From NCBI GenBank assembly GCA_051942245.1, contig JAVECL010000014.1, positions 1-64,000 of the forward strand: a stretch of 64,000 nucleotides of DNA. Direction: 5' to 3'. The stretch is from Trypethelium eluteriae (lineage: Eukaryota). The notes below the pieces were generated by a model. The model had not been told where the DNA came from and did no database searches. It saw only the letters and a list, made by a program, of their open reading frames with translations. The position numbers and the translations under genes are program-made. Shown piece after piece: positions 1 to 64,000 of this stretch; position 1 is the first letter of the stretch, and each line of letters begins with the position of its first letter.

Positions 1-660
1 TGCATTAATATTAAAGAATCCAATATAATAAAGTTCACGCTTATTTAAGGGCTAATAGGATATATACTATTACTAATTTAGCTAATACTTATTAGGATAA
101 TATTAGTATTAAGAAAAGATTATAAAAAAATAATAAAATTAGTACATAATAAAATAGCCAAAAATATTAATAAAAAAAACAAAAGTTTAATTCAAAATAA
201 TAAAAAAGTAAATAAACCTTAATTAAAAAAGGGGGATAAAGTATATTTACTTATAAAAAATTTAAAAATAAAAAGACCTTATAAGAAGTTTAATATAATA
301 AAGGTTAATTTATTTATTATTAAAGAAAAGAAAAATAAAATTAATTATAAGTTAAACCTTCCATAGGATGCTTAAATCCACTTAGTATTTTATTTATCCT
401 TATTAAAATTAGTAAATAAAAGTATATTATACATAAAGATATTTAATTATAAGTTAAAAAAGGAACACAAATTTAAAGTAAAAAAGATTCTATAAAAAAA
501 AAGCAGAAAGTATTTAATAAAATAAAAAAAATACCTAGATTTAAAAAATACTTAAGAAATAAAGATTATACTAATTAAGTATGGAAAAAAAATATAATAA
601 TACCAAAACTTAAAAAAAAAACACATTATTAAAAAGAATTTAATTAAGTTAAGAATTAAT

Positions 661-1128
661 AAAAAAAAAGGTTAATTCCTTTATTAATATATTTTACGCA
701 ATTTTAAAAATAATATAAAAAGGGTTTTACTCCTTAAATAAAGCAACCTCCTTAGGTTTTCCTTCCTTAGACTTAAGGTTTAGAATATTTTAAGTTTTAT
801 TAAAAACTAAGGACTGTTAATATTTATAAAGGAACTTTAATTATTTTTATAAATAATTAATCTTAGTTATAAATTTTATTATTTTATCCCAAACCTAATT
901 TATCTTATAATTAATTTTATTAAAGTTAACCTTAAAAAAGGCCAGATTATAAGGACAGTTCCTCTTTACACATTCTAAACACCTTTAAAAATTAGGATTA
1001 ATACAGCAGTTTAGTTTTTAACATATATAATTACAGCAAGGACATATTATAATAAAAGCTTTACAAAGTTCAGCAATAAGATAATAATAATAAAGTATAA
1101 AAAAAGCAGGAATGCAGGCAGAAGCTAT
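661..1128 (-). pseudogene. RIP-damaged antisense accessory ORF of the chromovirus: Zn(II)2Cys6-like motif followed by a probable coiled coil
   Basis: Minus-strand frame reads PCCNYIC*KLNCCINPNF*RCLECVKRNCPYNL. Reverting two TAT codons to TGT gives Cx2Cx6Cx8Cx2Cx6C. The start (ATA from ATG at 1128) and the 3' end are inferred. Confidence 0.6.
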
Positions 1129-1209
1129 AATAATTAAACATATTATTAGCTATTATATGTACCACACCAGAATAATTATTAGGCTAACAGTTAAAAAGGG
1201 GAGAGGTAA

Positions 1210-1706
1210 TATTATAACCTAGTTATGTTAAGGCTAAACACTATCTCCTTTATACTTATTATAAGCATTCCATAAATAGGTTATAATAAGTAAAGGTTAC
1301 ATAACTGATTAATAATAATAAGCCATAGATTAAGATAAAGCAATCCAGGGTAATTACCCATAAATTATAAGTTATTACACTAATTAGTAATAATTAACCT
1401 AAGATCAGTAAAAATCTAATTAGAGGGATAACAGCTATAATTAGGAAGATTATAAGTATATATATATGTAAAAGGGAATTAGCTTAACTAACTTCCTTGC
1501 ATTTTATTATTATACTAAAACTGTACCCATAGTTAGTTATAAGCTAAATTGGATAAGTCCTTATTTATTACTAAGTTATCCAAAGCTTAATAACCCTTCT
1601 TACATTACTAAATCCTTAACACTCCGCTCTTACATAAAAAACCCTAAGACTACTTTATATACCTGCTACAAGCTATGCTTATATTAGGAGGTATAAGCTT
1701 ATAACA
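1210..1706 (+). repeat. 3' LTR of the chromovirus (about 497 bp)
   Basis: Starts TATTATAAC (RIP form of TGTTATAAC) 3 nt after the PPT AAAAAGGGGAGAGG and ends ...TTATAACA at 1706, giving terminal inverted repeats. Confidence 0.7.
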
Positions 1707-2426
1707 ATATGTTTATAAATTCTTAATTTTAGTTGCATATTGCTAATAAATAAAAATATAATATTATTAAAAATAATAAAGCTGCTATTTAGCTTTTTTT
1801 ATAATAACAGTATAATTAGGGGCGGTTATTGCTGCTTATTGTTATTTTAATATTCCTCTTATTGCGGCGGTTATAGTTTATACATTCTAGCAGAACTCCA
1901 TTATTATAATTATAAGGATCTCTTACACTCTTCTTCCATACTTTTATTTTTATAATTTAAAATAGAAATTAGGTTCTCCTGGATTATGCAACACAATTAA
2001 TACTGTGTTTACCTCCAGTGACTGGGGTGGAAGAGTGAATGAATGAACCTTATAAACACTGCGAAAGAACCCCTTCAGCCCGCCCGCACGGGTCTAGCGA
2101 CGCCCGGACCCTAGCCCCGATCGGGACGAATCATGGTCCGCTCGTGCGATCCTCTCGGCTAGGTTAGAAAAAAAAAAATAAACTAAGTAATAAAAAAGAA
2201 GAAGGAATAAAAGTACTGATATTATAATTTATTCAGATTTTAATATTTTATAATTAGGCACAGACCTACTGCAGTAAAATATCCACCTACACCACGCCTT
2301 ATCCTTACCCAACTCTGGACAACAATACACATCTATTCGTATACCGTTTCACAGAACAGCGGACAAGGTAGACACGGATCTATTATGGTACTCTGGGTTT
2401 CTCCGCCTCTTTCAGCCTATGTTACA
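1707..2426 (-). mobile_element. Second RIP-degraded LTR element: putative 5' LTR (about 1987-2426) plus the start of a low-complexity gag-like ORF, interrupted by the chromovirus
   Basis: Near-inverted termini TGCAACA (1987) and TGTTACA (2420-2426). Minus-strand TATAAAA (about 2252) followed by AATAAA (2233-2228). A stop-riddled MEEE..Q/P-rich frame from about 1939 runs to the 1706 junction. Base composition returns to normal after about 2430. Confidence 0.5.
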
Positions 2427-2876
2427 GTCAAATCAATCAGCTTCTTGCGCGACAGCGATAATGTAAGACGTGCAACAATGCACTGATAGAAACAACTGGT
2501 CATTGTCGTAATCTGGTGGTAAACCGGAATCTTTTGCGATACATATGTCCAGCCTGACGGTGTCGATCACCGATTCAGGCCGACACCAACCCTGCAGCTG
2601 TATTGATTCATGCTTCGGAGTATGGTCCCAGCCATTAGAATTTCAATCCAGTTGGAAGGAATTGTGGAACAATGCCTCTGAACTTGCTATTCGGGGGTAA
2701 TGAGTTCTTTACTAAGAAAATGCGACATAAAACACTCACTCTAATCAGTCAAGTTGTCCGCTGAACTGAGTTCAGCTTTCATTTTCACTTATATGGCTTG
2801 CGAGCATGCTGTATATCTTATTTCTCTCTGCTCTTTGTTGGTCAGAAATCCAGCTGTACAGCTGTTGCCTCATACC

Positions 2877-5800
2877 ATGCAGAGAGCAACGCTTTTCCAA
2901 CTTCTTCCCTTCGTTTTCTTGGTTTCTCAACGTAGGTCAACTTCCCCGGTTTACAGCACGTTGCTAAAACAGGTGTACACAGTTGCACTCACAATTTCTC
3001 CATAAAACTTCTCAAATTCAATGGAAGATTCGAATCCTTCGGAAGTAATCGAGGCTTCAATACTCACTACGATATCTTCTACTGCTGGCCTTGGTGCTCA
3101 TATTATGCGTGGTCTGGGTGCTGCGTCAAATCCGGGGCTGTCAGTAACATCAAGTTCAGCCGGAGATCCTAGCAACATCATATCCCTAAACGTGATCGTA
3201 CGTTCAAATCTGGACCTTACTACGGTCGGAAACCTGTCCTCCGCCTTTGACTGTGGATTGAGTTACTAAGTATACGATAGCTTCACATCGGACTGGTACC
3301 TTTCAGCAGCTAGTGAGACCTATTACATAACGGAATTGTTTATTGTTAGTGTTGTACAAGGAACAGGTGCTGTTTACACAACTGTCGATGGAATTCCGAG
3401 AGCAAGCGGTATCTTTACTCCAACGGCAACATCCGTATTTACCACCGCGGCAACCTTATCTCAGGTATTTCCGGGATCCGAGTCGCGGCCTATGAATGTT
3501 AGCGCTCCGCCATCTCCTACATGCACCTTGTGGCTCAGCGACTGCCGCGCGCTATACACATCATACTTCAGTAGCCTCCGTATCAACCCGAATGCAACAA
3601 TTGTCTCCAGCATCACGCCTGTGCCGACCAATTCGCCTCCATGCGATGCTGCTTTCGATGTGCAACCCAACGAACCTGGCACCACCTTCAGCAATCCAAT
3701 CGAGCCTCCGGGATCCTGCACTCTGTATGGTCAAAACGTTCAACTATGTTTTTTCCCACCAGCAACTCAACAGAGCAATAGTACCGACACGAAAATGGTT
3801 GTACAAGCCTTTGCACCAGGCGTCACATTCACGTCACCTTCTGTATACCTATCTTTTGATGCTTTGTCGGCTATCTCGACTTATTATGGCACTGAAAATA
3901 CGAACTGCTCTAGTTATCCTGATGGGATAAGTAGAGATGTCAACATGAATGGAGGAGGTGTTGCTTTCTCGTCGGTTGGAAAAACTCATCGAGATGTCCT
4001 CTTAACTCTCAAACCCGAAGACGTCTCTAGTAAAGTAATCGACCTGCCGGAAAGTCAAACGGCTAGTATCATCTCGGCTCTTGCATCAGGCGGGTCCGAC
4101 TACAGCTACTGGGCGTCCCAGATAAGCAGTGCTCAATACAATGGAGATTATGCTTACCAGAGAATCACACTCACAGATTTGATCCACCCGCCGAATAGCG
4201 CGTATTACCTCCAAGGTTTAGGACCTCCTGGATGTGATCTCCCCCCAGTTTGGGATGGCCTAGCGGACGTACCAATACCGGTCCCGATACAACCAGAATG
4301 TCAAACGGTGTTTGAGGGCTTGTACAAAGCGCAGCTTTCTCTTCCCTCGCAGCTCTTGTCAGTAGATCCAGCCTGGAGCACTTGCTAACCAGACATCTGG
4401 GGCGTTTATGACCCCCCATACATCCTGACAAAAGGGTCAACAGTTGCTTTACCAGTAGGGCCGACACCGTCTGGAAGTTTCGTAGCCCACGCTCCACCGG
4501 CTCCGAATGAAAGACCAGCTGCTCCTATTCCTGACCCTACTGCATCAATGACCAGTGATCCTGGGGGTCCGTCTGCTATGCCAGGGGAAGAAAGGGGTTC
4601 CAGTTCATCGATATCGATCATCAGCTCTAGGCCAGTAAGTACTGATCCTCAGTCTGATCAATCATCTCCCGAGCCATCCAAATCATCTGGAGGCAGCCGA
4701 AGGCATGATTCAAAGCCAGCATCGACAGACGAGCCAGGCTCACAGCCGAGACCATCGGCATCGCTCATAGTTTCGCTAAATAATGTGCGTCCTTCCGACT
4801 CTCGGATTACAGGCCCTGTATCCGCATCGAATCTGCCCGGGCTCTCGGGAGCTGTTGGGCCAGTCGCGAGTCACGATGCCAACAGTGACGCTGGTATATC
4901 ATTTGATCCCATGATTGCATCGATCGTTAGTGGCTCCGCAGATCAAGAAGGTGGGGACAGAGGCCCGGGAGGTGGAGGCGTAGTCGCGGGACAAGACTCA
5001 GGATCCACCGAAGACGACAATCGCTATGGTACTTCTGACAACGAAGCGTTAAGCTCTAGCCAGGAGGTTACTGTTGGAATCGGAGGACAACCCATGACTG
5101 CAGCCTTTCATACTAACGCCGCAGTCGTGGACGGTCACACATTGAAAATGGGAGATTCGGATGTCATGATCGACGGTCATACTGTTAGCGCAGCTGACAA
5201 GGGCGTCTTGATTGATGGAAGCATTACTCTTTATCCACCAGTCGTCTCATCGGCTCCAAGTACTGCTCGTACGGCAGGCGTAAACATCGACGGCACTCAA
5301 TATACTGCGGCTTCGCAAAACGGTGCAATTCTAATTGGCTCCAAAACAATCTCCGTAGGCGGCGCTCCAGCTATTATCGGAGGACATATCGTTAGCGCCG
5401 CGGCGAAAGGCGCTGTAGTGGATGGAACTACGGGTCCCTTCTCCCAAGCAGCCTCGCCGACCGTTGACAGAGCCAAAATAGCCGAACTCGCCATAAACGA
5501 CAAACCTTATACTGTCAGCTGGAGACCTAGTGCTGTAGTCGTGGGAACAAATACTCTCTCTCCGGGCGGGGCGGCGGCAGTCATCCATGGACAAACCATG
5601 AGCGCTGCCTCTTCTGGTATCGTCATGGATGGAAGCACGGAATCCTACTCGGCACAAGGCTCTTCAGTTACAGAAGCCTCGGAACTTGCTCATAGAGTGA
5701 TTCTTACAGTGGGTGACAAGCCAGTCACCGCGTCAGAGGAGAATGACGCGTTTGTAGTCTCTGGTTCGACCCTTCGTGTGGGGAATTCGCCAGTAACTAT

Positions 5801-6455
5801 CGAGGGAGCTGCTATAAGTGTGGGATCATCTGGAGTCGTCGTGGGAGCGAATAGTTTGCCGTTTGAAGCCTTGGGTTTGGCTCCACCAACCGCCGATGAA
5901 CTTAAAAGCGGGCAAACCACCGTGAAAACTGGCTCCAGTTCATACCAGATATCCGAAGCTCCTAACGGACAGTATGTAGTACTTGATGGGTCCATTACTC
6001 TTTCGGCTGGCGGTCCTGCTACAATGATTGATGGCCAGATGGTGAGCGCCTATCCAGGTAGTGTCAAGATTGGATCGAGCTTCACCAATCCTGGTGCCCC
6101 AGTGTTCACAGAAGACGGTCACATCTTCACTGTCTCTCCTGAGGCAGGTGATGCCAAGATAATGGTCGTCGATGGTTCCATCTCACTTACTGTTGATGGT
6201 GCGGCAAGTATGATTGATGGTGAGAAGCTCAGCGCTGTATCCGGTGGTGTCGTTGCTGGAAGCTTTACAGTATCTCTAGATACCGGGTCCACTATGGCTG
6301 TCAATCCCGGGATTAGCTCATCTCCAGTTTCTCCGCAAGTGGGCAGCCCCGGTGAGGGTACAAGTCCATTTTCGGGTGCAAAACGGATAATTGGGTCTTT
6401 GTTCGCCGCTCTTTTTTGCAGTTGCATTGGTACCGTGTTAGCTGCTGTGTTTTGA
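2877..6455 (+). pseudogene. Secreted/GPI-anchored Ser/Thr-rich repetitive cell-wall protein gene with three in-frame TAA stops
   Basis: ORFs 2754, 3021, 3336 and 4548 share one frame. Signal peptide MQRATLFQLLPFVFLVSQ, with a probable 51-nt intron at 2932-2982. Family-like motifs FTSPSVYLSF and DPAWSTC*PDIWGVYDPP. Six G-rich repeats of the type IDG.xVSA..GVVV.G. Hydrophobic GPI-like C-terminus. Stops at 3003, 3267 and 4386. Confidence 0.8.
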
Positions 6456-6756
6456 TGCAGACTGGATTCTAATTCATAATGATAGCCCTATATTGAGATC
6501 AAGATTAGTGAAGTAATGAATCGTTATGCTTGTATTACCATGAAAGAAATATCGTGGTCGTTGCGCAGTAGATCTTAGTTCAGATAGATGATACTAGATG
6601 CAGTATCAAAATAGTAAATGGCGTGGTAACAAGAAAAAATTAGTAAGCTTTAAGAGTTTCTTATTTCTCGTTTCTCGTTTCAAAGGCTCCATGCCTAACC
6701 TATTTGATCGGTACGGCTACAATCATTGAAAGATAGCATCAGTAAGGGCCCCGGGA

Positions 6757-9180
6757 TTAAGAACTAGCATTGCTCCAAGCCCAAGCATCCTTAAGATTTT
6801 TCTGTGTACTTTGGGTAGGCCAGCCATGTTCCTCTTCGAGCTCCACGAGAACTGCTAGCAAGGCCTTCTGCTCCGTTCGGTCAGTGAATCTATCTCCGCA
6901 CACAGCGATAGCCACACCGGCGGTGACCATGCCAGGTGGACTATGTTGGTTTGCTAAGCCAATTCCACATAATCGTACGACGATAGTTCTTAATTCTTGG
7001 TCTAGTTTCTGCATCGCTACGCGATGACCGAGGCCAAGACGAGGGATTTTGGGGTTGTGGACTGCAAGCAAGATGCGAGCAATTTCCAGGTGCTGGATTC
7101 CTGCAACATGACAATCGTTGAAATACCAAAGCTCCGGAAAGACTTCACAGCGCGAGTAGTCTGGCTCATGAACATAGATGGGATCGAAGGATGCTGGGTG
7201 GAGCTCTGTCCATAGAGCATCGAACGCGATAAGCTCTTCGTATCGAGCGATTCGACGCATCGATGTCATATCCGAAGCTGCGACAGGCTCGTACGTTCTC
7301 GTAAGGGGATGATGAATGCCAGCATTTGCTTCGACTGGAGAGGCTTGTGAGGGGTCGGGAGAGTGGTGTGGGATATCTTCGTCAATTCCGAAGCAGTATT
7401 GGAGGACATCCGCGCAGTGAATTACAAGTCTGTTAGCCCACACATAATCATCTGCCGATCCGAATGAACGAAGTGAATCGCATGGATCTAAGCGAAGTCG
7501 GAACGGTCGCTGTTTGGAGAATGCGGTAAGAACCTCTTGCCGTAGAGCAACCCAGTAAGCAGCATAAGCAACCCCAATACCTATGAGAGGAGACATGGTT
7601 TGGGCGTCAAGAAATACCTGGATACCACGAAGTGCGCTCTCGGAGTCCTCGCCTATGTACGAGACTGAAATAGCACACGACCCGTCAGCCAGGATTCAAG
7701 GGTGATGGTATGAATATCAGCTTGCTACTACTGACCGTCCACTTCTTCATAGTAACGGAGTATGACGGCAGCCGCCAGTAGATTTTCATCTTTGGCATCT
7801 TGCGGATTGTCTGAAAGTGACATTAAATAGTCGATACACTTGTTATGGTAGAAAACAGCAGTCTCCGGTGTCAAATTCGGAAGTGGTTTGCCGGCGTACT
7901 GCACACAATTTCCATTGTAGAACTTCCTGATACGACTCAAGTGTCTTGCCGATGCAGTATAGATGGCGTAGAGTAATGGAGAACATGTTCTTGCGCGAGA
8001 TGGGATAACTGTGGCAAAGTGTCTGGCGCCATCACAGAGATCAAACGATAGAATGTGTCAGCAGTCTCTATTCTTGGTGCTCCGAGAGCCATTACTCCCA
8101 ACTCTTGACAACTTACATAGTGAGCAAGCTCAACAATAAAGTATCGCATCAGACAGGCTTCCTGCGCGTCAAAATGTGGCTGAAGTGAGAGCGATGCATC
8201 GCTTTTGGGAAGCGACGTATAATTTCTCGGTGGGGGAGAAAGCTGAATATGTTGTGACAACGTCGGTGATATGGAACAAGTCGAGATTACATCGTCGGGA
8301 GACAAGTAAGGCCGATAGGGAAGCGCATCGTTGCACTGGCGCTTTGAAGACGAGGACAAGCATTGATTGAACGAACTTGGTTCAGTCTCGTCGCTTGAAG
8401 ATGCTGATGCTGGGGCATCTTGCCGGTTTCTGACAAAAGTCTCATCGGAATTAAGTTCACCTGATGGCGTAGACGCACTCCGGTCTGGATCAAGGGTGTA
8501 GTAGCTAGCTATCTCTGCTGTTTCATCGACGTACGTGTAGTCCGCTATTGATCTCATCAGTTAGCTATTCTTGCAAGCAGGTCGAAAACTTGTCCGTTTC
8601 AACAGTCGTGAATCAGTGAGCTTCTCCTGTGGCAGTGAAGCCATAGGCGCCCTCGATATCACGATATCTCTGCAGCGAGTTCCGTGAAAAAGAATCCGCA
8701 GAATCCATACCGCAGGTAGGAGACTTTATCCATGTTTGGTCAAGTGGAAAGTCGGTGTCATGTCTGGCGCTCGAACCGTGACGGAATCGAATTTGAAGTA
8801 CACCCCAGACACAGGTTGCGCCTGCTCGTTTACACCGTTGGCATGTCGGTTTACTTCCGTCGCCTGTCGAACACGGATACGTGAACAGTCGTCAGCCGAT
8901 ACTATCCAGCAGGAAATGAAGCTCTCGTCGTCTCATATTGTCATCGTCGCCGTTACAGACAGCTGATATCCTCAACTCACATTTCAAATGTCGATCTGGA
9001 GGTGCCCTTCATCAGCTCATCTGCAGTGACGAGATACAATAATGCGAATACCTACTGCGACATTCTTGACTGGTAATCGAGAACAGGATTACATCATCAG
9101 CAAAGAAAATGGTCTGGTTAGGGAGACGGAAAGCCCAACTCTCACCAAGGCACAGCTTTACTCTGCCGAGCCGGTGCCAT
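6757..9180 (-). CDS. Zn(II)2Cys6 fungal transcription factor (ArcA/Fungal_trans_2-like), multi-exon
   Basis: Spliced N-terminus MAPARQSKAVPCQECRNRHLKCDGSKPTCQRCKRAGATC from exons 9180-9146, 9069-9056, 8995-8981 and 8863-8711. Later motifs EACLMRYF, DENLLAAAVILRYYEE, WVALRQE and HGWPT. Confidence 0.88.
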
Positions 9181-9444
9181 TGCATGCTAAGCGAGTAGGT
9201 CCGGCCAAACGCCGCATCAGGAGCCGATTGTGCCTAGAGCATGGCAGGCCAATTCCTGGATCGATGCGAACAGAGTAAATGGGCAGGGAAGTCCTAAGAG
9301 ATGAAAGGAGAAGGGGAATTTCTAATGTTGGAGGAGGTCCACGGAAGGCAAGTGGAGAACATAAGGAAGAGCAAGTCTCGCCGAGAACTTGCCCCACATG
9401 GTCGGCATGAGGAGCCGGCCTCGGAGATGATTGCCACGCGGGGC

Positions 9445-9468
9445 GCGGACCCTGCAGCGGACCCTGCA
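9445..9468. promoter_or_regulatory. Tandem 12-bp direct repeat (GCGGACCCTGCA x2) in the TF/transporter divergent promoter; candidate Zn2Cys6 site
   Basis: Perfect duplication seen directly, giving CGG-N9-CGG. Function is inferred. Confidence 0.35.
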
Positions 9469-9846
9469 CCGTGGCTAAGAATCTTCTAGAGCCCCACCCC
9501 CATGGGGTAACATGGCATTCTTGCATCCTGGGGTAACGCTTTAGGCGCTCTGAGTGCTCCGCCATTTTGATCCATGTGTCCCACGAGGAAGATCTCGGAA
9601 CTCATTTACTGACCTAGAACAGCACTTGCCAAAGCTTCCAGCCCAAGAAAACTCGGTATGCATGATGTGGGTCAAATCTATAAATTCATGGTGTCGTCCC
9701 AATGCACAACACCTTGCGGAGTGCAATTGGTCTCTCATCAACGTTCTCCCACGAGGAACGCAGTTCTACTTCAGTTCTCCCTCATACGGGCCTGTCTCTA
9801 GACTGACAGACTCTATCCCTTGTCATACTACTGTCTTCTAGCCACT

Positions 9847-11509
9847 ATGAACACTATCGAGCGTCTTTCAACCGATATCAAGGATCGGAAGTCGTCGGTC
9901 CAACATATCGAGACGTTTATTAACCCAGAAATTGATGCACTTGACACTATAGAAAATACTGAAGCAAGTAGATATTCTTGGTTGGTATCAATTACTGCAG
10001 GCGTTGGTGGCCTTCTCTTCGGATACGACACCGGTATCATCTCCGCGATCCTGGTCTACCTAGGAACCGACCTGGGTAAGACTCTCGACGGTAGTGAGAA
10101 AGAACTTGTTACATCCATCACGTCTGGTGGCGCATTTCTAGGTGCTGGCTTGGCCGGCCTATTCGCCGACAAGTATGGCAGGAAAATGCCAATCTTCATG
10201 GGATGTATCCTCTTCATCATTGGCGCCATAATACAGGCTTCTGCATTCTCCATTGCACAGATGACTGTTGGACGGCTTGTTGTTGGATTCGGTGTAGGTT
10301 CAGCGGCCATGGTCGTACCAGTAAGGCATTCTCCAGTCTCTACAAAAAAAGGAAATTTACTAACTCAGGCAGTTGTACATCGCCGAAGTTGCTCCTGCCA
10401 AGTATCGTGGCCGTATGATAGGTCTGGACAACATGTCGATTACGGGTGGCCAGTTAATAAGTTATGGCATCGGTGCAGCATTTGCTCATGTCAATCATGG
10501 ATGGCGATACATGGCGGGCTTAGGCGCTGTTCCGGCGATCGTCCTCTGCTGTTTGCTACCACTCTGTCCAGAATCTCCTCGACAGCTTATTTACCACAAC
10601 AAACCGCAAGAAGCAGCAATCGTGATTGCTAAAATCTTCCCCAATGGTACACAAGAACAAGTGGAACAGAAGGTGCAACACATCACTTTCCACGTCGAGC
10701 AGGTTCGAAGTCTTCATGCAGATAAGAGCATCTGGTGGCAGATCAAGCAGCTTTATGTGGTTCCCAGCAATTTTCGTGCCATGGTTTCGGCGTGCGGTCT
10801 CATGGCTATCTCTCAACTCGGAGGATTCAACAGCCTGATGTATTATTCTTCAACTCTCTTCGCCCTCGTGGGATTCAGCAACCCTGTGGCCGTAGGTACA
10901 GTCATTGCGGCGACTAATTTCATCTTCACCTGGGTCAATCTAATGCTTGTCGATCGAGTTGGACGCCGCCGCATTTTACTCAGCACGATGTGGGGTATGG
11001 TTGTCGCCTTGGTTTGTGCTGCTGTCTGCTTCCATTGGATTCCCATCAATCATGATCTCTCTCTGAAGAATAACAGCAGCGTCGGGTGGCCTGCGGACGT
11101 GGTTCTGGTCTGCATGGTATTGTATGTCGGGTTCTACTCATCGGGCATGGGTAATACAGCATGGCTATCATCAGAATTTTATCCCATGGAAGTCCGAGCG
11201 GTTGGAACCATGATGTTGACATTGACTTGCTGGGGTTCTAACATCATCGTTGCGTCGACTTTCCTCACTCAGATGGAGAATACTACGCCGTCTGGAGCGT
11301 TCGGTTTCTATGCAGGAATTTGCTTCTTTGGCTGGATCGCTGTATATTTCTGTTATCCCGAGGTAAAAGGCATGACTCTTGAAGACATCCGCCAGATCTT
11401 CCAGCACGGATTTGGGGTCAAGTATGCGAACCAACTTCAGAGGGAAGCAAAAAGGAGGCAACAAGAGGCTGTACTAGGTGAGGAATCGGGCAGAAACGAG
11501 AAAGTGTAG
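9847..11509 (+). CDS. MFS sugar porter, myo-inositol transporter (ITR)-like
   Basis: Motifs GGLLFGYDTG, DKYGRK, YIAEVAPAKYRG, PESPR, DRVGRR and YPEVKG. Intron 10321-10372. Confidence 0.92.
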
Positions 11510-13710
11510 ATACAGTTACCCTATATAGCAGATATCTTCATTACACCTTCTTGAAGATGTGATATCATGACCGCAATTAGCAGGCTCCTGGGCGTCCTTC
11601 GTATCATGTGGCACTCAGCCTCTGTACATGAACATCCTCGAGAGTGTCCGATCATGGCTTTGCCGATACTTCTCAGAACACCTACTCGGGAAAAGAAAGG
11701 GCCGAAACTGTAGCGGACGTGAGGAACTAGCAAGTAGACATCGAACTAGGACAGTAACAGTTTTGGCTTCTAGTCTTCTCTGGATAAGGAAATCTGTAGA
11801 TAGTTCAGCGGGCGAGTGACAAATCTCACAGGGGCACAAAAGGCTCACAACCTTGTTAGGCCCTCCCCAATAGGATGAGACCAAACATTTTCTCATCTCG
11901 AAGCGTTTGTCGGGTCACTTCGAAACTCTGGGTAATGTTGACAGTAGCGAGGTAATAAATGAGCGGCCGATAAGTTCGGCGCAGCTATTGCCGGCATGTC
12001 TATTTCATCTCATCAGCGCTCCAAAGTTCCGCTTCCCCGTATTAGGCATCTTCAAGCGTTCTTTCCATGATGTTTGATCGCATTTCACATTTATACTTAT
12101 GACCGACGGCTCTGGAAACAACGCTAACAATCCAATAGTTCTTGAGTAGGTTCGGAGTCCCATATCACAGGCAAGTCAGGCTTCTTGGCAAGTTCATTAA
12201 TGATCATAGTTTCTGGATACCAGGAATGAAGTGGAGACTTCCTTTTAGTTATGGACCGATAAGTCTGAGTCGAGCGAGAGCAAAGTCGATTACGACACTG
12301 TGTAGTTCTCGATGGCTCAAGGGTACGGAAACGATACCATCACTGATACATATCGGTGCCTCTTTAGGACATTTGTCCTATATCGAAGGAGCTATTGTTG
12401 ATGGTGTCGCTATCAATGGGATACTCCAAGCAACTGCAGCAACAAGCAGTAGCCAAGAGTTAGTCGGCTTGAACACAATGCCAAAGAATACTGAAGTGGA
12501 GCGGAAGGTCAATATTGTTGGAAAGTTTTCGAATGAAGAAGAAAAGGGCTAGTAGTTAGATGATCTTTGGGGAAAAACGAGGGAAGTCGATATTCTGGAG
12601 ATTCTCTGGAGAGACATCATCATGTAAGGTTATTGGACAGCAAGACTTATGAACTTTTTGCTAGATGGATCGGATAAACTTGACATAATTACATGTTAGA
12701 TGCTAGCGGTTGCTCGGGCTCGAAAATTGCCAGTTGACCACGAGGAGACACAGTCATGCCTGACCGTTATCCGAAGCGAGATTGACATCATGCATTGAAA
12801 ACATCAGATCTGGCGAAATTACCGTCGGGAGTTTCTTTAACCCCAATCATGATGAACCGACGAATAGGATTTCGCGATTTTAATGGCAGTGATTCATTTT
12901 TGAGGCAGTGATAGACGCTACTAGCGCAGCCAGTACCTCTTGCGCCGAAATTCATCAATGACATTCTTTCGTTGTAGATGGCATTGGAGTTGTCTGCATT
13001 GTCTCTCGGATCAATAAGTTCGAGGCGGTTTAAGATGTCGATGACGATCACGTCTGAGACGTCATCATGGTAAATACACGATGTTCAGTGCTACCTTTGG
13101 TCGAAGGAGCTGAAGCGTCAACACATCGTCAATAAACAACTAAACCTCAAAACGATTTGTTCACTTGTCACTGACCTGGCTGACTAGTAGCCTGAAGGGA
13201 TTCAGGAGAATGTAGGCTTCAGGCAAAACTAAATGGGCCGACCACGAGTGCAAGTATATGGCTTCCCTCGGAAGCTTGCTTGGCAGATCTATGGGGTTTC
13301 AGCGTTGTAAATTCAGCATGATATAAACTGTACTTACACAATCTCGAACCGGATGAAAGATTGTAAGCAAGACAAGATGTCTCCCCATTCCGCTTACCCC
13401 ATCCTTGAAACCTTTCATAAGTACAGCCACTCTGTTATGGATATGTGCTTACTAGCTTAGGACGCTCGAACTGCTTTTCGCCAAGCCAAGTGTTCGCTGG
13501 TGGTATACGGAGAATTCCATGGGTAAGTGAGGCTCCGACGGTCGATGACAGTCCTATGTCGTGCCTGAAATATACCAGGTCTCCACTTGGGAAACTGTGC
13601 CCAGAGCATCTCCAATTCTTAGTCTCTTCAGTTTACCACTGCTACGATCCTGCCGATTCTTCATTGAAATCTGTCGAAAATGTGCTTTTCTTCCCTAGCA
13701 GTGCAGTCTT

Positions 13711-15572
13711 CTATCCATCCATCTTCGCCTTCTTCACCATGCTCGCATTCTTATCTCCATTGACTACATCTTGTCCTTCGCCATCGTCATCTTCATCGTC
13801 ATCATCATCGTCATCCAGCACGACTCTCGCCATCTTTCTTTTTCTGTCCGCTTGTCTCTTCTCCTCTCCCGTATGCCCTTCCTCAATTGCAGAAGTGGCG
13901 GCCTTCTCCTCTCTTCGTCGCACAGTTTCCAGAATTCGTTCATAGTCATTCTGCACATTGGTCACGGCCTCGTTGAGTCGTTCGTCTTTTTCCCCATCTT
14001 CAAGATCAGCAAGTGAATCTCGATTATGTATCTTCAACCTCTCTTTGACCAAACATCGCCAAAAGTAGTATTCGCGATCTTTAGCTTGCGGGGCATTGTG
14101 CTTGTACGCTATTCGAGAGGCAGAACGATGAGAAGGCGGAATTGAGGTGAGGAGATGCATCTCCACAAGGCGATCGAATTCGCGATGGTGAATTTTCGAG
14201 GCTCTGTGAATGCCATTCCAGGACTTCATGTCTATCAACGACTCCAATGGTACAGCATCTTGCCTATTTTTCGGCAGTTTCAGTATAGCGTCCTTTGCAG
14301 TTTTTTCGTCGATTTTCAGATCTTGGAAGTCTGGTGCGACTGTAGCGTCGGCAAGATGCGATGGAATTGCGGAGTTCTTCAGTAATCGTGATAAATCGCT
14401 GTAGTCGCGGAGGTCATCGAAAGCTTCGTTGGGATCTTCGACTGTGATTTCAAGACACGAAGGATCGGCCAGGAAAAGTGAGATCATAGCGTTATAGAGT
14501 TGTGTCCCGTGGGCTCTTCCGCGGAAAGGAGGAAAAATCAAGAACTGCGAAATCCGTTCACGCACTGGAAAATCAACGTCCGCCATGGGATCGTGAGAAA
14601 GGTTTGATGAGCCTGTCGCAGAAGAGGGTGGAGTAAGCGTGGAAGCCTTATTTGGGAGGGATGAAGTTATTGAGGAACTGAGCTCATCTGGAGGGAAATT
14701 ATAGTCTTGAGGAAAGACGGGCTTCGGCGTTCGATTCGGAGCAAGATACCAGAGACGATAGGAAGTTGAATATCCAATGAGGCTGAATTTCGAGACTGCG
14801 GAGCTGGCCAAGCCATTGACACCGGAAGGGGAGATCTTATAAACAAGATAAAGTTTCCATCGGCGAAGTACATTCTCGTCAGCATCGTCAAGATTGATTA
14901 CTGTAGCACCTTCGATGAAAAGGGGCATGAGAATTTGAGCATTGCGAGCGATCTCCTGAGCTTGTGGATCCGTGAGATTCGAGCACCATATTTGATATGT
15001 ATCGCCAGAAACAGAATAACTGTATATGATCTTTCCTGGAGGAGTGAAAGCCGTTGCGGTTGTGTCGGTTTCTAAAGTGGACTTGAATCCTTCTAGAGAA
15101 CCAAATGCATCTGAGCTCTACCATTTAGTACTGGGCCATTATTATGAGAGCTCGCCAATGCTCACCCGGTGGTACGAAAGGTTCCATGGCCTTGTTGATA
15201 TCAAATGCTTCAATGTCCCCGATGGGGGCAAATTTCTTGGCATATCGCACATTTAGCTGAAGTCGCATATCATGTGCGGCAAAGTTGAGATCGACGTGCA
15301 AGGCCTTGTACCCAAAGATTGTTTCTTCCTCGCCGAACATGGGATAAGTATAGCTTGGGTGAAAGCTGTGCTCGCAGTGAACGGTGCCGTCCTGTTCGGA
15401 AACGCGCCATAATTTAATCTCGGTCGCGTCGTTGGAATCAATTGACCCTACACGAAAACGTCAGATCTGGTTCCAATGGCAGTGGGTACTGCAACGTGAA
15501 TGTACAGTTAGCTCCGAGTTCTGCCAGGCGCTCTTCTGAGCTCAAGTCAGGAGGCGGCGTAGAATGCGCCAT
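13711..15572 (-). CDS. HAT1: Histone acetyltransferase type B catalytic subunit
   Basis: FHPSYTYPMFGEEETIFGYK, RISQFLIFPPFRGRAHG and EITVEDPNEAFDDLRD. Two 5' introns. Acidic/basic C-terminal tail. Confidence 0.93.
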
Positions 15573-15986
15573 AATCTAGCGCGTAACTGAAGGAAGGCAA
15601 GCAATTCTCAATGCCCCTAGAGCCAAGGAGAACAGGTGGTTTGTGGGTTGACAGGGCCAGAAGGGAAAGAATGTTTACTCCGTTAGTATTCGAATGGAAA
15701 TTTCAAGGTCCCACGCGCTCGCGTCGGTACGCTCTAGTATCGAAACGCCAAGCGCGCGATGACGAGGCCCGATTCAAGACCCACGGGCAGCAAGTCCGAC
15801 TCCCTAACAAACTCCACGAGAGACCACATCTCCTACACGTTCTCTCCAACACCCCTTCTGATTTCGCTCATTCATTAAAGGCATTCCAGCGACCGCTGCT
15901 TCACTCTATTTCGGGATCAACTTACACCTTATTGAATCATGCGGTAATCGGACCTTCACCAACACGATCAACGTTTGACAGCGACC

Positions 15987-17450
15987 ATGTGGGACGGTCT
16001 CTTAGTATTGCTCACTTTGAGCACCATAATGGCCGTAGCGTAAGTTTACTCGACCTTGACTCATTGCAGACTGCCCAATGGCTAATATTACAAAGGTCAT
16101 TCCTTGCTGGAGCTCTTCCCCTATCCTTTGCCCTTTCCCAAAAATCGTTGCGGACAATCTCCGCCATTGGAACTGGGGTGCTCGTAGGCACAGCTCTCAT
16201 AGTCATCATACCCGAAGGGGTCGAAACTTTATACAGTTCACAGATGCCTGCTTCATCGCGATCGACTAGCAGGAACAATCTTCAAGTCCGGAATATTGAA
16301 GCGGTCACATTCCCTCTTGTGGGGCGAGGCTACGATCAGGATTACAAGGATCTTCAAAACAAGGAGAAGCTGCCTGGATGGGGAATTGAACGCGAGGGTG
16401 AAACCCTTGATGGTGACCCAGCAGAAGAAGAAGAATATGAAAGTGGCCGCGGAAGTGGATGGCTTAATCTTGGTGGATCCAGTAAGGATAGCAGCAAGGA
16501 TAAGACTGGCAGTTCCGGCAGTACCAAGAGTAGCAAGAGTAAAAATCAGGACAAGGCTGCCAGTCTAACCGGGTCGAACGTGCCGGAAAAGTTTCATGCT
16601 AGTACGACCCGTGGTAACGATCACGAATTACATGTTTGGATTGGCATCTCTCTTATACTGGGATTCATCCTCATGTACCTTATCGACCGACTACCACAAC
16701 ACGCACATGAGCGTGCTCATGCGAAACAGAAACCCATGCACATCTCGTTGAGTAACCTCTCCCAAGGTCTACACCGCGCATCCTCACCTTCTCCATCTCA
16801 TGTCGACGACGAAGAGGACATCGTTGATGTACCCCATGGCCCTGTCCAGAAAGGCTCATCAACAACCATTGGGCTCGTCATTCATGCTGCCGCCGACGGA
16901 ATCGCTCTGGGTGCGGGCTCGTCAATGTCCAGCTCCAATCTAGGGTTTATCGTCTTTGTAGCCATCATGATACACAAAGCACCGGCTGCGTTTGGCCTCA
17001 CGAGCGTTTTGCTGAAACAGGGCTTGACAAGACGAACAGCCAGAACACATCTCGTAATCTTTAGTCTGGCAGCGCCGTTCGGTGCTATCTCGACATTTAT
17101 TGCTGTACATCTATTCGGCAGTGGGATTTTGGGTGGTGAAAATGGGACAAAGTTTGTTACAGGCGTACTACTACTTTTCTCCGGAGGAACTTTTCTGTGG
17201 GTGTTCTGGCCTATCTCTCTTGAAGTTCAGAGCTAATATTTGCGATAGGTACGTTGCTATGCATACAATGCAAGAGAACGCTGGCCATGAACACGCAATG
17301 GCTACAACTAACGGACATGCGGATCAAGCCGTGTATGAGCCGTTCGGGCGCAATGGACACAAAAAGGCAGGTCCGTCATTGGGTGATACCTGTTGGGGCA
17401 TTTTTGGCATGCTTTTACCACTTCTGACGCAGTTCGGGCATTCACATTAG
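15987..17450 (+). CDS. ATX2: ZIP-family Zn/Mn transporter (ATX2/ZIP9-like)
   Basis: MWDGLLVLL start; SFLAGALPL, GLVIHAAADGIALG, IHKAPAAFGL and a C-terminal GHSH. Introns at about 16040-16094 and 17197-17248. Confidence 0.85.
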
Positions 17451-18477
17451 ATAGAGCGATCTTAATTTACGTGTACAAAATCTTGGATTAGTGAAGTTCG
17501 CTCCCGTCTCGACCGAACTAGATCCAATAAACAACCTGGGCTATGCCTGGTACGCTGGATATTGAGATCCCGTCTCACCGTCAGCTGAGATAGACTGCAC
17601 GTGGCCGCACAGCAAGAGAACCCTAGCTCTCAGCGTCCAGAAATGTTCTTGCAACGGTAGTGGTAGATGTTACACTACGTCGGATGTTTGATGACACACC
17701 CATCTTGTATCAACTTGAGGGGCTTTGGTGGCTACCAACATCGAAGATTGGGGGGTTACACATTGATACTGTACGCGCCATAAGAGTTGAAGTGGGAAGT
17801 ACCCCACCAACAAAGACTTCCAGAAGAGGGTAGACGCGCTTATTTGCATGATATAGATTTTTCAGTAGGGCAAGGAATATGAAAAAGGCGTTGGGTGGTA
17901 TTGAATTATTCCCAAATCGGTACTCGGATGGCTTTGGCAGCTCCCAGATCCAGGGTACTCTACCTGTAGGTTTAGTGAAGTCTGCCGTGAGGGTGAGGTC
18001 AGCAGCAGAGTCGGCCTCGCCCCTGTGCCCGAACATGACATGTACGACACCGCACACTCTCTTAAACATTGACTGCCTCGACACCGAAACTTCTCTCTAA
18101 GTACTCAGGTATTCGCTACTAAATCTCTCTCGTTGCTCTTCATTGTCTACATAGTAGACTGATCTTTCACTCAGCCTCTCTTACGCTTCTCCTCCCATAC
18201 CGCCCAGGCCGAAACACTAGTCGCGACCAAGCTCGCTCTCCCCTCTCGTCACCCATTCTCGCCTCCAACTGTTCCCTCAAAGCTGTCGTGCCTTGGCCAG
18301 GGCGTGCCGTCGTGTTGCATGGTCGCCCAGCAAACAGAGCTGTGTTCGAACCACAACAAAGCTACTTTGTCTACCGAGAGTTCTAGGACAACCTCACCCA
18401 TACTTCCCGACTCCGACGACCAACATTACCTTCTCCGAAGAAAGCGCATTTGCGTTCGACCTGCCTCGACGTCCGAC

Positions 18478-21197
18478 ATGAACCGAGACTACGACATTCG
18501 GGACGAAAACGAAGCGCCTTCAAACCGCAACTTTGACCGCAACTTTGAGATGGAGTCAGACGACGATGAACCTGCTTCAACTTCGACAATGTCAACTCCT
18601 CCCTCCTTTGCGTCCGCTTCAGCATCCAGGTCACGGAAGAGAAGCCTAGTAACTCGATCTCAGCCAAGACAGATCCGGACCCCAAGTAGCCCCATGGCAT
18701 CTACTATACCGGGCAACCTTCTCCCTTCAGCACCGGCTTCACCGCCTACTCCAGCACCAAGTCCCACACCTACACAGCGAGCTCCAGACTGGAGTACAGC
18801 AGCCGAGCATGAAGATCATCACGTTCGAGATATAAGAGCACGGTTCGCGGATATGAATGATGCAGAGAAACAGCGATTGCTCGCTGAGCTGCTGAATATG
18901 TGCAACAGCCACCAATTAGCCTTCGTCCATGACTTTGTCAGTCCGCGACTAAAGAAAGACCCGTTTATTACGCTTCCAACGGAGCTCTGCTTACGAGTAT
19001 GTATTCCTCTTTTTCTTCGACCTCCATCTTGCCTCCTGGATACTAGCACCGTCGCTTTCCAATCTAACTACCCCTCTGTAGATCCTTACCTTTATTGATG
19101 ATCCTACCACGCTCGCCCGTTCTTCTCAAGTGTCTAAGCGGTGGAGGGAGCTGGTATCCGATGATATGGCCTGGAAATCACTTTGCGAAAAGCATGCCTA
19201 CCGCCGACTTAGCAATGAAGAGTCACAGAGTGCACCGCCGCAGGTCACCACCCCTACCACCACCATCACGCAACAAACAGAAGATCCATCTCTCGTGCAT
19301 TCCGCCAAGTTCTCTTCATTCAAAAACATTCACTCTAACCCTCTCCCCCTCCCGACAGTCCAGGCTCCTGATCTCCTAAGAACAAGAAGTGTCGACCGTG
19401 CAGTTCCTGTCCGTCATCGTCGCAGACCTAAGGCGATGTCATATCGGTCTCACTTCAAGCAACGCTATCAGGTTGAAACCGCTTGGCGAAGTGGCGGACA
19501 TGTCATACCAAGGCAAATTCAGCCCGACCAAGGGGTTGTGACAAGTCTACATCTGACCGATCGGTACATCGTCGTTGCTCTGGATAACGCTAAAATACAT
19601 GTGTTCGACACTGAAGGACAGCATCAAAGAACACTTCAGGGTCACGTCATGGGCGTGTGGGCCATGGTTCCATGGGGCGACACTTTGGTCAGTGGCGGAT
19701 GTGATAGGGATGTGAGGGTTTGGAACATGGCTTCAGGGTGAGTCTAAAAACCCGCAGCTCTATCCTCTGGTCGAGTGGGAATGTGATAAAGTGCGACACG
19801 CACATGGAAAGAAAGTCGAAAAGGCTCGAGGAGCAATGCAGAGACAAGTTGGCTAATACAAGCCTAATGACAGGCAACCAGTTCACACGCTTCACGGTCA
19901 CACTTCTACCGTCCGATGCCTCAAAATGTCAGATTCAAGTACCGCAATCTCCGGTTCGCGAGATACCACGCTTCGCATTTGGGATATTCAAAAGGGTATA
20001 TGCAAGCACGTGTTAGTTGGTCACCAAGCGTCGGTCCGCTGTCTCGAAATACATGGCGATGTAATTGTCAGCGGGAGTTACGACACTCACGCTAGGATAT
20101 GGAGCATCAGCGAAGGAAAATGTCTCAGGACCTTGACCGGTCACTTTAGTCAAATCTATGCAATTGCATTTGACGGAAGACGCATTGCAACCGGAAGCTT
20201 GGATACCAGCGTGAGGATATGGAATCCAAGCGATGGGTAAGCTATTTTCCCCTGTTCTGTATCAGATTTGAGATTCCGAAAGTCGATCGTGAAGCTCAGG
20301 GTCAGCGTCAAATTTCATAACGGAAGCTAATTCCCTGGGTCCCATAGCAAATGCCTGGCGGTTCTCCAAGGACATACCTCCTTAGTTGGTCAACTCCAAA
20401 TGCGGCATGACACTCTGGTGACAGGCGGATCTGATGGTAGCGTGCGGGTTTGGTCGTTACAACATTATCAACCTATCCACCGACTCGCAGCCCATGATAA
20501 TAGTGTCACGAGCCTCCAATTTGATGATGCAAGAATTGTATCAGGCGGCAGTGACGGCAGAGTGAAGGTCTGGGATCTCAAGAGAGGAACCTTAGTACGT
20601 GAACTATCTCAACCGGCGGATGCAGTTTGGCGAGTTGTTTTTGAGGAGGAAAAAGCCGTAATAATGGCCAGCCGGGCACAGAAGACTGTGATGGAGGTAA
20701 GCATGTCTATTCGTTCAACACGACGCTCTTGGTATTATAAAATTGCTTTGCCCGCACTTCTTTCCCCATCTAGATGCTTTGGACTACATTATTGATGTTA
20801 CGACTTCTTGCAGGTATGGTCCTTCGCCCCTCCTCCCACCACCTCACCGACAGACTTCTATTCCGACGTCCCTCCACCTTCGGCCTCCATTTCCTCTCTC
20901 CCTGGCTCTTCAACCAATTCGTCTTTCCATCATCCAAGCCGCTCGGTTCAGTCACCGCAACCACCGCGACCATACTCTACATCGATGCTTCAGGCTCCGA
21001 GTAGTTCCAGCAGGAGTGGCAGTCCGGTGAGCATGCCAGATCATACAACGGCAGATTATGAAGAGACGAGACAGACAGTCACTAAAGAGGATGTCGAAAT
21101 GCTTGATGCTTTCGCTATCGAACAGAGCATGAGGAACGGTTTAGGGGGTGGAAGCGCCGCTGAGAGCAGCGCCCAGGGGGCTAGAAGAAATTTGTGA
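18478..21197 (+). CDS. F-box/WD40-repeat SCF substrate receptor (CDC4/FBXW7-like)
   Basis: F-box DPFITLPTELCLR. WD repeats SGGCDRDVRVW, SGSRDTTLRIWD, SGSYDTHARIW, TGSLDTSVRIW and GGSDGRVKVWD. Four introns. An alternative in-frame start lies at 18319. Confidence 0.9.
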
Positions 21198-23342
21198 TGG
21201 TACTGCGAGTAAAATTGCATGCAGCGGTTCCATTCGGTAGAGCATGGTAATGCGACCGGGTTTTCTTTTTTATGGTGATATGGCAACCAGCTCCCTTTAG
21301 CGATGCTATCGCTTCCCCTTCATACAATTTGCAGATTTATCCACAAATCATCTGCGGGTTTAACTCCTCACGAAATGAGACGAATGTGCTGGTTGATCTA
21401 GCAAATATATTTGTTCTTTCCAGTCTACAAATGCAAACGCGACGCTCCGCATACCTTTCCATGCTACTAGATTGCACGTGCCTCGTAGATGACTGAATGG
21501 TTGGCATCGACGTTTACGTTTCCACATCAAGAAAGATTGAGTGACCGCAGAGAGCTATTCAGCTAGCCCCAAAATCGCCGAATCTTCATTGCGATCAGAC
21601 TTGAACTCTGATCGCTAAATGAGAAACATAGAGCACAGTGAGGTGGAACATCCCGAACACTAAAGAGAAGAGGCAATTGATGATACGATACGTTAATAAG
21701 GGTTATGATATTGCTAGACATGAGACAAAGGCTGCTGTTCGTCACTATTTGTACTCTTGTCTAAAATCCCGAGTCTCCTATCTTCAATACCTGTTCCCCT
21801 ATCTAATTTCCCGGGCCAGATTCAGATTTACACACTGGTATGCGTGGATGCCTCGATCTTCCTGTTCAGAGGCCTGGTGTTCTCACAGCATACGTCGACA
21901 AGACCGAATTAGCCTCTATCTCCCAAGCTTCATTCATGCCCCAGATTGCAGCCTGTGTCGCTCTTACTATCCACCATAACGTCCAATTCCGGCATCCTTC
22001 TTCCACTTCCATTGCATGATCCTCATGTAGGCTTTCGCCCAAGCTAATAAAAGGCGTACTATCTGGTGTCGGTGTCAATTCAGAGACAGTATCAACATGA
22101 ATGATGCATATTTGCGCTCGATGTTATAGACTGAGCTTCATTTGAAGGGACACCCTAATAAGCACAAGTCCCCAATCAAGCAGGCTCGGCAGCCGGCAAG
22201 TTTTAATGTAGCCATAATTAGAATTGAAATAGCGCGCCTTTCCCAGACTCATCGCCGTAGCATATTCACGTACTAGCTCAAACCCTGTAGTACCGGCAGA
22301 ATTATATGAGGGCTCAGGGAGCTGTTCAATCCTCTTTGCAACAGCTTTTACAAGACCCGTTTGCTTCTTTCTCAAATCACGCATGTCAATTCAAGTGGAA
22401 AGAAAGACGCTGTGCCAAGAAGAGTGGGTCAAGTTCTACAGGCGGTAATAAAGCCAAGAGAAAGAAGATATAGAGAGTGCTGAAGGTGAAGTTGTAAAAC
22501 AAGTATCTACAGGAACCCATATGGAGTATGCAGTGATAACCCCATATGCAACGTCTACAGGACTGCAGTCTCACTTCCATACCTCCTCTTTTCACCTCTC
22601 TCATCGGAACTCTACACTATCACAGCTACTTATTGGATCCTCAGTCATGACCCCTGTTGCCTCCACAGATAATAAGCGCGGTAAGGAGAGGCATCCTTGC
22701 CCTCGATATGATCAAATGAGCCTCATCTACAACGAAACCCCCAACAAACGTAGATCCCCTAAGTGAGCGGGTTTGGCGGTCTGCAAGTCATCTCTAGAAT
22801 CCATCGTGTAGCCATCTTCAAGTTTGTGCTCCTCCTTACCTTCGCGTACGTAGATGTTGCTGAGAGTTCGCACAGATAGCCAATCCATCTGCCTTGTGTA
22901 TACGTAAGACCTGGGCCACCGATGGTGACCATGACGTACTGCCAGGTGAATGGGATGCGGGAGGCGAAGCAGTGGGTTGCACTGTGAACAATGAATTGAC
23001 CGGCTTGAAACGACATTGCATTGATCACACCTGGAAATCATTGTCAATTCGCTCGAGTAGAGTGGAGTTGGAATTTGAGAAGACACTGTTTCGAAAGCCC
23101 AAACTGTGATGCAAAGAGATGTTATGGTCTTGTAAACACGGAGAGAGATGGTGGAATGCTGAGATGCCATTGTAGTTGATACGTGCCGCAGATGATGTTT
23201 CTAAGAAACTCCAACCAACAGATAAGCTTGTTAGATAATCGTGGCATCCGGATGATTGTAACAGATGAAATCAAATCCATGCTTGTGATCATATAGTGTA
23301 TGCCATTGTGCAATTTTGACGTTAACATTGTCGTTATTCTGG

Positions 23343-24824
23343 TTACCACGGACGAGGCCCCCCAAGAGCTTTGCGAAACTCTTGGGCATATTCCAATGTC
23401 CTACTGCAGTCACTCTCTGTCTGCTTCTGTCGAGCCTCTACCATCCACTCCTTGATCTGCTGAATGCGACTATGACTGCTTGGATGGGTACTTAGAAACT
23501 GTGGTGGAACTCCTCCCCTTTTTTTCTCCTCCCTTTCCATGGCTTCCCATAGTCCCACCGCCGCCTCTGGCTCAAAGCATGCTTGCGCCATCAACATCAT
23601 CCCGATATAGTCTGCCTCTGCTTCTTGGGTACGTGAGCCAGGCTTGGACAGCACCAGATCAACACTGAGCTGGGAAACTATGTCAGGGATGCCAACGAAC
23701 TGGCAAATCCAGATCAAAGGCATATACACTGCAAGAGAGGAGGAAAGACGTTCGGCAGAATGGTGAGCGAGAGTGTGCGCGATTTCATGGGCGAGAACCG
23801 TAGCCAAGCGAGACTGGTTATTGGCCACCGAAAGGATGCCGCTGAACACGAAGACTTTCCCACTAGAATAATAGTTTGTTAATAAACAGACAATAGACGC
23901 CACTTTACATGACGCTCAAGCTGTACCATCTCGGCATAGCGAATAGGCGAAAATTTGATTTGAGGTTACCGAGAGCGCAACCTACCCAGGAATTACAAAT
24001 GCATTTTTCTCTTCACTATCAATAACGTATACTTCCCATTTGAGGTCGTCCATGCCTACAGTAGGTAGGAGTCTCTCCAATACATGCTGAACTGTTCTCA
24101 CTGTCGGATTTCCGTTGGGCAGTATCCTCCCACGATACTCTTGGATAATTTGTCGATATTGCTGCTGTGCAAAGGATCTCTCTGCATCTGGGGAAATGAT
24201 ATTGAAACGTCGACGGCCAGATACCTGTTTAAAACATCTGCATTCAGCGTTTTGATCATCGTATTCAAATCAGTCCGCCACCAGAACTCCCTTAGCGGCT
24301 TCCTTATGACCAATACAAATTCATTTCCACATAAAGCTAGCCCTCGTTGAGGCTTATATTCGCAGATATGATATGCCCTCATCTCATACTCAAGATCTTG
24401 TAAGGATGTTCAGACCTACCGGTACCGTCTCCATATTCCACTCATAGAATGCCACTGCCAGCACTCCGATTCCGGCGACTTCATACCAAAATGTTGGTCG
24501 TCGCCGCCAAATTTCAAATACATGTTGTCCTTGTGTGAACCTTGTATAAGGATCCGACTTCCTGTAGTAGTGTTGCCATCTCTTCTGACCCTCTCGTGTG
24601 ACCGTCGTAGATTTATTGGTTTGCCAAAGGGCTCGAGATTTTGAATAGTCTTGAAGGTAACGAAATTGGAACTCAGGAGGATGGTACTTTCGTAGATGTG
24701 GGAGCTGCAGTCGAGTGTTGTTTGTAAACTGGACGCTTTTTTTGGTATGATTCTGCGCGAACAGAGAGGGTTGGATTTTAACCCGCTGGGTAACTCGAGG
24801 CGCGAATCGTGAGGCCAGCATCAT
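23343..24824 (-). CDS. OMA1: Mitochondrial metallopeptidase, M48 family
   Basis: Basic presequence; ETVP|VSGRRRFNII, NAFVIPG, the HEIAH zinc motif, SRTQEAEAD and FLSTHPS. Two introns. Confidence 0.9.
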
Positions 24825-25405
24825 ATCTGTGCAGGAATTGCATGTTTTTTACCAGCTCCTATGATTTCTCTGCATTTCAATGAGGTATAAAGTACTCGAC
24901 GTCGGTAATGGACAAAATGTATGATACCGCCGTAAGACCGACCCATCATGAAATGGCTGGCCCTGCAGACATTGGGGATGGGATGGTAAGTCGTAGGCTT
25001 ATCTAAGCGAGAATTCAAATCGTGGCCAACAAGTTTGCACAGATTCAAATCAAAAAAGCATCACCGCTGCCGGAGGCGTGAGGTACTAAGAAGTCTTGTC
25101 GAAGGTATACTCAGTCTCTGTATCAAACATGTAATCTTCAATTACTCTCCAGATATTCTCTTGAGAACGCTAAGGTAGCCAAGTCTATGGTGGCTAAGTC
25201 TAACGTGGCTAAGGCGGAGTCCGCGAGACGACACCAAATCGGCTGCTGCCGATGTCAGCCACATTGGGACGCCGCTGTGGCGCAAGTCGATTTTCAAACA
25301 TCCGAGGCACTCTGGTCTGTACGAAAGATGACCATTTCTCCAATCTAAAATTGCAAGTGTCGCTTTCCTTGAGAAAACCTCGAATGCTCTCACCACAATC
25401 AAGAT

Positions 25406-26949
25406 ATGCCATTGATTCACGATACGCCCTCACCACCTCCATCCCTTCCCGATCCTCGTGAAGAACGCCGACGACTCCATCATGATGCAGACGTTGTGAT
25501 CGTGGGTGGGGGCATCGCTGGTTGTGCTACCGCTGTTTCGCTCTCAAATCAAGGTCGCAGTGTCATCCTCCTTGAACGGTCACTTAAGGAGCCAGACAGA
25601 ATCGTTGGTGAGCTTCTACAACCGGGTGGAGTGGCCGCTCTGGAGAAGCTAGGATTGAGCCATTGCCTTGAGGATATCGATGCGGTGAAGGTGCGCGGTT
25701 ACGATGTCATATATTATGGAACAGAAGTCAAAATTCCCTATCCCAAAGAAGCATCGAGAGTCAATCACATAGACGGTGTTGAGCAGGTAGAAGGAAAGGG
25801 AAAGGCATGTGAGCGGCCAGAGGGGAGATCCTTTCATCACGGGAGATTTGTCCAGAAATTAAGAGCAGCGGCTATGACTGCATCGAATGTGACAGTCGTC
25901 GAGACAACAGTAACTGAATTGATCAAATGTGGGCATACGGGCCAGATTTTAGGTGTCAAAAGCTCTACCAAAGGAGATGAAGATTACGTACGTTCTATGT
26001 ATCACGGAGAGTCTGGGACAGAGACTAATCGAGTACTTAGTTTTTTGGCTCCCTAACAATCGTTGCAGACGGATATGCCTCCAAGTTTCGAAAAGACAAT
26101 CTTCCTTATCACCCTACCTCAAGGTCGAAGTTCTGGGGTCTTGAATTACGCGATGCCACTCTTCCCCTCCCTCTTCATGGACACGTTCTACTCGGTGACG
26201 GAGCACCTTCTCTACTCTACCAAATCGGTACGCACGAAACTCGTGCGCTAATTGATGTTCCTGAGAATCTACCTTCGGCGTCCATTCAAAATGGCGGCGT
26301 GAAAGGACACTTGCGGAAGGTCGTACTTCCATCGCTTCCGGCATGTGTGCAACCTTCTTTCGAGGAAGCAATTGAACGGGGTCAGCTGAGATCGATGCCG
26401 AACTCTTGGCTTCCGTCCAGTATCAACAAGATGCCAGGGTTGATGATACTAGGTGACGCGATGAACATGCGGCACCCTCTCACAGGCGGAGGCATGACTG
26501 TGGCCATAAATGACGCCGTTTTGCTGGGAGAACTTCTAAGTCCTCAGCGCATACCAAAGCTCAGCGACACTGCAGCTGTGCTAGTAGCGATGCGGCAATT
26601 TCATTGGAGCCGGAAGAGTCTCACCAGTGTTGTCAACATCCTTGCTCAGGCTCTCTACTCACTCTTCGCCGCCAACGACTCTCAGTTGAAGGCCCTTCAG
26701 GTTGGATGTTTCCGATATTTTCAGCGCGGTGGTCAATGTATAGATGGCCCTGTCGGTCTGTTGGCAGGCATAATCCGTCAACCCTTTGTACTCTTCTATC
26801 ACTTCTTCGCAGTTGCCCTATATGCCATGTACTTGCACATTTCCTCCTCTAAGCCTCTAATGTGGCCGGTCAACACCATCACCAGCCTTGGAATATTCTG
26901 GAAGGCCTGCATCGTCATATTTCCGTACATATGGAGCGAGATAAGGTGA
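25406..26949 (+). CDS. ERG1: Squalene epoxidase
   Basis: VIVGGGIAG, EPDRIVGELLQPGG, GRSFHHGRF and GDAMNMRHPLTGGGMTVA. C-terminal TM region. Intron 25988-26040. Confidence 0.96.
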
Positions 26950-27098
26950 CGCTGTCGATATTTCTTTTGCGTGATATGTACATAGTTACGTCTGTCATTT
27001 GAGCACGGCGTTTGGCGGCTTTTTCGTACGGCATACAGCGCAAGGGTAGATTTTGTAGGTTCGATACCTTAATGTCTTTACCAAATCATATTGAGACT

Positions 27099-28700
27099 TC
27101 AAAGTCTCGCTTGCCATCCTCCTTCTCCCCATCGTGATCGCTCTGCCGCAGATTTTCCAGCTCTTCTCCCAAAAACACCACCTGCCGTGAGCCCGCTTCC
27201 ACCCGGATAATTTCCAAAGAACAGACCCCCAACCATCTCCCCGGCACAGTAGAGCCCTTCAATAGGCTTTCCACTGACTGCACTCTTGACTTTGGCAGTC
27301 TTGGGATCGATCGCGAGTCCACCAAATGTGAAGGTAACACCAGAACCGACTTTGACGGCCAAAAAAGGTGGCTCCTCGATTGTTAATGCCCAGTTGCTCT
27401 TTGGTAGGGTCAAACGAGTTTTCGAACTCTGCGTACCAAGACCGTCTTTGATAGTAGGGTCGAATTTTCCATTGCCGTTTTCCGCTCGATGCGCTTTGAC
27501 AGCATCATTGTACTCCTTGATAACGTTCACAAAACGTTGTTTGGCTTCCAGGCCTCTTTCACCACATTGATCTGCCAGTTCTTCCAAGCTCTCGGCCGTG
27601 ATCTTCGGAACAATTTCGTCCCTATACTCCTCGTCCCTCAACCAACCAGTCGTTTTCTTATCCCATACCTGGAATGCAATACCACCAGGTTGCTGTAGTA
27701 TTGCTCTGCCGAACTTCGCGTACGTATAATTCCTCATATCAACACCCTCGTCTACAAACCGCTCTCCCGCCGAGTTGAGCATCAAGCCCAGCGGATAGCC
27801 ACTCTTCGTGAATTCATTTGTCTTAACCCTATCGCCACTGTTCGGATCACTACTTGCATCCCACGCGACAGAATGACATCCCGACCAATTACCCTTCGAG
27901 GCAGCTTGAACATCCCTCTGTGCCGCCAGCAACATGTCGCCGGTGTTGAACGGCGTACCTCTAACGTGCGCCAAATCCCACCCCGGGCCCAAGTACTGCG
28001 CTCGTAGACTGGGACTCGCTTCGAATCCACCAGCACACATCACCACACTCTTGGCGCGAATCTCGTGCGGCTGGCCAGCCCTCATCGCCCGCACGCCCAC
28101 CACAGCGCCGCTCTTCTCATCCACCAAAAGGTTTTGCGCAGCGGTATTGAATGCGAACTTGACGCCTAATCTCCGCGCACTGGCATTCAAATTCGCAATC
28201 AGCCCCTTGCCACCTTCGCGAACGGTCAGCGCCAGGCCACCCCAGAATTTGTACCGGCCGTCCACCTCGTACGCCTGGCGCCTGAAACTGAGCTGAAAGT
28301 TCACCGCGCAGTAGTCCTTGAGCCAGCCAATGCAGTCGCGGCTCTCGTTCACAAGGACTGTGCTGAGTTCCTCGTCGCATCGGCCGCCTGTTACACGGCG
28401 CATGTCGGCCATGAAATCAGCCTCATCGTATTTAGCCAGGTCGATCTTAGATTCTAGGTCCTTGGGTAAGTTAGAGACGAGTGGTAGGAGATCGTGTAGG
28501 CCATGGTGAGCGGTACGGTAGGCGCCTGCTGTAAAGTAGCCGTTTCCGCCTGCCCAGTGCGGTGGGCACTTGTCGATGATGAGCACAGAGCGCGAGCCGT
28601 GTTGTATAGTAGCGAGAGCCGTCGACATGCCAGCGGCCCCAGAGCCGACGACAAGGACGTCCCAGGAACCTGTGAGAGGAACATCGTCTGAGTCCGCCAT
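27099..28700 (-). CDS. FAD-dependent tricarballylate dehydrogenase TcuA/CobZ-like flavoprotein, intronless, C-terminal PTS1 (ARL)
   Basis: VLVVGSGAAG, GGNGYFTAGAYR, FWGGL, GGFEA..LRAQYLGPGWDLAHVRGTPFNTGD, RFVDEGVDMRNYTYAKFG, VTFTFGGL and GEMVGGLFFGNYPGGSGLTAG closely resemble bacterial TcuA. Confidence 0.85.
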   Translation of the reverse strand: MADSDDVPLTGSWDVLVVGSGAAGMSTALATIQHGSRSVLIIDKCPPHWAGGNGYFTAGAYRTAHHGLHDLLPLVSNLPKDLESKIDLAKYDEADFMADMRRVTGGRCDEELSTVLVNESRDCIGWLKDYCAVNFQLSFRRQAYEVDGRYKFWGGLALTVREGGKGLIANLNASARRLGVKFAFNTAAQNLLVDEKSGAVVGVRAMRAGQPHEIRAKSVVMCAGGFEASPSLRAQYLGPGWDLAHVRGTPFNTGDMLLAAQRDVQAASKGNWSGCHSVAWDASSDPNSGDRVKTNEFTKSGYPLGLMLNSAGERFVDEGVDMRNYTYAKFGRAILQQPGGIAFQVWDKKTTGWLRDEEYRDEIVPKITAESLEELADQCGERGLEAKQRFVNVIKEYNDAVKAHRAENGNGKFDPTIKDGLGTQSSKTRLTLPKSNWALTIEEPPFLAVKVGSGVTFTFGGLAIDPKTAKVKSAVSGKPIEGLYCAGEMVGGLFFGNYPGGSGLTAGGVFGRRAGKSAAERSRWGEGGWQARL

Positions 28701-29348
28701 TTAGAGGAGAGGAGGAGACAAAGATTGCGTGACACGACTGAAAATGTGTACGGCTATGAAAGCTCAAGTATTGAGTATTAAGAGCTTTGAGAATTGAGCG
28801 AGGACTGGATTGATATTTAGAAATGTCGGGAGATTATGGAGAAAAATCCTGCTGGAAGAACCTCAGAGTAGATTCCACATGTGATGGAGTATCCGCGAAG
28901 CAACACAAAGGCCGACCGGCAACGGATATGCGGCCACGATGACCAGCATGCAGAGGGATCATCGGGTGAAACATGTCCGAAGACCTACAAAGATGCCTCT
29001 TACACAAATGTTCAGGGGGTCGTAACGACAGACATCCGAACTGGTGAGATCGTTGAAGATAAAATCTTAGTGGATTGCGGGGAAGCAGTGGGAAAGTTTG
29101 CCGAACTCCAGGCTCAGAAACGCAGTCCTCTAATTATTCCGTACACCATATTTTAATCTGTATTGTAACAGGTGACGGCGGCACCCAGACAGTGCGACCG
29201 CACCAAGAATATAGCATCAACAAAAACTCACTTCCAGTTGCGACGGATTATTCGAGTCCGAATGGGAACATATGGCGTTGGTCCGAGGTAAGAGCGGTAT
29301 GCAGACCTGAGAGAATCTCTATCGCAGTAGGTCGGTTACGCTACTACA

Positions 29349-30646
29349 ATGAAGGTTATTCTCAACTCACACTTGAGAGTTCTTCTTCAACTTGAAAAGT
29401 CGACCTCATTCATTCAATCTCGTCAAATCTACAGCATAACGAGACGAGTCATGCAGCAGAACAGCCTTCGAGCCGCCTACTATCGCGGCGGCACATCACG
29501 AGCAGTCATTTTCCGCCAAGAAGACCTTCCTCCAGACCGCGACGAATGGGGCCCCATATTTCGAGGTGTCATCGGTTCTCCTGATCCCAATGGACGCCAG
29601 CTTGACGGTTTAGGTGGTGGCATCTCCAGTCTATCCAAAGTCTGTGTTGTTGGGCCGCCATCGCATCAAGACGCCGAAGTCGACTATACATTCGTTGCTG
29701 TGGGCGTGAAGGACGATGAGGTGGATATGTCAGCAAACTGTGGAAATATGACTAGTGCTATTGGGCCATTCGCTATAGAGGCAGGGCTGGTATCGGCAGG
29801 GGCAAATGGCGAAAGGGTGTTGAAGATTCATAACACAAATACCGGCAAGTTAATTGAGGCGGCTTTCGCTGTGGAGGACGGCGAAGTTGTCATGAAGGGG
29901 GACTATGCGATCGATGGAGTAGCAGGAACGGCAGCGAAGATACGGTTGGCCTTCGTCAGCCCTGGGTAGGTGTTGAAGGCGTTTTTACCTTACCTCCACT
30001 CTCAAAACGATAATTCTGGGAATATTTTGACCAAGATCGGCACAGGGGCTCCAAAACGGGGAAGATTCTTCCTACGGACAGTGTGAACGACACCTTCGAC
30101 GGTCTGAAAGCAACATGCATTGACGTGGGCAACCCCTGCGTCTTCGTCCAAGCATCGGATCTGAATGTGCCTAGTAGCATACTTCCAGACGAACTTTTAG
30201 CTCATCCAACATTACTTGATCAACTCGAGACCATCAGACGCAAAGCAGCCGTGCGCATGCGGCTGGCCTCGGATGAGGCCAATGTTTCGGGCTCAATACC
30301 CAAGATTGCCATGGTATCAAGGCCTCACGCTCACAAAATCCTCTCGGGAGCAGAGTTAAGTGAAGAGAGTGCTGACCTCGTTGTGCGCGCCATCTCGGTC
30401 GGTCAACCTCATCGAGCGGTTCCAGTCACGGTAGCTCTGGCTCTAGCGGCTGCTTCAAAACTGCAGTCCTCAGTAGTATACAGAAATACTTCTCAGAATC
30501 CTGTAGATCCTGACGGAACTACCATTTGTCATAGTAGTGGTAGGTTGCTAGTGACGGCAGATGTAGATAGTAAAGGCGACGTCAAGTCAGCCACGGTTTT
30601 CCGAACGGCTCGGAGGATCATGGAAGGTACAGTCTATTGGAAATGA
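29349..30646 (+). CDS. PrpF/AcnD-accessory family (aconitate/methylaconitate isomerase-like)
   Basis: YYRGGTSRA, GSPDPNGRQLDGLGGGISSLSK, ANCGNM (catalytic Cys) and RTARRIMEG. Intron 29966-30045. Second in-frame ATG at 29451. Confidence 0.92.
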
Positions 30647-30987
30647 CATACTTCTATGGAATGCTTGTAAATTAGGGTTTGACCTGCTTTTGCTACATGC
30701 TGTGCATTAAGAAACAATTTCATGACACATGGTCAAGCCAAGGTCGGGCTATGGGCCGAAATTTTATCGCAATTTGCGTTTCATCACGTTTGTATAATAA
30801 TCTCCAGAAGTCAATGGAGGACTCTGCGTCGTTCAAATTGGTCAAATATTTACACTGAAGTATTTACATGAAGAATCGAGCAAACAAAGACCCTGAGATG
30901 CCCTCAGGATGCCCCCCGTCTCGCCATTCGCCTCGTTCTACCCTTCACGATGGAAACCAAAGATGCCATAGTTGCGGCCATCACAGG

Positions 30988-33354
30988 TTAGGAAGCCAGC
31001 AGAAGCGACGAAGCACGCTCCGCAACAGCGACGATGAGAGCGCTAGGATTTGTAGATCCGATGAAGGGGAAAATTGACGCGTCAACAACGTAGAGATTAT
31101 CGGTTCCATAAACCTTAGTGTTGGTATCGACAACGGAAGTACCGCCCGTAAGACCGCTATCTGTGCCCATCTTGTTGGTACCCACCCAGTGATTGGCCGT
31201 GCGACTCGTGGTGATAGGATCCGCATTGACATATTCACTGATGGTTTGGTTGGTGGATGGAACGCTAATGGTGATGTTTGGGTCAGTCTGAAGTGCCTTA
31301 ACAACTCTCTCGAGACCGGTGATGACGGCCGCTAAGTCGTCAGCATTCTGGAGGTAAGGAAGAGTTGAAGGCGTCATGTCGAGACTTGGTGTGATAGTCA
31401 GACGACCGCGTGAAACAGCACCACGTCCGAGATATTGTGAAATAGTCATAGATTTGTTCGTATCTCCCTCCACACGAGCGGTGTATTGAAGCTGGCGAGT
31501 GACCTTGTCCGCGCCGACGACTGTATCCCAGAAGATAGGCTGAATGTTAGGAGCGGACTGAGCAAGCATTCCACTACGATGTTGGATGTAATTCTGCGCG
31601 TCGGACTGTATTGGGGTATTGTATGCAGCATAGTAGTCGTAGAAGGTAACATTCGGGTGGGTAATTTGGATGTCGGTGTCTGTGTGGTCACCAAGGTTTT
31701 CGCCCACCGGTAAATTGATCCACTGCTTGCTGTTGATCATCTTTGGACCGTCAGAGCTAGCATTGACAATGGCCAGCTGGTCCGCGGGCCCGATACCGCT
31801 CCGAAATAGAATCTTGGGGCTTCCATATGTACCTGCAGAGAGAATGACACGGCCCGTATTGGCAGTGACATTAATGGTTCCACAATAGCCACCGTTGAGG
31901 AAGTTTTCAACCTCGACACCAGTAATATGGCTTCCATTCCTAATGACCCTGTTAACGGCAGTGTTCATAATGAGTTTGAAGTTCTTGCGGGCATTGGCAG
32001 TGACAAGGTAGGTGGCCATTGGACCACCTCGCTCGCCATTTGAGTACATCCAGATGCTACGGCTATAGGTCATGGTTTTCTCATTCGGCACCTGATTAGC
32101 CTCGACGTTCTTCCATCCTGCAGCACCAAGAGCACCACCAACGATGTCAAGCCCCTCCGGCATATGAAGTACGCCATCCATAGAAGGATTGTCGTTCCAC
32201 GGGATTCGAGAAAAGACTTTTTCAACGTTGGGTTTCATGTCCGTAGCTTGCCATCCCGTAGGGAAATTGTAGTTCCAATCAATATCTGGTGCATACCACC
32301 AGAGACCGGAGTTGATCGCAACACCTCCGCCAAGGACACACCCAGCCATCACACCGACGTCGGGGCAAGCGATGCCGGCAGAATCCTTCCAAATTTCATT
32401 GTCCAAACCAGGGACATCAAAACGGGTGAGGTTAGTACTGTTGAGCCAATCAGGCCTCAAAGTGCCACCCCAACGATGAGAGGATGGAGGACCCTTCTCA
32501 ATTAGGAGCACGCTGTGCCCAGCTTCCGAGAGTCTGTCAGCAAGAGGAATGCCACCAGCGCCAGCTCCGACAATGATGTAGTCGTATGTCGTACTTGGTG
32601 CCGTTTGAAAGGAACCGGCTGCGCATGCAGTCGCTGTAGCAGTTGCGGTAGTGGTCGAAGTTGGTGAAGTAGGACTTGTTGTCGGCGAAGCCGTGGGTAT
32701 TTTGGAGATGTACGAAGAGTAATTAGACAGCTGAGCACCGGCAACGGGTAGACCGTATTCACCCATGCTGTCATGCTGAATGATGGTGGCATCAGAATCA
32801 GTAACCGGAGAAGGATTGGTATCGGATTGAGCCCAGCCGAGGACTAAGGCTTGACCAGTTACGGGAAGCTGGGAACCTGCAGTACCGCCTTGATTCCAAG
32901 CCAAGCACCACTGGCATCGGTATGTGAGAGTGAAATGGGTATCGTTGATGGTGTGGGCAATCTGGGTGAGTGTCGCATTTCCAGTGTAGATATCTGGCGC
33001 AACATAGCCCGAGGCGTATCGAAATGAAGTCTGAATCTGCTGTCCATCGACCCAGGCTAGCAGTAAAAGAGAGGATGTCATAGGGCCCGCATGAGAGATA
33101 CCAGTCCATCCGGCGCCAGAGGTTCGGGCGCCTACCAAGTATCCGAGATATTCGGCTTGAGAGTCGGTTCCATTTGGTAATGCCACACCAAATTGAAATC
33201 CTCCAGCAGTCTCGGACGAGTCTACAGAGGCTCTAGAAAAGGGAATGCCAGAGCTAGGGTCGATGAAGCTGTCAATGGCAGCTTGGGCATAGGCACTGGT
33301 GGCCCAGAGGCCCACAAGAAGGGAAACATTGAGAAGTGTATTGGCTAACTTCAT
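30988..33354 (-). CDS. cdh: Cellobiose dehydrogenase (AA8 cytochrome + AA3_1 GMC domain, no CBM1), intronless
   Basis: Signal peptide; cytochrome domain with GPM and QHD heme-ligand motifs; Thr-rich linker; YDYIIVGAGAGG; catalytic ANHW and TNP motifs. Confidence 0.95.
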   Translation of the reverse strand: MKLANTLLNVSLLVGLWATSAYAQAAIDSFIDPSSGIPFSRASVDSSETAGGFQFGVALPNGTDSQAEYLGYLVGARTSGAGWTGISHAGPMTSSLLLLAWVDGQQIQTSFRYASGYVAPDIYTGNATLTQIAHTINDTHFTLTYRCQWCLAWNQGGTAGSQLPVTGQALVLGWAQSDTNPSPVTDSDATIIQHDSMGEYGLPVAGAQLSNYSSYISKIPTASPTTSPTSPTSTTTATATATACAAGSFQTAPSTTYDYIIVGAGAGGIPLADRLSEAGHSVLLIEKGPPSSHRWGGTLRPDWLNSTNLTRFDVPGLDNEIWKDSAGIACPDVGVMAGCVLGGGVAINSGLWWYAPDIDWNYNFPTGWQATDMKPNVEKVFSRIPWNDNPSMDGVLHMPEGLDIVGGALGAAGWKNVEANQVPNEKTMTYSRSIWMYSNGERGGPMATYLVTANARKNFKLIMNTAVNRVIRNGSHITGVEVENFLNGGYCGTINVTANTGRVILSAGTYGSPKILFRSGIGPADQLAIVNASSDGPKMINSKQWINLPVGENLGDHTDTDIQITHPNVTFYDYYAAYNTPIQSDAQNYIQHRSGMLAQSAPNIQPIFWDTVVGADKVTRQLQYTARVEGDTNKSMTISQYLGRGAVSRGRLTITPSLDMTPSTLPYLQNADDLAAVITGLERVVKALQTDPNITISVPSTNQTISEYVNADPITTSRTANHWVGTNKMGTDSGLTGGTSVVDTNTKVYGTDNLYVVDASIFPFIGSTNPSALIVAVAERASSLLLAS

Positions 33355-36126
33355 CTTGGAAGTTGACAAAGGGTGCTCAGCACGACCAAAAGAATGACTA
33401 GACAGGACGCCAAGACTTCTGCTATTGAAGAAAAATTGAAGGACGAAGGACTAATAAATAGGAAGAAGATAGCAAATTGCGTGGGGCAGGGAAAAAGGGA
33501 GGAGAAAGTCACCAGACCGTGATATGCAATTCCTGCCTAGTAAACATGCAGAGTGCTGACGCCTGGCCCATACCAGCAGATGAAAGGAATTGTTTTGGTC
33601 TAGACGCATGGATCAACACAAGATGCACTTGCGCCTCACGAAGAGGCTATGAATCTCCCTCCACATTGAAGGACTATGGTTGGACGAAGCGGGCCGGCGG
33701 TTGTGTCTCCATAGGTACAGGACCCTGCTTCATTGGAGGGACGTGGGGACATCCTGTACTACCTTCTTGTTTCAATAACTGGACGAATATTGCCTGCAGG
33801 CGGGCCCGAGAGATCAGTTGAAAAGAACGCATATGGCAGGGTCACATAGACACTTCGAGGGTTCAGTGATTTTGCCGCCAAGTCTGGCGAAATGAACTTT
33901 TGAGTGTCGAGGCAGCATCGGACCTATGAGAAGAGATGGCAATAACATTAAGGCCCCAAAGGCCGGGCGGGTGGGTGTGAAATAGATTAGAAGGGTAGAA
34001 GGCTCCAGCTAGGTACCTAGTACACACCCTGGTCGTCCCCAGTTTTTCCGCCGGTTGAAGCCGAATCGCTTGCACGAAACCGCACAATCAAGCTTTCGCT
34101 TACCAGATAAACAATCGATATCCTGGTTTGCGTCCTCCAGTATATGCAAAATGACCCATCAAAAAGCAGTCAAGAAGCAGGAGCATCAATACGCCGCGAC
34201 TTGTTTGAGACAGAGCTTTCTTCGTCAGCCACATCGGCATACGCCCTCGTGAAACGCGTGTCTTCAGCCGCAATGCCCCATAGACTCATCCTCGCAACAA
34301 TACGATACTCATTATCCTTTGCGACTTTCAACCGCGAGGTAGCTTTTCCTGCAATAGCGCTGTAGCATCGTTCCGCCGGTCATGAGGATGACCTCGCATT
34401 AGCGGCATTACTTGAACCAGTCAAAAGAAAACTACCTCGTCGTCTACCTAGTAAGTAATTCAATTTACTATCCGGCTAAACTGCTCTTCATTCTATCAAG
34501 CTGCTACGCTATCTGAGCCAGTTCTACCCGCAACGACAGTAATTATAGGTTTGCACGCGCCGCGGTTGCGCCCAAAAGCGTCAGATCATCAGTTCCAGAA
34601 ATCCGAGAACGCTATTCATATTCATACACAAGAGTGCGCCGTGTGCCGGATTCCGGATTGCTCGCGTCGGCTGTGGCGCCTGTAAGTATCTCCGCACCTG
34701 CTCTTCTTTTTCCAGACTGGTCCCGAGGATATACTCATTAACGGAGGTAAACACTGTTAGCCAGTGTTGCTCTTAACGGAATTCTTACTCAGACCTGTAA
34801 CATGGTGATAATTAGGCTACATCAGGGCATGACGGGCACTCTGTCCCGTCACGATTCTTATCCAGTCAAGCCTCAAGTACCTCTCTTGTGCCCAAACATT
34901 GACTGTATGGGGTCTCAAGATGTGATACTCCTGTAGATCTCTCAGCCCAATGGACGAAGGGCCTCTATCTTGCTTAGGATTGCCCAAAGAAATGGAATGT
35001 CATACTCGATGGCCGATGCGGTCTTGCAGGGTGCTAGAACAATTATGCCATGAAATCGACCCACCCCGGTTACCAGTCTGACTGCCGGCTTGCACGTGGA
35101 TCTCCTCAATAGACTGGACTCTGCAGCTCAATTGCCGCTAGCTGGTGTTAAGCTCCAAGGGCTTTTAGCCCGGCGCTGACGCTTTAACCATTATAAACAT
35201 CCATACCCGGAACCAGAGCAAGATTTTTTCTTACCGAATTGACAATAGCCCCAAAGGCCGCGACGGACTTACGTTACCCGTTCAAGGCTGGCAGTACTTC
35301 TCTTCATACATGGCCCATTAGTAAAAAGAATGAGTGAGCGACGAACACACAAATCCGTCACTTGCAGTGAGAGGCAGAGCTCTCGTGGCTCCTCTAAGCC
35401 CGCACAATGAGAGATCCAAACGATCGCTGAAATCGACATTAGATTGAAGAACCAGAATCATGGGAAAGGACGGCTCTGAGAGATATTTCCAAGGTAGCCA
35501 ACTTTTCAAAAGAAGGCCTCGAAATCACCTCGATATCATGGCGATTTGAAAGATTCGTGTTACACCAACCATGAGGAAGCGGCCCTCGATAACGACGACT
35601 TTCCTACTGGCGCAAGTGGGACATGTGATGAAGTAAATCCGTAGAACTTCAGCATAGGACTATAGAGACTCTTCACAGTACCTTGCTCTGGCCCTGATCA
35701 GTCTGACTCTGCATCTGTTCCGACGTCCTAGCGAATTCACCTCAGACGTGCGTGTGTTTTCGAAAGAGATATCCAGGAAAGTGAGACGTCGGTGTGATCC
35801 TAATAATGCCGAGTGAAAAGGGAAAAGGAACGATGACACGTAAGATCAAAAGTTTCACGCACAATTAAAGGGGCAGCACGTCATTCGATCCACCTTGTCG
35901 TTTTCTACTCTAGCAACTCTAGCACATTATCACCACATAGTCTATAGGCCTATGAACCTTGTCTCCTGGATTTGCGAAGCCAGCTCTTCAATGACACAAG
36001 CATTTAGGTGGGTACACCCAAGCAGAAAGTCACAGTCTTCCAATTCCCCTTCCTCCAGTCCCCTATTAAACAGCAATGAATGTCAACTGCTATTCTCATC
36101 ACGTATTGCTGTGTTGGTATCTTTGA

Positions 36127-37161
36127 TCACGTTGTGTCTTCTTGGTTTATTTCTCCTTCTAGTGGCGCTCTTTCACGAAGCTGCGCCTGAATTCGATCCT
36201 TCCGTTGGTACAGATTCGTCAACCGTTTTGCCTCAGCTATTTGCTTATTAAGCCTTCTTTCCTCCTCGACCAGCCCGGATATAGTACCATTTTGCAGTGC
36301 CTGTGCTTGAGATTCAAGACTGTGCTGCTCATCCTGAGATGATCGAACAGAATGCTGAATAGAATCGTCTCTGGGAGGTCGTCCAATACTGAGGATCCGA
36401 GGGACTTCGATGTCAGAACGTGGTGGTGACCCTTGTTCACACCCCTGCTTGGGATCTGCATTGGTAATGAAGGTTTGAGGCTTGTGAATGGGAAGATGCT
36501 CCTGCTTCGGTATGAATAGCTCGTCTCCTGTTCCGGATTCGTTGGCTCGACAAGTTCCGGGATCTGCCTGCTGGTGGGTACTCAATCGACACGACTAATA
36601 CGAATGGCTCTTAGGGTCTGAAACTGCGTCAGATATATGGCAGGCAGTATAAGTTGTTCCGTCAAGTTCAGGCGTTGGGACAGTTTCGCCATTCGTACTG
36701 TTCTTCTCGACTGTCTCTTCCGATTCCTTTGAATGCTGTGAGGAGGAATGTCTCCGCCAGAGGAGCCATACAACCGCACAGATCGAGCAAACAGCGGCAA
36801 CTATACCAATACTGATTCCTGTCTTTGCTCCTGGAGCAAGCGCATGAGAGCGACTTCCAGGGTTCCGAGCATTGGCACTTGCCGCTGAAGATTGTGTAGG
36901 ATTTGGTGAGCATGGCTGAGTTAGTCCCGTTGGCTCAATTAAGAGGAAGGCAGAGCCTGATGGTGACGACGATCGAGCAGTTGGGATGCTTGTCAGAGTC
37001 AACGTTCGGGAGAGAGTGACCGTCGTAGAAATTGAAGTCGTTTGCGTTGGCGGACAGTAAATATTCCCAATCGAATCTGTGGAGCAGTCTTCGTCTTGAG
37101 CTAAGACTACGCAGGAGTATACGAAGGCAACATAGATAAAGAGCAGCTTAGAGTACGCCAT
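36127..37161 (-). pseudogene. Single-pass membrane protein (signal peptide, S/T-rich region, TM helix, C-terminal coiled coil) interrupted by a TAG at 36595-36597
   Basis: MAYSKLLFIYVAFVYSCVVLA signal peptide; GAKTGISIGIVAAVCSICAVVWLLWRR TM; PELDG motif. ORF 36127-36585 continues in the same frame to LVEEERRLNKQIAEAKRL. It could also be an intact shorter gene. Confidence 0.55.
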
Positions 37162-37513
37162 GGTGGTTCTTACGGCAAGGACGCCAGAATTTTTCGACAT
37201 CGTAGAAGGGGCATATGAGCGACAGGCGCGTTTCTCTTTAAACATTAACTTGATGACGCTTTGCGGCTCACTGCATCCGACGATATGTTCAATCTTCTCA
37301 TAATGTGGATGAAATTCGCAACACCCTGTTGTTTGCTTCACAGAATTGGTGTATGACAAGCACGTACTTCAAGACACGGTTGTGCCATATCGGGCGGGTC
37401 GCTGCATTGACAGACTCTACAGGCTGTGGAATTTTGTCACTTTTGATTCAGGAAATGATTATGTAGTACTGTTGAGTCTCGTGCCTTCCATATCTAAATT
37501 GGCACCTAAACAT

Positions 37514-39430
37514 TCAGTGGTCGACCTCTGCAGGTAGCCATTTGGCGGTGGCAATCCTTGTTCGCTTTCCATAATACCACATGGGAACCGTCAACAAGGA
37601 AAAGATCCCGAGTAGCATACCAAATATTCCAAAAGGTTCGGCTGGTCCACGGTCCTGAATCCAGGAAGACACAAAGAATGTCCAAGCAAAAGAGATTATC
37701 GCCCTCAGAGTCGTAATCATTACGAAGCAATCGCCGCTCACTGCGTTGTATGCTTCGATTATCTAGCCCATCATTAGCGTCACCTTTCCAGGCAAGATAT
37801 CGGAAGCATTGGCAAGAACTTACGTAGTTAAATCCCACGCTTGGCACCTGCATTAACCCGAACGCCAGCATCCCCAATCCAAATTGCAAACCCACCCAGT
37901 TTTTTCCCCCAGGGTACTGTGCAGAGAAACCAAAAACCCACAATCCCGTCGTTGCCACAAACAAACTTGGTATCATCGTCAACAACCTCGATTCCGGCTC
38001 GGCGTAACCCCTTCCTCCCCCTCTCGCGTCCCGCGCGGCCTGCCTCTTGATCGACCAATCGGTGACAAAGTATGCATAGATTGCGCCCAATACCGTGCCA
38101 ATGATTCCTCCACTATCGATTGCACCTGCATTTTGACCCCACAGGTAAGGAGGGCCGGCAACGAGTTGCGGACCAATCGCAGAGATGGTTACGATGCCAC
38201 CCACGAGGCCGCCATATTGGAGCATTACGAGCCAGGTACCGGGATAGCGCAGCGTCAGCACAGGGCCAAGAAATTTACCAACAATATTGTTGCCTCTGTA
38301 GACGCCGATGCGTAGGCTGCGCTTGAAGGTGAACGGTGCATAGCTCGTACTGGATTCACCGACATAGGGCGCCTCTTCAACCCGCGACACCTGATGGTCC
38401 TTTTCGTCGACAGTGAGCGAGGTCGACGGAGACTCTACGGGCCGTGCGGTCTTTCTAGTAGTGCTGTGTTTAGAAGCCTCTTGGCGTTTTCCGTAGAGGG
38501 TTTCTGGTTGGAAGAAGAAGCAAAGGATCAAGACAGAGCCGGCGAGGATGGTATTGACCCATTGCGTCCAGCGCCAGCCACGGGTAGCGGCAATGTAAGA
38601 GCCTGTGAGAGCGCCGACGAGAGAACCTAGGGAGAGGAAGACGGTATAAATCGCCTGTAATAGTATGAGCAAGGAAAGATCGAATTCTTGAAGGAGCGAG
38701 GTACCATTGCACGACCACGCTGATGTATGAAAAAGACCTCTCCAACAACATCGGGTGCCACACAGTCAGCTGGTGCCATACCAATGCCCTGAAATATCCT
38801 TGCAACTAGCAAGCTTGTGAAGGTCTTTGCCTCGGCACACCACACCGAGCACAGTGTAAACATCAAGAGAGCGGTGAGGTTGACCGTTCTACGACCAAAG
38901 ATGTTGGCCAACGGCACCCACCATAAGTTTGAAGCACCTTGCATTAGAACATTGACCTGACATCAGTCGATTAGGTTCTAAACGCGCGTTTATTCTCCGG
39001 AGGGTCTAATACTTACAGACAGCAGATGAGTTAGGTTTGACACTGACGTTGGCTTTGGGGGGAAAGCCATGATCATGAATGGAATAGCACTGGAAAGACT
39101 CGCCGATGCAAAGTTAATGGTGAACGAATATAGTGACATGCATGCCAAAATGGCAAATTTTCGCCACAAGGGCCAATTGAGAGGGTCTGCAGGGTCGGCT
39201 GACGGTCGAGGAACGAGGACGATTCTGTCTTCTCCGGCTTCTCGTCCGGATTTCGTTCGCTCGAGCGCATGGTCTGTCAATACAGATCAGAAAGCTTAGG
39301 TCGACACGTTGAAAATAGAGTTTGCCTTTTTTGGACGGCACAGCTTACCCACGAGCTTGTCCGTGCCTGGCGGAAGAGCCTCCTTCACCTCTTCCTTTGA
39401 CAGCGAGAAGGCGTACTTGTATCCCACCAT
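37514..39430 (-). CDS. MFS transporter (HOL1/DHA1-like)
   Basis: LVPRPSADPADPLNWPLWRK, FGRR, VGEVFFIHQRG, GWRW, PETLY and EPESRL. Four introns. Confidence 0.88.
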
Positions 39431-40697
39431 AGCCTTGATGTACCCGCCAATATATATATAATGATCAATTTTCACCAGAAAAGAAGAATGCAGAAAGCTG
39501 CAGAATGTGAGATAGAAGCAGAAGGAGATGAAAATCTACCCACTTACCCGAATAGCGCTCATGCCTCAATTCTTATGGCTTACCTTTCGGAACTGGTGGA
39601 GGAAGACGCCTCAGCTCCTTTACCTTTCCTTGAAAATTCCGGGGACCCCAGATTTGGCCAGACTCGGTTGGTGCGCGCATCACTGCACTAGCTCGGCAAG
39701 GACGATATGTCATCGACCGTATCGTTGTATCTTGACCGGTGCTGTCCATTGACGATAGCCGAGTAGTCTAGATGTCGAAGGGTTTCGTGGTATACGATCA
39801 ATGCTATCAGCGAGAATTCCCCGGCTGGAATCTCATTGAATCAGCACAATTTGACCAAGGAAGATTTTCATCTGTCAGGACGTTGTTTTCTTGGAGTTCT
39901 TTCGTCTGATCCTTCAGGCTCGCTTGAATATGATTTGACAGGGTAGTCCAGGCTAGTGTTGTCCGAGTAGAATAGAGTACCGCAAAACCCTTCGGTACTC
40001 CGTCCTGCAATTATCCAAGGTCATCAGCTGAGGAAAGGTCAATCCAACAGAATTGCAGATCGCCCGCGTATGAGAGAATCTGCGGGCGTGCAAAATTTTA
40101 TCGCATGATAAATTCCGGACGCCAAAGATGAGTGACTGAAGTGGCAGCTTCGAATTCCTGGGTGACCGGCGTGAGGGTTGACGTCTTTGCCGACTCAAGA
40201 TGCCGGACTTCGAGGCACGCTTATCGTACCACTCGCCAGTGCCTTTGAACGGAGTACGGTGTACAGCTGCCTTAAAGTATGGTCTCGCTGTATCGCCGCA
40301 AGACTTTTTTGGGTCTCATCTGCTACCGATACTCTTCGTACGATATTTTGTGGTAACCCTTCTTTGGCATAGCTCTTAATCGTGTGCCCTACACCTGCTC
40401 CGTATACCCGATTACTGGACCATTCGCTACTGACGCTTCTATGGTGCTCTCAATTGAGCTCGTATCCTATACTAGTCTATAGAAACGGGTGTGGTTATCA
40501 ACCTCGATGAGATTGATATACACCGTTGTCTTGCACTAGAGGAATCCTTCGGCGAACGTACCGAGAGGCTAACTGTATGACTCAGATGAAGTCCCGCTTG
40601 GAGACGCGAAGTCCACCGCAAGTAATTTCGACATTTTGTTAACATCTTGGAAGGCACCTCAAAGCCGACTCAACCCCATCCGGCCACGGGCTTTATC

Positions 40698-41608
40698 ATG
40701 ACTGAAATCTTCAAACAATCGGAAGCATGTTGTAAAAACCCTCCCATAACCTCCAACAAGTACGAGCCAAAAGGCGAATTCATCATTCATAACAATACGA
40801 AAATGTGTATGTATTCATGGTCGTCAGTCCCTGTTCAACGTCCTAAGTGTACCTCTTTTCGCTTTGCGCTTGTTCAAATCACAAAAGAACGTATAGCAAC
40901 CAAGTATAAGTCATCTCATATTTAACACCAGATATCTCTGGTCCCCGCACCTCAACCCATGCCCTCCTAATTCTCTATGATATCTTTGGTTATTACCCGC
41001 AGACACTCCGCGGTGCCGATATACTCGCTTCCTCCGCCTACCTCACCATCATGCCTGATTTCTTCGATGGCCACCCTGCAGAGTATTCATGGTATCCCCC
41101 TAGCAGCCCCGAAAAGGAGGAGAATCTTAATACCTTCCTCGCTGGCCCGGCTGACACCCAAAAGACGCTTACTCGTCTGTGGTCTCTGAAAGCCTCCTTG
41201 GAACTCCTATTTCCCTCAATCTCATCTTGGGCCCTTCTGGGATATTGCTGGGGCGGCTACGTCGCCTTCCACGCTACCTCCAGATCTGACAAGCCCTTTG
41301 CGACGTGCGTACATCTGCACCCGGGCTTTCCATCCGCGGAGGTGGCAGCCAAGATATCGGTGCCAATGCTCGTGCTGAACTCGAGAGATGAGATTGACGA
41401 AGAGGAGAGGCTGCCGTTTGAGGAGGCATTGGGGCGGGAGGTTGGAAATGGGAAGGATATTAAGGAGAAGAGTCAAATTTTGACGTTCGAGGAGATGGAG
41501 CATGGCTGGATGAGCGCGCGGGCCAATTTGGAGGATCACAGCGTGAGGCAAGGGTACGAGCGGGGGTATGAGATTGTTAAGGAATGGTTGCGCGAGCACT
41601 TTACCTGA
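40698..41608 (+). CDS. Dienelactone hydrolase family protein
   Basis: SEACCKNPP, YDIFG, MPDFF, the GYCWGG nucleophile motif and HGW. One intron at about 40807-40931. Confidence 0.88.
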
Positions 41609-42835
41609 GCGTGTCCTAAGCGGCTGTACATAATCTATAGTGAGCACAGCCACAGCTCCTACTTTTGGTACCATCATTCTGAAAAATAGATGACCAATGA
41701 TTGGAATGAGTCCGAAAGAATTCCGGCCGACTCGGTGTGAAGAATGAGCCTATTGATAATACTTTCCATACTGCAGCTCAGGAAGGGGTTTCGTGTTTGA
41801 CAGCGGAGCTCTCGAGGATGACCACATGCATCATCAAGCAGCGTTTCCGAGCTCGAGAAAATAGCTTACCAAAGTGCTCTATGTGGATTTTATTGCATGA
41901 ACCCGCATACATTTGCTTCCCCACGCCAAAAGAAAAAAGAAGCCCAGCCCTTTTCTGCTTTTTGCGTCATTGATGTGCTTATGTGAAGATCTTTGGGAGA
42001 TTCATCTTGGTCCTCTGCCCTTTTGTAGTACTACCAGTCCAGATATGTCCATATATCGTACGCACATGCCGTCAAAAGCTTTAATACCCGCTCACAAAAT
42101 CTCAGGCTCGTCTTGCTCCTGGTGCCCCTGCCCATAGGTCGAGTTGGATAGTGGTTTGAACCTCGGCATCGTTACTTCGAGATTGATGATTCTTAAGTCG
42201 CTGACCGTCTGACCACTGGGAAAACTATACCGTAGTCGATAGCCATAATAACGGAAGACGACTAGAGGTCCTTCAACAATGCCGGATGAGTGGAGGAGGG
42301 GTTCCTCCGCTTATGCCGACCTTGTAAATACCTGATTCAGCATGCCCATACTCCGTACATGAGTACAATCTTCTCATGCGATTGCAATGCAGCGATATGC
42401 TTCACCTCGGTCAGCTACTTTACACTCATTTGAGAATTCGATCCCAGAATGAGCAGTTTGTGATGCATGATGTTCATTTTACGCAGCTGATTCCGATCGG
42501 AGGTGCAACGTATCTAATGCGCAACACGGTTACCTTCGGGCATATGAGCGGCCAAAGAAAGGCTTATGCCTCAAGTCTTGGATCAATAATGAGGAGTCCG
42601 TTGAACGACAAAATCATACCGAAGAGGGTATTATCGCCTCTGATCATGATCCGTAGAAGAATTCTGGAGTAGTTGACAGTGGAAGGACAATGTTACGCTA
42701 AGCTAGCCCGAGGTAAGTTTAGCGGAGACACGGTAAGGTGGAAGCTGAACGCAAGTGGGCGAGCCAATCCTCGACATCATCATCTCTCTGTTGTTGACCT
42801 CTACCCTCGCTTCCTTCTCTTGTCTCCTATGCAAT

Positions 42836-44252
42836 ATGATATTAGGCCAGATCTCGTATTTGGATTGTCTCGTTTTTATTGCTCTTCTCTTCCCGCAGCT
42901 GCTATTGCGTGTAGGATTTTGGAAATCGCTACAGGTTGCAATCAAAGCGTCACCATTTCTTGGTACGTGTCTTGGTGTCACTCCTCAACCAGCTCCAGAC
43001 TCATATTTAGCTATGAAGCAATTCTACTTCCAACCAAGTTCATACATGAGAGATTTCTCATCTCGAAAGATCGACAAACACCGTTTGTTCAGCAAGCTTC
43101 TCCCTTTCAGGATTTTGTGATTAGATGCGTTCGCTACGCATTCGCGAACATACCTGCAACAGTGGGCAAAGTCTTCTTCTCCAAAGAAGTTGCACTTCCA
43201 TTCTTCTACTTCCGCCTGCTTCGTCATAGGTACATGCAGTCGTCAGTCCCTTGGCGGGAGGTTAATCGAGTTTGTGGCATGGAAGCGTTTGTCTTCCTCC
43301 ACTTTGCTAATTTTGACGCAGGAAGGTGTCAAGGGGCTTTGGGTGACTATCGACGAATCTCGGCAACCGGATGTCGTCATTTACTATTGTCATGGTGCGT
43401 TCATACATTGTCAATGTTCAGGTCGCCGGCGAGGGCTCACACTCGGCAGGCGGCGGCTTTTCAATGGGCTCAAGTTATTTCTACATCGAATTTCTTCTTG
43501 CTTGGGTGGCACTCCTCAAGAAATCGGGACTTCATAATCCGGCTCTATTTGCCCTGGAATATTCACTAGCTCCGGATGCTGTGTATCCGACTCAGCTGCA
43601 GCAAACTCTAGCCGGTTATAATTACGTCCTTTCGCGAGTGGAAAACTCGTCACAAATCTGCGTTGGTGGAGACTCTGCTGGCGCTACACTTATCCTCGGC
43701 ATGCTGTTACAAAAATCTATGGATCCTAATGAGCGTCGCAATTTTCCCGGACTAGGCATACTAATATCGCCCTGGGTGACGCTGGTTTCTGTGAAAAATC
43801 GGAATACTCCAAGTGACTATCTCGATGCAGATAGCTTGCATCTTTACGGGAACCAATACGCCGGACCTATGGGCTCACTAGACGATCCGCTGGTCTCACC
43901 AGGAAAATGCAAAGACGTTGAATGGTGGAGAAGAGCAAGCCCCTTGCACGGATGGTCTTTTCTGTTCGGAACCGAAGAAGTCTTTGCACCCGAGACTAGA
44001 GATCTTATTCGACTACTAAAGAAAGCAAACGTGGATCTCAGTGTTCACGAGGAAAAGGGCTCAATTCATGCATGGCCTGTAGCGAGTCTATTTCTTGGGC
44101 GGAACCGGGATGAGAGACAGCACGGGCTTCGTAACATCGTCAAGGTCATCACGCAGACAGTTGGTCACGAGATCAAGGGCAACCAGAACGGCACTGCAAA
44201 CAAACTTCCGGCACCGCTCAAAGAAAAAGCCAGCAAGGCCACACGCGAATAG
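42836..44252 (+). CDS. Alpha/beta hydrolase, HSL-like (Say1/Mug180-like) with an N-terminal TM region
   Basis: MILGQISYLDCLVF; spliced HG|GGF oxyanion motif; GDSAG; HAW. Three introns. Confidence 0.85.
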
Positions 44253-47200
44253 GCCGGACTCCCAAAAACACACAGACCCTCTCATACCTCAGACTTCCCT
44301 TTTTTTTTTCTTTTAGTTTTGTGCAATGCCTGTGTTTGTCGTCCGAATCTCAGTTTCCCCCCATAGTTCATTAGCGGCAATCGTCTCCATCTTCCGCCAG
44401 TAGTTGGGAGAGCGACAAAAAGACCGTGCAGTTTGGCTCAGAACTGGCAATTCGCAAGCTTTATCGGTACCAAAGCTTTGCTGCATGCTCAATGCAATAT
44501 CCTCTTTCGCTTCCAGAAACTCTATCGCTGTGCGTAACCCGTTCTTGTTTCTCGCGACAAAAGATGCGAAATAAGTGCTCGCGTATTGGACATCAAATCT
44601 GCTCTTCCAGTTACTCAAATACTTCGGTATTATCATCTAGGACCTCTGCTTTGACGAAGGCAGCTGAGATTGGTTTGCCGCTATCTTCGCGCGGCTGCGG
44701 AAAGGGCCATATACGATGTTGATACATCTAGCCCGGAGGTCAACACCGATGCGGTTCACGGCTGTCGCACCGTTGGGTGCAAGCTCTCAAATAGCTTGCC
44801 AAGATTTGTATCAGAGATCGACTTATGCTCTTCCGCCCTTGATTTTCTGGACAACGTTCGGGAAGATGATATACTCAGCAAGACAAGAGGACAGGAAGTG
44901 ACAACCCCATGCATGAATATAGATAAAGTCTATCAGCTCAGCGGTGCTGCAACGCACGAAGCGTCAATTTCACGCCTTCAGACATGTCCGAGGGATAGTA
45001 CCACGAAGAGCAAGCGCACGACACCGGCTACGTGTGCCGTTATCTACTGTGTGTGAAATTGTGAGTATTCTCGTGGCATGGTCCATCAATTTGAAAGGAA
45101 CTCAGCATTCACATTGGCAAAGTGCCAGTTCATGTGATGGTGGGAGTCCAAGATGGGGTTCATACTAACTGCAGGCACCCAGAAGGTTGAACGTGCACAT
45201 GGGGTGAGCACCCGAAACCTGTGCATTGTGGTGTCTGTCCGCTGACCTAGCATCTCAGAGTAGAAGTCATGCTCTGAAAAAGAAGGAGGACTTAATTGCG
45301 GTATCTATGTGAGATGATGAAGCTTTGCCGAGCAGACGCTAAAGGGCCGCAAGACCATGCAAGACGCGATCCCGGCGATGCGGTAGTAATCGTTGTTGAG
45401 TAGCACAGGCACTAGGTATGTGCGCCAACTACCATCGCCAAAAGCAAAGATAGGCCAATCTTAATGTTCGCAAAACATGCATTCAAAGCGAAGCTTCTCA
45501 GAAATCTCAAAGTCTTGAGTCAAATAATAGAACGAAGAACAGCGAGGCCGCTAAATGCAAGAGAAGGAAGAGCTCAACGAAATCCGCGGACGGAACTGCA
45601 TACCTACACTGCCGAAATGCATGTATTGAAACGACTACCGGCAGCTAGCGACTCGTGTTCTCCTTCTCTCGTCCTGCCTCGCCTCCGCACTGACACCATC
45701 GTTGGTCGTTGCGTGGAATCGCTTTCTGCGACTATCCGAACAGTTGATGCACAAAGCTTCATTTCCCACGCACTCTCCCGGCCGACCTCTATTACTCATT
45801 TCGATTCGGATTTGCAAGTTGCTCTGAGCACCAGGTTGTCGTTTGTGCGATGTTTCCTTTTCAACGCCAGGACTATCATGTTCATGTTGGCGGTCATCTT
45901 TGATGTGGTGCACCGTACTACGTTCGTTGTGGCGTCCAACTTGAGGCTCTCGGAGCTGCTGTCGATCTCTGCTTAAGTGAAATTCCATCCTTGGACGCAG
46001 AGGCCTTTGATGTAGTCTTTTTGCCAGACTCCAGTTAGCTAGCATACGGGGCGATTCGAGGTCTAGATTATTATACTTACATTTCTCGAAGACTCTTCAT
46101 GTCCTGAAATAGCTCTCTTTCTTCCTGTTTCAACATCATGGCCTCGGCTGGGGAAATTCTCATAGCCAGACTCCCTTAATTTATCTCTCCAAAGGTTCCC
46201 AATATAGAGAAGAAATACTGAGATTGAAACAAAAATGGTCAGGAGCACGCTGTAGTAGTAGCTTCAAGTCAAAACGACTGGCAAATTCACCTACAGCTAG
46301 GTGCAGGAACGATTGATTTCATGCTGCACAATATGGCCTTGAAAGGATCGGCTTGGTGAATAGGGACAAGCAGTAGCCATAGTCATACCAAATCATTCAA
46401 GCAGCGCCCAAAGTGATCCGGAAGACTTCTGTTCCGAACTTTGCCAACTAGTGCGGGCCATGGAATGTGCCTTTCTGGAGCCCTCGATATACCACGAACA
46501 GGCAGGCGTAGCCCCGCGAAAAGCTTCAAAGGCAATTAAAGCCGAGTTCCTGGATTTGCGGTGACGCTCCCAACCAATCTTGATATTGTTTCATCATTAG
46601 CACAAGGAAATGTTTTCGGTTCGGGATACCGCTGTCAGGGTTCAGCACTGGGCGATCGGCAGCGTGGTCGAGATTCAGCTGTAAGGATCTGCTCCTTAGG
46701 GAGCTAGGTCCAATAGATTCGTCCTTAGCTGCCGCCAATGTGCGCGACACCACGGCTCTCATGTTTCCGGTGCAAGGCTAAGGGCTCCAAGCCGCCGCGC
46801 TTTTTGCTTACTGGTCAGTCAGCCAGCCAAACAAGGCCGAGTAGTGTCTCATACTGCTTCTGGCGACAGAAATATTCTGATGTCAGGCTACCTTTCGTAA
46901 TCCCATCTCCGGCTGAACTTGACATTCGCGTCCACCCGCTCTCAACTTCTCCGTAAGCTCTAATACAACCAAAGATTGGAGTGGGAAGAGGCATCATAAA
47001 CAGCAACTTTCAGCTGAAAATGTTTTAGAAGCTAGATGCGCTGGCCGAGGGACGCTGCGGCGATAGGATTAGAATATGTCACCTTCTACCTTCGCGTCAT
47101 GTCCAGATGTATTCTCTCTCCACTTTTCGGGCAATTTCTCGATCAATCTGAACAGGAAACACTTTATTCGGACAATTTCAAAAGTGAGGGAGTTGCGGGA

Positions 47201-47390
47201 CTCCATAGTTGTACAATTATCAACAAAGCCTTCCTCTCATGTGGATTTGCAGAGCGCCAACCTTATTCCCTGACTTTGAATGTAACGACATGAACACGAA
47301 TATCCAGATTCCTCATACCGTTAAGGTAAAAAGAGAAGATTGTAATACATTTGAACGCTTTCCCTCCACACAAAAGTCCCCAAGATTACC

Positions 47391-48575
47391 TTAAGGCTCA
47401 CAGTCACCATCATCCCCATCGTCCCCATCAGCAGCCGATGCTGCGCTTTGGGCTGCAGTCGTGGCTGAATAGGGCATGGCAGGACTTGCCTCCGACGTAG
47501 TGGGATTGAAATCACCGTCCTCGGGACACTCTCCGTCGTCATCCTCACCAGGAGCTCCTGCAGTAGTAGCAGCAGAAGATGGTTTCACGCTAGTAGCGAG
47601 GGTAGTGGGAACAGTAGTGGTGGTTGTCGATGAAACAGACGCGGTTATGCTATTGGCAAACGTACTAGCAGAAGCGGGAGCGACATCACTGGACGTGGAG
47701 CTGATCGAGGAGGCCGCTGTCGGAGCAGCTTCCACCAGAGATGAAGATGAAGTGGTAGCAGAGGACGAAACTGGTGTACCTGACGGGGCGACAGCAGAAG
47801 AAGGCGCGGCTGTAGAAGCCTGTGATAGGACGGTAGACGTCGCGACCGCACCAACAGACCAGACAGTCGGTCCGGGAACAGGGTAAGTGGAAAAACTACC
47901 ATAAAGATTGAAATGAACACCCGGGTCGCTGTCCTTGTATGCGCCAGGGAACGACACGCCAGCGGGCATAGCGGAGCCAGAACCTCCTGAAATCTTCAGC
48001 TGTGCACACTCAAAGTAAAATTGAGCTCCACGAGCGGAATTTTGGTCGTGTAAGGTGTCTGCTTCATGCAAGGCAATGATCTCCGGCCTCAGGAAATAGT
48101 TACCGTCCGCGACATCAGGAACGATGATACTGTGTTTGCCTTTATTGGAGATCAAGTCGTCTACAGCCCATCTCTTAGATGTTGCGTCATAGCCATGTTC
48201 AGCAATCTTTTGCCATATAGGACCGGAGCCTTGCGAAGAGGTCATGGGGGCCATGTAAACTTGAACCGGTCCTTTATGAGATGAAGCAATGATGTCGTCG
48301 CTGGCATCACGCGAATTGTGGTGCCACTCGAAAGTGACGTTATCACCGGGCTTGACACTGACATACTTAGGTGCAGGTACATTGTTGACGTTGCAGGCCA
48401 TATCGGGCGAGGTCAGGTCCTTGACAGGATTGTTGTTGGGGGGGCTCCTGATGTAACCGGTTCCGGTATTTCCAAGTCCTTGATCCACATCATTTACCCA
48501 CAGGGCATAGAGAGTAGTATGCGCCTGAGCAATGCTTGCGGCGACTGCAAGCGTTGAAAAAACGTAAGACTTCAT
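47391..48575 (-). CDS. AA9 lytic polysaccharide monooxygenase with a long S/T/A linker and acidic tail, intronless
   Basis: Signal peptide ends AQA|H (His1). [29 protein letters not shown] and [10 protein letters not shown]. Confidence 0.95.
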
Positions 48576-50071
48576 AGTTAAAGAATGGCAATAAAGAATA
48601 TTGGTAAAGACAGACTGGAAACGAAAAGGTTGCAGTAAACTGTACTGATGTCAAAGTAAAGAGTACCCGAACGAAGGAGCAGAAGGTACACCACAGACCT
48701 TATAAAGCAGTTTTCAGGTTCTTGAACTGAGAGGCATTTCCGGCCTGTTCGAGACCGAGTTTTACGAAGGACCGCTGGAGGCGGCTTGAGGGAGCTCTTG
48801 GCACTATATCTCACGCAACACCAGGCTCGCGAGGCGCTTGGCTTAGCGACACTTGACAGAATGGCGACTGTGTGTATGACTGGACTGTGCTCATAAATAG
48901 GACAAAGTGTGTTAGGAGGCTAAGTGGTCTCCAAACATATTCCTTTCTCGAAGCGACGCGGCACTACTGTATTAGGAAGGGCTACCTGTTTACGGAGTTC
49001 TACTGTAGAAGGGGAAGGCCCTAATTAGCACGTCACATTGGTGGTATATCCATGGAAAGCGGCTCTCGTGCTGTTCTGATTGGTACTGACTGGTATCCAG
49101 AGATTTCATGCAATGCACGGTTAGGGTTATCTTGAAGACGGTGTGGTAGATTATTGCGGAATTTCGCCGTCTTGGCAACCCCTGAGGCGATCAGTGGGAA
49201 ATGAGAACACGTGACAGCCCTAGGTAAAGGCACCTACCACCTGGCAGGTAGTTTCGCACAATGCTAAAGAGTAATAATTGTTCTTTAGGATCCCCAAGGA
49301 TCAGCAACGGGCGAAGAGGTATGCAAAAAGGTGAATTGGAAGAGCGCATATCTGGAAAGGACCAAATGGGGTACTCTAGGATATCGTATCATGCGTACTC
49401 CGTACTCCTCACGAATTCCGCCATTCCCTCATCCGGCTGCGCTGCTCCTTATCAAACAACGCTTAGAGATATCGGCGCATCGAACTGCATCAGTCGCATT
49501 ATCTATTAAAGTAGGGAAATCTTCCACTGCCTCGTCACTGATACTACCCAAGCCGCCTGGCCTTCCGTCCTCCCAGATTCACAGTACTTCTTATCGCTAG
49601 GCGTTTCACCATCGTCAGGTCCAGGAACTGCCCCTACATTCACCGCACTAGGCCTCCAAAAGCGAAAGTGCACAATATACCCTAACTACCAGAGTTTTGA
49701 ACAAACAGTTCGCAGCACTGGGCATAGCGGGATGATAGCTTTCTCGGCCGGAATGCCTTGTTGCGACCTCGTCACAACGATGGACTTCTCGATCAGTGAA
49801 TGCATATATCTACTATCTTCGAGCCAAACATTGCCTTCATAGTGGCTCTCGCTGATACCTTTACCCTCAAATTGTCCAAGTGACAAACTTGGTCGCATCC
49901 CTTCCAGGAGGAATCGTGAACAGCTTTGCATGCATTGCATTCCAAGCGGATATCAATGTGGCAAGCTCAGAACCGGCAAAGCTGAAGATCTGGCTGGACA
50001 GGAGCACCAACTGGTTGCAGAGAAGATCTTACTGCGGTTTCTCTCGTACAATGAGAATACTAGCGAGCAAT

Positions 50072-51564
50072 TCATGTGGCCGACTCTTCTCCTGTCTTCT
50101 TCTCGCGGTACACATCGCCAGTCAACCTGATCTCAAGCTCAGCATCCTTCCCGCGACCCTCGGCCTCAAGCTTCCTGACCAGTGGCAATACCTCACTTCC
50201 GAATTGCTCTACTTCCACTTCGTAATGAAGAAAAGCAGTCAACAAGATATTCACCCCCAGACTCTTCAACAACAAAATACGATCCGCAATTTGCTCCTTC
50301 GTTCCAATGAGTTTTGTTCTAAATCCGTCGTTATACTGAACGAGATCCTCAAATTTGGAGTTCGCCCACATTCCCGTCTTGTTGCTCGTACTAGCGCCGG
50401 CATTCTTGACTGCGTCCCCAAAAGCCTCAACCGCCTCTTTGTTGGCCTTGCCCTGAATCTCCTGCAACACCTGCACCGCTTCTCCTTCGGTTTCACGACA
50501 AATGACGAAGCCATTCACGGCAAACTTCACATCAGTTAAACGGCCTTCTCGCTCGGCGCGATTTTTAACGTCTTTAATCTGCGTCTGAAACCCCTCGAGC
50601 GTATTCCCATTCATGAAGTAATAGTCGGAGACGCTAGCAGCGTTTTCGCGCGCGTCAATGGAATTGCCTCCTTGAAAGATCTCGGGATGTGGGCGTCCAG
50701 GTCTCGAAATGGGCTTCGGCTGGAGAGGATAGTCGTGAAACTTTTTCGTGTTCGTTAGCGCTGTATAGACAACCTCTTAAGCGACTGCATAATTTACCTG
50801 ATAGAAATCGCCACTAAAATTGAACTTCTCCTGTGTCCAGATGCCCTTCAGACATCGGATGAACTCATTGCTTCGCCGGTATCGTTCGGCATGATCGAGC
50901 CACCATTGGCCAATGCTAGTGAACTCTGCCTTGAACCATCCGGAAACGATATTCACAGAAATCCGACTGAAGCATGTCAGGCTTGCACCATTGAACCAAT
51001 ATCCTCGGAATCTAGCTCACCCATTCGTGTATTGATCAATGCTCGCAATCTGCTTAGCTGCTACTGCTGGATTCCAGGGGCCAGGAAGAAGTGCAGCAAT
51101 TACGTTGAGTTTGGAGGTAAAGTGGAGCAAGGCTTGCGAGATTGAGACGGACTCATGTTGATGGTCCTATGAAGCGGGGCCTTGTCAGTAACTACTCTGC
51201 TTCATGAGATTAGAGCTCGCTCACAGCACCGTAGCCGGCCATGAATCGAATCTGTGACAATGCGTATTCAAAGCCAACCTTCTCAGCAATCTGAGCATAT
51301 CTGATGTTGGCGTCAAGAGTCCAATCAGTCTGTTGTGGGATTTTGGAGATAACAAGACCACCGGACACGTTCGGAACCCAATATCTAGGTCACGACATCA
51401 ATTCAATGACTCTAGGAATGGGAAGATGCATATAAGTCTTACGCAAATTTGATGCGATTTGGGTCTGAGTTCAGTTGATTAGCGTGATCCAATCCATTGT
51501 CCAACCCTCCATTGACGATTCTTCCGTGAATACCATTGGTACTACTTGTGGCCATTGTGGACAT
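50072..51564 (-). CDS. sfnG: SfnG-type dimethylsulfone monooxygenase (bacterial-luciferase-like, FMNH2-dependent), 4 introns
   Basis: Spliced translation IKFAYWVPNVSGGLVISKIPQ, GFEYALSQIRFMAGYGA, QHESVS, LPGPW, NIVSGWFKAEF, LDHAERYRRS, PEIFQGGNS, FEDLVQYNDGFRTKLIGT and FLHY. The ORF track shows only the last exon. Confidence 0.9.
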
Positions 51565-52134
51565 CTGGACAGAGGTACTTGTTGGTGCAAGAGAGGCAGA
51601 GTAGATTGATTAAGAAAAATAAATATGGGAAGCTCGACAAAGATAGCTTTCGTCGGCATACCGTGCCATGGTTTTCCTACCTGACATGCCCATTAGCGCA
51701 ACTAGCGCATCACTTACTATATCTATATCCACGACATTAGGGAGACCTCCAGCCGTCGACGCTTGTGTGGCTGGTATACTTGGAAGCAAGCTTTTCGCGA
51801 GAATTTGCAATACTTCGTCATAGCATGAGCCAGGTGGTAAGGTGGGGGTAACGACACAGGTTCATCTTGACCGATCGGCGGATTGCCGACATACAGGAAG
51901 TTAATCTGTCCGATGCCCACGACGATGCAGCGTGCCCTGCTTGACGAAGGAAAGCTTCTGAACCCTGAGATCCTCTGTGGTCCTCATTCGCTACCAATCC
52001 TTGAAGAGATCATTTCATCAGGCCTAGATTTACTCCACTGAAGGAAGTGAGAGACATCTACCGCAGAAAGTTGCTGTACTATGCCGACAGCCTGTTTGGA
52101 CGCATACGTGAACATAGCATCTTCTTGGTGAGCA

Positions 52135-52144
52135 ATGGCGTGAT
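52135..52144 (-). promoter_or_regulatory. CYS3/MetR-like bZIP site ATCACGCCAT upstream of sfnG
   Basis: The + strand reads ATGGCGTGAT, about 570 bp upstream of the ATG. It resembles the Neurospora CYS3 consensus ATGRYRYCAT. Confidence 0.55.
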
Positions 52145-52802
52145 CAAAAGCCTAACATCGAGCTGCTAGACGTTTAAGGGATAGCGTCGTCTTAATTGTC
52201 AATCACTTTGGCCTTGATCGTCCAGTAAATCACCAAATGCCTATCTAAGTCAGGTTGTGCGTTCGTCGAAGAGTTGCGGAGGGCTGGAGCTTACCAGGAT
52301 ATTTTTGTCATCTTGCATCGGGCGGGCCAAGAATAAACAGACTGACTGTAAAATTACGTGCTCTTAAAGAGCAGGCGTATTGAAACTTATTTCAGACAAT
52401 GAACCAAGCAATCGTAGATCTCCACAAGAAGTGACAGCAAGAAACGTCGATAGGGCTCCCTGTGAAGGGAAGATACGATGGCTGAAATATTCGCCTATAA
52501 CAGACTATGGCTTCAGGTTCGACTGAGGCCTCTCTATTTGCAAAGAGAACAAATAGGAAATTAGGTAGCTCTGCCAATAATTTTCGCCAGGCATCTTATC
52601 AAGTTCGCCGCTGCGATTTTCAGCCCTTTTGGCGAGAGGCCCCTGGCTTTGCGGAAGTCAAAGTATTGGCCACCTGGTATCACGAAGTATCAGTAGGATT
52701 GGTATTTCTGTATTTCATATCCACGAGCCCCCCATTGCCCTGACACTGCCGATATGAACATCAAAGAATAGGCAAGGTGTAGCGATCAGCACGATTTCTT
52801 GC

Positions 52803-54217
52803 TCAGATCGTAATAGTTGCACGTTCAATAGAGGTATCCGACGGAACAACAACGCGCTTCCCTGAGATCGTTCCCTTTCGCAGCAGATCTAGCGCCTCAT
52901 TGATTCCATTCAAGCCTCCCATGGCAGTCTCGACTTCCGGGGGCAGTAATTTTCTTGCCACTAAGAGCTTCTCGAGCAAGACCATCAGACATTCGCCAAC
53001 CTGAGGAACATCATGAAATGTTTTGATTGGTACTTTGTGAAGGACCACATTGTCAGTCGGAACTTTTGGGACGCCAGTAAGTCCCGCGAGATGCGATTTT
53101 CGACCGTCCTCGGCTGTTGTTGATAGACATTCCTGTAACCGTGTTGCAGTGTCTTTGCCAACGGTATCGAGTCCAAATCTAAGGGAGCCTTTGGTGACCC
53201 CTCGTATGATAGCTACAGCACGGTCGGTATCGTGACGATCGACTAGAAGATCCGCTCCAGCTTGAAGGAGCTTATCCCCGTGGCGAGCGACGTCGGCTAC
53301 GCCAATCACGCGTAAACCACAAAGTTTCGCCAATTGTAGGGCAATCATTCCTGTAGCAGATGAAGCCCCCCAAATGGCAATCCAGTCTCCAGCTTTAACT
53401 CGATCGAGTTCTTCGATTCCATTGAGACACTCGTCCCGAACATCTGTAGCTAGAGCATTCGGATCGACTTCCCGGAGAAGATGAAGTAGATTCGGAGCGC
53501 GAAAATAGCTACCGATAGTCGAAAAATCCAGTCCAAAGCAGATACCGAGAGTAATAGCAGCAGTAACGTAGGCAACGCCCATAACCGCACTGCTTTGAAT
53601 CGGCATATCTCTCGGGACTCGAGCCGCATTATGCTCAGGACTTATGGAAAATTCTTGAAAAGCCGCTTTGCGAATATCACGATAGTCTGTAGACGGGCTA
53701 AGGACCTGGGTTAATGTTAGGTACTTATACAATAGAAAAGTCAGAGTGGGAGTATGTACAACATCGCCAACTCGTATCCTACGCAAGCGCTTATGCGCCT
53801 TCACGACAACGCCAGCCATGTCTCGACCATTGATCCAGGGTAATGATGGCAGTCCGAAATTGAAGTCCCTTGACACCAATATTAGTCAGTGATAATGATC
53901 GACCGTGCTCAAGACTCACGGTCCCTTCCAGTCGATAGGATTCAGCCCGATAGCTATGACCTAAATTCAGCTAGCAACATTGTAATTCCAGCTGCATACA
54001 CACGTACTTTGACTAGTATTTCGGATGGAGAATTCAGAGAAGGTATCTCTTGCTGTGAGGTCAACCTATATTGTTGTCCAGGTCCATGAATGAGCAGGAC
54101 ATCTTGTCCTGGCGACCCAGGCCGGGTAGGTTCATGCCCCTCGAGCTCGCGCTTTGTAAATTTTGGGGCCATGCTCTCCATGACCAAACGACTTTCTTCC
54201 TCAGTCAAGATGTCCAT
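52803..54217 (-). CDS. Medium-chain dehydrogenase/reductase, non-zinc enoyl/quinone-reductase-like
   Basis: Spliced VIAIGLNPIDWKGP; GRDMAG (lacks the GHE zinc ligand); IWGASSATG Rossmann motif; ISGKRVVV. Three introns. Confidence 0.88.
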
Positions 54218-54537
54218 GGCTAAATGAGAGGAACGTGCAGCTAGGATCCAGCTGCTTGGACAACTCTAATGACAATTATGATGAACAAGAGGAATGAGAA
54301 TAACATCATCAAGTCTCTTTAGAGCTTTGGCGCTTTGCTCGATGATGACGAAGGCGGCTCGAATACTGTATCGAAAATATGGACGTTATCGCTGTATGTT
54401 ACCGATAATGGTAAAATTATCAGAAATATACAACAGCCATCTTTGTAGGTCATTAGACCTGCGCGGGGGGAGCTTATAATCCTCTGCCTTCATTCGCCAA
54501 AATCCCGACGATCGTGACACTGGCGACAGTTTGGTTG

Positions 54538-54547
54538 ATTGCGTGAT
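54538..54547 (-). promoter_or_regulatory. CYS3/MetR-like site ATCACGCAAT upstream of the MDR reductase
   Basis: The + strand reads ATTGCGTGAT, about 320 bp upstream of ATG 54217. Confidence 0.5.
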
Positions 54548-56524
54548 GAGGGGCTCTCAGGCCGCGACATTTAAGCGCGATTGACCGAGTTTAGCACCCC
54601 AAGAACTCAATATACCACAGAATCGAACGTCCATAGCTTCGATGAGGTGCTATCGAAAAGGGATGCTGTCAGAGCCGTGGGTTTGGTGCAGGCCTAAAGT
54701 ATACCACTGATGCAGGTCGATGTGAGCCTCAACGACGATGATAGTAGACGAGGCACCGCGGAAAGACCAGGTCAATTGCTTGTACAACCTAGAGATCCTA
54801 CGCTGAACAGATCTGCTCTCGGAGAAGTGGCCATATCCTGGGCTCTACAGTCCGTGCTTCTTGTCCGCTTCGTCTCATTCCTCCCGGACCAGAGCCAAAA
54901 CATCTTCGCACTCTGTCGACGAGGGAGAGTAATATTACCCAGAAAATGCCAAGAAAGAATAGAGCGTTACAGTCTTTTGCTTGAGGACTTTGGATGAGAC
55001 AGAATTAGTTCTCGTACCAGGGACCATCAAGTAACAGGTCAGAAATCCAGTGAGTAGCCGAAAGTCATTCGAGAATGCGGAAGCAACTGCGAACTATAGA
55101 AGGCTCTCGCGATTGGGGCTCTTGCGATGACCCTGACGACCTCGTCCCTATCACTCACGGAACAGTGCAACTCGACCACTACCGATATCTTTATTGGAAA
55201 CATTTTCTTCGTTGCAGGGAAAGTTGTGGTGATATCGACACGATGGGAAACGATTTTTGGAACCACTCTGCAAATACAGTCCTATCAGCATTCAGTCTCT
55301 TCTAAGCAGAATTCGGGGCCATCCTCACTTGAAACATTCGGTGTGGAAGAGAGTCATGGATCCGATCTCGTATCGTACAGTAACAGCCCCGGCTTTTGGG
55401 TTTTCAGTGGTTCTTTTTTTCGAGAGCCTCTAGAGCCTTGTTCCGATCTCATTCTTGTGTTGACATTAAATGTCTCCGACTCGGTTCGCAGTGTGGGTAG
55501 CTTGGGATGCTCTCTTTCTCATAGGATTCACGTCTCCGTACGTCAAAGGGCATCACCAATCGAAAGACCTATACGATGTTGAGCAAGTTAGTAACCTTAT
55601 TTACAGTGGGGTATTCTTTACGGTGAAAATGGTCTTTACATTAGTGGCTGCATCCTATTTAGCATCTGCAGACGGAATCGATAACACTTCAACTGGGATC
55701 AAAGAGGCAGCAGACGCCATTGCTTTCGTGATGGGGATGCTGGGGTATCATAGGGTCGGCAACTTGATGTCTCAAGACGTACTAAGGCTTGGATTGCCAA
55801 TAGGAGATACCGGTCATTTTTTGAGAGGACGAAGTAAGCAATACTTCAAACAAGTAGGAGAGACTGTAACACTGGTTAAGCTCTGGAGTAGATAGCAGCG
55901 ATCTCGCGTTTGTCATGTTGTCCGGGCAACTGTCTATCAACAAATCGATGCCTAGCTGGGAGTGTAATAAGAAATGTATGCTCTTCCGCAATTATTTAAG
56001 GCGACTAGTATTTTGACCTCTTCATATTTCCACGAATTTCGGGCGTCTCTTGGAAGATCCTTTCACGCTGTCGAGGAGAACAGGCCGTTATGACGTTGAG
56101 AGAGAATTGGTCAGAAATGTCCCAAATATCCCTTTTAAACTCTGTTTAATCCGAAAAGTCATCAGCAAAATATTGAGCCTTATAAATCCACCCAAGTTTT
56201 CTTGTTACCACCCATGGTATGTTTTCAGCCGTTCTCTTATCTACTCGCTGCCTCTCCTGTTCGACTGCATTCAGTAGATCCAACTCAGATGAAGCTCGAA
56301 GGACGCTCGCGAAGCTTTTTCTTTTCGGTAAGGGCGGCATGAATCACGCGAGAGCCGTACAATGGTGTTGGTCTCGTAGCCAACGAGCAGACTGCTGTGA
56401 CAAGTACCTTGGTTGTATTTGGGTTGTCCCATACACATGGGCTCTCTCAGAATGCACCTAAAGATGGTGCGCTGATCTTCGTCTCATAAGAAGCCTGGAG
56501 AGCCACTCAGTATCGAGCGATACT

Positions 56525-56576
56525 CCGCATCACGCAATCTTGCTCATCCAGATCAACGCCGACCGCATCACGCCAT
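56525..56576 (+). promoter_or_regulatory. Paired CYS3/MetR-like sites (ATCACGCAAT 56529-56538; ATCACGCCAT 56567-56576)
   Basis: Direct repeat CCGCATCACGC(A/C)AT, 160-200 bp upstream of ATG 56733, with a third weaker copy ATCGCGCCTT at 56585. Confidence 0.6.
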
Positions 56577-56732
56577 TCGATGTGATCGCGCCTTTTGACG
56601 GCGCGCAATTCTGTTTATTAAGACTGTGACCTTGATTCACAGCTGCAAAGCGTCCAAATTTGGGGCTAGGTAATTTCTTGAACGTCCTGTGGTTCTTTCG
56701 GTTTTTGCATTGAAACGATCAAGTTGAACAAG

Positions 56733-58463
56733 ATGTCTCCAAGCGCAATCGACACATCTCTCCAGGCCACAGATCCAGCTGTATATGATGATCACTTCAA
56801 GGTATTTGCGAGCTCAGTACTGCCGCAGACTGAAGAGGAATGGATCTTGCGGGCTTCCAACATTGCTCAAATCCTTGCTGAAGACGTGAGCACCCGTGAT
56901 AGAGAGCAAAAGATCCCTGAAGCTGAAGTTGCACTCCTTAAATCGTCGGGACTTACTAAGATCCTTGGTCCCAAAGCTTTCGGCGGCGGTGGTCAAGCCT
57001 GGAACGTCGGATACAAAGTCATTCGCGAGGTCGCGAAAGGCGACGGTTCACTTGGGATGTTATTAGGATATCATTTGCTTTGGTCCTGGACGGCGCATGT
57101 AGTCGGCACAAATGAGCAACGCGACCGATTCCAGGAATTGATTATCAAGAACAATTACTTCATTGGAGGTGCTGTAAATCCGAGGGACAGTGATCTGAAC
57201 ATCACCAGTGAAAATGAACACGTAGTTTTCAATGGCTTCAAGAATTTCAATACAGGAGGTGTTATATCTGACCTAACAGTTTTGGAAGGGGTATTGGAAG
57301 GATCCGATGCACATATCTTTGCCTTTTGTCCCACTCAGCAAAGTGGCATCCAATTTGCGGTGAGTCCATCTCAAGCGTCACAGACCTCCAAGAATACACC
57401 AAGAAAACACCAAGAAGCACCTTCCCGCCTGTAGTCAAGCATCCAAGTTTGTGCAAATTGGTTTGCTGAGCTCAAGCTCTCGGTGTGGTTTGTAACCTGC
57501 GAGCGGCAACGGAGTTTCAGAGAATTTGCGGCCAAAAGCTCGGAATTCGTACAATCCTTGCAGGTTTGATCTTAAGTGGTGGTCAGACTGAAGAGTCATG
57601 TCAACAGAATAGATAAATGAAAAGTTCGACTGGTCGAGATACGCTAAGATGCTTCTTGATGGATGCCCTGAATCCTGCCCAACTGAATTAAATGCGGCGA
57701 AACGTTGCAGGCTTGCTCTTCTAACGTGTTTTGTAGCATAACTGGAATAACATGGGACTCCGCCTGACAGAATCGGGCAGTGTCAAGATCGATCGAGTAG
57801 CCGTACCTTGGGAAGACGCCTTAGGTTGGGACCCGAAGCTTAAGAAGCCCCTGGCTGAATTTTTGGATACTCCCTGGGCTAGCCTCCTCCTTCCAACGTA
57901 AGTCTCTTTGCCTGTCTGCATCGAAAATCGCTGACGATTGGTTCCACTTCAGCATTCAACTCGTCTTCTCAAATTTCTATATCGGCATTGCTCTGGGTGC
58001 TTTAGATTTCTCTCTCAAATATACGAAAGCAAATACTCGCGCCTGGCCCTTCGGAGGTGATAACAAAGACTCTGCCAGCGATGAATTTTACATCTTGGAG
58101 CGCTACGGTAACTTTTTTGCGCATCTCCGCGCAGCCGAGGCTCTTGCTGATAGAGCTGGCATCGTCATCGCAGACTTGTATAATAACAGGTCAGAGGAAC
58201 GTGACATAACGCCTCAAGAGCGTGGTGAGGCAGCAGAATGGGTAGCTTCCGTCAAGGTCGTCGCGACAGATACAGCCCTGAGGGTAACAGCAGGCGTCTT
58301 TGAAGTTACCGGAGCAAGAGCGACTGCAACCAAGGTGGGCTTGGATAGGTTTTGGCGAGACGTTCGAACGCATAGTCTTCACGATCCTGTGGCTTATAAG
58401 AATAAGGAACTTGGTCGTTTCGCCTTGCTGGGAGAAATTCCAGCTATAACATGGTATACTTAA
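56733..58463 (+). CDS. Acyl-CoA-dehydrogenase-fold flavin monooxygenase, DszC/MsuC/SfnB-like
   Basis: LLKSSGL, FGGGG, DGSLGMLLGYH, GAVNPR, GFKNFNTG, WNNMGLRLTESGSV and GLDRFWRDVRTHSLHDPV. Introns 57360-57736 and about 57898-57952. Confidence 0.9.
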
Positions 58464-59035
58464 AGCTGCTTATCGTTCGGCAAGTTTCCCCTCGGATACT
58501 CGCCATTTATAGTCAGCTCACTTAATAAAGGATTTGGTCATCGTTTTAGTACGGAGTAACACTTACATCGCATGAATATTCTGAAATCTGTCGTCGCCCA
58601 CGAGCAAGTGCTGCGATGTGGAAGGCGATTAAAGGTGCCTTATACTTGCCATCGAAGCTACTTCTTGTCATTACCGTGAGCATAGGAGAACGGCTCGGCT
58701 TGGTATCTTAAGCTGCCACTTGCTGTCTATACAGCAGGTTCGCCGGTAGTCATGCATTTTTGCGATTTCCACTACCTTCCGCCTCCTATGATGCCTTACC
58801 TTTGAAGTATTAGTACACTCGAGTATGTTACAGTACGTTCAAGCTTGGGGTCTAGAATTACCAATAGGTAGAAACAGGAGCAGTTCAAATACCGCTCGGA
58901 CGTGAGACACACTTAGGTTTAGCGCCAACAGGAGCATCCTCAGGACTGCAAGACTCTATCAAGCCAAAAATGGACAATTGATAAAACGTCAACAACTCTT
59001 ATTGCTCGAGGTTATTGCCACATGGTTCTGATGCA

Positions 59036-60067
59036 TCACAACTCTACTACCAACTTTTTGCCACTCACGCCTTTGTCCAACTTATCAAGCGCACCCTGGA
59101 GGCCCCCGAGTCCACCTGCAATTTTTTCGATCTTCTCTGGCGCCAATAGCTTGTCTGCTCGTCCAGTGCCCAAATACTGACCAAGCGAACCATAAAACCA
59201 CTCCCGAAACTCCTCATATTCGGGTCGCTCCATGATACTCGGATAGCTCTCCATACGTCGCTGCACATTTGCGGGCAAATTTGGGGGCCCAAATGGTGGG
59301 ATCGTGGTGTAATATTCACCGCCCGTCTCCGCCAGGACCTGACCGAGAATGGTTGTGACTGTAGGCAACCCAATGGTATCAAAGACAGCGTCATACGGCC
59401 CGGCCGCCTTCAGTTCGGCGACGATAGTCTCAGCCGGTTGCGTGTGGTCAATTACTCTGGCTGGCTGGAGAGAGTTCACGGTCGCCGAGTTGGCTGGGGA
59501 CGAGGTCGTGATGACGGTATAGCCAGCGCTGATGGCAAAGTTAATGGCAAAGCCACCGACGCTGGAAGATCCACCATAGATGAGGACTTTTTTAGCCTTG
59601 TTAGCTGGATTTGGACCGGTGGGGTTCGGGCGGTCCAGCTTCAAGCTGATGCCCAAAGCGACGGCAGCGGTAGCAAGATTGACTATGGTGGCTGCACCGG
59701 CCTCGAAGGTGGTGTTGTCTTCAAGTTTGGAGGTCGTCCGGGAGTCAGCGATAACGTACTTCTGGTATGCGCCAGAGGTTGGTTTCATGCCCATAGCGGA
59801 AGATCGTTCTACCGCAACGCGATCGCCAGGCTTGAAGGCGGTAACAGAGGAGCCGACCTTTTCTACCGTGCCAGCAAATGACAGGCCGAGGATGTTTGGG
59901 TAGGGTATGGGGATGAGGGAGAGCTTTTGGATCTTGGCCTCGATTGGATTTAAACCAATGACGGCATTCTTGACCAAGAGCTCATTCGACTCTGGGACGG
60001 GGAATTCGGCCGTGTCAACCACGAGGTTCGCCTTTTCCTCCTTCATCCAGGCTGCTTGATTAGACAT
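59036..60067 (-). CDS. MDR enoyl-reductase-like oxidoreductase (ToxD/YLR460C-like), intronless
   Basis: GLNPIEAK, YPNILG, VLIYGGSSSVG and GVSGKKLVV. Confidence 0.88.
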   Translation of the reverse strand: MSNQAAWMKEEKANLVVDTAEFPVPESNELLVKNAVIGLNPIEAKIQKLSLIPIPYPNILGLSFAGTVEKVGSSVTAFKPGDRVAVERSSAMGMKPTSGAYQKYVIADSRTTSKLEDNTTFEAGAATIVNLATAAVALGISLKLDRPNPTGPNPANKAKKVLIYGGSSSVGGFAINFAISAGYTVITTSSPANSATVNSLQPARVIDHTQPAETIVAELKAAGPYDAVFDTIGLPTVTTILGQVLAETGGEYYTTIPPFGPPNLPANVQRRMESYPSIMERPEYEEFREWFYGSLGQYLGTGRADKLLAPEKIEKIAGGLGGLQGALDKLDKGVSGKKLVVEL

Positions 60068-62908
60068 GATGGAAGACTTGAGTAGAGAAGCTTGGAGTAT
60101 AGATTTTCTTCCCCCTGGTGTGGATGAGGCAATGCTTTATTGCTTGAGTATATGGCTGTCAAAGATGAGAAGATTTGCAAGGTATTGTGCCAGACGGATA
60201 TTGGGATTCATCGGCGACGAGCAAGGCTTTATATACCAACTTTAACTCCGCCCGGACCTTGCTTGTCGTACCAAAGCCTTCTATCTCCTGGATCCAAATC
60301 CGAGGTCCAATGGGTCACGATGGAAGTGACGAAGGTACTTGCCACTTGCAGGCAGCATGATCGTACGTCCACGATTTCGTCATCGTTCAGTCGCATTTCT
60401 TCCTTAACAAAGCTACCGAGATGACCAAAAATCGCATCGTACTCGCAAACATAGGTGTAGTGATCGGTGGTTGAATGTACTGACCAATTGTTTTGACGCT
60501 AGATAAGCAGAGCAAGCTGACAAAAAGGCATCGGCGCTCGGAACTGTTGGAGCTCCGCGCTGTTGGCGCAAACCTCGGGCATGATATTCTTGGAGGCGCC
60601 CGATTCCTACGGGCCCGAAAACTCAAAAAGTCTCCCGCCTACCTTACCTAAGGTCGTCGGGATGGAATCTGTCAGATAACGTGACGTAGCAATAGGTCTT
60701 GGAGGCGTTCGTCTTTGTAACAGAATGAATCATTGACTCCAGATATGCATTTGCTGTAGCAGGTACGACCGTATTGCATATCTTTTTTAACTCTCAGTGG
60801 ACCAGGGGGGTGCCTCATCGGATGAGACTGTCGTACCTCCACGCTCTGATTTAACAATATAAGAAAACAGACTTTATATTCAGCAAATAGAGGTACCATT
60901 TAATTTGATAGCTTCTATCCTACTTGACCTTGATTTTGGAGATTGAGAGTCGCGCAACAAAGGAACCTTCAAGCTCTATTTTACGCGCGCGGTTTTTTCC
61001 ATTCTCAACCGCGTGCCGACGAACTAGAGTAACAGCCCAACATTCATAACGGGGTCTCGCATCGCAGTTTCGGGATATATATTACAAAGTAGCATGGTTT
61101 CAACTGCACATCTGCGTCTCAAAGTGCTCAGGAGATGGAAAGCAGACGATGACTGATCTTACTGTCACCCAAAGGCAAGTACTTCAGCAAAGAGGTCTGG
61201 GCCTTCGCAACCTTAGCAAAGAACACTTCATCCTCAGCATCCGAACGAATCTGGATGGTGAGATTGGTGGAATGAAAACTGCTTCGGAGAAACTCCCTTT
61301 GTATTCCTACTTCTGGTGGGTGTTTGTGCTTTGACCTTACAGTAGAGTAGAGTACGGTAGGACACTAAAATCAAAGTAGGGTATCCGTAATCTAGGTAAG
61401 TATCGCAAGCGTATCGAAGAACTCCGCCAAATCACGCTAGCGTCTATTGCATTGTAAAATTTCCAGACCATAGATGCCAGCCCGCAGAGTTCAGCACTGT
61501 CGAATGTGATAGACCTGCAAGAACAGAAATTTTTTGTTTAGTCAGGACCACATAGTCAGAGCCACATACAAAAAGTATCCGTACGCAAAAGCCGCAGCAC
61601 TACTTTACTCTTGACTAGAAAAGTGTCTCCTAGTGAGGCATTGTGACATTCGGTCAGTGAATATGTCCACCAATCATTTGTATGGGAGCTACCCTTAAAC
61701 TGTATTATAAGCTGTATTGGAGACGGTCCTTATTACTGGTGACTGAGCAAAATCATAGAGTAGGCATGTAGCCGCGAGACTATCGTAAGAGCCATGTGTG
61801 AAGCTTTGACCTCTTGACCTGTTTTAAAATGCGTTTTATCATAATGCAGTGGCGTAAACACGGCAGAGTAGTGCCTCATTCATTTATCTCGAGCGGGGCA
61901 GGCCAGGTCTTGCATTTTCTATCTAGACAGCCCATGAATTTGACTATTCGACAGAATTTGCAGCAGATCCCAAATACTGTCCTCCTATGGCGAAGCAAAA
62001 AGATCTTCAGCCATTAATCCCGGAATCTTTTGGTATTACTTTAGACCTTGGATAACCTACCATATATATACATACGTTCAACATTTCCCAGTGCCGGCCT
62101 AATGCCCACCTCAGCTCCTCGATGCGTCAAAGCTTGACAAACATGATAATTATACTTTAGCCCTCTGAAGCTATACTGTGTCGCTCCGAGGCAGATGCTT
62201 TGACGCATAGTTCTCAACATCTTCCCCACCCCCACTTTGTTAAAATTAGCCGGATTCGTTTCGAAATAGTGCGAATTTCACGTCCGATCCGGCGAAGAGG
62301 ATTGCCCCCCGCGTCTGATATACCTAGCTTCAGATTAGCTTGATATCCGTCATAAATAGACGACTAAGTGATTCGGACCAGACCGAGGTAACTTCGTGAT
62401 TCTTGAAGCCCCTATTTCATGAACACGTTCAGCTGTAGTCAGGTGGGCCGTTTTCATGTTGGCTTTTGCGGGGTGTCTAAGCCGTATTTTAGAAGTGGGT
62501 AAAGAATGCTTCTATTTGTTGGATAGGGACAGGGCCCACTATTTTAGCTGCTTCATTGGGGTGAGGTAAATCTACCTTGAACACAATGCATTGACCTCCT
62601 TGAGAGGAGTTGTCCAAAGATTGAGCCTCGGGTCGAGGTAATTCTCTTAACATTGTAGCCAGAAAGCTCTCGTGGGATGAGGAGAAGGAGCAAAGCTTCA
62701 TCGAGCGGTCTATACGTGGCTTTGTTGGAGCGAGAATTGACATAGAGCAAGGGAGGTCCGCATAATCCAGAATGTCCTCAATCTATAAAACGAGGCTTGA
62801 CATCTCACTACCACTTGCAAGACATCCTGGACTTGAGCGTTAACCCAAGATAACGTTGAAAGCACCAGCCAAGTCTCAAATCTTGATTTCCCGGCAATAC
62901 TTTCTACG

Positions 62909-63883
62909 ATGGCGGTTCTAAGGGCTATGCTCGCAGCCACTGTGTTATTTCTCGCTGGCATTGCCCATGCGCAAACGTGCGAGGTTCAATCTTGTAAGAT
63001 CGCTCAGATCTCGGGATCAACGGGGACTCCATATACTGGAGGTCTGGCAAACTTCCCCACTGGAGGCACCGCAAGCGGTGACGCATGTATTGCATCTTAC
63101 GCCTTCGAAGGCGCTTATACCGGTCCTTTTCCTCCGTCTCTTCGATTTGCAAGAAGGTCTGGGAAGGGATGGCAAGGCGCTGAGCTGATGCGTCGTACGA
63201 CCAATGAGGCGAAGCTGGCAAATCCCCCTTCTCTTGAGCAACGCCAGACCGGATGCGCACCGTATACTCTCATATTCTCCCGAGGCACCTCTGAAATCGG
63301 GACATTGGGCGAGACTGTTGGACCAGCGTTACAGGCCGGACTCAACTTGGCCGCACCGGGCAAATGGAATATTCAGGGGGTTCCCTACCAGGCGACCGTT
63401 GATGGCGATGATTGCCTGGGTCTTCCAGGAGGAGTGATAGCGACGAACCAAATCGAATCTGTAGCATCGGAATGCCCCAACACAAAGGTGCGCGAAAGGC
63501 AACCAAGCTGAAACCTGAAATTATTTTGACGGTGACTACAGATCGTCGTTTCGGGCTACAGTGAAGGTGCGATGGTCTCTCACAATGGCGTAGGAAATGC
63601 AAATGCTTCTGCCAAATCTAAAATTGCAGTAAGTAGAAAAGCCGGCAGATCAGACTTTCTTCTGAGGGCCAACACACTAACAAAAATGTCTTAGGCCGTC
63701 GTCGTATTTGGCGACCCATTCAACGGCGCTCAAATTAAGGGCTACTCCGGACCTATCAGGACGTATTGTGCCACTGGGGATGATGTCTGCGAAGGAGAGT
63801 TCGTGATAACTGCTGCACACCTCTCATACGTTGGCGTGGACACCACAGAAGCGGTTGCATACATTCAAAGTGTTGTGGGTTAG
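62909..63883 (+). CDS. Cutinase (CE5) with an N-terminal extension
   Basis: Signal peptide; C..TLIFSRGTSE; ECPNTK|IVVSGYSEG; VFGDP; CATGDDVC; HLSY. Introns 63488-63541 and 63629-63694. Confidence 0.92.
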
Positions 63884-64000
63884 AGAGTCCTGGTAAATGT
63901 CACCCGCTGATGGGAGACGAGAGAACCCAGCATGGGGACATTCTGGCCTGATCTTGTACACGCACAAAACATTTAGTCGAATACGAAGGGACACTAAGTT

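What the first reader, a model, noticed from the sequence alone, without database searches (positions are those of the whole stretch)
27099..30646. Head-to-head TcuA-like dehydrogenase and PrpF-family isomerase: candidate fungal tricarballylate/trans-aconitate module
Seen: divergent genes sharing a 648-bp spacer with several (T/G)CCGA half-sites. Known: Salmonella TcuA oxidises tricarballylate to cis-aconitate. PrpF-family enzymes isomerise (methyl)aconitate, for example Ustilago Adi1 between cis and trans forms. Trans-aconitate is a plant aconitase inhibitor, and tricarballylate is a side chain of fumonisin/AAL toxins. Inferred: both enzymes converge on aconitate, giving a detoxification or assimilation route (or the reverse reaction) that I do not know to be described in fungi. 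No TcuB electron partner or TcuC transporter is in the window.
Basis: partly seen in the sequence, partly recalled or inferred. Interest (0 to 1): 0.75.

Follow-up and report, generated by a model that had tools for sequence, protein, structure and literature searches.

The report
Fungal peroxisomal flavoprotein and mitochondrial isomerase
Two neighbouring genes of a lichen-type fungus encode a probably peroxisomal flavin enzyme and a probably mitochondrial double-bond isomerase whose bacterial relatives often occur together in organic-acid breakdown clusters, so they may be two steps of an uncharacterised pathway, but the substrate is unknown and the genes are not neighbours in most other fungi checked.

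Summary
Both genes are real, intact and head-to-head across 648 bp; the (T/G)CCGA sites are barely above chance. Gene A is not a true TcuA. It fails the stricter TcuA model, is 30-36% identical to tcuB-linked TcuA with different substrate-pocket motifs, and belongs to a TcuB-less sister subfamily (41-49% to bacteria). It ends in a peroxisomal signal (75 of 199 close homologues; 0 of 82 bacterial). Gene B is a PrpF-family isomerase with a mitochondrial-type presequence. The pair is adjacent in Trypethelium subeluteriae but unlinked in 16 other fungal genomes holding both genes. In bacteria the same two subfamilies co-occur (two order-wide samples) and are sometimes adjacent, once head-to-head, usually with a hydratase and an isocitrate-lyase-family lyase. 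This genome has such a hydratase-family/lyase pair on another contig. Best reading (0.45): two steps of a CoA-free dehydrogenate-isomerise-hydrate-cleave route for a branched succinate or tricarboxylate, split between peroxisome and mitochondrion. Tricarballylate/aconitate itself 0.2; independent neighbours 0.27. The scan noted the bacterial module, the peroxisomal tag and fungal PrpF clusters before on other DNA. My paper searches found no description in fungi.

The parts
27099..28700 (-). Gene A: intronless 533-aa FAD-dependent oxidoreductase of the fumarate-reductase/ketosteroid-dehydrogenase fold; TcuB-less sister subfamily of TcuA (P0001)
   Evidence: ORF; PF00890; NF006130 470>369 but TIGR02485 221<373; AlphaFold model pLDDT 92, best structural matches 1qo8 Z 40.4, rmsd 3.9, 447 aligned and 6t86 Z 39.8, rmsd 2.5, 436 aligned; single copy in the genome
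27102..27110 (-). C-terminal Ala-Arg-Leu, a type 1 peroxisomal targeting signal (consensus recalled)
   Evidence: Strict [SAC][KRH][LM] end in 75 of 199 close homologues, 111 of 199 with a looser pattern, 0 of 120 PrpF homologues, 0 of 82 bacterial subfamily members; localisation not tested
28701..29348 (.). 648-bp divergent spacer with six (T/G)CCGA copies at 28911, 28976, 29035, 29100, 29257, 29282; no convincing regulatory element
   Evidence: 6 against 2.5 expected, p about 0.03; 5.7% of same-size stretches reach 6; only chance-level repeats
29349..29450 (+). Gene B: 34-codon N-terminal extension with mitochondrial-presequence composition (4 Arg, 2 Lys, 1 acidic)
   Evidence: 90 of 115 fungal-type homologues have a 12-60-aa extension; 87 of the 90 are net basic with at most one acidic residue; Asp+Glu 0.6% against 11% in the mature part; no targeting predictor was available
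29349..29965 (+). Gene B exon 1 of the PrpF-family Delta-isomerase (405 aa, P0121); holds Lys97 and Cys131, equivalent to catalytic Lys73 and Cys107 of Shewanella PrpF
   Evidence: PF04303; alignments to 2pvz and the K73E mutant 5k87; residue roles from PMC5690661
29966..30045 (+). 80-nt GT..AG intron of gene B
   Evidence: Splicing here gives P0121 exactly
30046..30646 (+). Gene B exon 2
   Evidence: PF04303 positions 168-369; only PrpF gene found in the genome
25406..26949 (+). Left flank: squalene epoxidase (ERG1), convergent with gene A; not part of the module
   Evidence: PF08491, E 4.7e-97
30988..33354 (-). Right flank: cellobiose dehydrogenase, convergent with gene B; not part of the module
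   Evidence: PF16010, PF00732, PF05199

Best explanation
Genes A and B are cognate steps of an uncharacterised, CoA-independent route for a branched succinate or tricarboxylate that is probably not, or not only, tricarballylate (candidates: methyl-tricarballylate, 2,3-dimethylsuccinate, methylsuccinate, less likely a sulfonated analogue). Step 1 (fold shown, chemistry inferred): the flavoprotein removes two hydrogens from the C2-C3 bond, probably with Tyr327 and His276, in the peroxisome, where oxygen could reoxidise FAD in place of TcuB (inferred). Step 2 (family and catalytic residues shown, location and substrate inferred): the free unsaturated acid reaches the mitochondrion and the PrpF enzyme moves the double bond to the isomer that a hydratase accepts. 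Steps 3-4 (inferred): aconitase or a PrpD-family enzyme adds water and an isocitrate-lyase-family enzyme cleaves the product; a PrpD-family/lyase pair lies on contig C994. The head-to-head layout is local to Trypethelium; the functional link rests on bacterial genomes, not on fungal synteny.
For: The two subfamilies co-occur in bacteria. Order of G001, centre left out: both 5, isomerase only 3, flavoprotein only 7, neither 135 of 150; Fisher p 6.6e-5. Order of G157, centre left out: 7 of 8 isomerase-bearing genomes have the flavoprotein against 9 of 112 others. PrpF lies within 7 kb in 6 of the 80 closest GTDB flavoprotein loci. Bosea lathyri has the same head-to-head layout, with PrpD and a lyase, and its isomerase and that of Paracoccus pantotrophus (also near the flavoprotein) fall in the group nearest the fungal clade (SH-aLRT 95). 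Of the three best plasmid PrpF matches, two lie 3 and 9 kb from the flavoprotein. A lyase is next to the close isomerase in 6 of 9 fetched loci and LeuC or AcnA in 4 of 9, which points to a product that needs its own cleavage. The genome has a PrpD-family gene beside a lyase 40-43% identical to the bacterial module lyases. The best solved match of gene B is methylitaconate isomerase. Pocket motifs differ from TcuA.
Against: Unlinked in 16 of 16 other fungal genomes with both genes (12 Aspergillus, 4 Helotiales, so only two independent lineages) and no PrpF in the flanks of 3 fungal metagenome loci (one has only 1.1 kb upstream). Bathelium and Bogoriella have gene A at 84-86% but gave no isomerase among the best 120 hits. 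The two proteins appear to go to different organelles. In bacteria most flavoproteins have no PrpF nearby (74 of 80; 76 of 76 metagenome loci), and in the second order only 1 of 10 isomerase matches is adjacent. The bacterial sisters of gene A (Nonomuraea and unnamed proteins) differ from those of gene B, and the Nonomuraea locus has no PrpF (tblastn), so one operon transfer is not indicated. No expression or activity data.
Confidence: 0.45

Rival explanations
1. Independent neighbours. Gene B is a stand-alone mitochondrial (methyl)aconitate isomerase that recovers trans-aconitate or a dead-end methylaconitate for aconitase. Gene A is a peroxisomal oxidoreductase of another pathway. Adjacency in Trypethelium is a chance rearrangement.
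For: No linkage in 16 other fungal genomes or 3 metagenome loci, where gene A sits among housekeeping genes; different targeting signals; spacer motif marginal; close bacterial isomerases also occur with AcnA and tricarboxylate transporters and no flavoprotein (Rhodococcus; L202); PrpF-family TarA, TbrA and Adi1 are aconitate isomerases.
Against: Each gene is single-copy in a 29-Mb genome, so chance adjacency of two subfamilies that pair in bacteria is unlikely on its face; co-occurrence in two bacterial orders.
Confidence: 0.27
2. One reading: gene A oxidises tricarballylate to aconitate and gene B isomerises trans- to cis-aconitate, both feeding mitochondrial aconitase.
For: Passes NF006130; His276, Tyr327, Tyr498 are shared with tcuB-linked TcuA; canonical tcuAB is often near a PrpF gene (9 of 25) and in Shinella near acnA and a PrpF 43% identical to gene B; tripartite tricarboxylate transporters are common neighbours; a mitochondrial isomerase fits delivery to aconitase.
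Against: Fails TIGR02485, which a tcuB-linked control passes with 516 bits; 30-36% identity and different motifs at six pocket-lining stretches; Schinkia azotoformans carries both a canonical tcuAB and this subfamily side by side, which suggests different substrates; the PrpF genes beside tcuAB in the order sample are a different subfamily (34-39% to gene B); a dedicated lyase would not be needed if the end product were isocitrate.
Confidence: 0.2
3. Gene A runs as a soluble reductase (as Osm1 or urocanate reductase do), reducing an unsaturated acid that gene B supplies in the right geometry, for detoxification, redox balance or a lichen metabolite.
For: Closest solved structures are reductases; no TcuB acceptor in the genome.
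Against: The arginine of the fumarate-reductase TRD motif aligns with Tyr327, and the His-His and Arg substrate-binding positions are Thr456-Phe457 and Tyr498, as in TcuA; bacterial neighbours are importers, hydratases and lyases, and once ETF; no biosynthetic backbone gene is adjacent.
Confidence: 0.08

Closest known systems
Salmonella tcuRABC tricarballylate utilisation (TcuA; Lewis and Escalante-Semerena 2006, seen only as a title in a reference list; plasmid R27 copy L090)
   Same: Same flavoprotein superfamily, shared His276, Tyr327, Tyr498; passes the broad NF006130 model
   Different: 30-36% identity, different pocket motifs, below TIGR02485, no TcuB, TcuC or TcuR, peroxisomal tag
PrpF-family aconitate Delta-isomerases: Ustilago Adi1 (PMC4720413), Bacillus TarA and TbrA (PMC11495376), Shewanella PrpF (PMC5690661)
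   Same: Pfam PrpF fold; Lys and Cys catalytic pair kept
   Different: Adi1 is cytosolic and biosynthetic, closest to oxalomesaconate tautomerase by its paper's table; gene B has a presequence and is below both NCBIfam equivalog cut-offs; not compared directly with Adi1, TarA or TbrA
Eubacterium barkeri nicotinate fermentation end module: methylitaconate isomerase Mii, dimethylmaleate hydratase, dimethylmalate lyase (Mii activity from PMC4720413; rest recalled)
   Same: Mii (3g7k) is the best solved match of gene B (E 2e-68); bacterial relatives sit with LeuC-type hydratase and lyase in the same order of chemistry
   Different: No methyleneglutarate mutase; entry would be by a flavin dehydrogenase; fungal and compartmented
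Uncharacterised bacterial TcuB-less flavoprotein / PrpF / PrpD or LeuCD / lyase modules (Bosea lathyri L157, Hydrogenophaga L174, Paracoccus L086, L175)
   Same: Same two subfamilies; Bosea has the same head-to-head layout
   Different: Fungal genes are usually unlinked and have gained organelle signals; no substrate is known for either

Membership tests
TcuA tricarballylate dehydrogenase (strict) | NCBIfam NF006130 above cut-off | tested here: met
   470.1 > 369; but the model also passes all 5 TcuB-less bacterial proteins tested
TcuA tricarballylate dehydrogenase (strict) | TIGR02485 above cut-off | tested here: not met
   220.9 < 372.55; tcuB-linked control 515.9; TcuB-less relatives 230-280
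TcuA tricarballylate dehydrogenase (strict) | TcuB Fe-S partner encoded | tested here: not met
   No match in the genome (may be incomplete); 0 of 76 metagenome loci, 55 with at least 1 kb downstream; 1 of 80 GTDB loci, belonging to a separate canonical tcuA; 0 of 5 whole bacterial genomes over the cut-off
TcuA tricarballylate dehydrogenase (strict) | Pocket motifs of tcuB-linked proteins (TR[NHD], RTNxF, R[LV]D[CS]V, WPKRYA, TFTYL, GYxAG) | tested here: not met
   Present in 7 of 7 tcuB-linked proteins; replaced by FTAGA, RQA..FWGG, KSGY, RNYTYA, TFTFGG, NYPGG in the 5 fungal proteins and closely similar forms in 4 of 5 TcuB-less bacterial ones; that these stretches line the pocket is inferred from alignment to 1qo8
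TcuA tricarballylate dehydrogenase (strict) | Oxidises tricarballylate to cis-aconitate | not testable with these tools
   Needs an assay
FAD_binding_2 fumarate reductase / ketosteroid dehydrogenase superfamily | Pfam PF00890 and two-domain fold | tested here: met
   140 bits > 20.4; Z 40.4, rmsd 3.9, 447 aligned to 1qo8
PrpF family (PF04303) | Profile match and catalytic Lys/Cys | tested here: met
   180 and 140 bits for the two exons; Lys97 and Cys131
2-methylaconitate isomerase PrpF equivalog / 4-oxalomesaconate tautomerase equivalog | TIGR02334 or NF033377 above cut-off | tested here: not met
   246.5 < 440.55 and 295.2 < 440
Aconitate Delta-isomerase (Adi1, TarA, TbrA) | Orthology to a tested enzyme and cis/trans aconitate activity | not tested
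   Those sequences were not among my hits; activity needs an assay
Conserved fungal gene cluster | Linkage kept across lineages | tested here: not met
   Adjacent in T. subeluteriae only; unlinked in 16 of 16 other genomes from two lineages
Peroxisomal matrix protein (PTS1) / mitochondrial matrix protein | Import shown by localisation | not testable with these tools
   Sequence signals only

The most novel reading that the evidence does not exclude
Filamentous ascomycetes share an undescribed, bacterially derived, two-organelle catabolic pathway that starts with an oxygen-using peroxisomal member of the fumarate-reductase superfamily and acts on an unrecognised natural acid, possibly a sulfonated succinate analogue (bacterial relatives sit with phosphosulfolactate-synthase-like genes, sulfonate-type ABC importers, chromate- or TauE-type exporters and a CysB regulator). 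It would also supply the missing native aconitate isomerase of aspergilli.
Probability: 0.15. Interest if true: 0.75.

Novelty: new variant of a known kind. Interest (0 to 1): 0.45.

Why it matters
Both genes are widespread in filamentous ascomycetes and are labelled 'CobZ', 'tricarballylate dehydrogenase' or 'DUF453' in databases without any test that I could find. This work says the TcuA label is probably wrong in the strict sense, assigns likely organelles, and names A. nidulans AN6133 and AN5387 as ready handles. [quoted passage not shown] A peroxisomal, TcuB-independent dehydrogenase of this fold would be a new way to couple this chemistry to oxygen.

Tried and rejected
Spacer motif as a Zn2Cys6 site: marginal; repeats at chance level; a recalled MetR-type sulfur motif had 0 matches in the window. 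Downstream ATG 29451 as the only start: rejected because P0121 and P0122 start 34 codons upstream and most homologues carry an extension; a second, cytosolic form from 29451 is not excluded. Conserved fungal cluster: rejected on accession, locus-tag and contig evidence; a contig-length comparison of 218 flavoprotein and 141 isomerase records matched only Trypethelium-group records (informative only where one genome is in both lists). Single operon transfer: not indicated, since the bacterial sisters differ; the flavoprotein tree was FastTree, rooted on two canonical TcuA, with long-branch warnings, and an outgroup-rooted tree could not be run. RNA evidence: no RNA holder listed. ESM Atlas gave only automatic TcuA, CobZ and PrpF names. 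No solved structure of this flavoprotein subfamily or of TcuA appeared (best 26-27% identity). Aconitase copies in the genome were not counted. No complex prediction was sent because binding is not claimed. Paper searches gave no characterisation of either fungal gene; AN6133 appears only as a neighbour of sltB. The library lacks most subscription journals and I opened no supplements, where expression data for AN6133 or AN5387 may exist.
Full report
Observation. Gene A is an intronless 533-codon ORF at 27099-28700 on the minus strand. Gene B begins at 29349, has an 80-nt GT..AG intron at 29966-30045 and ends at 30646; the spliced protein equals the database model P0121 at all 405 residues. They flank a 648-bp spacer and lie between squalene epoxidase and cellobiose dehydrogenase. 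The closest named homologues are from Trypetheliaceae lichen fungi. Each gene is single-copy in the assembly. The spacer has six (T/G)CCGA copies against 2.5 expected, but 5.7% of equal stretches of the window do as well; I do not count this as a regulatory finding.

Gene A is not a strict TcuA. It passes NF006130 (470 against 369) and fails TIGR02485 (221 against 373). Identity is 30-36% to seven tcuB-linked proteins and 41-46% to five TcuB-less ones in the same alignment (up to 49%). His276, Tyr327 and Tyr498 are shared by all 17 rows, but six stretches that map near the substrate site of flavocytochrome c3 differ between the groups. The AlphaFold model (pLDDT 92) has the fumarate-reductase/ketosteroid-dehydrogenase fold, with no solved relative above 27%. 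TcuB is missing from the genome, from 76 of 76 bacterial metagenome loci and from 79 of 80 GTDB loci; the exception belongs to a second, canonical tcuA. The role of TcuB as electron shuttle is recalled. In a FastTree tree of 213 rows, 27 fungal proteins from several classes form one group (99) inside the TcuB-less subfamily when rooted on two canonical TcuA; the rooting is assumed.

Targeting signals. Gene A ends in -ARL. A strict PTS1 pattern ends 75 of 199 close homologues (111 with a looser pattern), 0 of 120 PrpF homologues and 0 of 82 bacterial subfamily members. I treated all 199 as fungal from their identity and named neighbours; many are unnamed. Gene B has a 34-residue basic extension; after setting aside 5 bacterial-looking rows, 90 of 115 homologues have a 12-60-residue extension and 87 of these are net basic and almost free of acidic residues. 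So A is probably peroxisomal and B probably mitochondrial. Both are inferences from sequence. I saw the PTS1, before reading that earlier scan notes had seen it in other fungi.

Gene B is a PrpF-family isomerase with Lys97 and Cys131 at the positions of catalytic Lys73 and Cys107. It is below both equivalog cut-offs. Its best solved match is methylitaconate isomerase (E 2e-68), then Shewanella PrpF. Tested family members isomerise aconitate (Adi1, cytosolic, passages of PMC4720413; TarA and TbrA, passages of PMC11495376) or methylaconitate (passages of PMC5690661).

Is the pair conserved in fungi? In T. subeluteriae the genes carry consecutive numbers (Q9165_000280 and 000281). Elsewhere they are unlinked. 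A. nidulans has AN6133 and AN5387; eleven more Aspergillus genomes and four Helotiales genomes have both genes on different contigs or hundreds to thousands of accessions apart. These 16 represent two lineages, and unseen paralogues cannot be excluded. Three fungal metagenome loci show housekeeping neighbours and no PrpF. Bathelium and Bogoriella have gene A at 84-86% but no isomerase among the best 120 of 7280 hits.

Is the pairing meaningful? Bacteria say it may be. Six of the 80 closest flavoprotein loci have a PrpF gene within 7 kb. Bosea lathyri has the head-to-head layout, with PrpD, chromate-type exporters and a lyase. In a 43-row tree the fungal isomerases (100) group with the Bosea and Paracoccus pantotrophus enzymes and five unnamed ones (SH-aLRT 95); P. 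pantotrophus has PrpF, PrpD, exporters, a lyase and three related flavoproteins within 15 kb. Hydrogenophaga has flavoprotein, LeuCD and PrpF in one run behind a CysB-type regulator. In 150 genomes drawn from the order of G001, the close subfamilies co-occur in 5, with 3 and 7 alone (p 6.6e-5; thresholds set at score gaps after viewing); two of the five are adjacent. In 120 genomes from the order of G157, 7 of 8 isomerase-bearing genomes have the flavoprotein against 9 of 112 others, but only 1 of 10 isomerase matches is adjacent (no test run). Large catabolic genomes and kinship inflate these figures. Against one shared transfer, the nearest named bacterial relative of gene A is from Nonomuraea, with an aldehyde dehydrogenase and no PrpF.

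Substrate. A lyase of the isocitrate-lyase family is next to the close isomerase in 6 of 9 fetched loci, and LeuC or AcnA in 4. That is the chemistry of dehydrogenation, double-bond shift, hydration and cleavage, and it suggests an end product other than isocitrate. The window's genome has a PrpD-family gene converging on such a lyase on contig C994, 40-43% identical to the bacterial ones and cut by the contig end; both families have several paralogues here, so this is suggestive only. Some bacterial loci add sulfur clues: phosphosulfolactate-synthase-like genes (L086, L120, L124), sulfonate-type importers (L086, L088, L120) and exporters. A SAR11 paper notes prpD/prpF and phosphosulfolactate synthase beside tricarboxylate transporters, without tests (one passage of PMC11796062). 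A PrpD-family protein acts on methylsuccinate in Pseudomonas (passages of PMC9875883). The wording 'substituted succinate, no CoA' follows earlier scan notes, which are not independent evidence; the counts above are my own.

How it most likely works. Shown: two intact genes, their folds, catalytic residues, targeting-like ends, no TcuB, and bacterial association. Inferred: peroxisomal oxidation of a branched succinate or tricarboxylate with oxygen as acceptor, transfer of the free unsaturated acid to the mitochondrion, isomerisation, then hydration and cleavage (0.45).

Novelty. Ten searches (listings and abstract starts) found no study of either fungal gene; AN6133 is mentioned only as a neighbour of sltB (one passage of PMC4557415), and PMC13755589 says no native aconitate isomerase is known in A. 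niger (passages). The TcuA paper was seen only as a cited title. The library is incomplete and no supplements were opened. The enzymes are new variants of known kinds, the pair is not a conserved cluster, and the pathway is a testable hypothesis. Interest 0.45.

Noticed in passing
G000:C994 (L193) 5561-7009(+) and 7054-7830(-): A MmgE/PrpD-family gene converges on an isocitrate-lyase/PEP-mutase-family lyase (KRCGH motif) cut by the contig end; the lyase is 40-43% identical to lyases of the bacterial modules. The genome has five PrpD-family loci in all.
   Followed up: partly
window 25406-26949; P0016: The Chaenotheca homologue of gene A is named 'Squalene epoxidase' by its source, and squalene epoxidase is gene A's neighbour here: either a mislabel or a hint of older synteny.
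   Followed up: no
L157 (Bosea lathyri) 3694-10169; L175; L086; L120; L124: Bacterial flavoprotein/PrpF/PrpD/lyase modules with chromate-type exporters, sulfonate-type ABC importers or phosphosulfolactate-synthase-like genes, suggesting an unknown sulfonated substrate.
   Followed up: partly
L203-L208, L178: Canonical tcuAB often lies beside a PrpF-family gene in alphaproteobacteria (9 of 25 distant TcuA matches within 12 kb); I found no paper on it in my searches.
   Followed up: partly
L135 (Schinkia azotoformans) 3251-8488: Canonical tcuAB and a TcuB-less paralogue in one locus, with a TRAP transporter and an isocitrate/isopropylmalate-type dehydrogenase: a good system to separate the two substrates.
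   Followed up: partly
P0150, P0246: Helotiales gene models fuse a GH76 domain (PF03663) to the PrpF isomerase; probably merged neighbours.
   Followed up: no
window 29451: A second in-frame ATG just after the presequence could give a cytosolic form of the isomerase.
   Followed up: no
window 1-2000: Very AT-rich stretch (GC 0.21) at the contig start, possibly a decayed repeat.
   Followed up: no
window 30988-48575: Lignocellulose-type genes in a lichen-type fungus: cellobiose dehydrogenase, dienelactone hydrolase, AA9 monooxygenase, and a cutinase at 62909.
   Followed up: no
window 50072-58463: Luciferase-like monooxygenase, zinc-binding dehydrogenase and acyl-CoA-dehydrogenase-like genes, noted by the scan as a sulfone-scavenging cluster; 20 kb from the pair, no link shown.
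   Followed up: no

Follow-up and report, generated by a model that had tools for sequence, protein, structure and literature searches.

The Pseudomonas dimethylsulfone (DMSO2) pathway consists of the monooxygenase SfnG, whose structure has been solved (8t0u and 8t0w), its reductase MsuE/SfnF, MsuC, and MsuD. In Acinetobacter baylyi ADP1, DMS assimilation employs Dms1-3, an SfnG orthologue, MsuC, and SsuD, with one reductase serving several oxygenases (PMC13352529). An operon of Thermobifida cellulosilytica contains ssuD-like and ssuE-like genes, an HpaC-like reductase, sfnG, a homologue of gene 3 (below), and sfnB, and the dibenzothiophene monooxygenases of the 4S pathway are represented by Rhodococcus DszC and Paenibacillus TdsC. 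Among fungi, a 2018 review described this monooxygenase family as conserved and associated with sulfur-linked promoter motifs (PMC5857272), a 2025 paper gives SfnG and DszC homologues in Exophiala (PMC11778650), and NCBI annotation already names several fungal relatives dimethyl sulfone monooxygenase SfnG. The statement of the initial annotation that there is no characterised fungal version agrees with our literature search, but the idea is less novel than it supposed, these homologues already being in print and in annotation.

The locus described here lies in a 64-kb window (64,000 nt, the whole stretch analysed) from Trypethelium eluteriae. It resembles the Pseudomonas system in that gene 1 passes the SfnG model and keeps its pocket, a partner of the MsuC/DszC/SfnB group lies alongside, and the promoter sites predict a response to sulfur limitation. 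In contrast to Pseudomonas, the genes are eukaryotic, with nine spliceosomal introns; the cluster has no flavodoxin-like or HpaC-like reductase and instead contains an MDR reductase, which in many fungi is joined to SfnG in a single protein; it contains no MsuD or SsuD, and other fungi add a YaaH-type channel; and the predicted regulator is a bZIP factor (CYS-3/MetR), not SfnR/CysB. The bacterial genes closest to gene 3 are found in actinobacterial sfnG operons, which differ from the fungal cluster in having canonical reductases, an SsuD-like gene, and a true SfnB. Acinetobacter baylyi ADP1 likewise uses TIM-barrel and acyl-CoA-dehydrogenase-fold two-component flavin monooxygenases to take DMS-derived compounds to sulfite, but with four group D enzymes as opposed to one in the fungal cluster. 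Gene 3 shares its fold and Pfam domains with DszC and TdsC; unlike in their pathway, no DszA or DszB partner lies near it.

Gene structure and conservation of the cluster

Three intact genes occupy exactly positions 50072-58463, all of their reading frames close, and all nine introns are GT..AG. The principal features are as follows:

50072..51564, minus strand: gene 1, SfnG-type FMNH2-dependent dimethylsulfone monooxygenase, 421 aa, 5 exons (51564-51443, 51384-51225, 51166-51021, 50966-50798, 50740-50072)
51565..52802, minus strand: spacer of 1238 nt from the gene 2 stop to the gene 1 start, holding SfnG's own promoter
52803..54217, minus strand: gene 2, LovC/quinone-oxidoreductase-type MDR reductase, 420 aa, 4 exons (54217-54008, 53960-53920, 53868-53760, 53705-52803)
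55103..55841, plus strand: decayed GPR1/FUN34/YaaH (AceTr) channel gene between genes 2 and 3, located by tblastn
56733..58463, plus strand: gene 3, acyl-CoA-dehydrogenase-fold (group D) flavin-dependent monooxygenase, 432 aa, 3 exons (56733-57359, 57737-57897, 57953-58463)

The three consecutive genes of the initial annotation, its counts of four introns in gene 1 (58, 58, 54, and 57 nt) and two in gene 3 (377 and 55 nt), and its view that the genes are truly eukaryotic, with spliceosomal introns, were all borne out; the three introns of gene 2 (47, 51, and 54 nt) were absent from it. Public models from a T. eluteriae metagenome-assembled genome agree with ours: P0001 (432 aa) matches gene 3 exon for exon, and P0121 (418 aa), which starts three codons downstream of our gene 1 start, is identical from that point and has the same introns.

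The synteny across fungi that the annotation had suggested checking is conserved in both order and orientation, in metagenome contigs and in locus-tag runs from several fungal classes. Of 33 fungal loci of at least 6 kb, 4 show the full order SfnG(-) MDR(-) YaaH(+) ACAD(+), and in 2 others it runs off the end of the contig. Locus-tag runs agree with this order in Chaenotheca, Drepanopeziza, Hymenoscyphus, Candelaria, and Mollisiaceae, as well as in Alyxoria, Bogoriella, Stromatinia, and Sarcosagium. The tightest and most widespread fungal neighbour of gene 3 is the YaaH-type channel (16 of the 33 loci).

Judged from its sequence, this fourth member of the cluster elsewhere in fungi is dead in Trypethelium. 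Used as tblastn queries, the PF01184 regions of P0084 and P0036 matched fragments spread over three frames; an in-frame TAA (55303-55305) interrupts the best-matching core, and a stop stands directly before its first matched residue. Neither open reading frame piece of the relic has a Pfam match, as opposed to values of 1e-36 to 1e-42 for intact relatives. The relic had been overlooked by the initial annotation. The public models of genes 1 and 3 carry locus tags 000622 and 000624, with one number between, from which we infer that 000623 is the MDR gene and that the relic has no tag.

SfnG and its MDR partner

Gene 1 is an orthologue-grade SfnG with an intact DMSO2 pocket, as assessed by profile and alignment. 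The SfnG equivalog model TIGR04021 matches it over the whole profile at 575.3 bits (cutoff, 382.95), and its match to solved SfnG (8t0u) has an E value of 1.8e-145; the SfnG identity originally claimed thus holds. The NtaA/DmoA subfamily (TIGR03860), to which we take DszA to belong, was rejected for gene 1 (98.5, against a cutoff of 279.7). When the residues named in PMC11588060 were mapped onto the alignment with 8t0u, all three DMSO2 contacts (W121, R55, and N297) and all five aromatic cage residues (W11, Y60, F267, W285, and Y296) proved to be retained, 8 of 8 in total, as were Q53, N116, G120, H136, Y140, and S189. As a point against the proposed function, three flavin-contact positions do not match 8t0u (N replaces S188, M replaces N284, and S replaces T52), and the first two replacements are invariant across 39 fungal sequences.

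Exon 4 of gene 2 matches Pfam ADH_zinc_N, and P0241, which is 92% identical to gene 2, matches both ADH_N and ADH_zinc_N. The annotation had listed the MDR gene as a clustered gene, which it is, but it is more than a neighbour, in that many fungi carry it fused to SfnG. Among the 120 best listed SfnG relatives, 42 contain MDR domains in the order MDR, linker, SfnG, with a linker of 40-60 residues where Trypethelium has the 1238-nt spacer (gene 2 stop, 52803-52805; gene 1 ATG, 51564). Several of these fusions are uninterrupted reading frames on very short contigs (e.g., 835 aa on 2654 nt), such that they cannot be merged gene models. Fusion at this frequency indicates that the two proteins are functionally tied.

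We tentatively propose that the MDR protein may fill the position that SsuE/MsuE/HpaC-type flavin reductases occupy in bacterial operons, using NAD(P)H to provide SfnG, and probably gene 3 as well, with reduced flavin. No Pfam flavin-reductase family was matched among 69 flanking open reading frames of the four complete fungal clusters, and no MDR gene lies within 8 kb of sfnG in any of 80 bacterial loci. Speaking against this step, the closest solved relatives of gene 2 are enoyl and quinone reductases (LovC, 1.1e-15; zeta-crystallin, 6.5e-15), and our literature search found neither an MDR protein reducing free flavin nor any MDR-type flavin reductase. The protein would then act instead on a product or substrate, such as the aldehyde from larger dialkyl sulfones or the C=C bond of an unsaturated organosulfur compound, with flavin supplied by a general cellular reductase; HpaC-type flavin reductase domains do exist in fungi, one of them in the Exophiala table (PMC11778650). 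We regard this alternative as somewhat less likely, since short-linker fusion is the pattern of a self-sufficient reductase plus oxygenase, and since the fully conserved small-sulfone pocket of SfnG makes formaldehyde the expected product.

The group D monooxygenase

Gene 3 contains the Pfam domains Acyl-CoA_dh_N and Acyl-CoA_dh_2. The identities of DszC (275.6, against a curated cutoff of 850) and SfnB (224.2, against 430.9) were both rejected, and in a tree built without Acinetobacter Dms1-3 it falls outside the DszC-labelled representatives. The earlier description as DszC/MsuC-like therefore stands for membership in the DszC/MsuC/SfnB group and fails for DszC or SfnB itself. Of 80 bacterial sfnG loci, 28 have a homologue with 46-55% identity adjoining sfnG; the tree places the fungal clade within these sfnG-linked genes of actinobacteria (SH-aLRT, 98 and 96). 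Fungal SfnG, in contrast, groups apart from actinobacterial SfnGs, a split with an SH-aLRT of 100 placing it on the Burkholderia/Methylopila/Bacillota side, so a single joint transfer of both genes is not supported. The model searches and phylogenetic placement that the annotation had proposed thus identify gene 1 as SfnG but assign gene 3 to a clade of its own with the actinobacterial sfnG-linked genes.

MsuC, 8cda, DszC, and TdsC all lie at roughly the same distance from gene 3, and likewise from its Thermobifida orthologue, for which reason the reaction step of gene 3 is a guess. With slightly less than even confidence, we suggest that it could fill the MsuC role, oxidising methanesulfinate to methanesulfonate. 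A somewhat less likely alternative is that gene 3 acts upstream, converting DMS and DMSO to the sulfone cleaved by SfnG, as DszC does on dibenzothiophene or Acinetobacter Dms1-3 on DMS, and that methanesulfinate is oxidised without an enzyme. The ADP1 report points this way, in that it describes MsuC as slow and not required, loss of msuC as producing no phenotype in Acinetobacter, and the sulfone as being made by group D enzymes instead (PMC13352529). Additionally, the top solved matches of gene 3 by summed exon scores are to DszC (132.7 + 74.6 bits) as opposed to MsuC (104.4 + 60.5), and its DszC model score exceeds its SfnB model score. Against this stand the large shortfall from the DszC cutoff and the position in the tree, the marginally best score of the Thermobifida orthologue to MsuC, and the anion channel neighbour in 16 of 33 loci, which is more in keeping with an anionic substrate than with neutral DMS or DMSO.

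Promoter sites and the proposed pathway

Four CYS-3/MetR-like sites precede the three genes:

52134..52144, minus strand: ATCACGCCATT, ~570 nt upstream of the gene 1 ATG
54537..54547, minus strand: ATCACGCAATC, ~320 nt upstream of the gene 2 ATG
56529..56539, plus strand: ATCACGCAATC, ~200 nt upstream of the gene 3 ATG
56567..56577, plus strand: ATCACGCCATT, ~165 nt upstream of the gene 3 ATG

The motif CATCACGCMAT occurs three times in 64 kb, compared with 0.10 expected (a count attained in 0 of 100 shuffles); all three copies lie upstream of gene 2 or gene 3, and gene 1 is preceded by a copy with one mismatch, confirming the shared promoter motif previously noted. The 11-mer at 56567..56577 recurs identically upstream of the MDR gene and gene 3 orthologue of metagenome locus L137. 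The site at 54537..54547 falls within what would be a divergent MDR/YaaH promoter.

The core ATCACGC[CA]AT is one mismatch from ATBRCGCCATC, the CYS-3 DAP-seq consensus of Neurospora crassa (PMC8550094). With at most one mismatch, 4 of the 10 consensus matches in the window fall in the three cluster promoters; allowing up to two gives no enrichment across the window (90 matches versus 76.6 expected). In 15 fungal metagenome loci, cluster promoter zones totalling 34.0 kb contain 14 CYS-3-like sites with at most one mismatch, as opposed to 16 in 216.5 kb elsewhere; Markov simulation of the promoter zones yields 3.1 ± 1.9, with 0 of 500 runs reaching 14. No such site was present in the scanned zones of 6 of the 15 loci. 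These predicted sites fit control by sulfur starvation. Within the N. crassa CYS-3 regulon, mox-7 (NCU10015, "methanesulfonate monooxygenase"), a possible orthologue of gene 1, is CYS-3 bound and ~7-fold induced; the group NCU05886-05888, which is strongly induced, is of the DszA type and does not correspond to the cluster described here, and the CYS-3 binding table contains no acyl-CoA-dehydrogenase-type gene (PMC8550094).

A further alternative is a role in xenobiotic or secondary metabolism, for example, desulfurising aromatic thiophenes such as dibenzothiophene. Such desulfurisation has been proposed for Exophiala spinifera, in which the SfnG KIW15895 and the DszC homologue KIW15893 are candidates by BLAST only (PMC11778650), and many relatives of the MDR protein bear database names such as trans-enoyl reductase or polyketide synthase enoylreductase. 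We consider this role very improbable for the Trypethelium cluster: the promoters are enriched in CYS-3-type sites, gene 1 scores as SfnG and far below the TIGR03860 cutoff, its pocket residues suit a small sulfone, and no polyketide synthase or other biosynthetic gene occurs in the 64-kb window or beside the four complete clusters.

The Trypethelium cluster is probably a copy of a Pezizomycotina-wide cluster that would, under sulfur shortage, scavenge sulfur from small dialkyl sulfones, dimethylsulfone above all. A CYS-3/MetR-type bZIP factor would activate all three genes under sulfur limitation, and SfnG, with FMNH2 and O2, would convert DMSO2 to methanesulfinate and formaldehyde. An SsuD/MsuD- or Jlp1/TauD-type enzyme, encoded at another locus, would have to release sulfite from methanesulfonate; no sulfite-releasing enzyme was found in the 64-kb window. 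In other fungi, the YaaH-type anion channel beside gene 3 probably imports a small organosulfur anion, and because its channel gene is dead, Trypethelium would depend on substrates whose entry does not require this channel. The cluster is a genuine and conserved version, in eukaryotes, of a pathway known from bacteria, and this lichen fungus carries a widely conserved, intron-bearing cluster that joins two bacterial-type enzymes with an unusual reductase partner.

Gene models and conservation of the cluster

Three-frame reading across 50000-58600 produced models for three genes, and a relic of a fourth lies among them:

50072-51564, minus strand: G1, the SfnG-type gene, its 5 exons separated by 4 introns of 54-58 nt
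52803-54217, minus strand: G2, the MDR reductase gene, its 4 exons separated by 3 introns of 47-54 nt
55103-55841, plus strand: YaaH relic, matching the channel part of PF01184-bearing proteins
56733-58463, plus strand: G3, the monooxygenase gene of acyl-CoA dehydrogenase fold, its 3 exons separated by introns of 377 and 55 nt

All nine introns of the cluster have GT..AG borders, a protein from the Trypethelium eluteriae MAG is 100% identical to the exon-3 query, and the DNA of the window is fungal. The public MAG protein models for G3 (P0001, 432 aa) and G1 (P0121, 418 aa) follow the window models exon by exon, with P0121 starting 3 codons inside the G1 model, and relatives of G3 from Aspergillus and Microthyrium align straight across its 377-nt intron with 0 residues missing; the coordinates of the initial annotation and its counts of 4 and 2 introns in the two monooxygenase genes are therefore right. 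This first intron of G3 (57360-57736) stands apart from the other eight, which measure 47-58 nt, and the total span of the G3 orthologue in the metagenome locus L137 is about 280 nt less than that of G3 in the window. Only short repeats of a size expected by chance occur within the intron, and a plasmid search, ill-suited as a test, returned no match.

The relic came to light through relatives of G3, 7 of the best 120 of which are gene models that merge a PF01184 domain with a G3-type protein. Its match amounts to only 36-43% identity and is spread over three frames, with a TAA at 55303-55305 within the best-conserved helix and another stop just ahead of the first matched residue; no Pfam match was found in 55103-55841. 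These features mark a pseudogene of a GPR1/FUN34/YaaH channel, the fourth gene of the cluster.

The examination of synteny across fungi that the initial annotation had proposed supports the cluster. Among 37 metagenome loci of at least 6 kb, several of them near-duplicates from the same campaigns, 4 hold a bacterial sfnG-G3 pair and 33 are of fungal type. The full order of the window, SfnG(-) MDR(-) YaaH(+) G3(+), recurs in 4 of the 33 (L113, L137, L140 and L148), and MDR(-) YaaH(+) G3(+) is cut off by the contig edge in 2 more. The remaining fungal-type loci contain SfnG, YaaH and G3 (2/33), SfnG and G3 (4/33), YaaH and G3 (8/33) or G3 alone (13/33). Runs of locus tags in named genomes agree with this picture (for example, Chaenotheca 2651/2652/2654, Drepanopeziza 6209/6210/6212 and Hymenoscyphus 7131/7134); in Eurotiales, relatives of the MDR gene are unlinked to G3. 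The flanks of the four complete clusters share no further gene, and one of these clusters, L140, carries a short-chain dehydrogenase open reading frame (ORF) (8108-8500, plus strand) between YaaH and the G3 orthologue that is absent from the other three.

Adjoining the cluster in the window is a gene for an AA9 lytic polysaccharide monooxygenase whose tail is Ser/Thr-rich (47394-48650, minus strand), and 17 kb away is one for cellobiose dehydrogenase with cytochrome and GMC domains (30991-33450, minus strand), which together form an oxidative cellulose-degrading pair in this lichen fungus. Positions 1-2000 have a G+C content of 21%, as opposed to 45-53% over the remainder, and could mark AT-rich, repeat-degraded sequence at the edge of the window.

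The two monooxygenases and their bacterial counterparts

The assignment of G1 to SfnG is corroborated both by its profile score and by its substrate-site residues. P0121 scores 575.3 bits against the SfnG equivalog model (NCBIfam TIGR04021; curated cutoff, 382.95 bits), matching the whole protein over profile positions 1-350 of 350, and its next-best models, RutA and SsuD, reach only about 130 bits. Individual exons of G1 score 273.6, 93 and 91.5 bits on the same model, and the match of G1 to the solved SfnG of P. fluorescens (8t0u) has an E value of 1.8e-145. Residues of G1 were mapped by hand on the 8t0u alignment (chain index, paper number + 23) from the residue list in PMC11588060. The dimethylsulfone (DMSO2) contacts given there (W121, R55 and N297) are kept in 3 of 3 cases and the aromatic cage (W11, Y60, F267, W285 and Y296) in 5 of 5, for 8 of 8 together; Q53, N116, G120, H136, Y140 and S189 of that list are conserved as well. 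At the listed FMN/O2 site (H136, Y140, S188, S189, N284, N116, T52 and Q53), 5 of 8 residues are kept, the flavin-side changes being T52 to S, S188 to N and N284 to M. In 39 fungal sequences the N and M show no variation, suggesting that these two changes are a trait of the clade and not damage. G1 is thus read as a functional enzyme whose substrates are small dialkyl sulfones and whose flavin site is slightly changed.

G3 matches PF02771 (Acyl-CoA_dh_N) and PF08028 (Acyl-CoA_dh_2), and every one of its top solved matches, 8cda among them, is a DszC, TdsC, MsuC (6u76) or "probable monooxygenase" entry, as expected of a group D flavin-dependent monooxygenase, which G3 is, and not of a true dehydrogenase. 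The domains and solved matches uphold the broad sense of the initial description of G3 as DszC/MsuC-like, but a closer identity with DszC fails: G3 scores 275.6 bits on the DszC model (NF043015; cutoff, 850), falls outside the branch of the DszC-labelled P0391 and belongs to a clade of its own. It is equally excluded as SfnB (TIGR04022; 224.2 bits against a cutoff of 430.9), and the true SfnB of Thermobifida, P0499 and P0486 sit across the tree from it. Profile and tree placement, which the initial annotation had recommended, thus affirms SfnG for G1 and rejects both DszC and SfnB for G3.

Single exons of G3 match solved MsuC with 104.4 and 60.5 bits and solved DszC with 132.7 and 74.6 bits, and the G3 orthologue of Thermobifida scores 264.8 bits with MsuC, 262.5 with 8cda, 251.9 with DszC and 245.7 with TdsC. 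Because this orthologue is equally near all four, sequence alone gives no verdict on which S-oxygenation G3 performs. A search among 1.84 billion representatives returned mostly unlabelled bacterial proteins, and only 1 of 79 full-length relatives of G3 passes a curated cutoff (P0499, SfnB, 431.2 bits), so most of its nearest bacterial relatives are unnamed and the models do not discriminate its function.

Within 8 kb of sfnG, 35 of 80 bacterial loci contain a gene of acyl-CoA dehydrogenase fold, and in 28 of the 80, all Actinomycetota, a G3-like gene that is 46-55% identical lies directly beside sfnG. The order in Thermobifida cellulosilytica is ssuD-like, ssuE-like, HpaC-like reductase, sfnG (590.9 bits), G3-like gene (DszC, 280.8; SfnB, 250.9) and true sfnB (493.2 bits). 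Origins were traced in quick tree searches with SH-aLRT support only. In the 51-row G3 tree, built without an MsuC sequence, fungal G3-type proteins form a single clade (support, 100) nested inside sfnG-linked actinobacterial genes (98 and 96), apart from the DszC- and SfnB-labelled rows. Fungal SfnGs also form a single clade in their 37-row tree (support, 99), but this clade groups with Burkholderia, Methylopila and Bacillota, with actinobacterial SfnGs across a split supported at 100. A joint transfer of sfnG and G3 from one actinobacterium is not supported by these trees and was rejected because the two proteins have different nearest bacterial neighbours in the sample studied. SfnG-type proteins are also filed under the basidiomycete Mycena maculata (P0221), where the sequence nests within those of Dothideomycetes, and under the oak Quercus suber (P0209), and represent either contamination or transfer.

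The MDR protein and its tie to SfnG

Exon 4 of G2 matches PF00107, and a protein 92% identical to G2 (P0241) matches both PF08240 and PF00107. The nearest solved relatives are LovC, zeta-crystallin and the mitochondrial enoyl reductase MECR, placing G2 in the LovC/quinone-oxidoreductase-type branch of the MDR superfamily. Zinc ligands are presumably absent, judged by eye against the motif. These MDR domains set G2 outside the known flavin-reductase folds (flavodoxin-like SsuE/MsuE, HpaC-like, nitroreductase-like and Fre-like).

Among the best 120 of 4527 matches to SfnG, 42 contain MDR domains and 43 are at least 580 aa long. When aligned to the window, the fused proteins fall on G2 with their MDR part and on G1 with their SfnG part, with a low-complexity linker of 40-60 residues between them. 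Some fusions are single ORFs on contigs that barely exceed them (for example, 835 aa on a contig of 2654 nt and 918 aa on one of 2950 nt), and hence they are real and not merged gene models. G2 and G1 are separate in the window, 1238 nt apart with a CYS-3-like site (resembling that of the fungal sulfur regulator) between them, and Trypethelium subeluteriae and Bogoriella likewise have them as two genes. Exon 1 of G1 (51443-51564) encodes an N-terminal extension of the unfused SfnG that ends in LNSDPNRIKF, the motif that closes the linker in fused proteins, and most bacterial SfnG matches start only at query residue 33-35 or so. These features are compatible with fission of an older MDR-SfnG fusion.

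In contrast to the sfnG operon of Thermobifida, with its two canonical flavin reductases, no SsuE/MsuE- or HpaC-type reductase was found among the 77 ORFs of the window, nor any canonical flavin reductase among the 69 flanking ORFs of the four complete fungal clusters; conversely, none of the 80 bacterial loci has an MDR homologue within 8 kb of sfnG. Because bacterial operons hold a flavin reductase at the position that the MDR gene occupies in fungi, the MDR protein, judged from fusion and gene position only, most plausibly supplies reduced flavin to SfnG. To our knowledge, the MDR fold is not known as a reductase in two-component systems, and a literature search, which returned two general reviews only, found no MDR-type flavin reductase. 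An AlphaFold2 model of the natural fusion P0123 from a 25-row alignment was poor (mean pLDDT, 65.8; pTM, 0.46) and uninformative on domain contact.

A second MDR gene, intronless, LovC-like and convergent to G3, lies at 59039-60136 on the minus strand and lacks the roughly 40-residue insert that precedes the nucleotide-binding domain in the cluster MDR. It is treated as a neighbour and not as a cluster member because it is only 26% identical to G2 and, in the four complete loci, the far side of the G3 homologue has no homologue of the cluster MDR.

Predicted sulfur control and significance of the cluster

The promoter motif that the initial annotation saw shared among the cluster genes is genuine: CATCACGCMAT, recovered by repeat finding, turns up 3 times in the window, where 0.10 occurrences are expected. 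Extended by one base, the sites read ATCACGC[CA]AT[TC] and differ by one mismatch from ATBRCGCCATC, the DAP-seq consensus for CYS-3 of Neurospora (PMC8550094). Of 10 one-mismatch matches to that consensus in the window, 4 lie upstream of G1, G2 and G3, each oriented with transcription; two-mismatch matches are not enriched (90 versus 76.6 expected), and no exact match to the older CYS3 consensus, ATGRYRYCAT, occurs there. Of 20 fungal loci with at least two cluster genes, 15 were scanned, with 5 near-duplicates omitted. CYS-3-like sites number 14 in 34.0 kb of promoter zones and 16 in 216.5 kb elsewhere, whereas a first-order Markov simulation expects 3.1 ± 1.9 in promoter zones and reached 14 in 0 of 500 runs. 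Sites are present in 9 of the 15 loci and absent in 6, and in L137 an identical 11-mer lies upstream of both the MDR gene and the G3 orthologue. The cluster promoters bear enriched and conserved predicted sites for the CYS-3/MetR bZIP regulator. About 30 kb from the cluster is a gene for a protein with an F-box and WD40 repeats (19082-20792, plus strand), a domain combination shared with the fungal sulfur controller SconB/Met30/SCON-2.

The literature searches returned no characterised fungal SfnG, in line with the initial remark that no fungal version has been characterised. A 2018 review describes FMNH2-dependent monooxygenases as conserved but uncharacterised in fungi and mentions sulfur-linked promoter motifs in yeasts (PMC5857272), and PMC11778650 reports Exophiala homologues of SfnG and DszC with neighbouring accession numbers, from BLAST only. 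In Acinetobacter, group D enzymes oxidise DMS (dimethyl sulfide) as well as dimethyl sulfoxide and msuC is dispensable, according to a 2026 study (PMC13352529). PMC8550094 gives N. crassa mox-7 (NCU10015) as bound by CYS-3 and induced about 7-fold; there, NCU05888 is called a "dibenzothiophene desulfurization enzyme" in the text but enzyme A in the table, and was for that reason rejected as the G3 orthologue.

In this cluster, the sulfone pathway of bacteria has a real and conserved eukaryotic variant. Support is good for the assignment of G1 to SfnG, for the architecture of the cluster and for its CYS-3-type sites, and FMNH2- and O2-dependent conversion of dimethylsulfone to methanesulfinate is the activity predicted from sequence. 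When dimethyl sulfide is oxidised in the atmosphere, dimethylsulfone and methanesulfonate are among the major products, and rain carries them to rock, bark and soil, the low-sulfur habitats of lichens and black fungi. A tentative fuller reading, to which we give slightly less than even weight, is that the MDR protein represents a new type of NAD(P)H:flavin reductase that replaces the bacterial SsuE/MsuE/HpaC-type partners in fungi, as a separate subunit here and fused to SfnG as a self-sufficient dimethylsulfone monooxygenase in many Dothideomycetes and lichen fungi. Together with G3 and, where intact, a YaaH-type anion channel, it would make up a route specific to eukaryotes and controlled by CYS-3/MetR that leads from the products of atmospheric DMS oxidation to sulfite.

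Such a route would also offer an experimental handle on a fungal enzyme family that the 2018 review (PMC5857272) calls uncharacterised. If the MDR protein supplies reduced flavin, it would add a new reductase fold to two-component systems, and self-sufficient sulfone monooxygenases would already exist in nature as the fused proteins; otherwise, the fusion hints at a second, unknown chemical step coupled to sulfone cleavage. A conserved, sulfur-regulated fungal route for dimethylsulfone and methanesulfonate, if true, would bring eukaryotes into a section of the sulfur cycle for which only bacteria have been studied to date.
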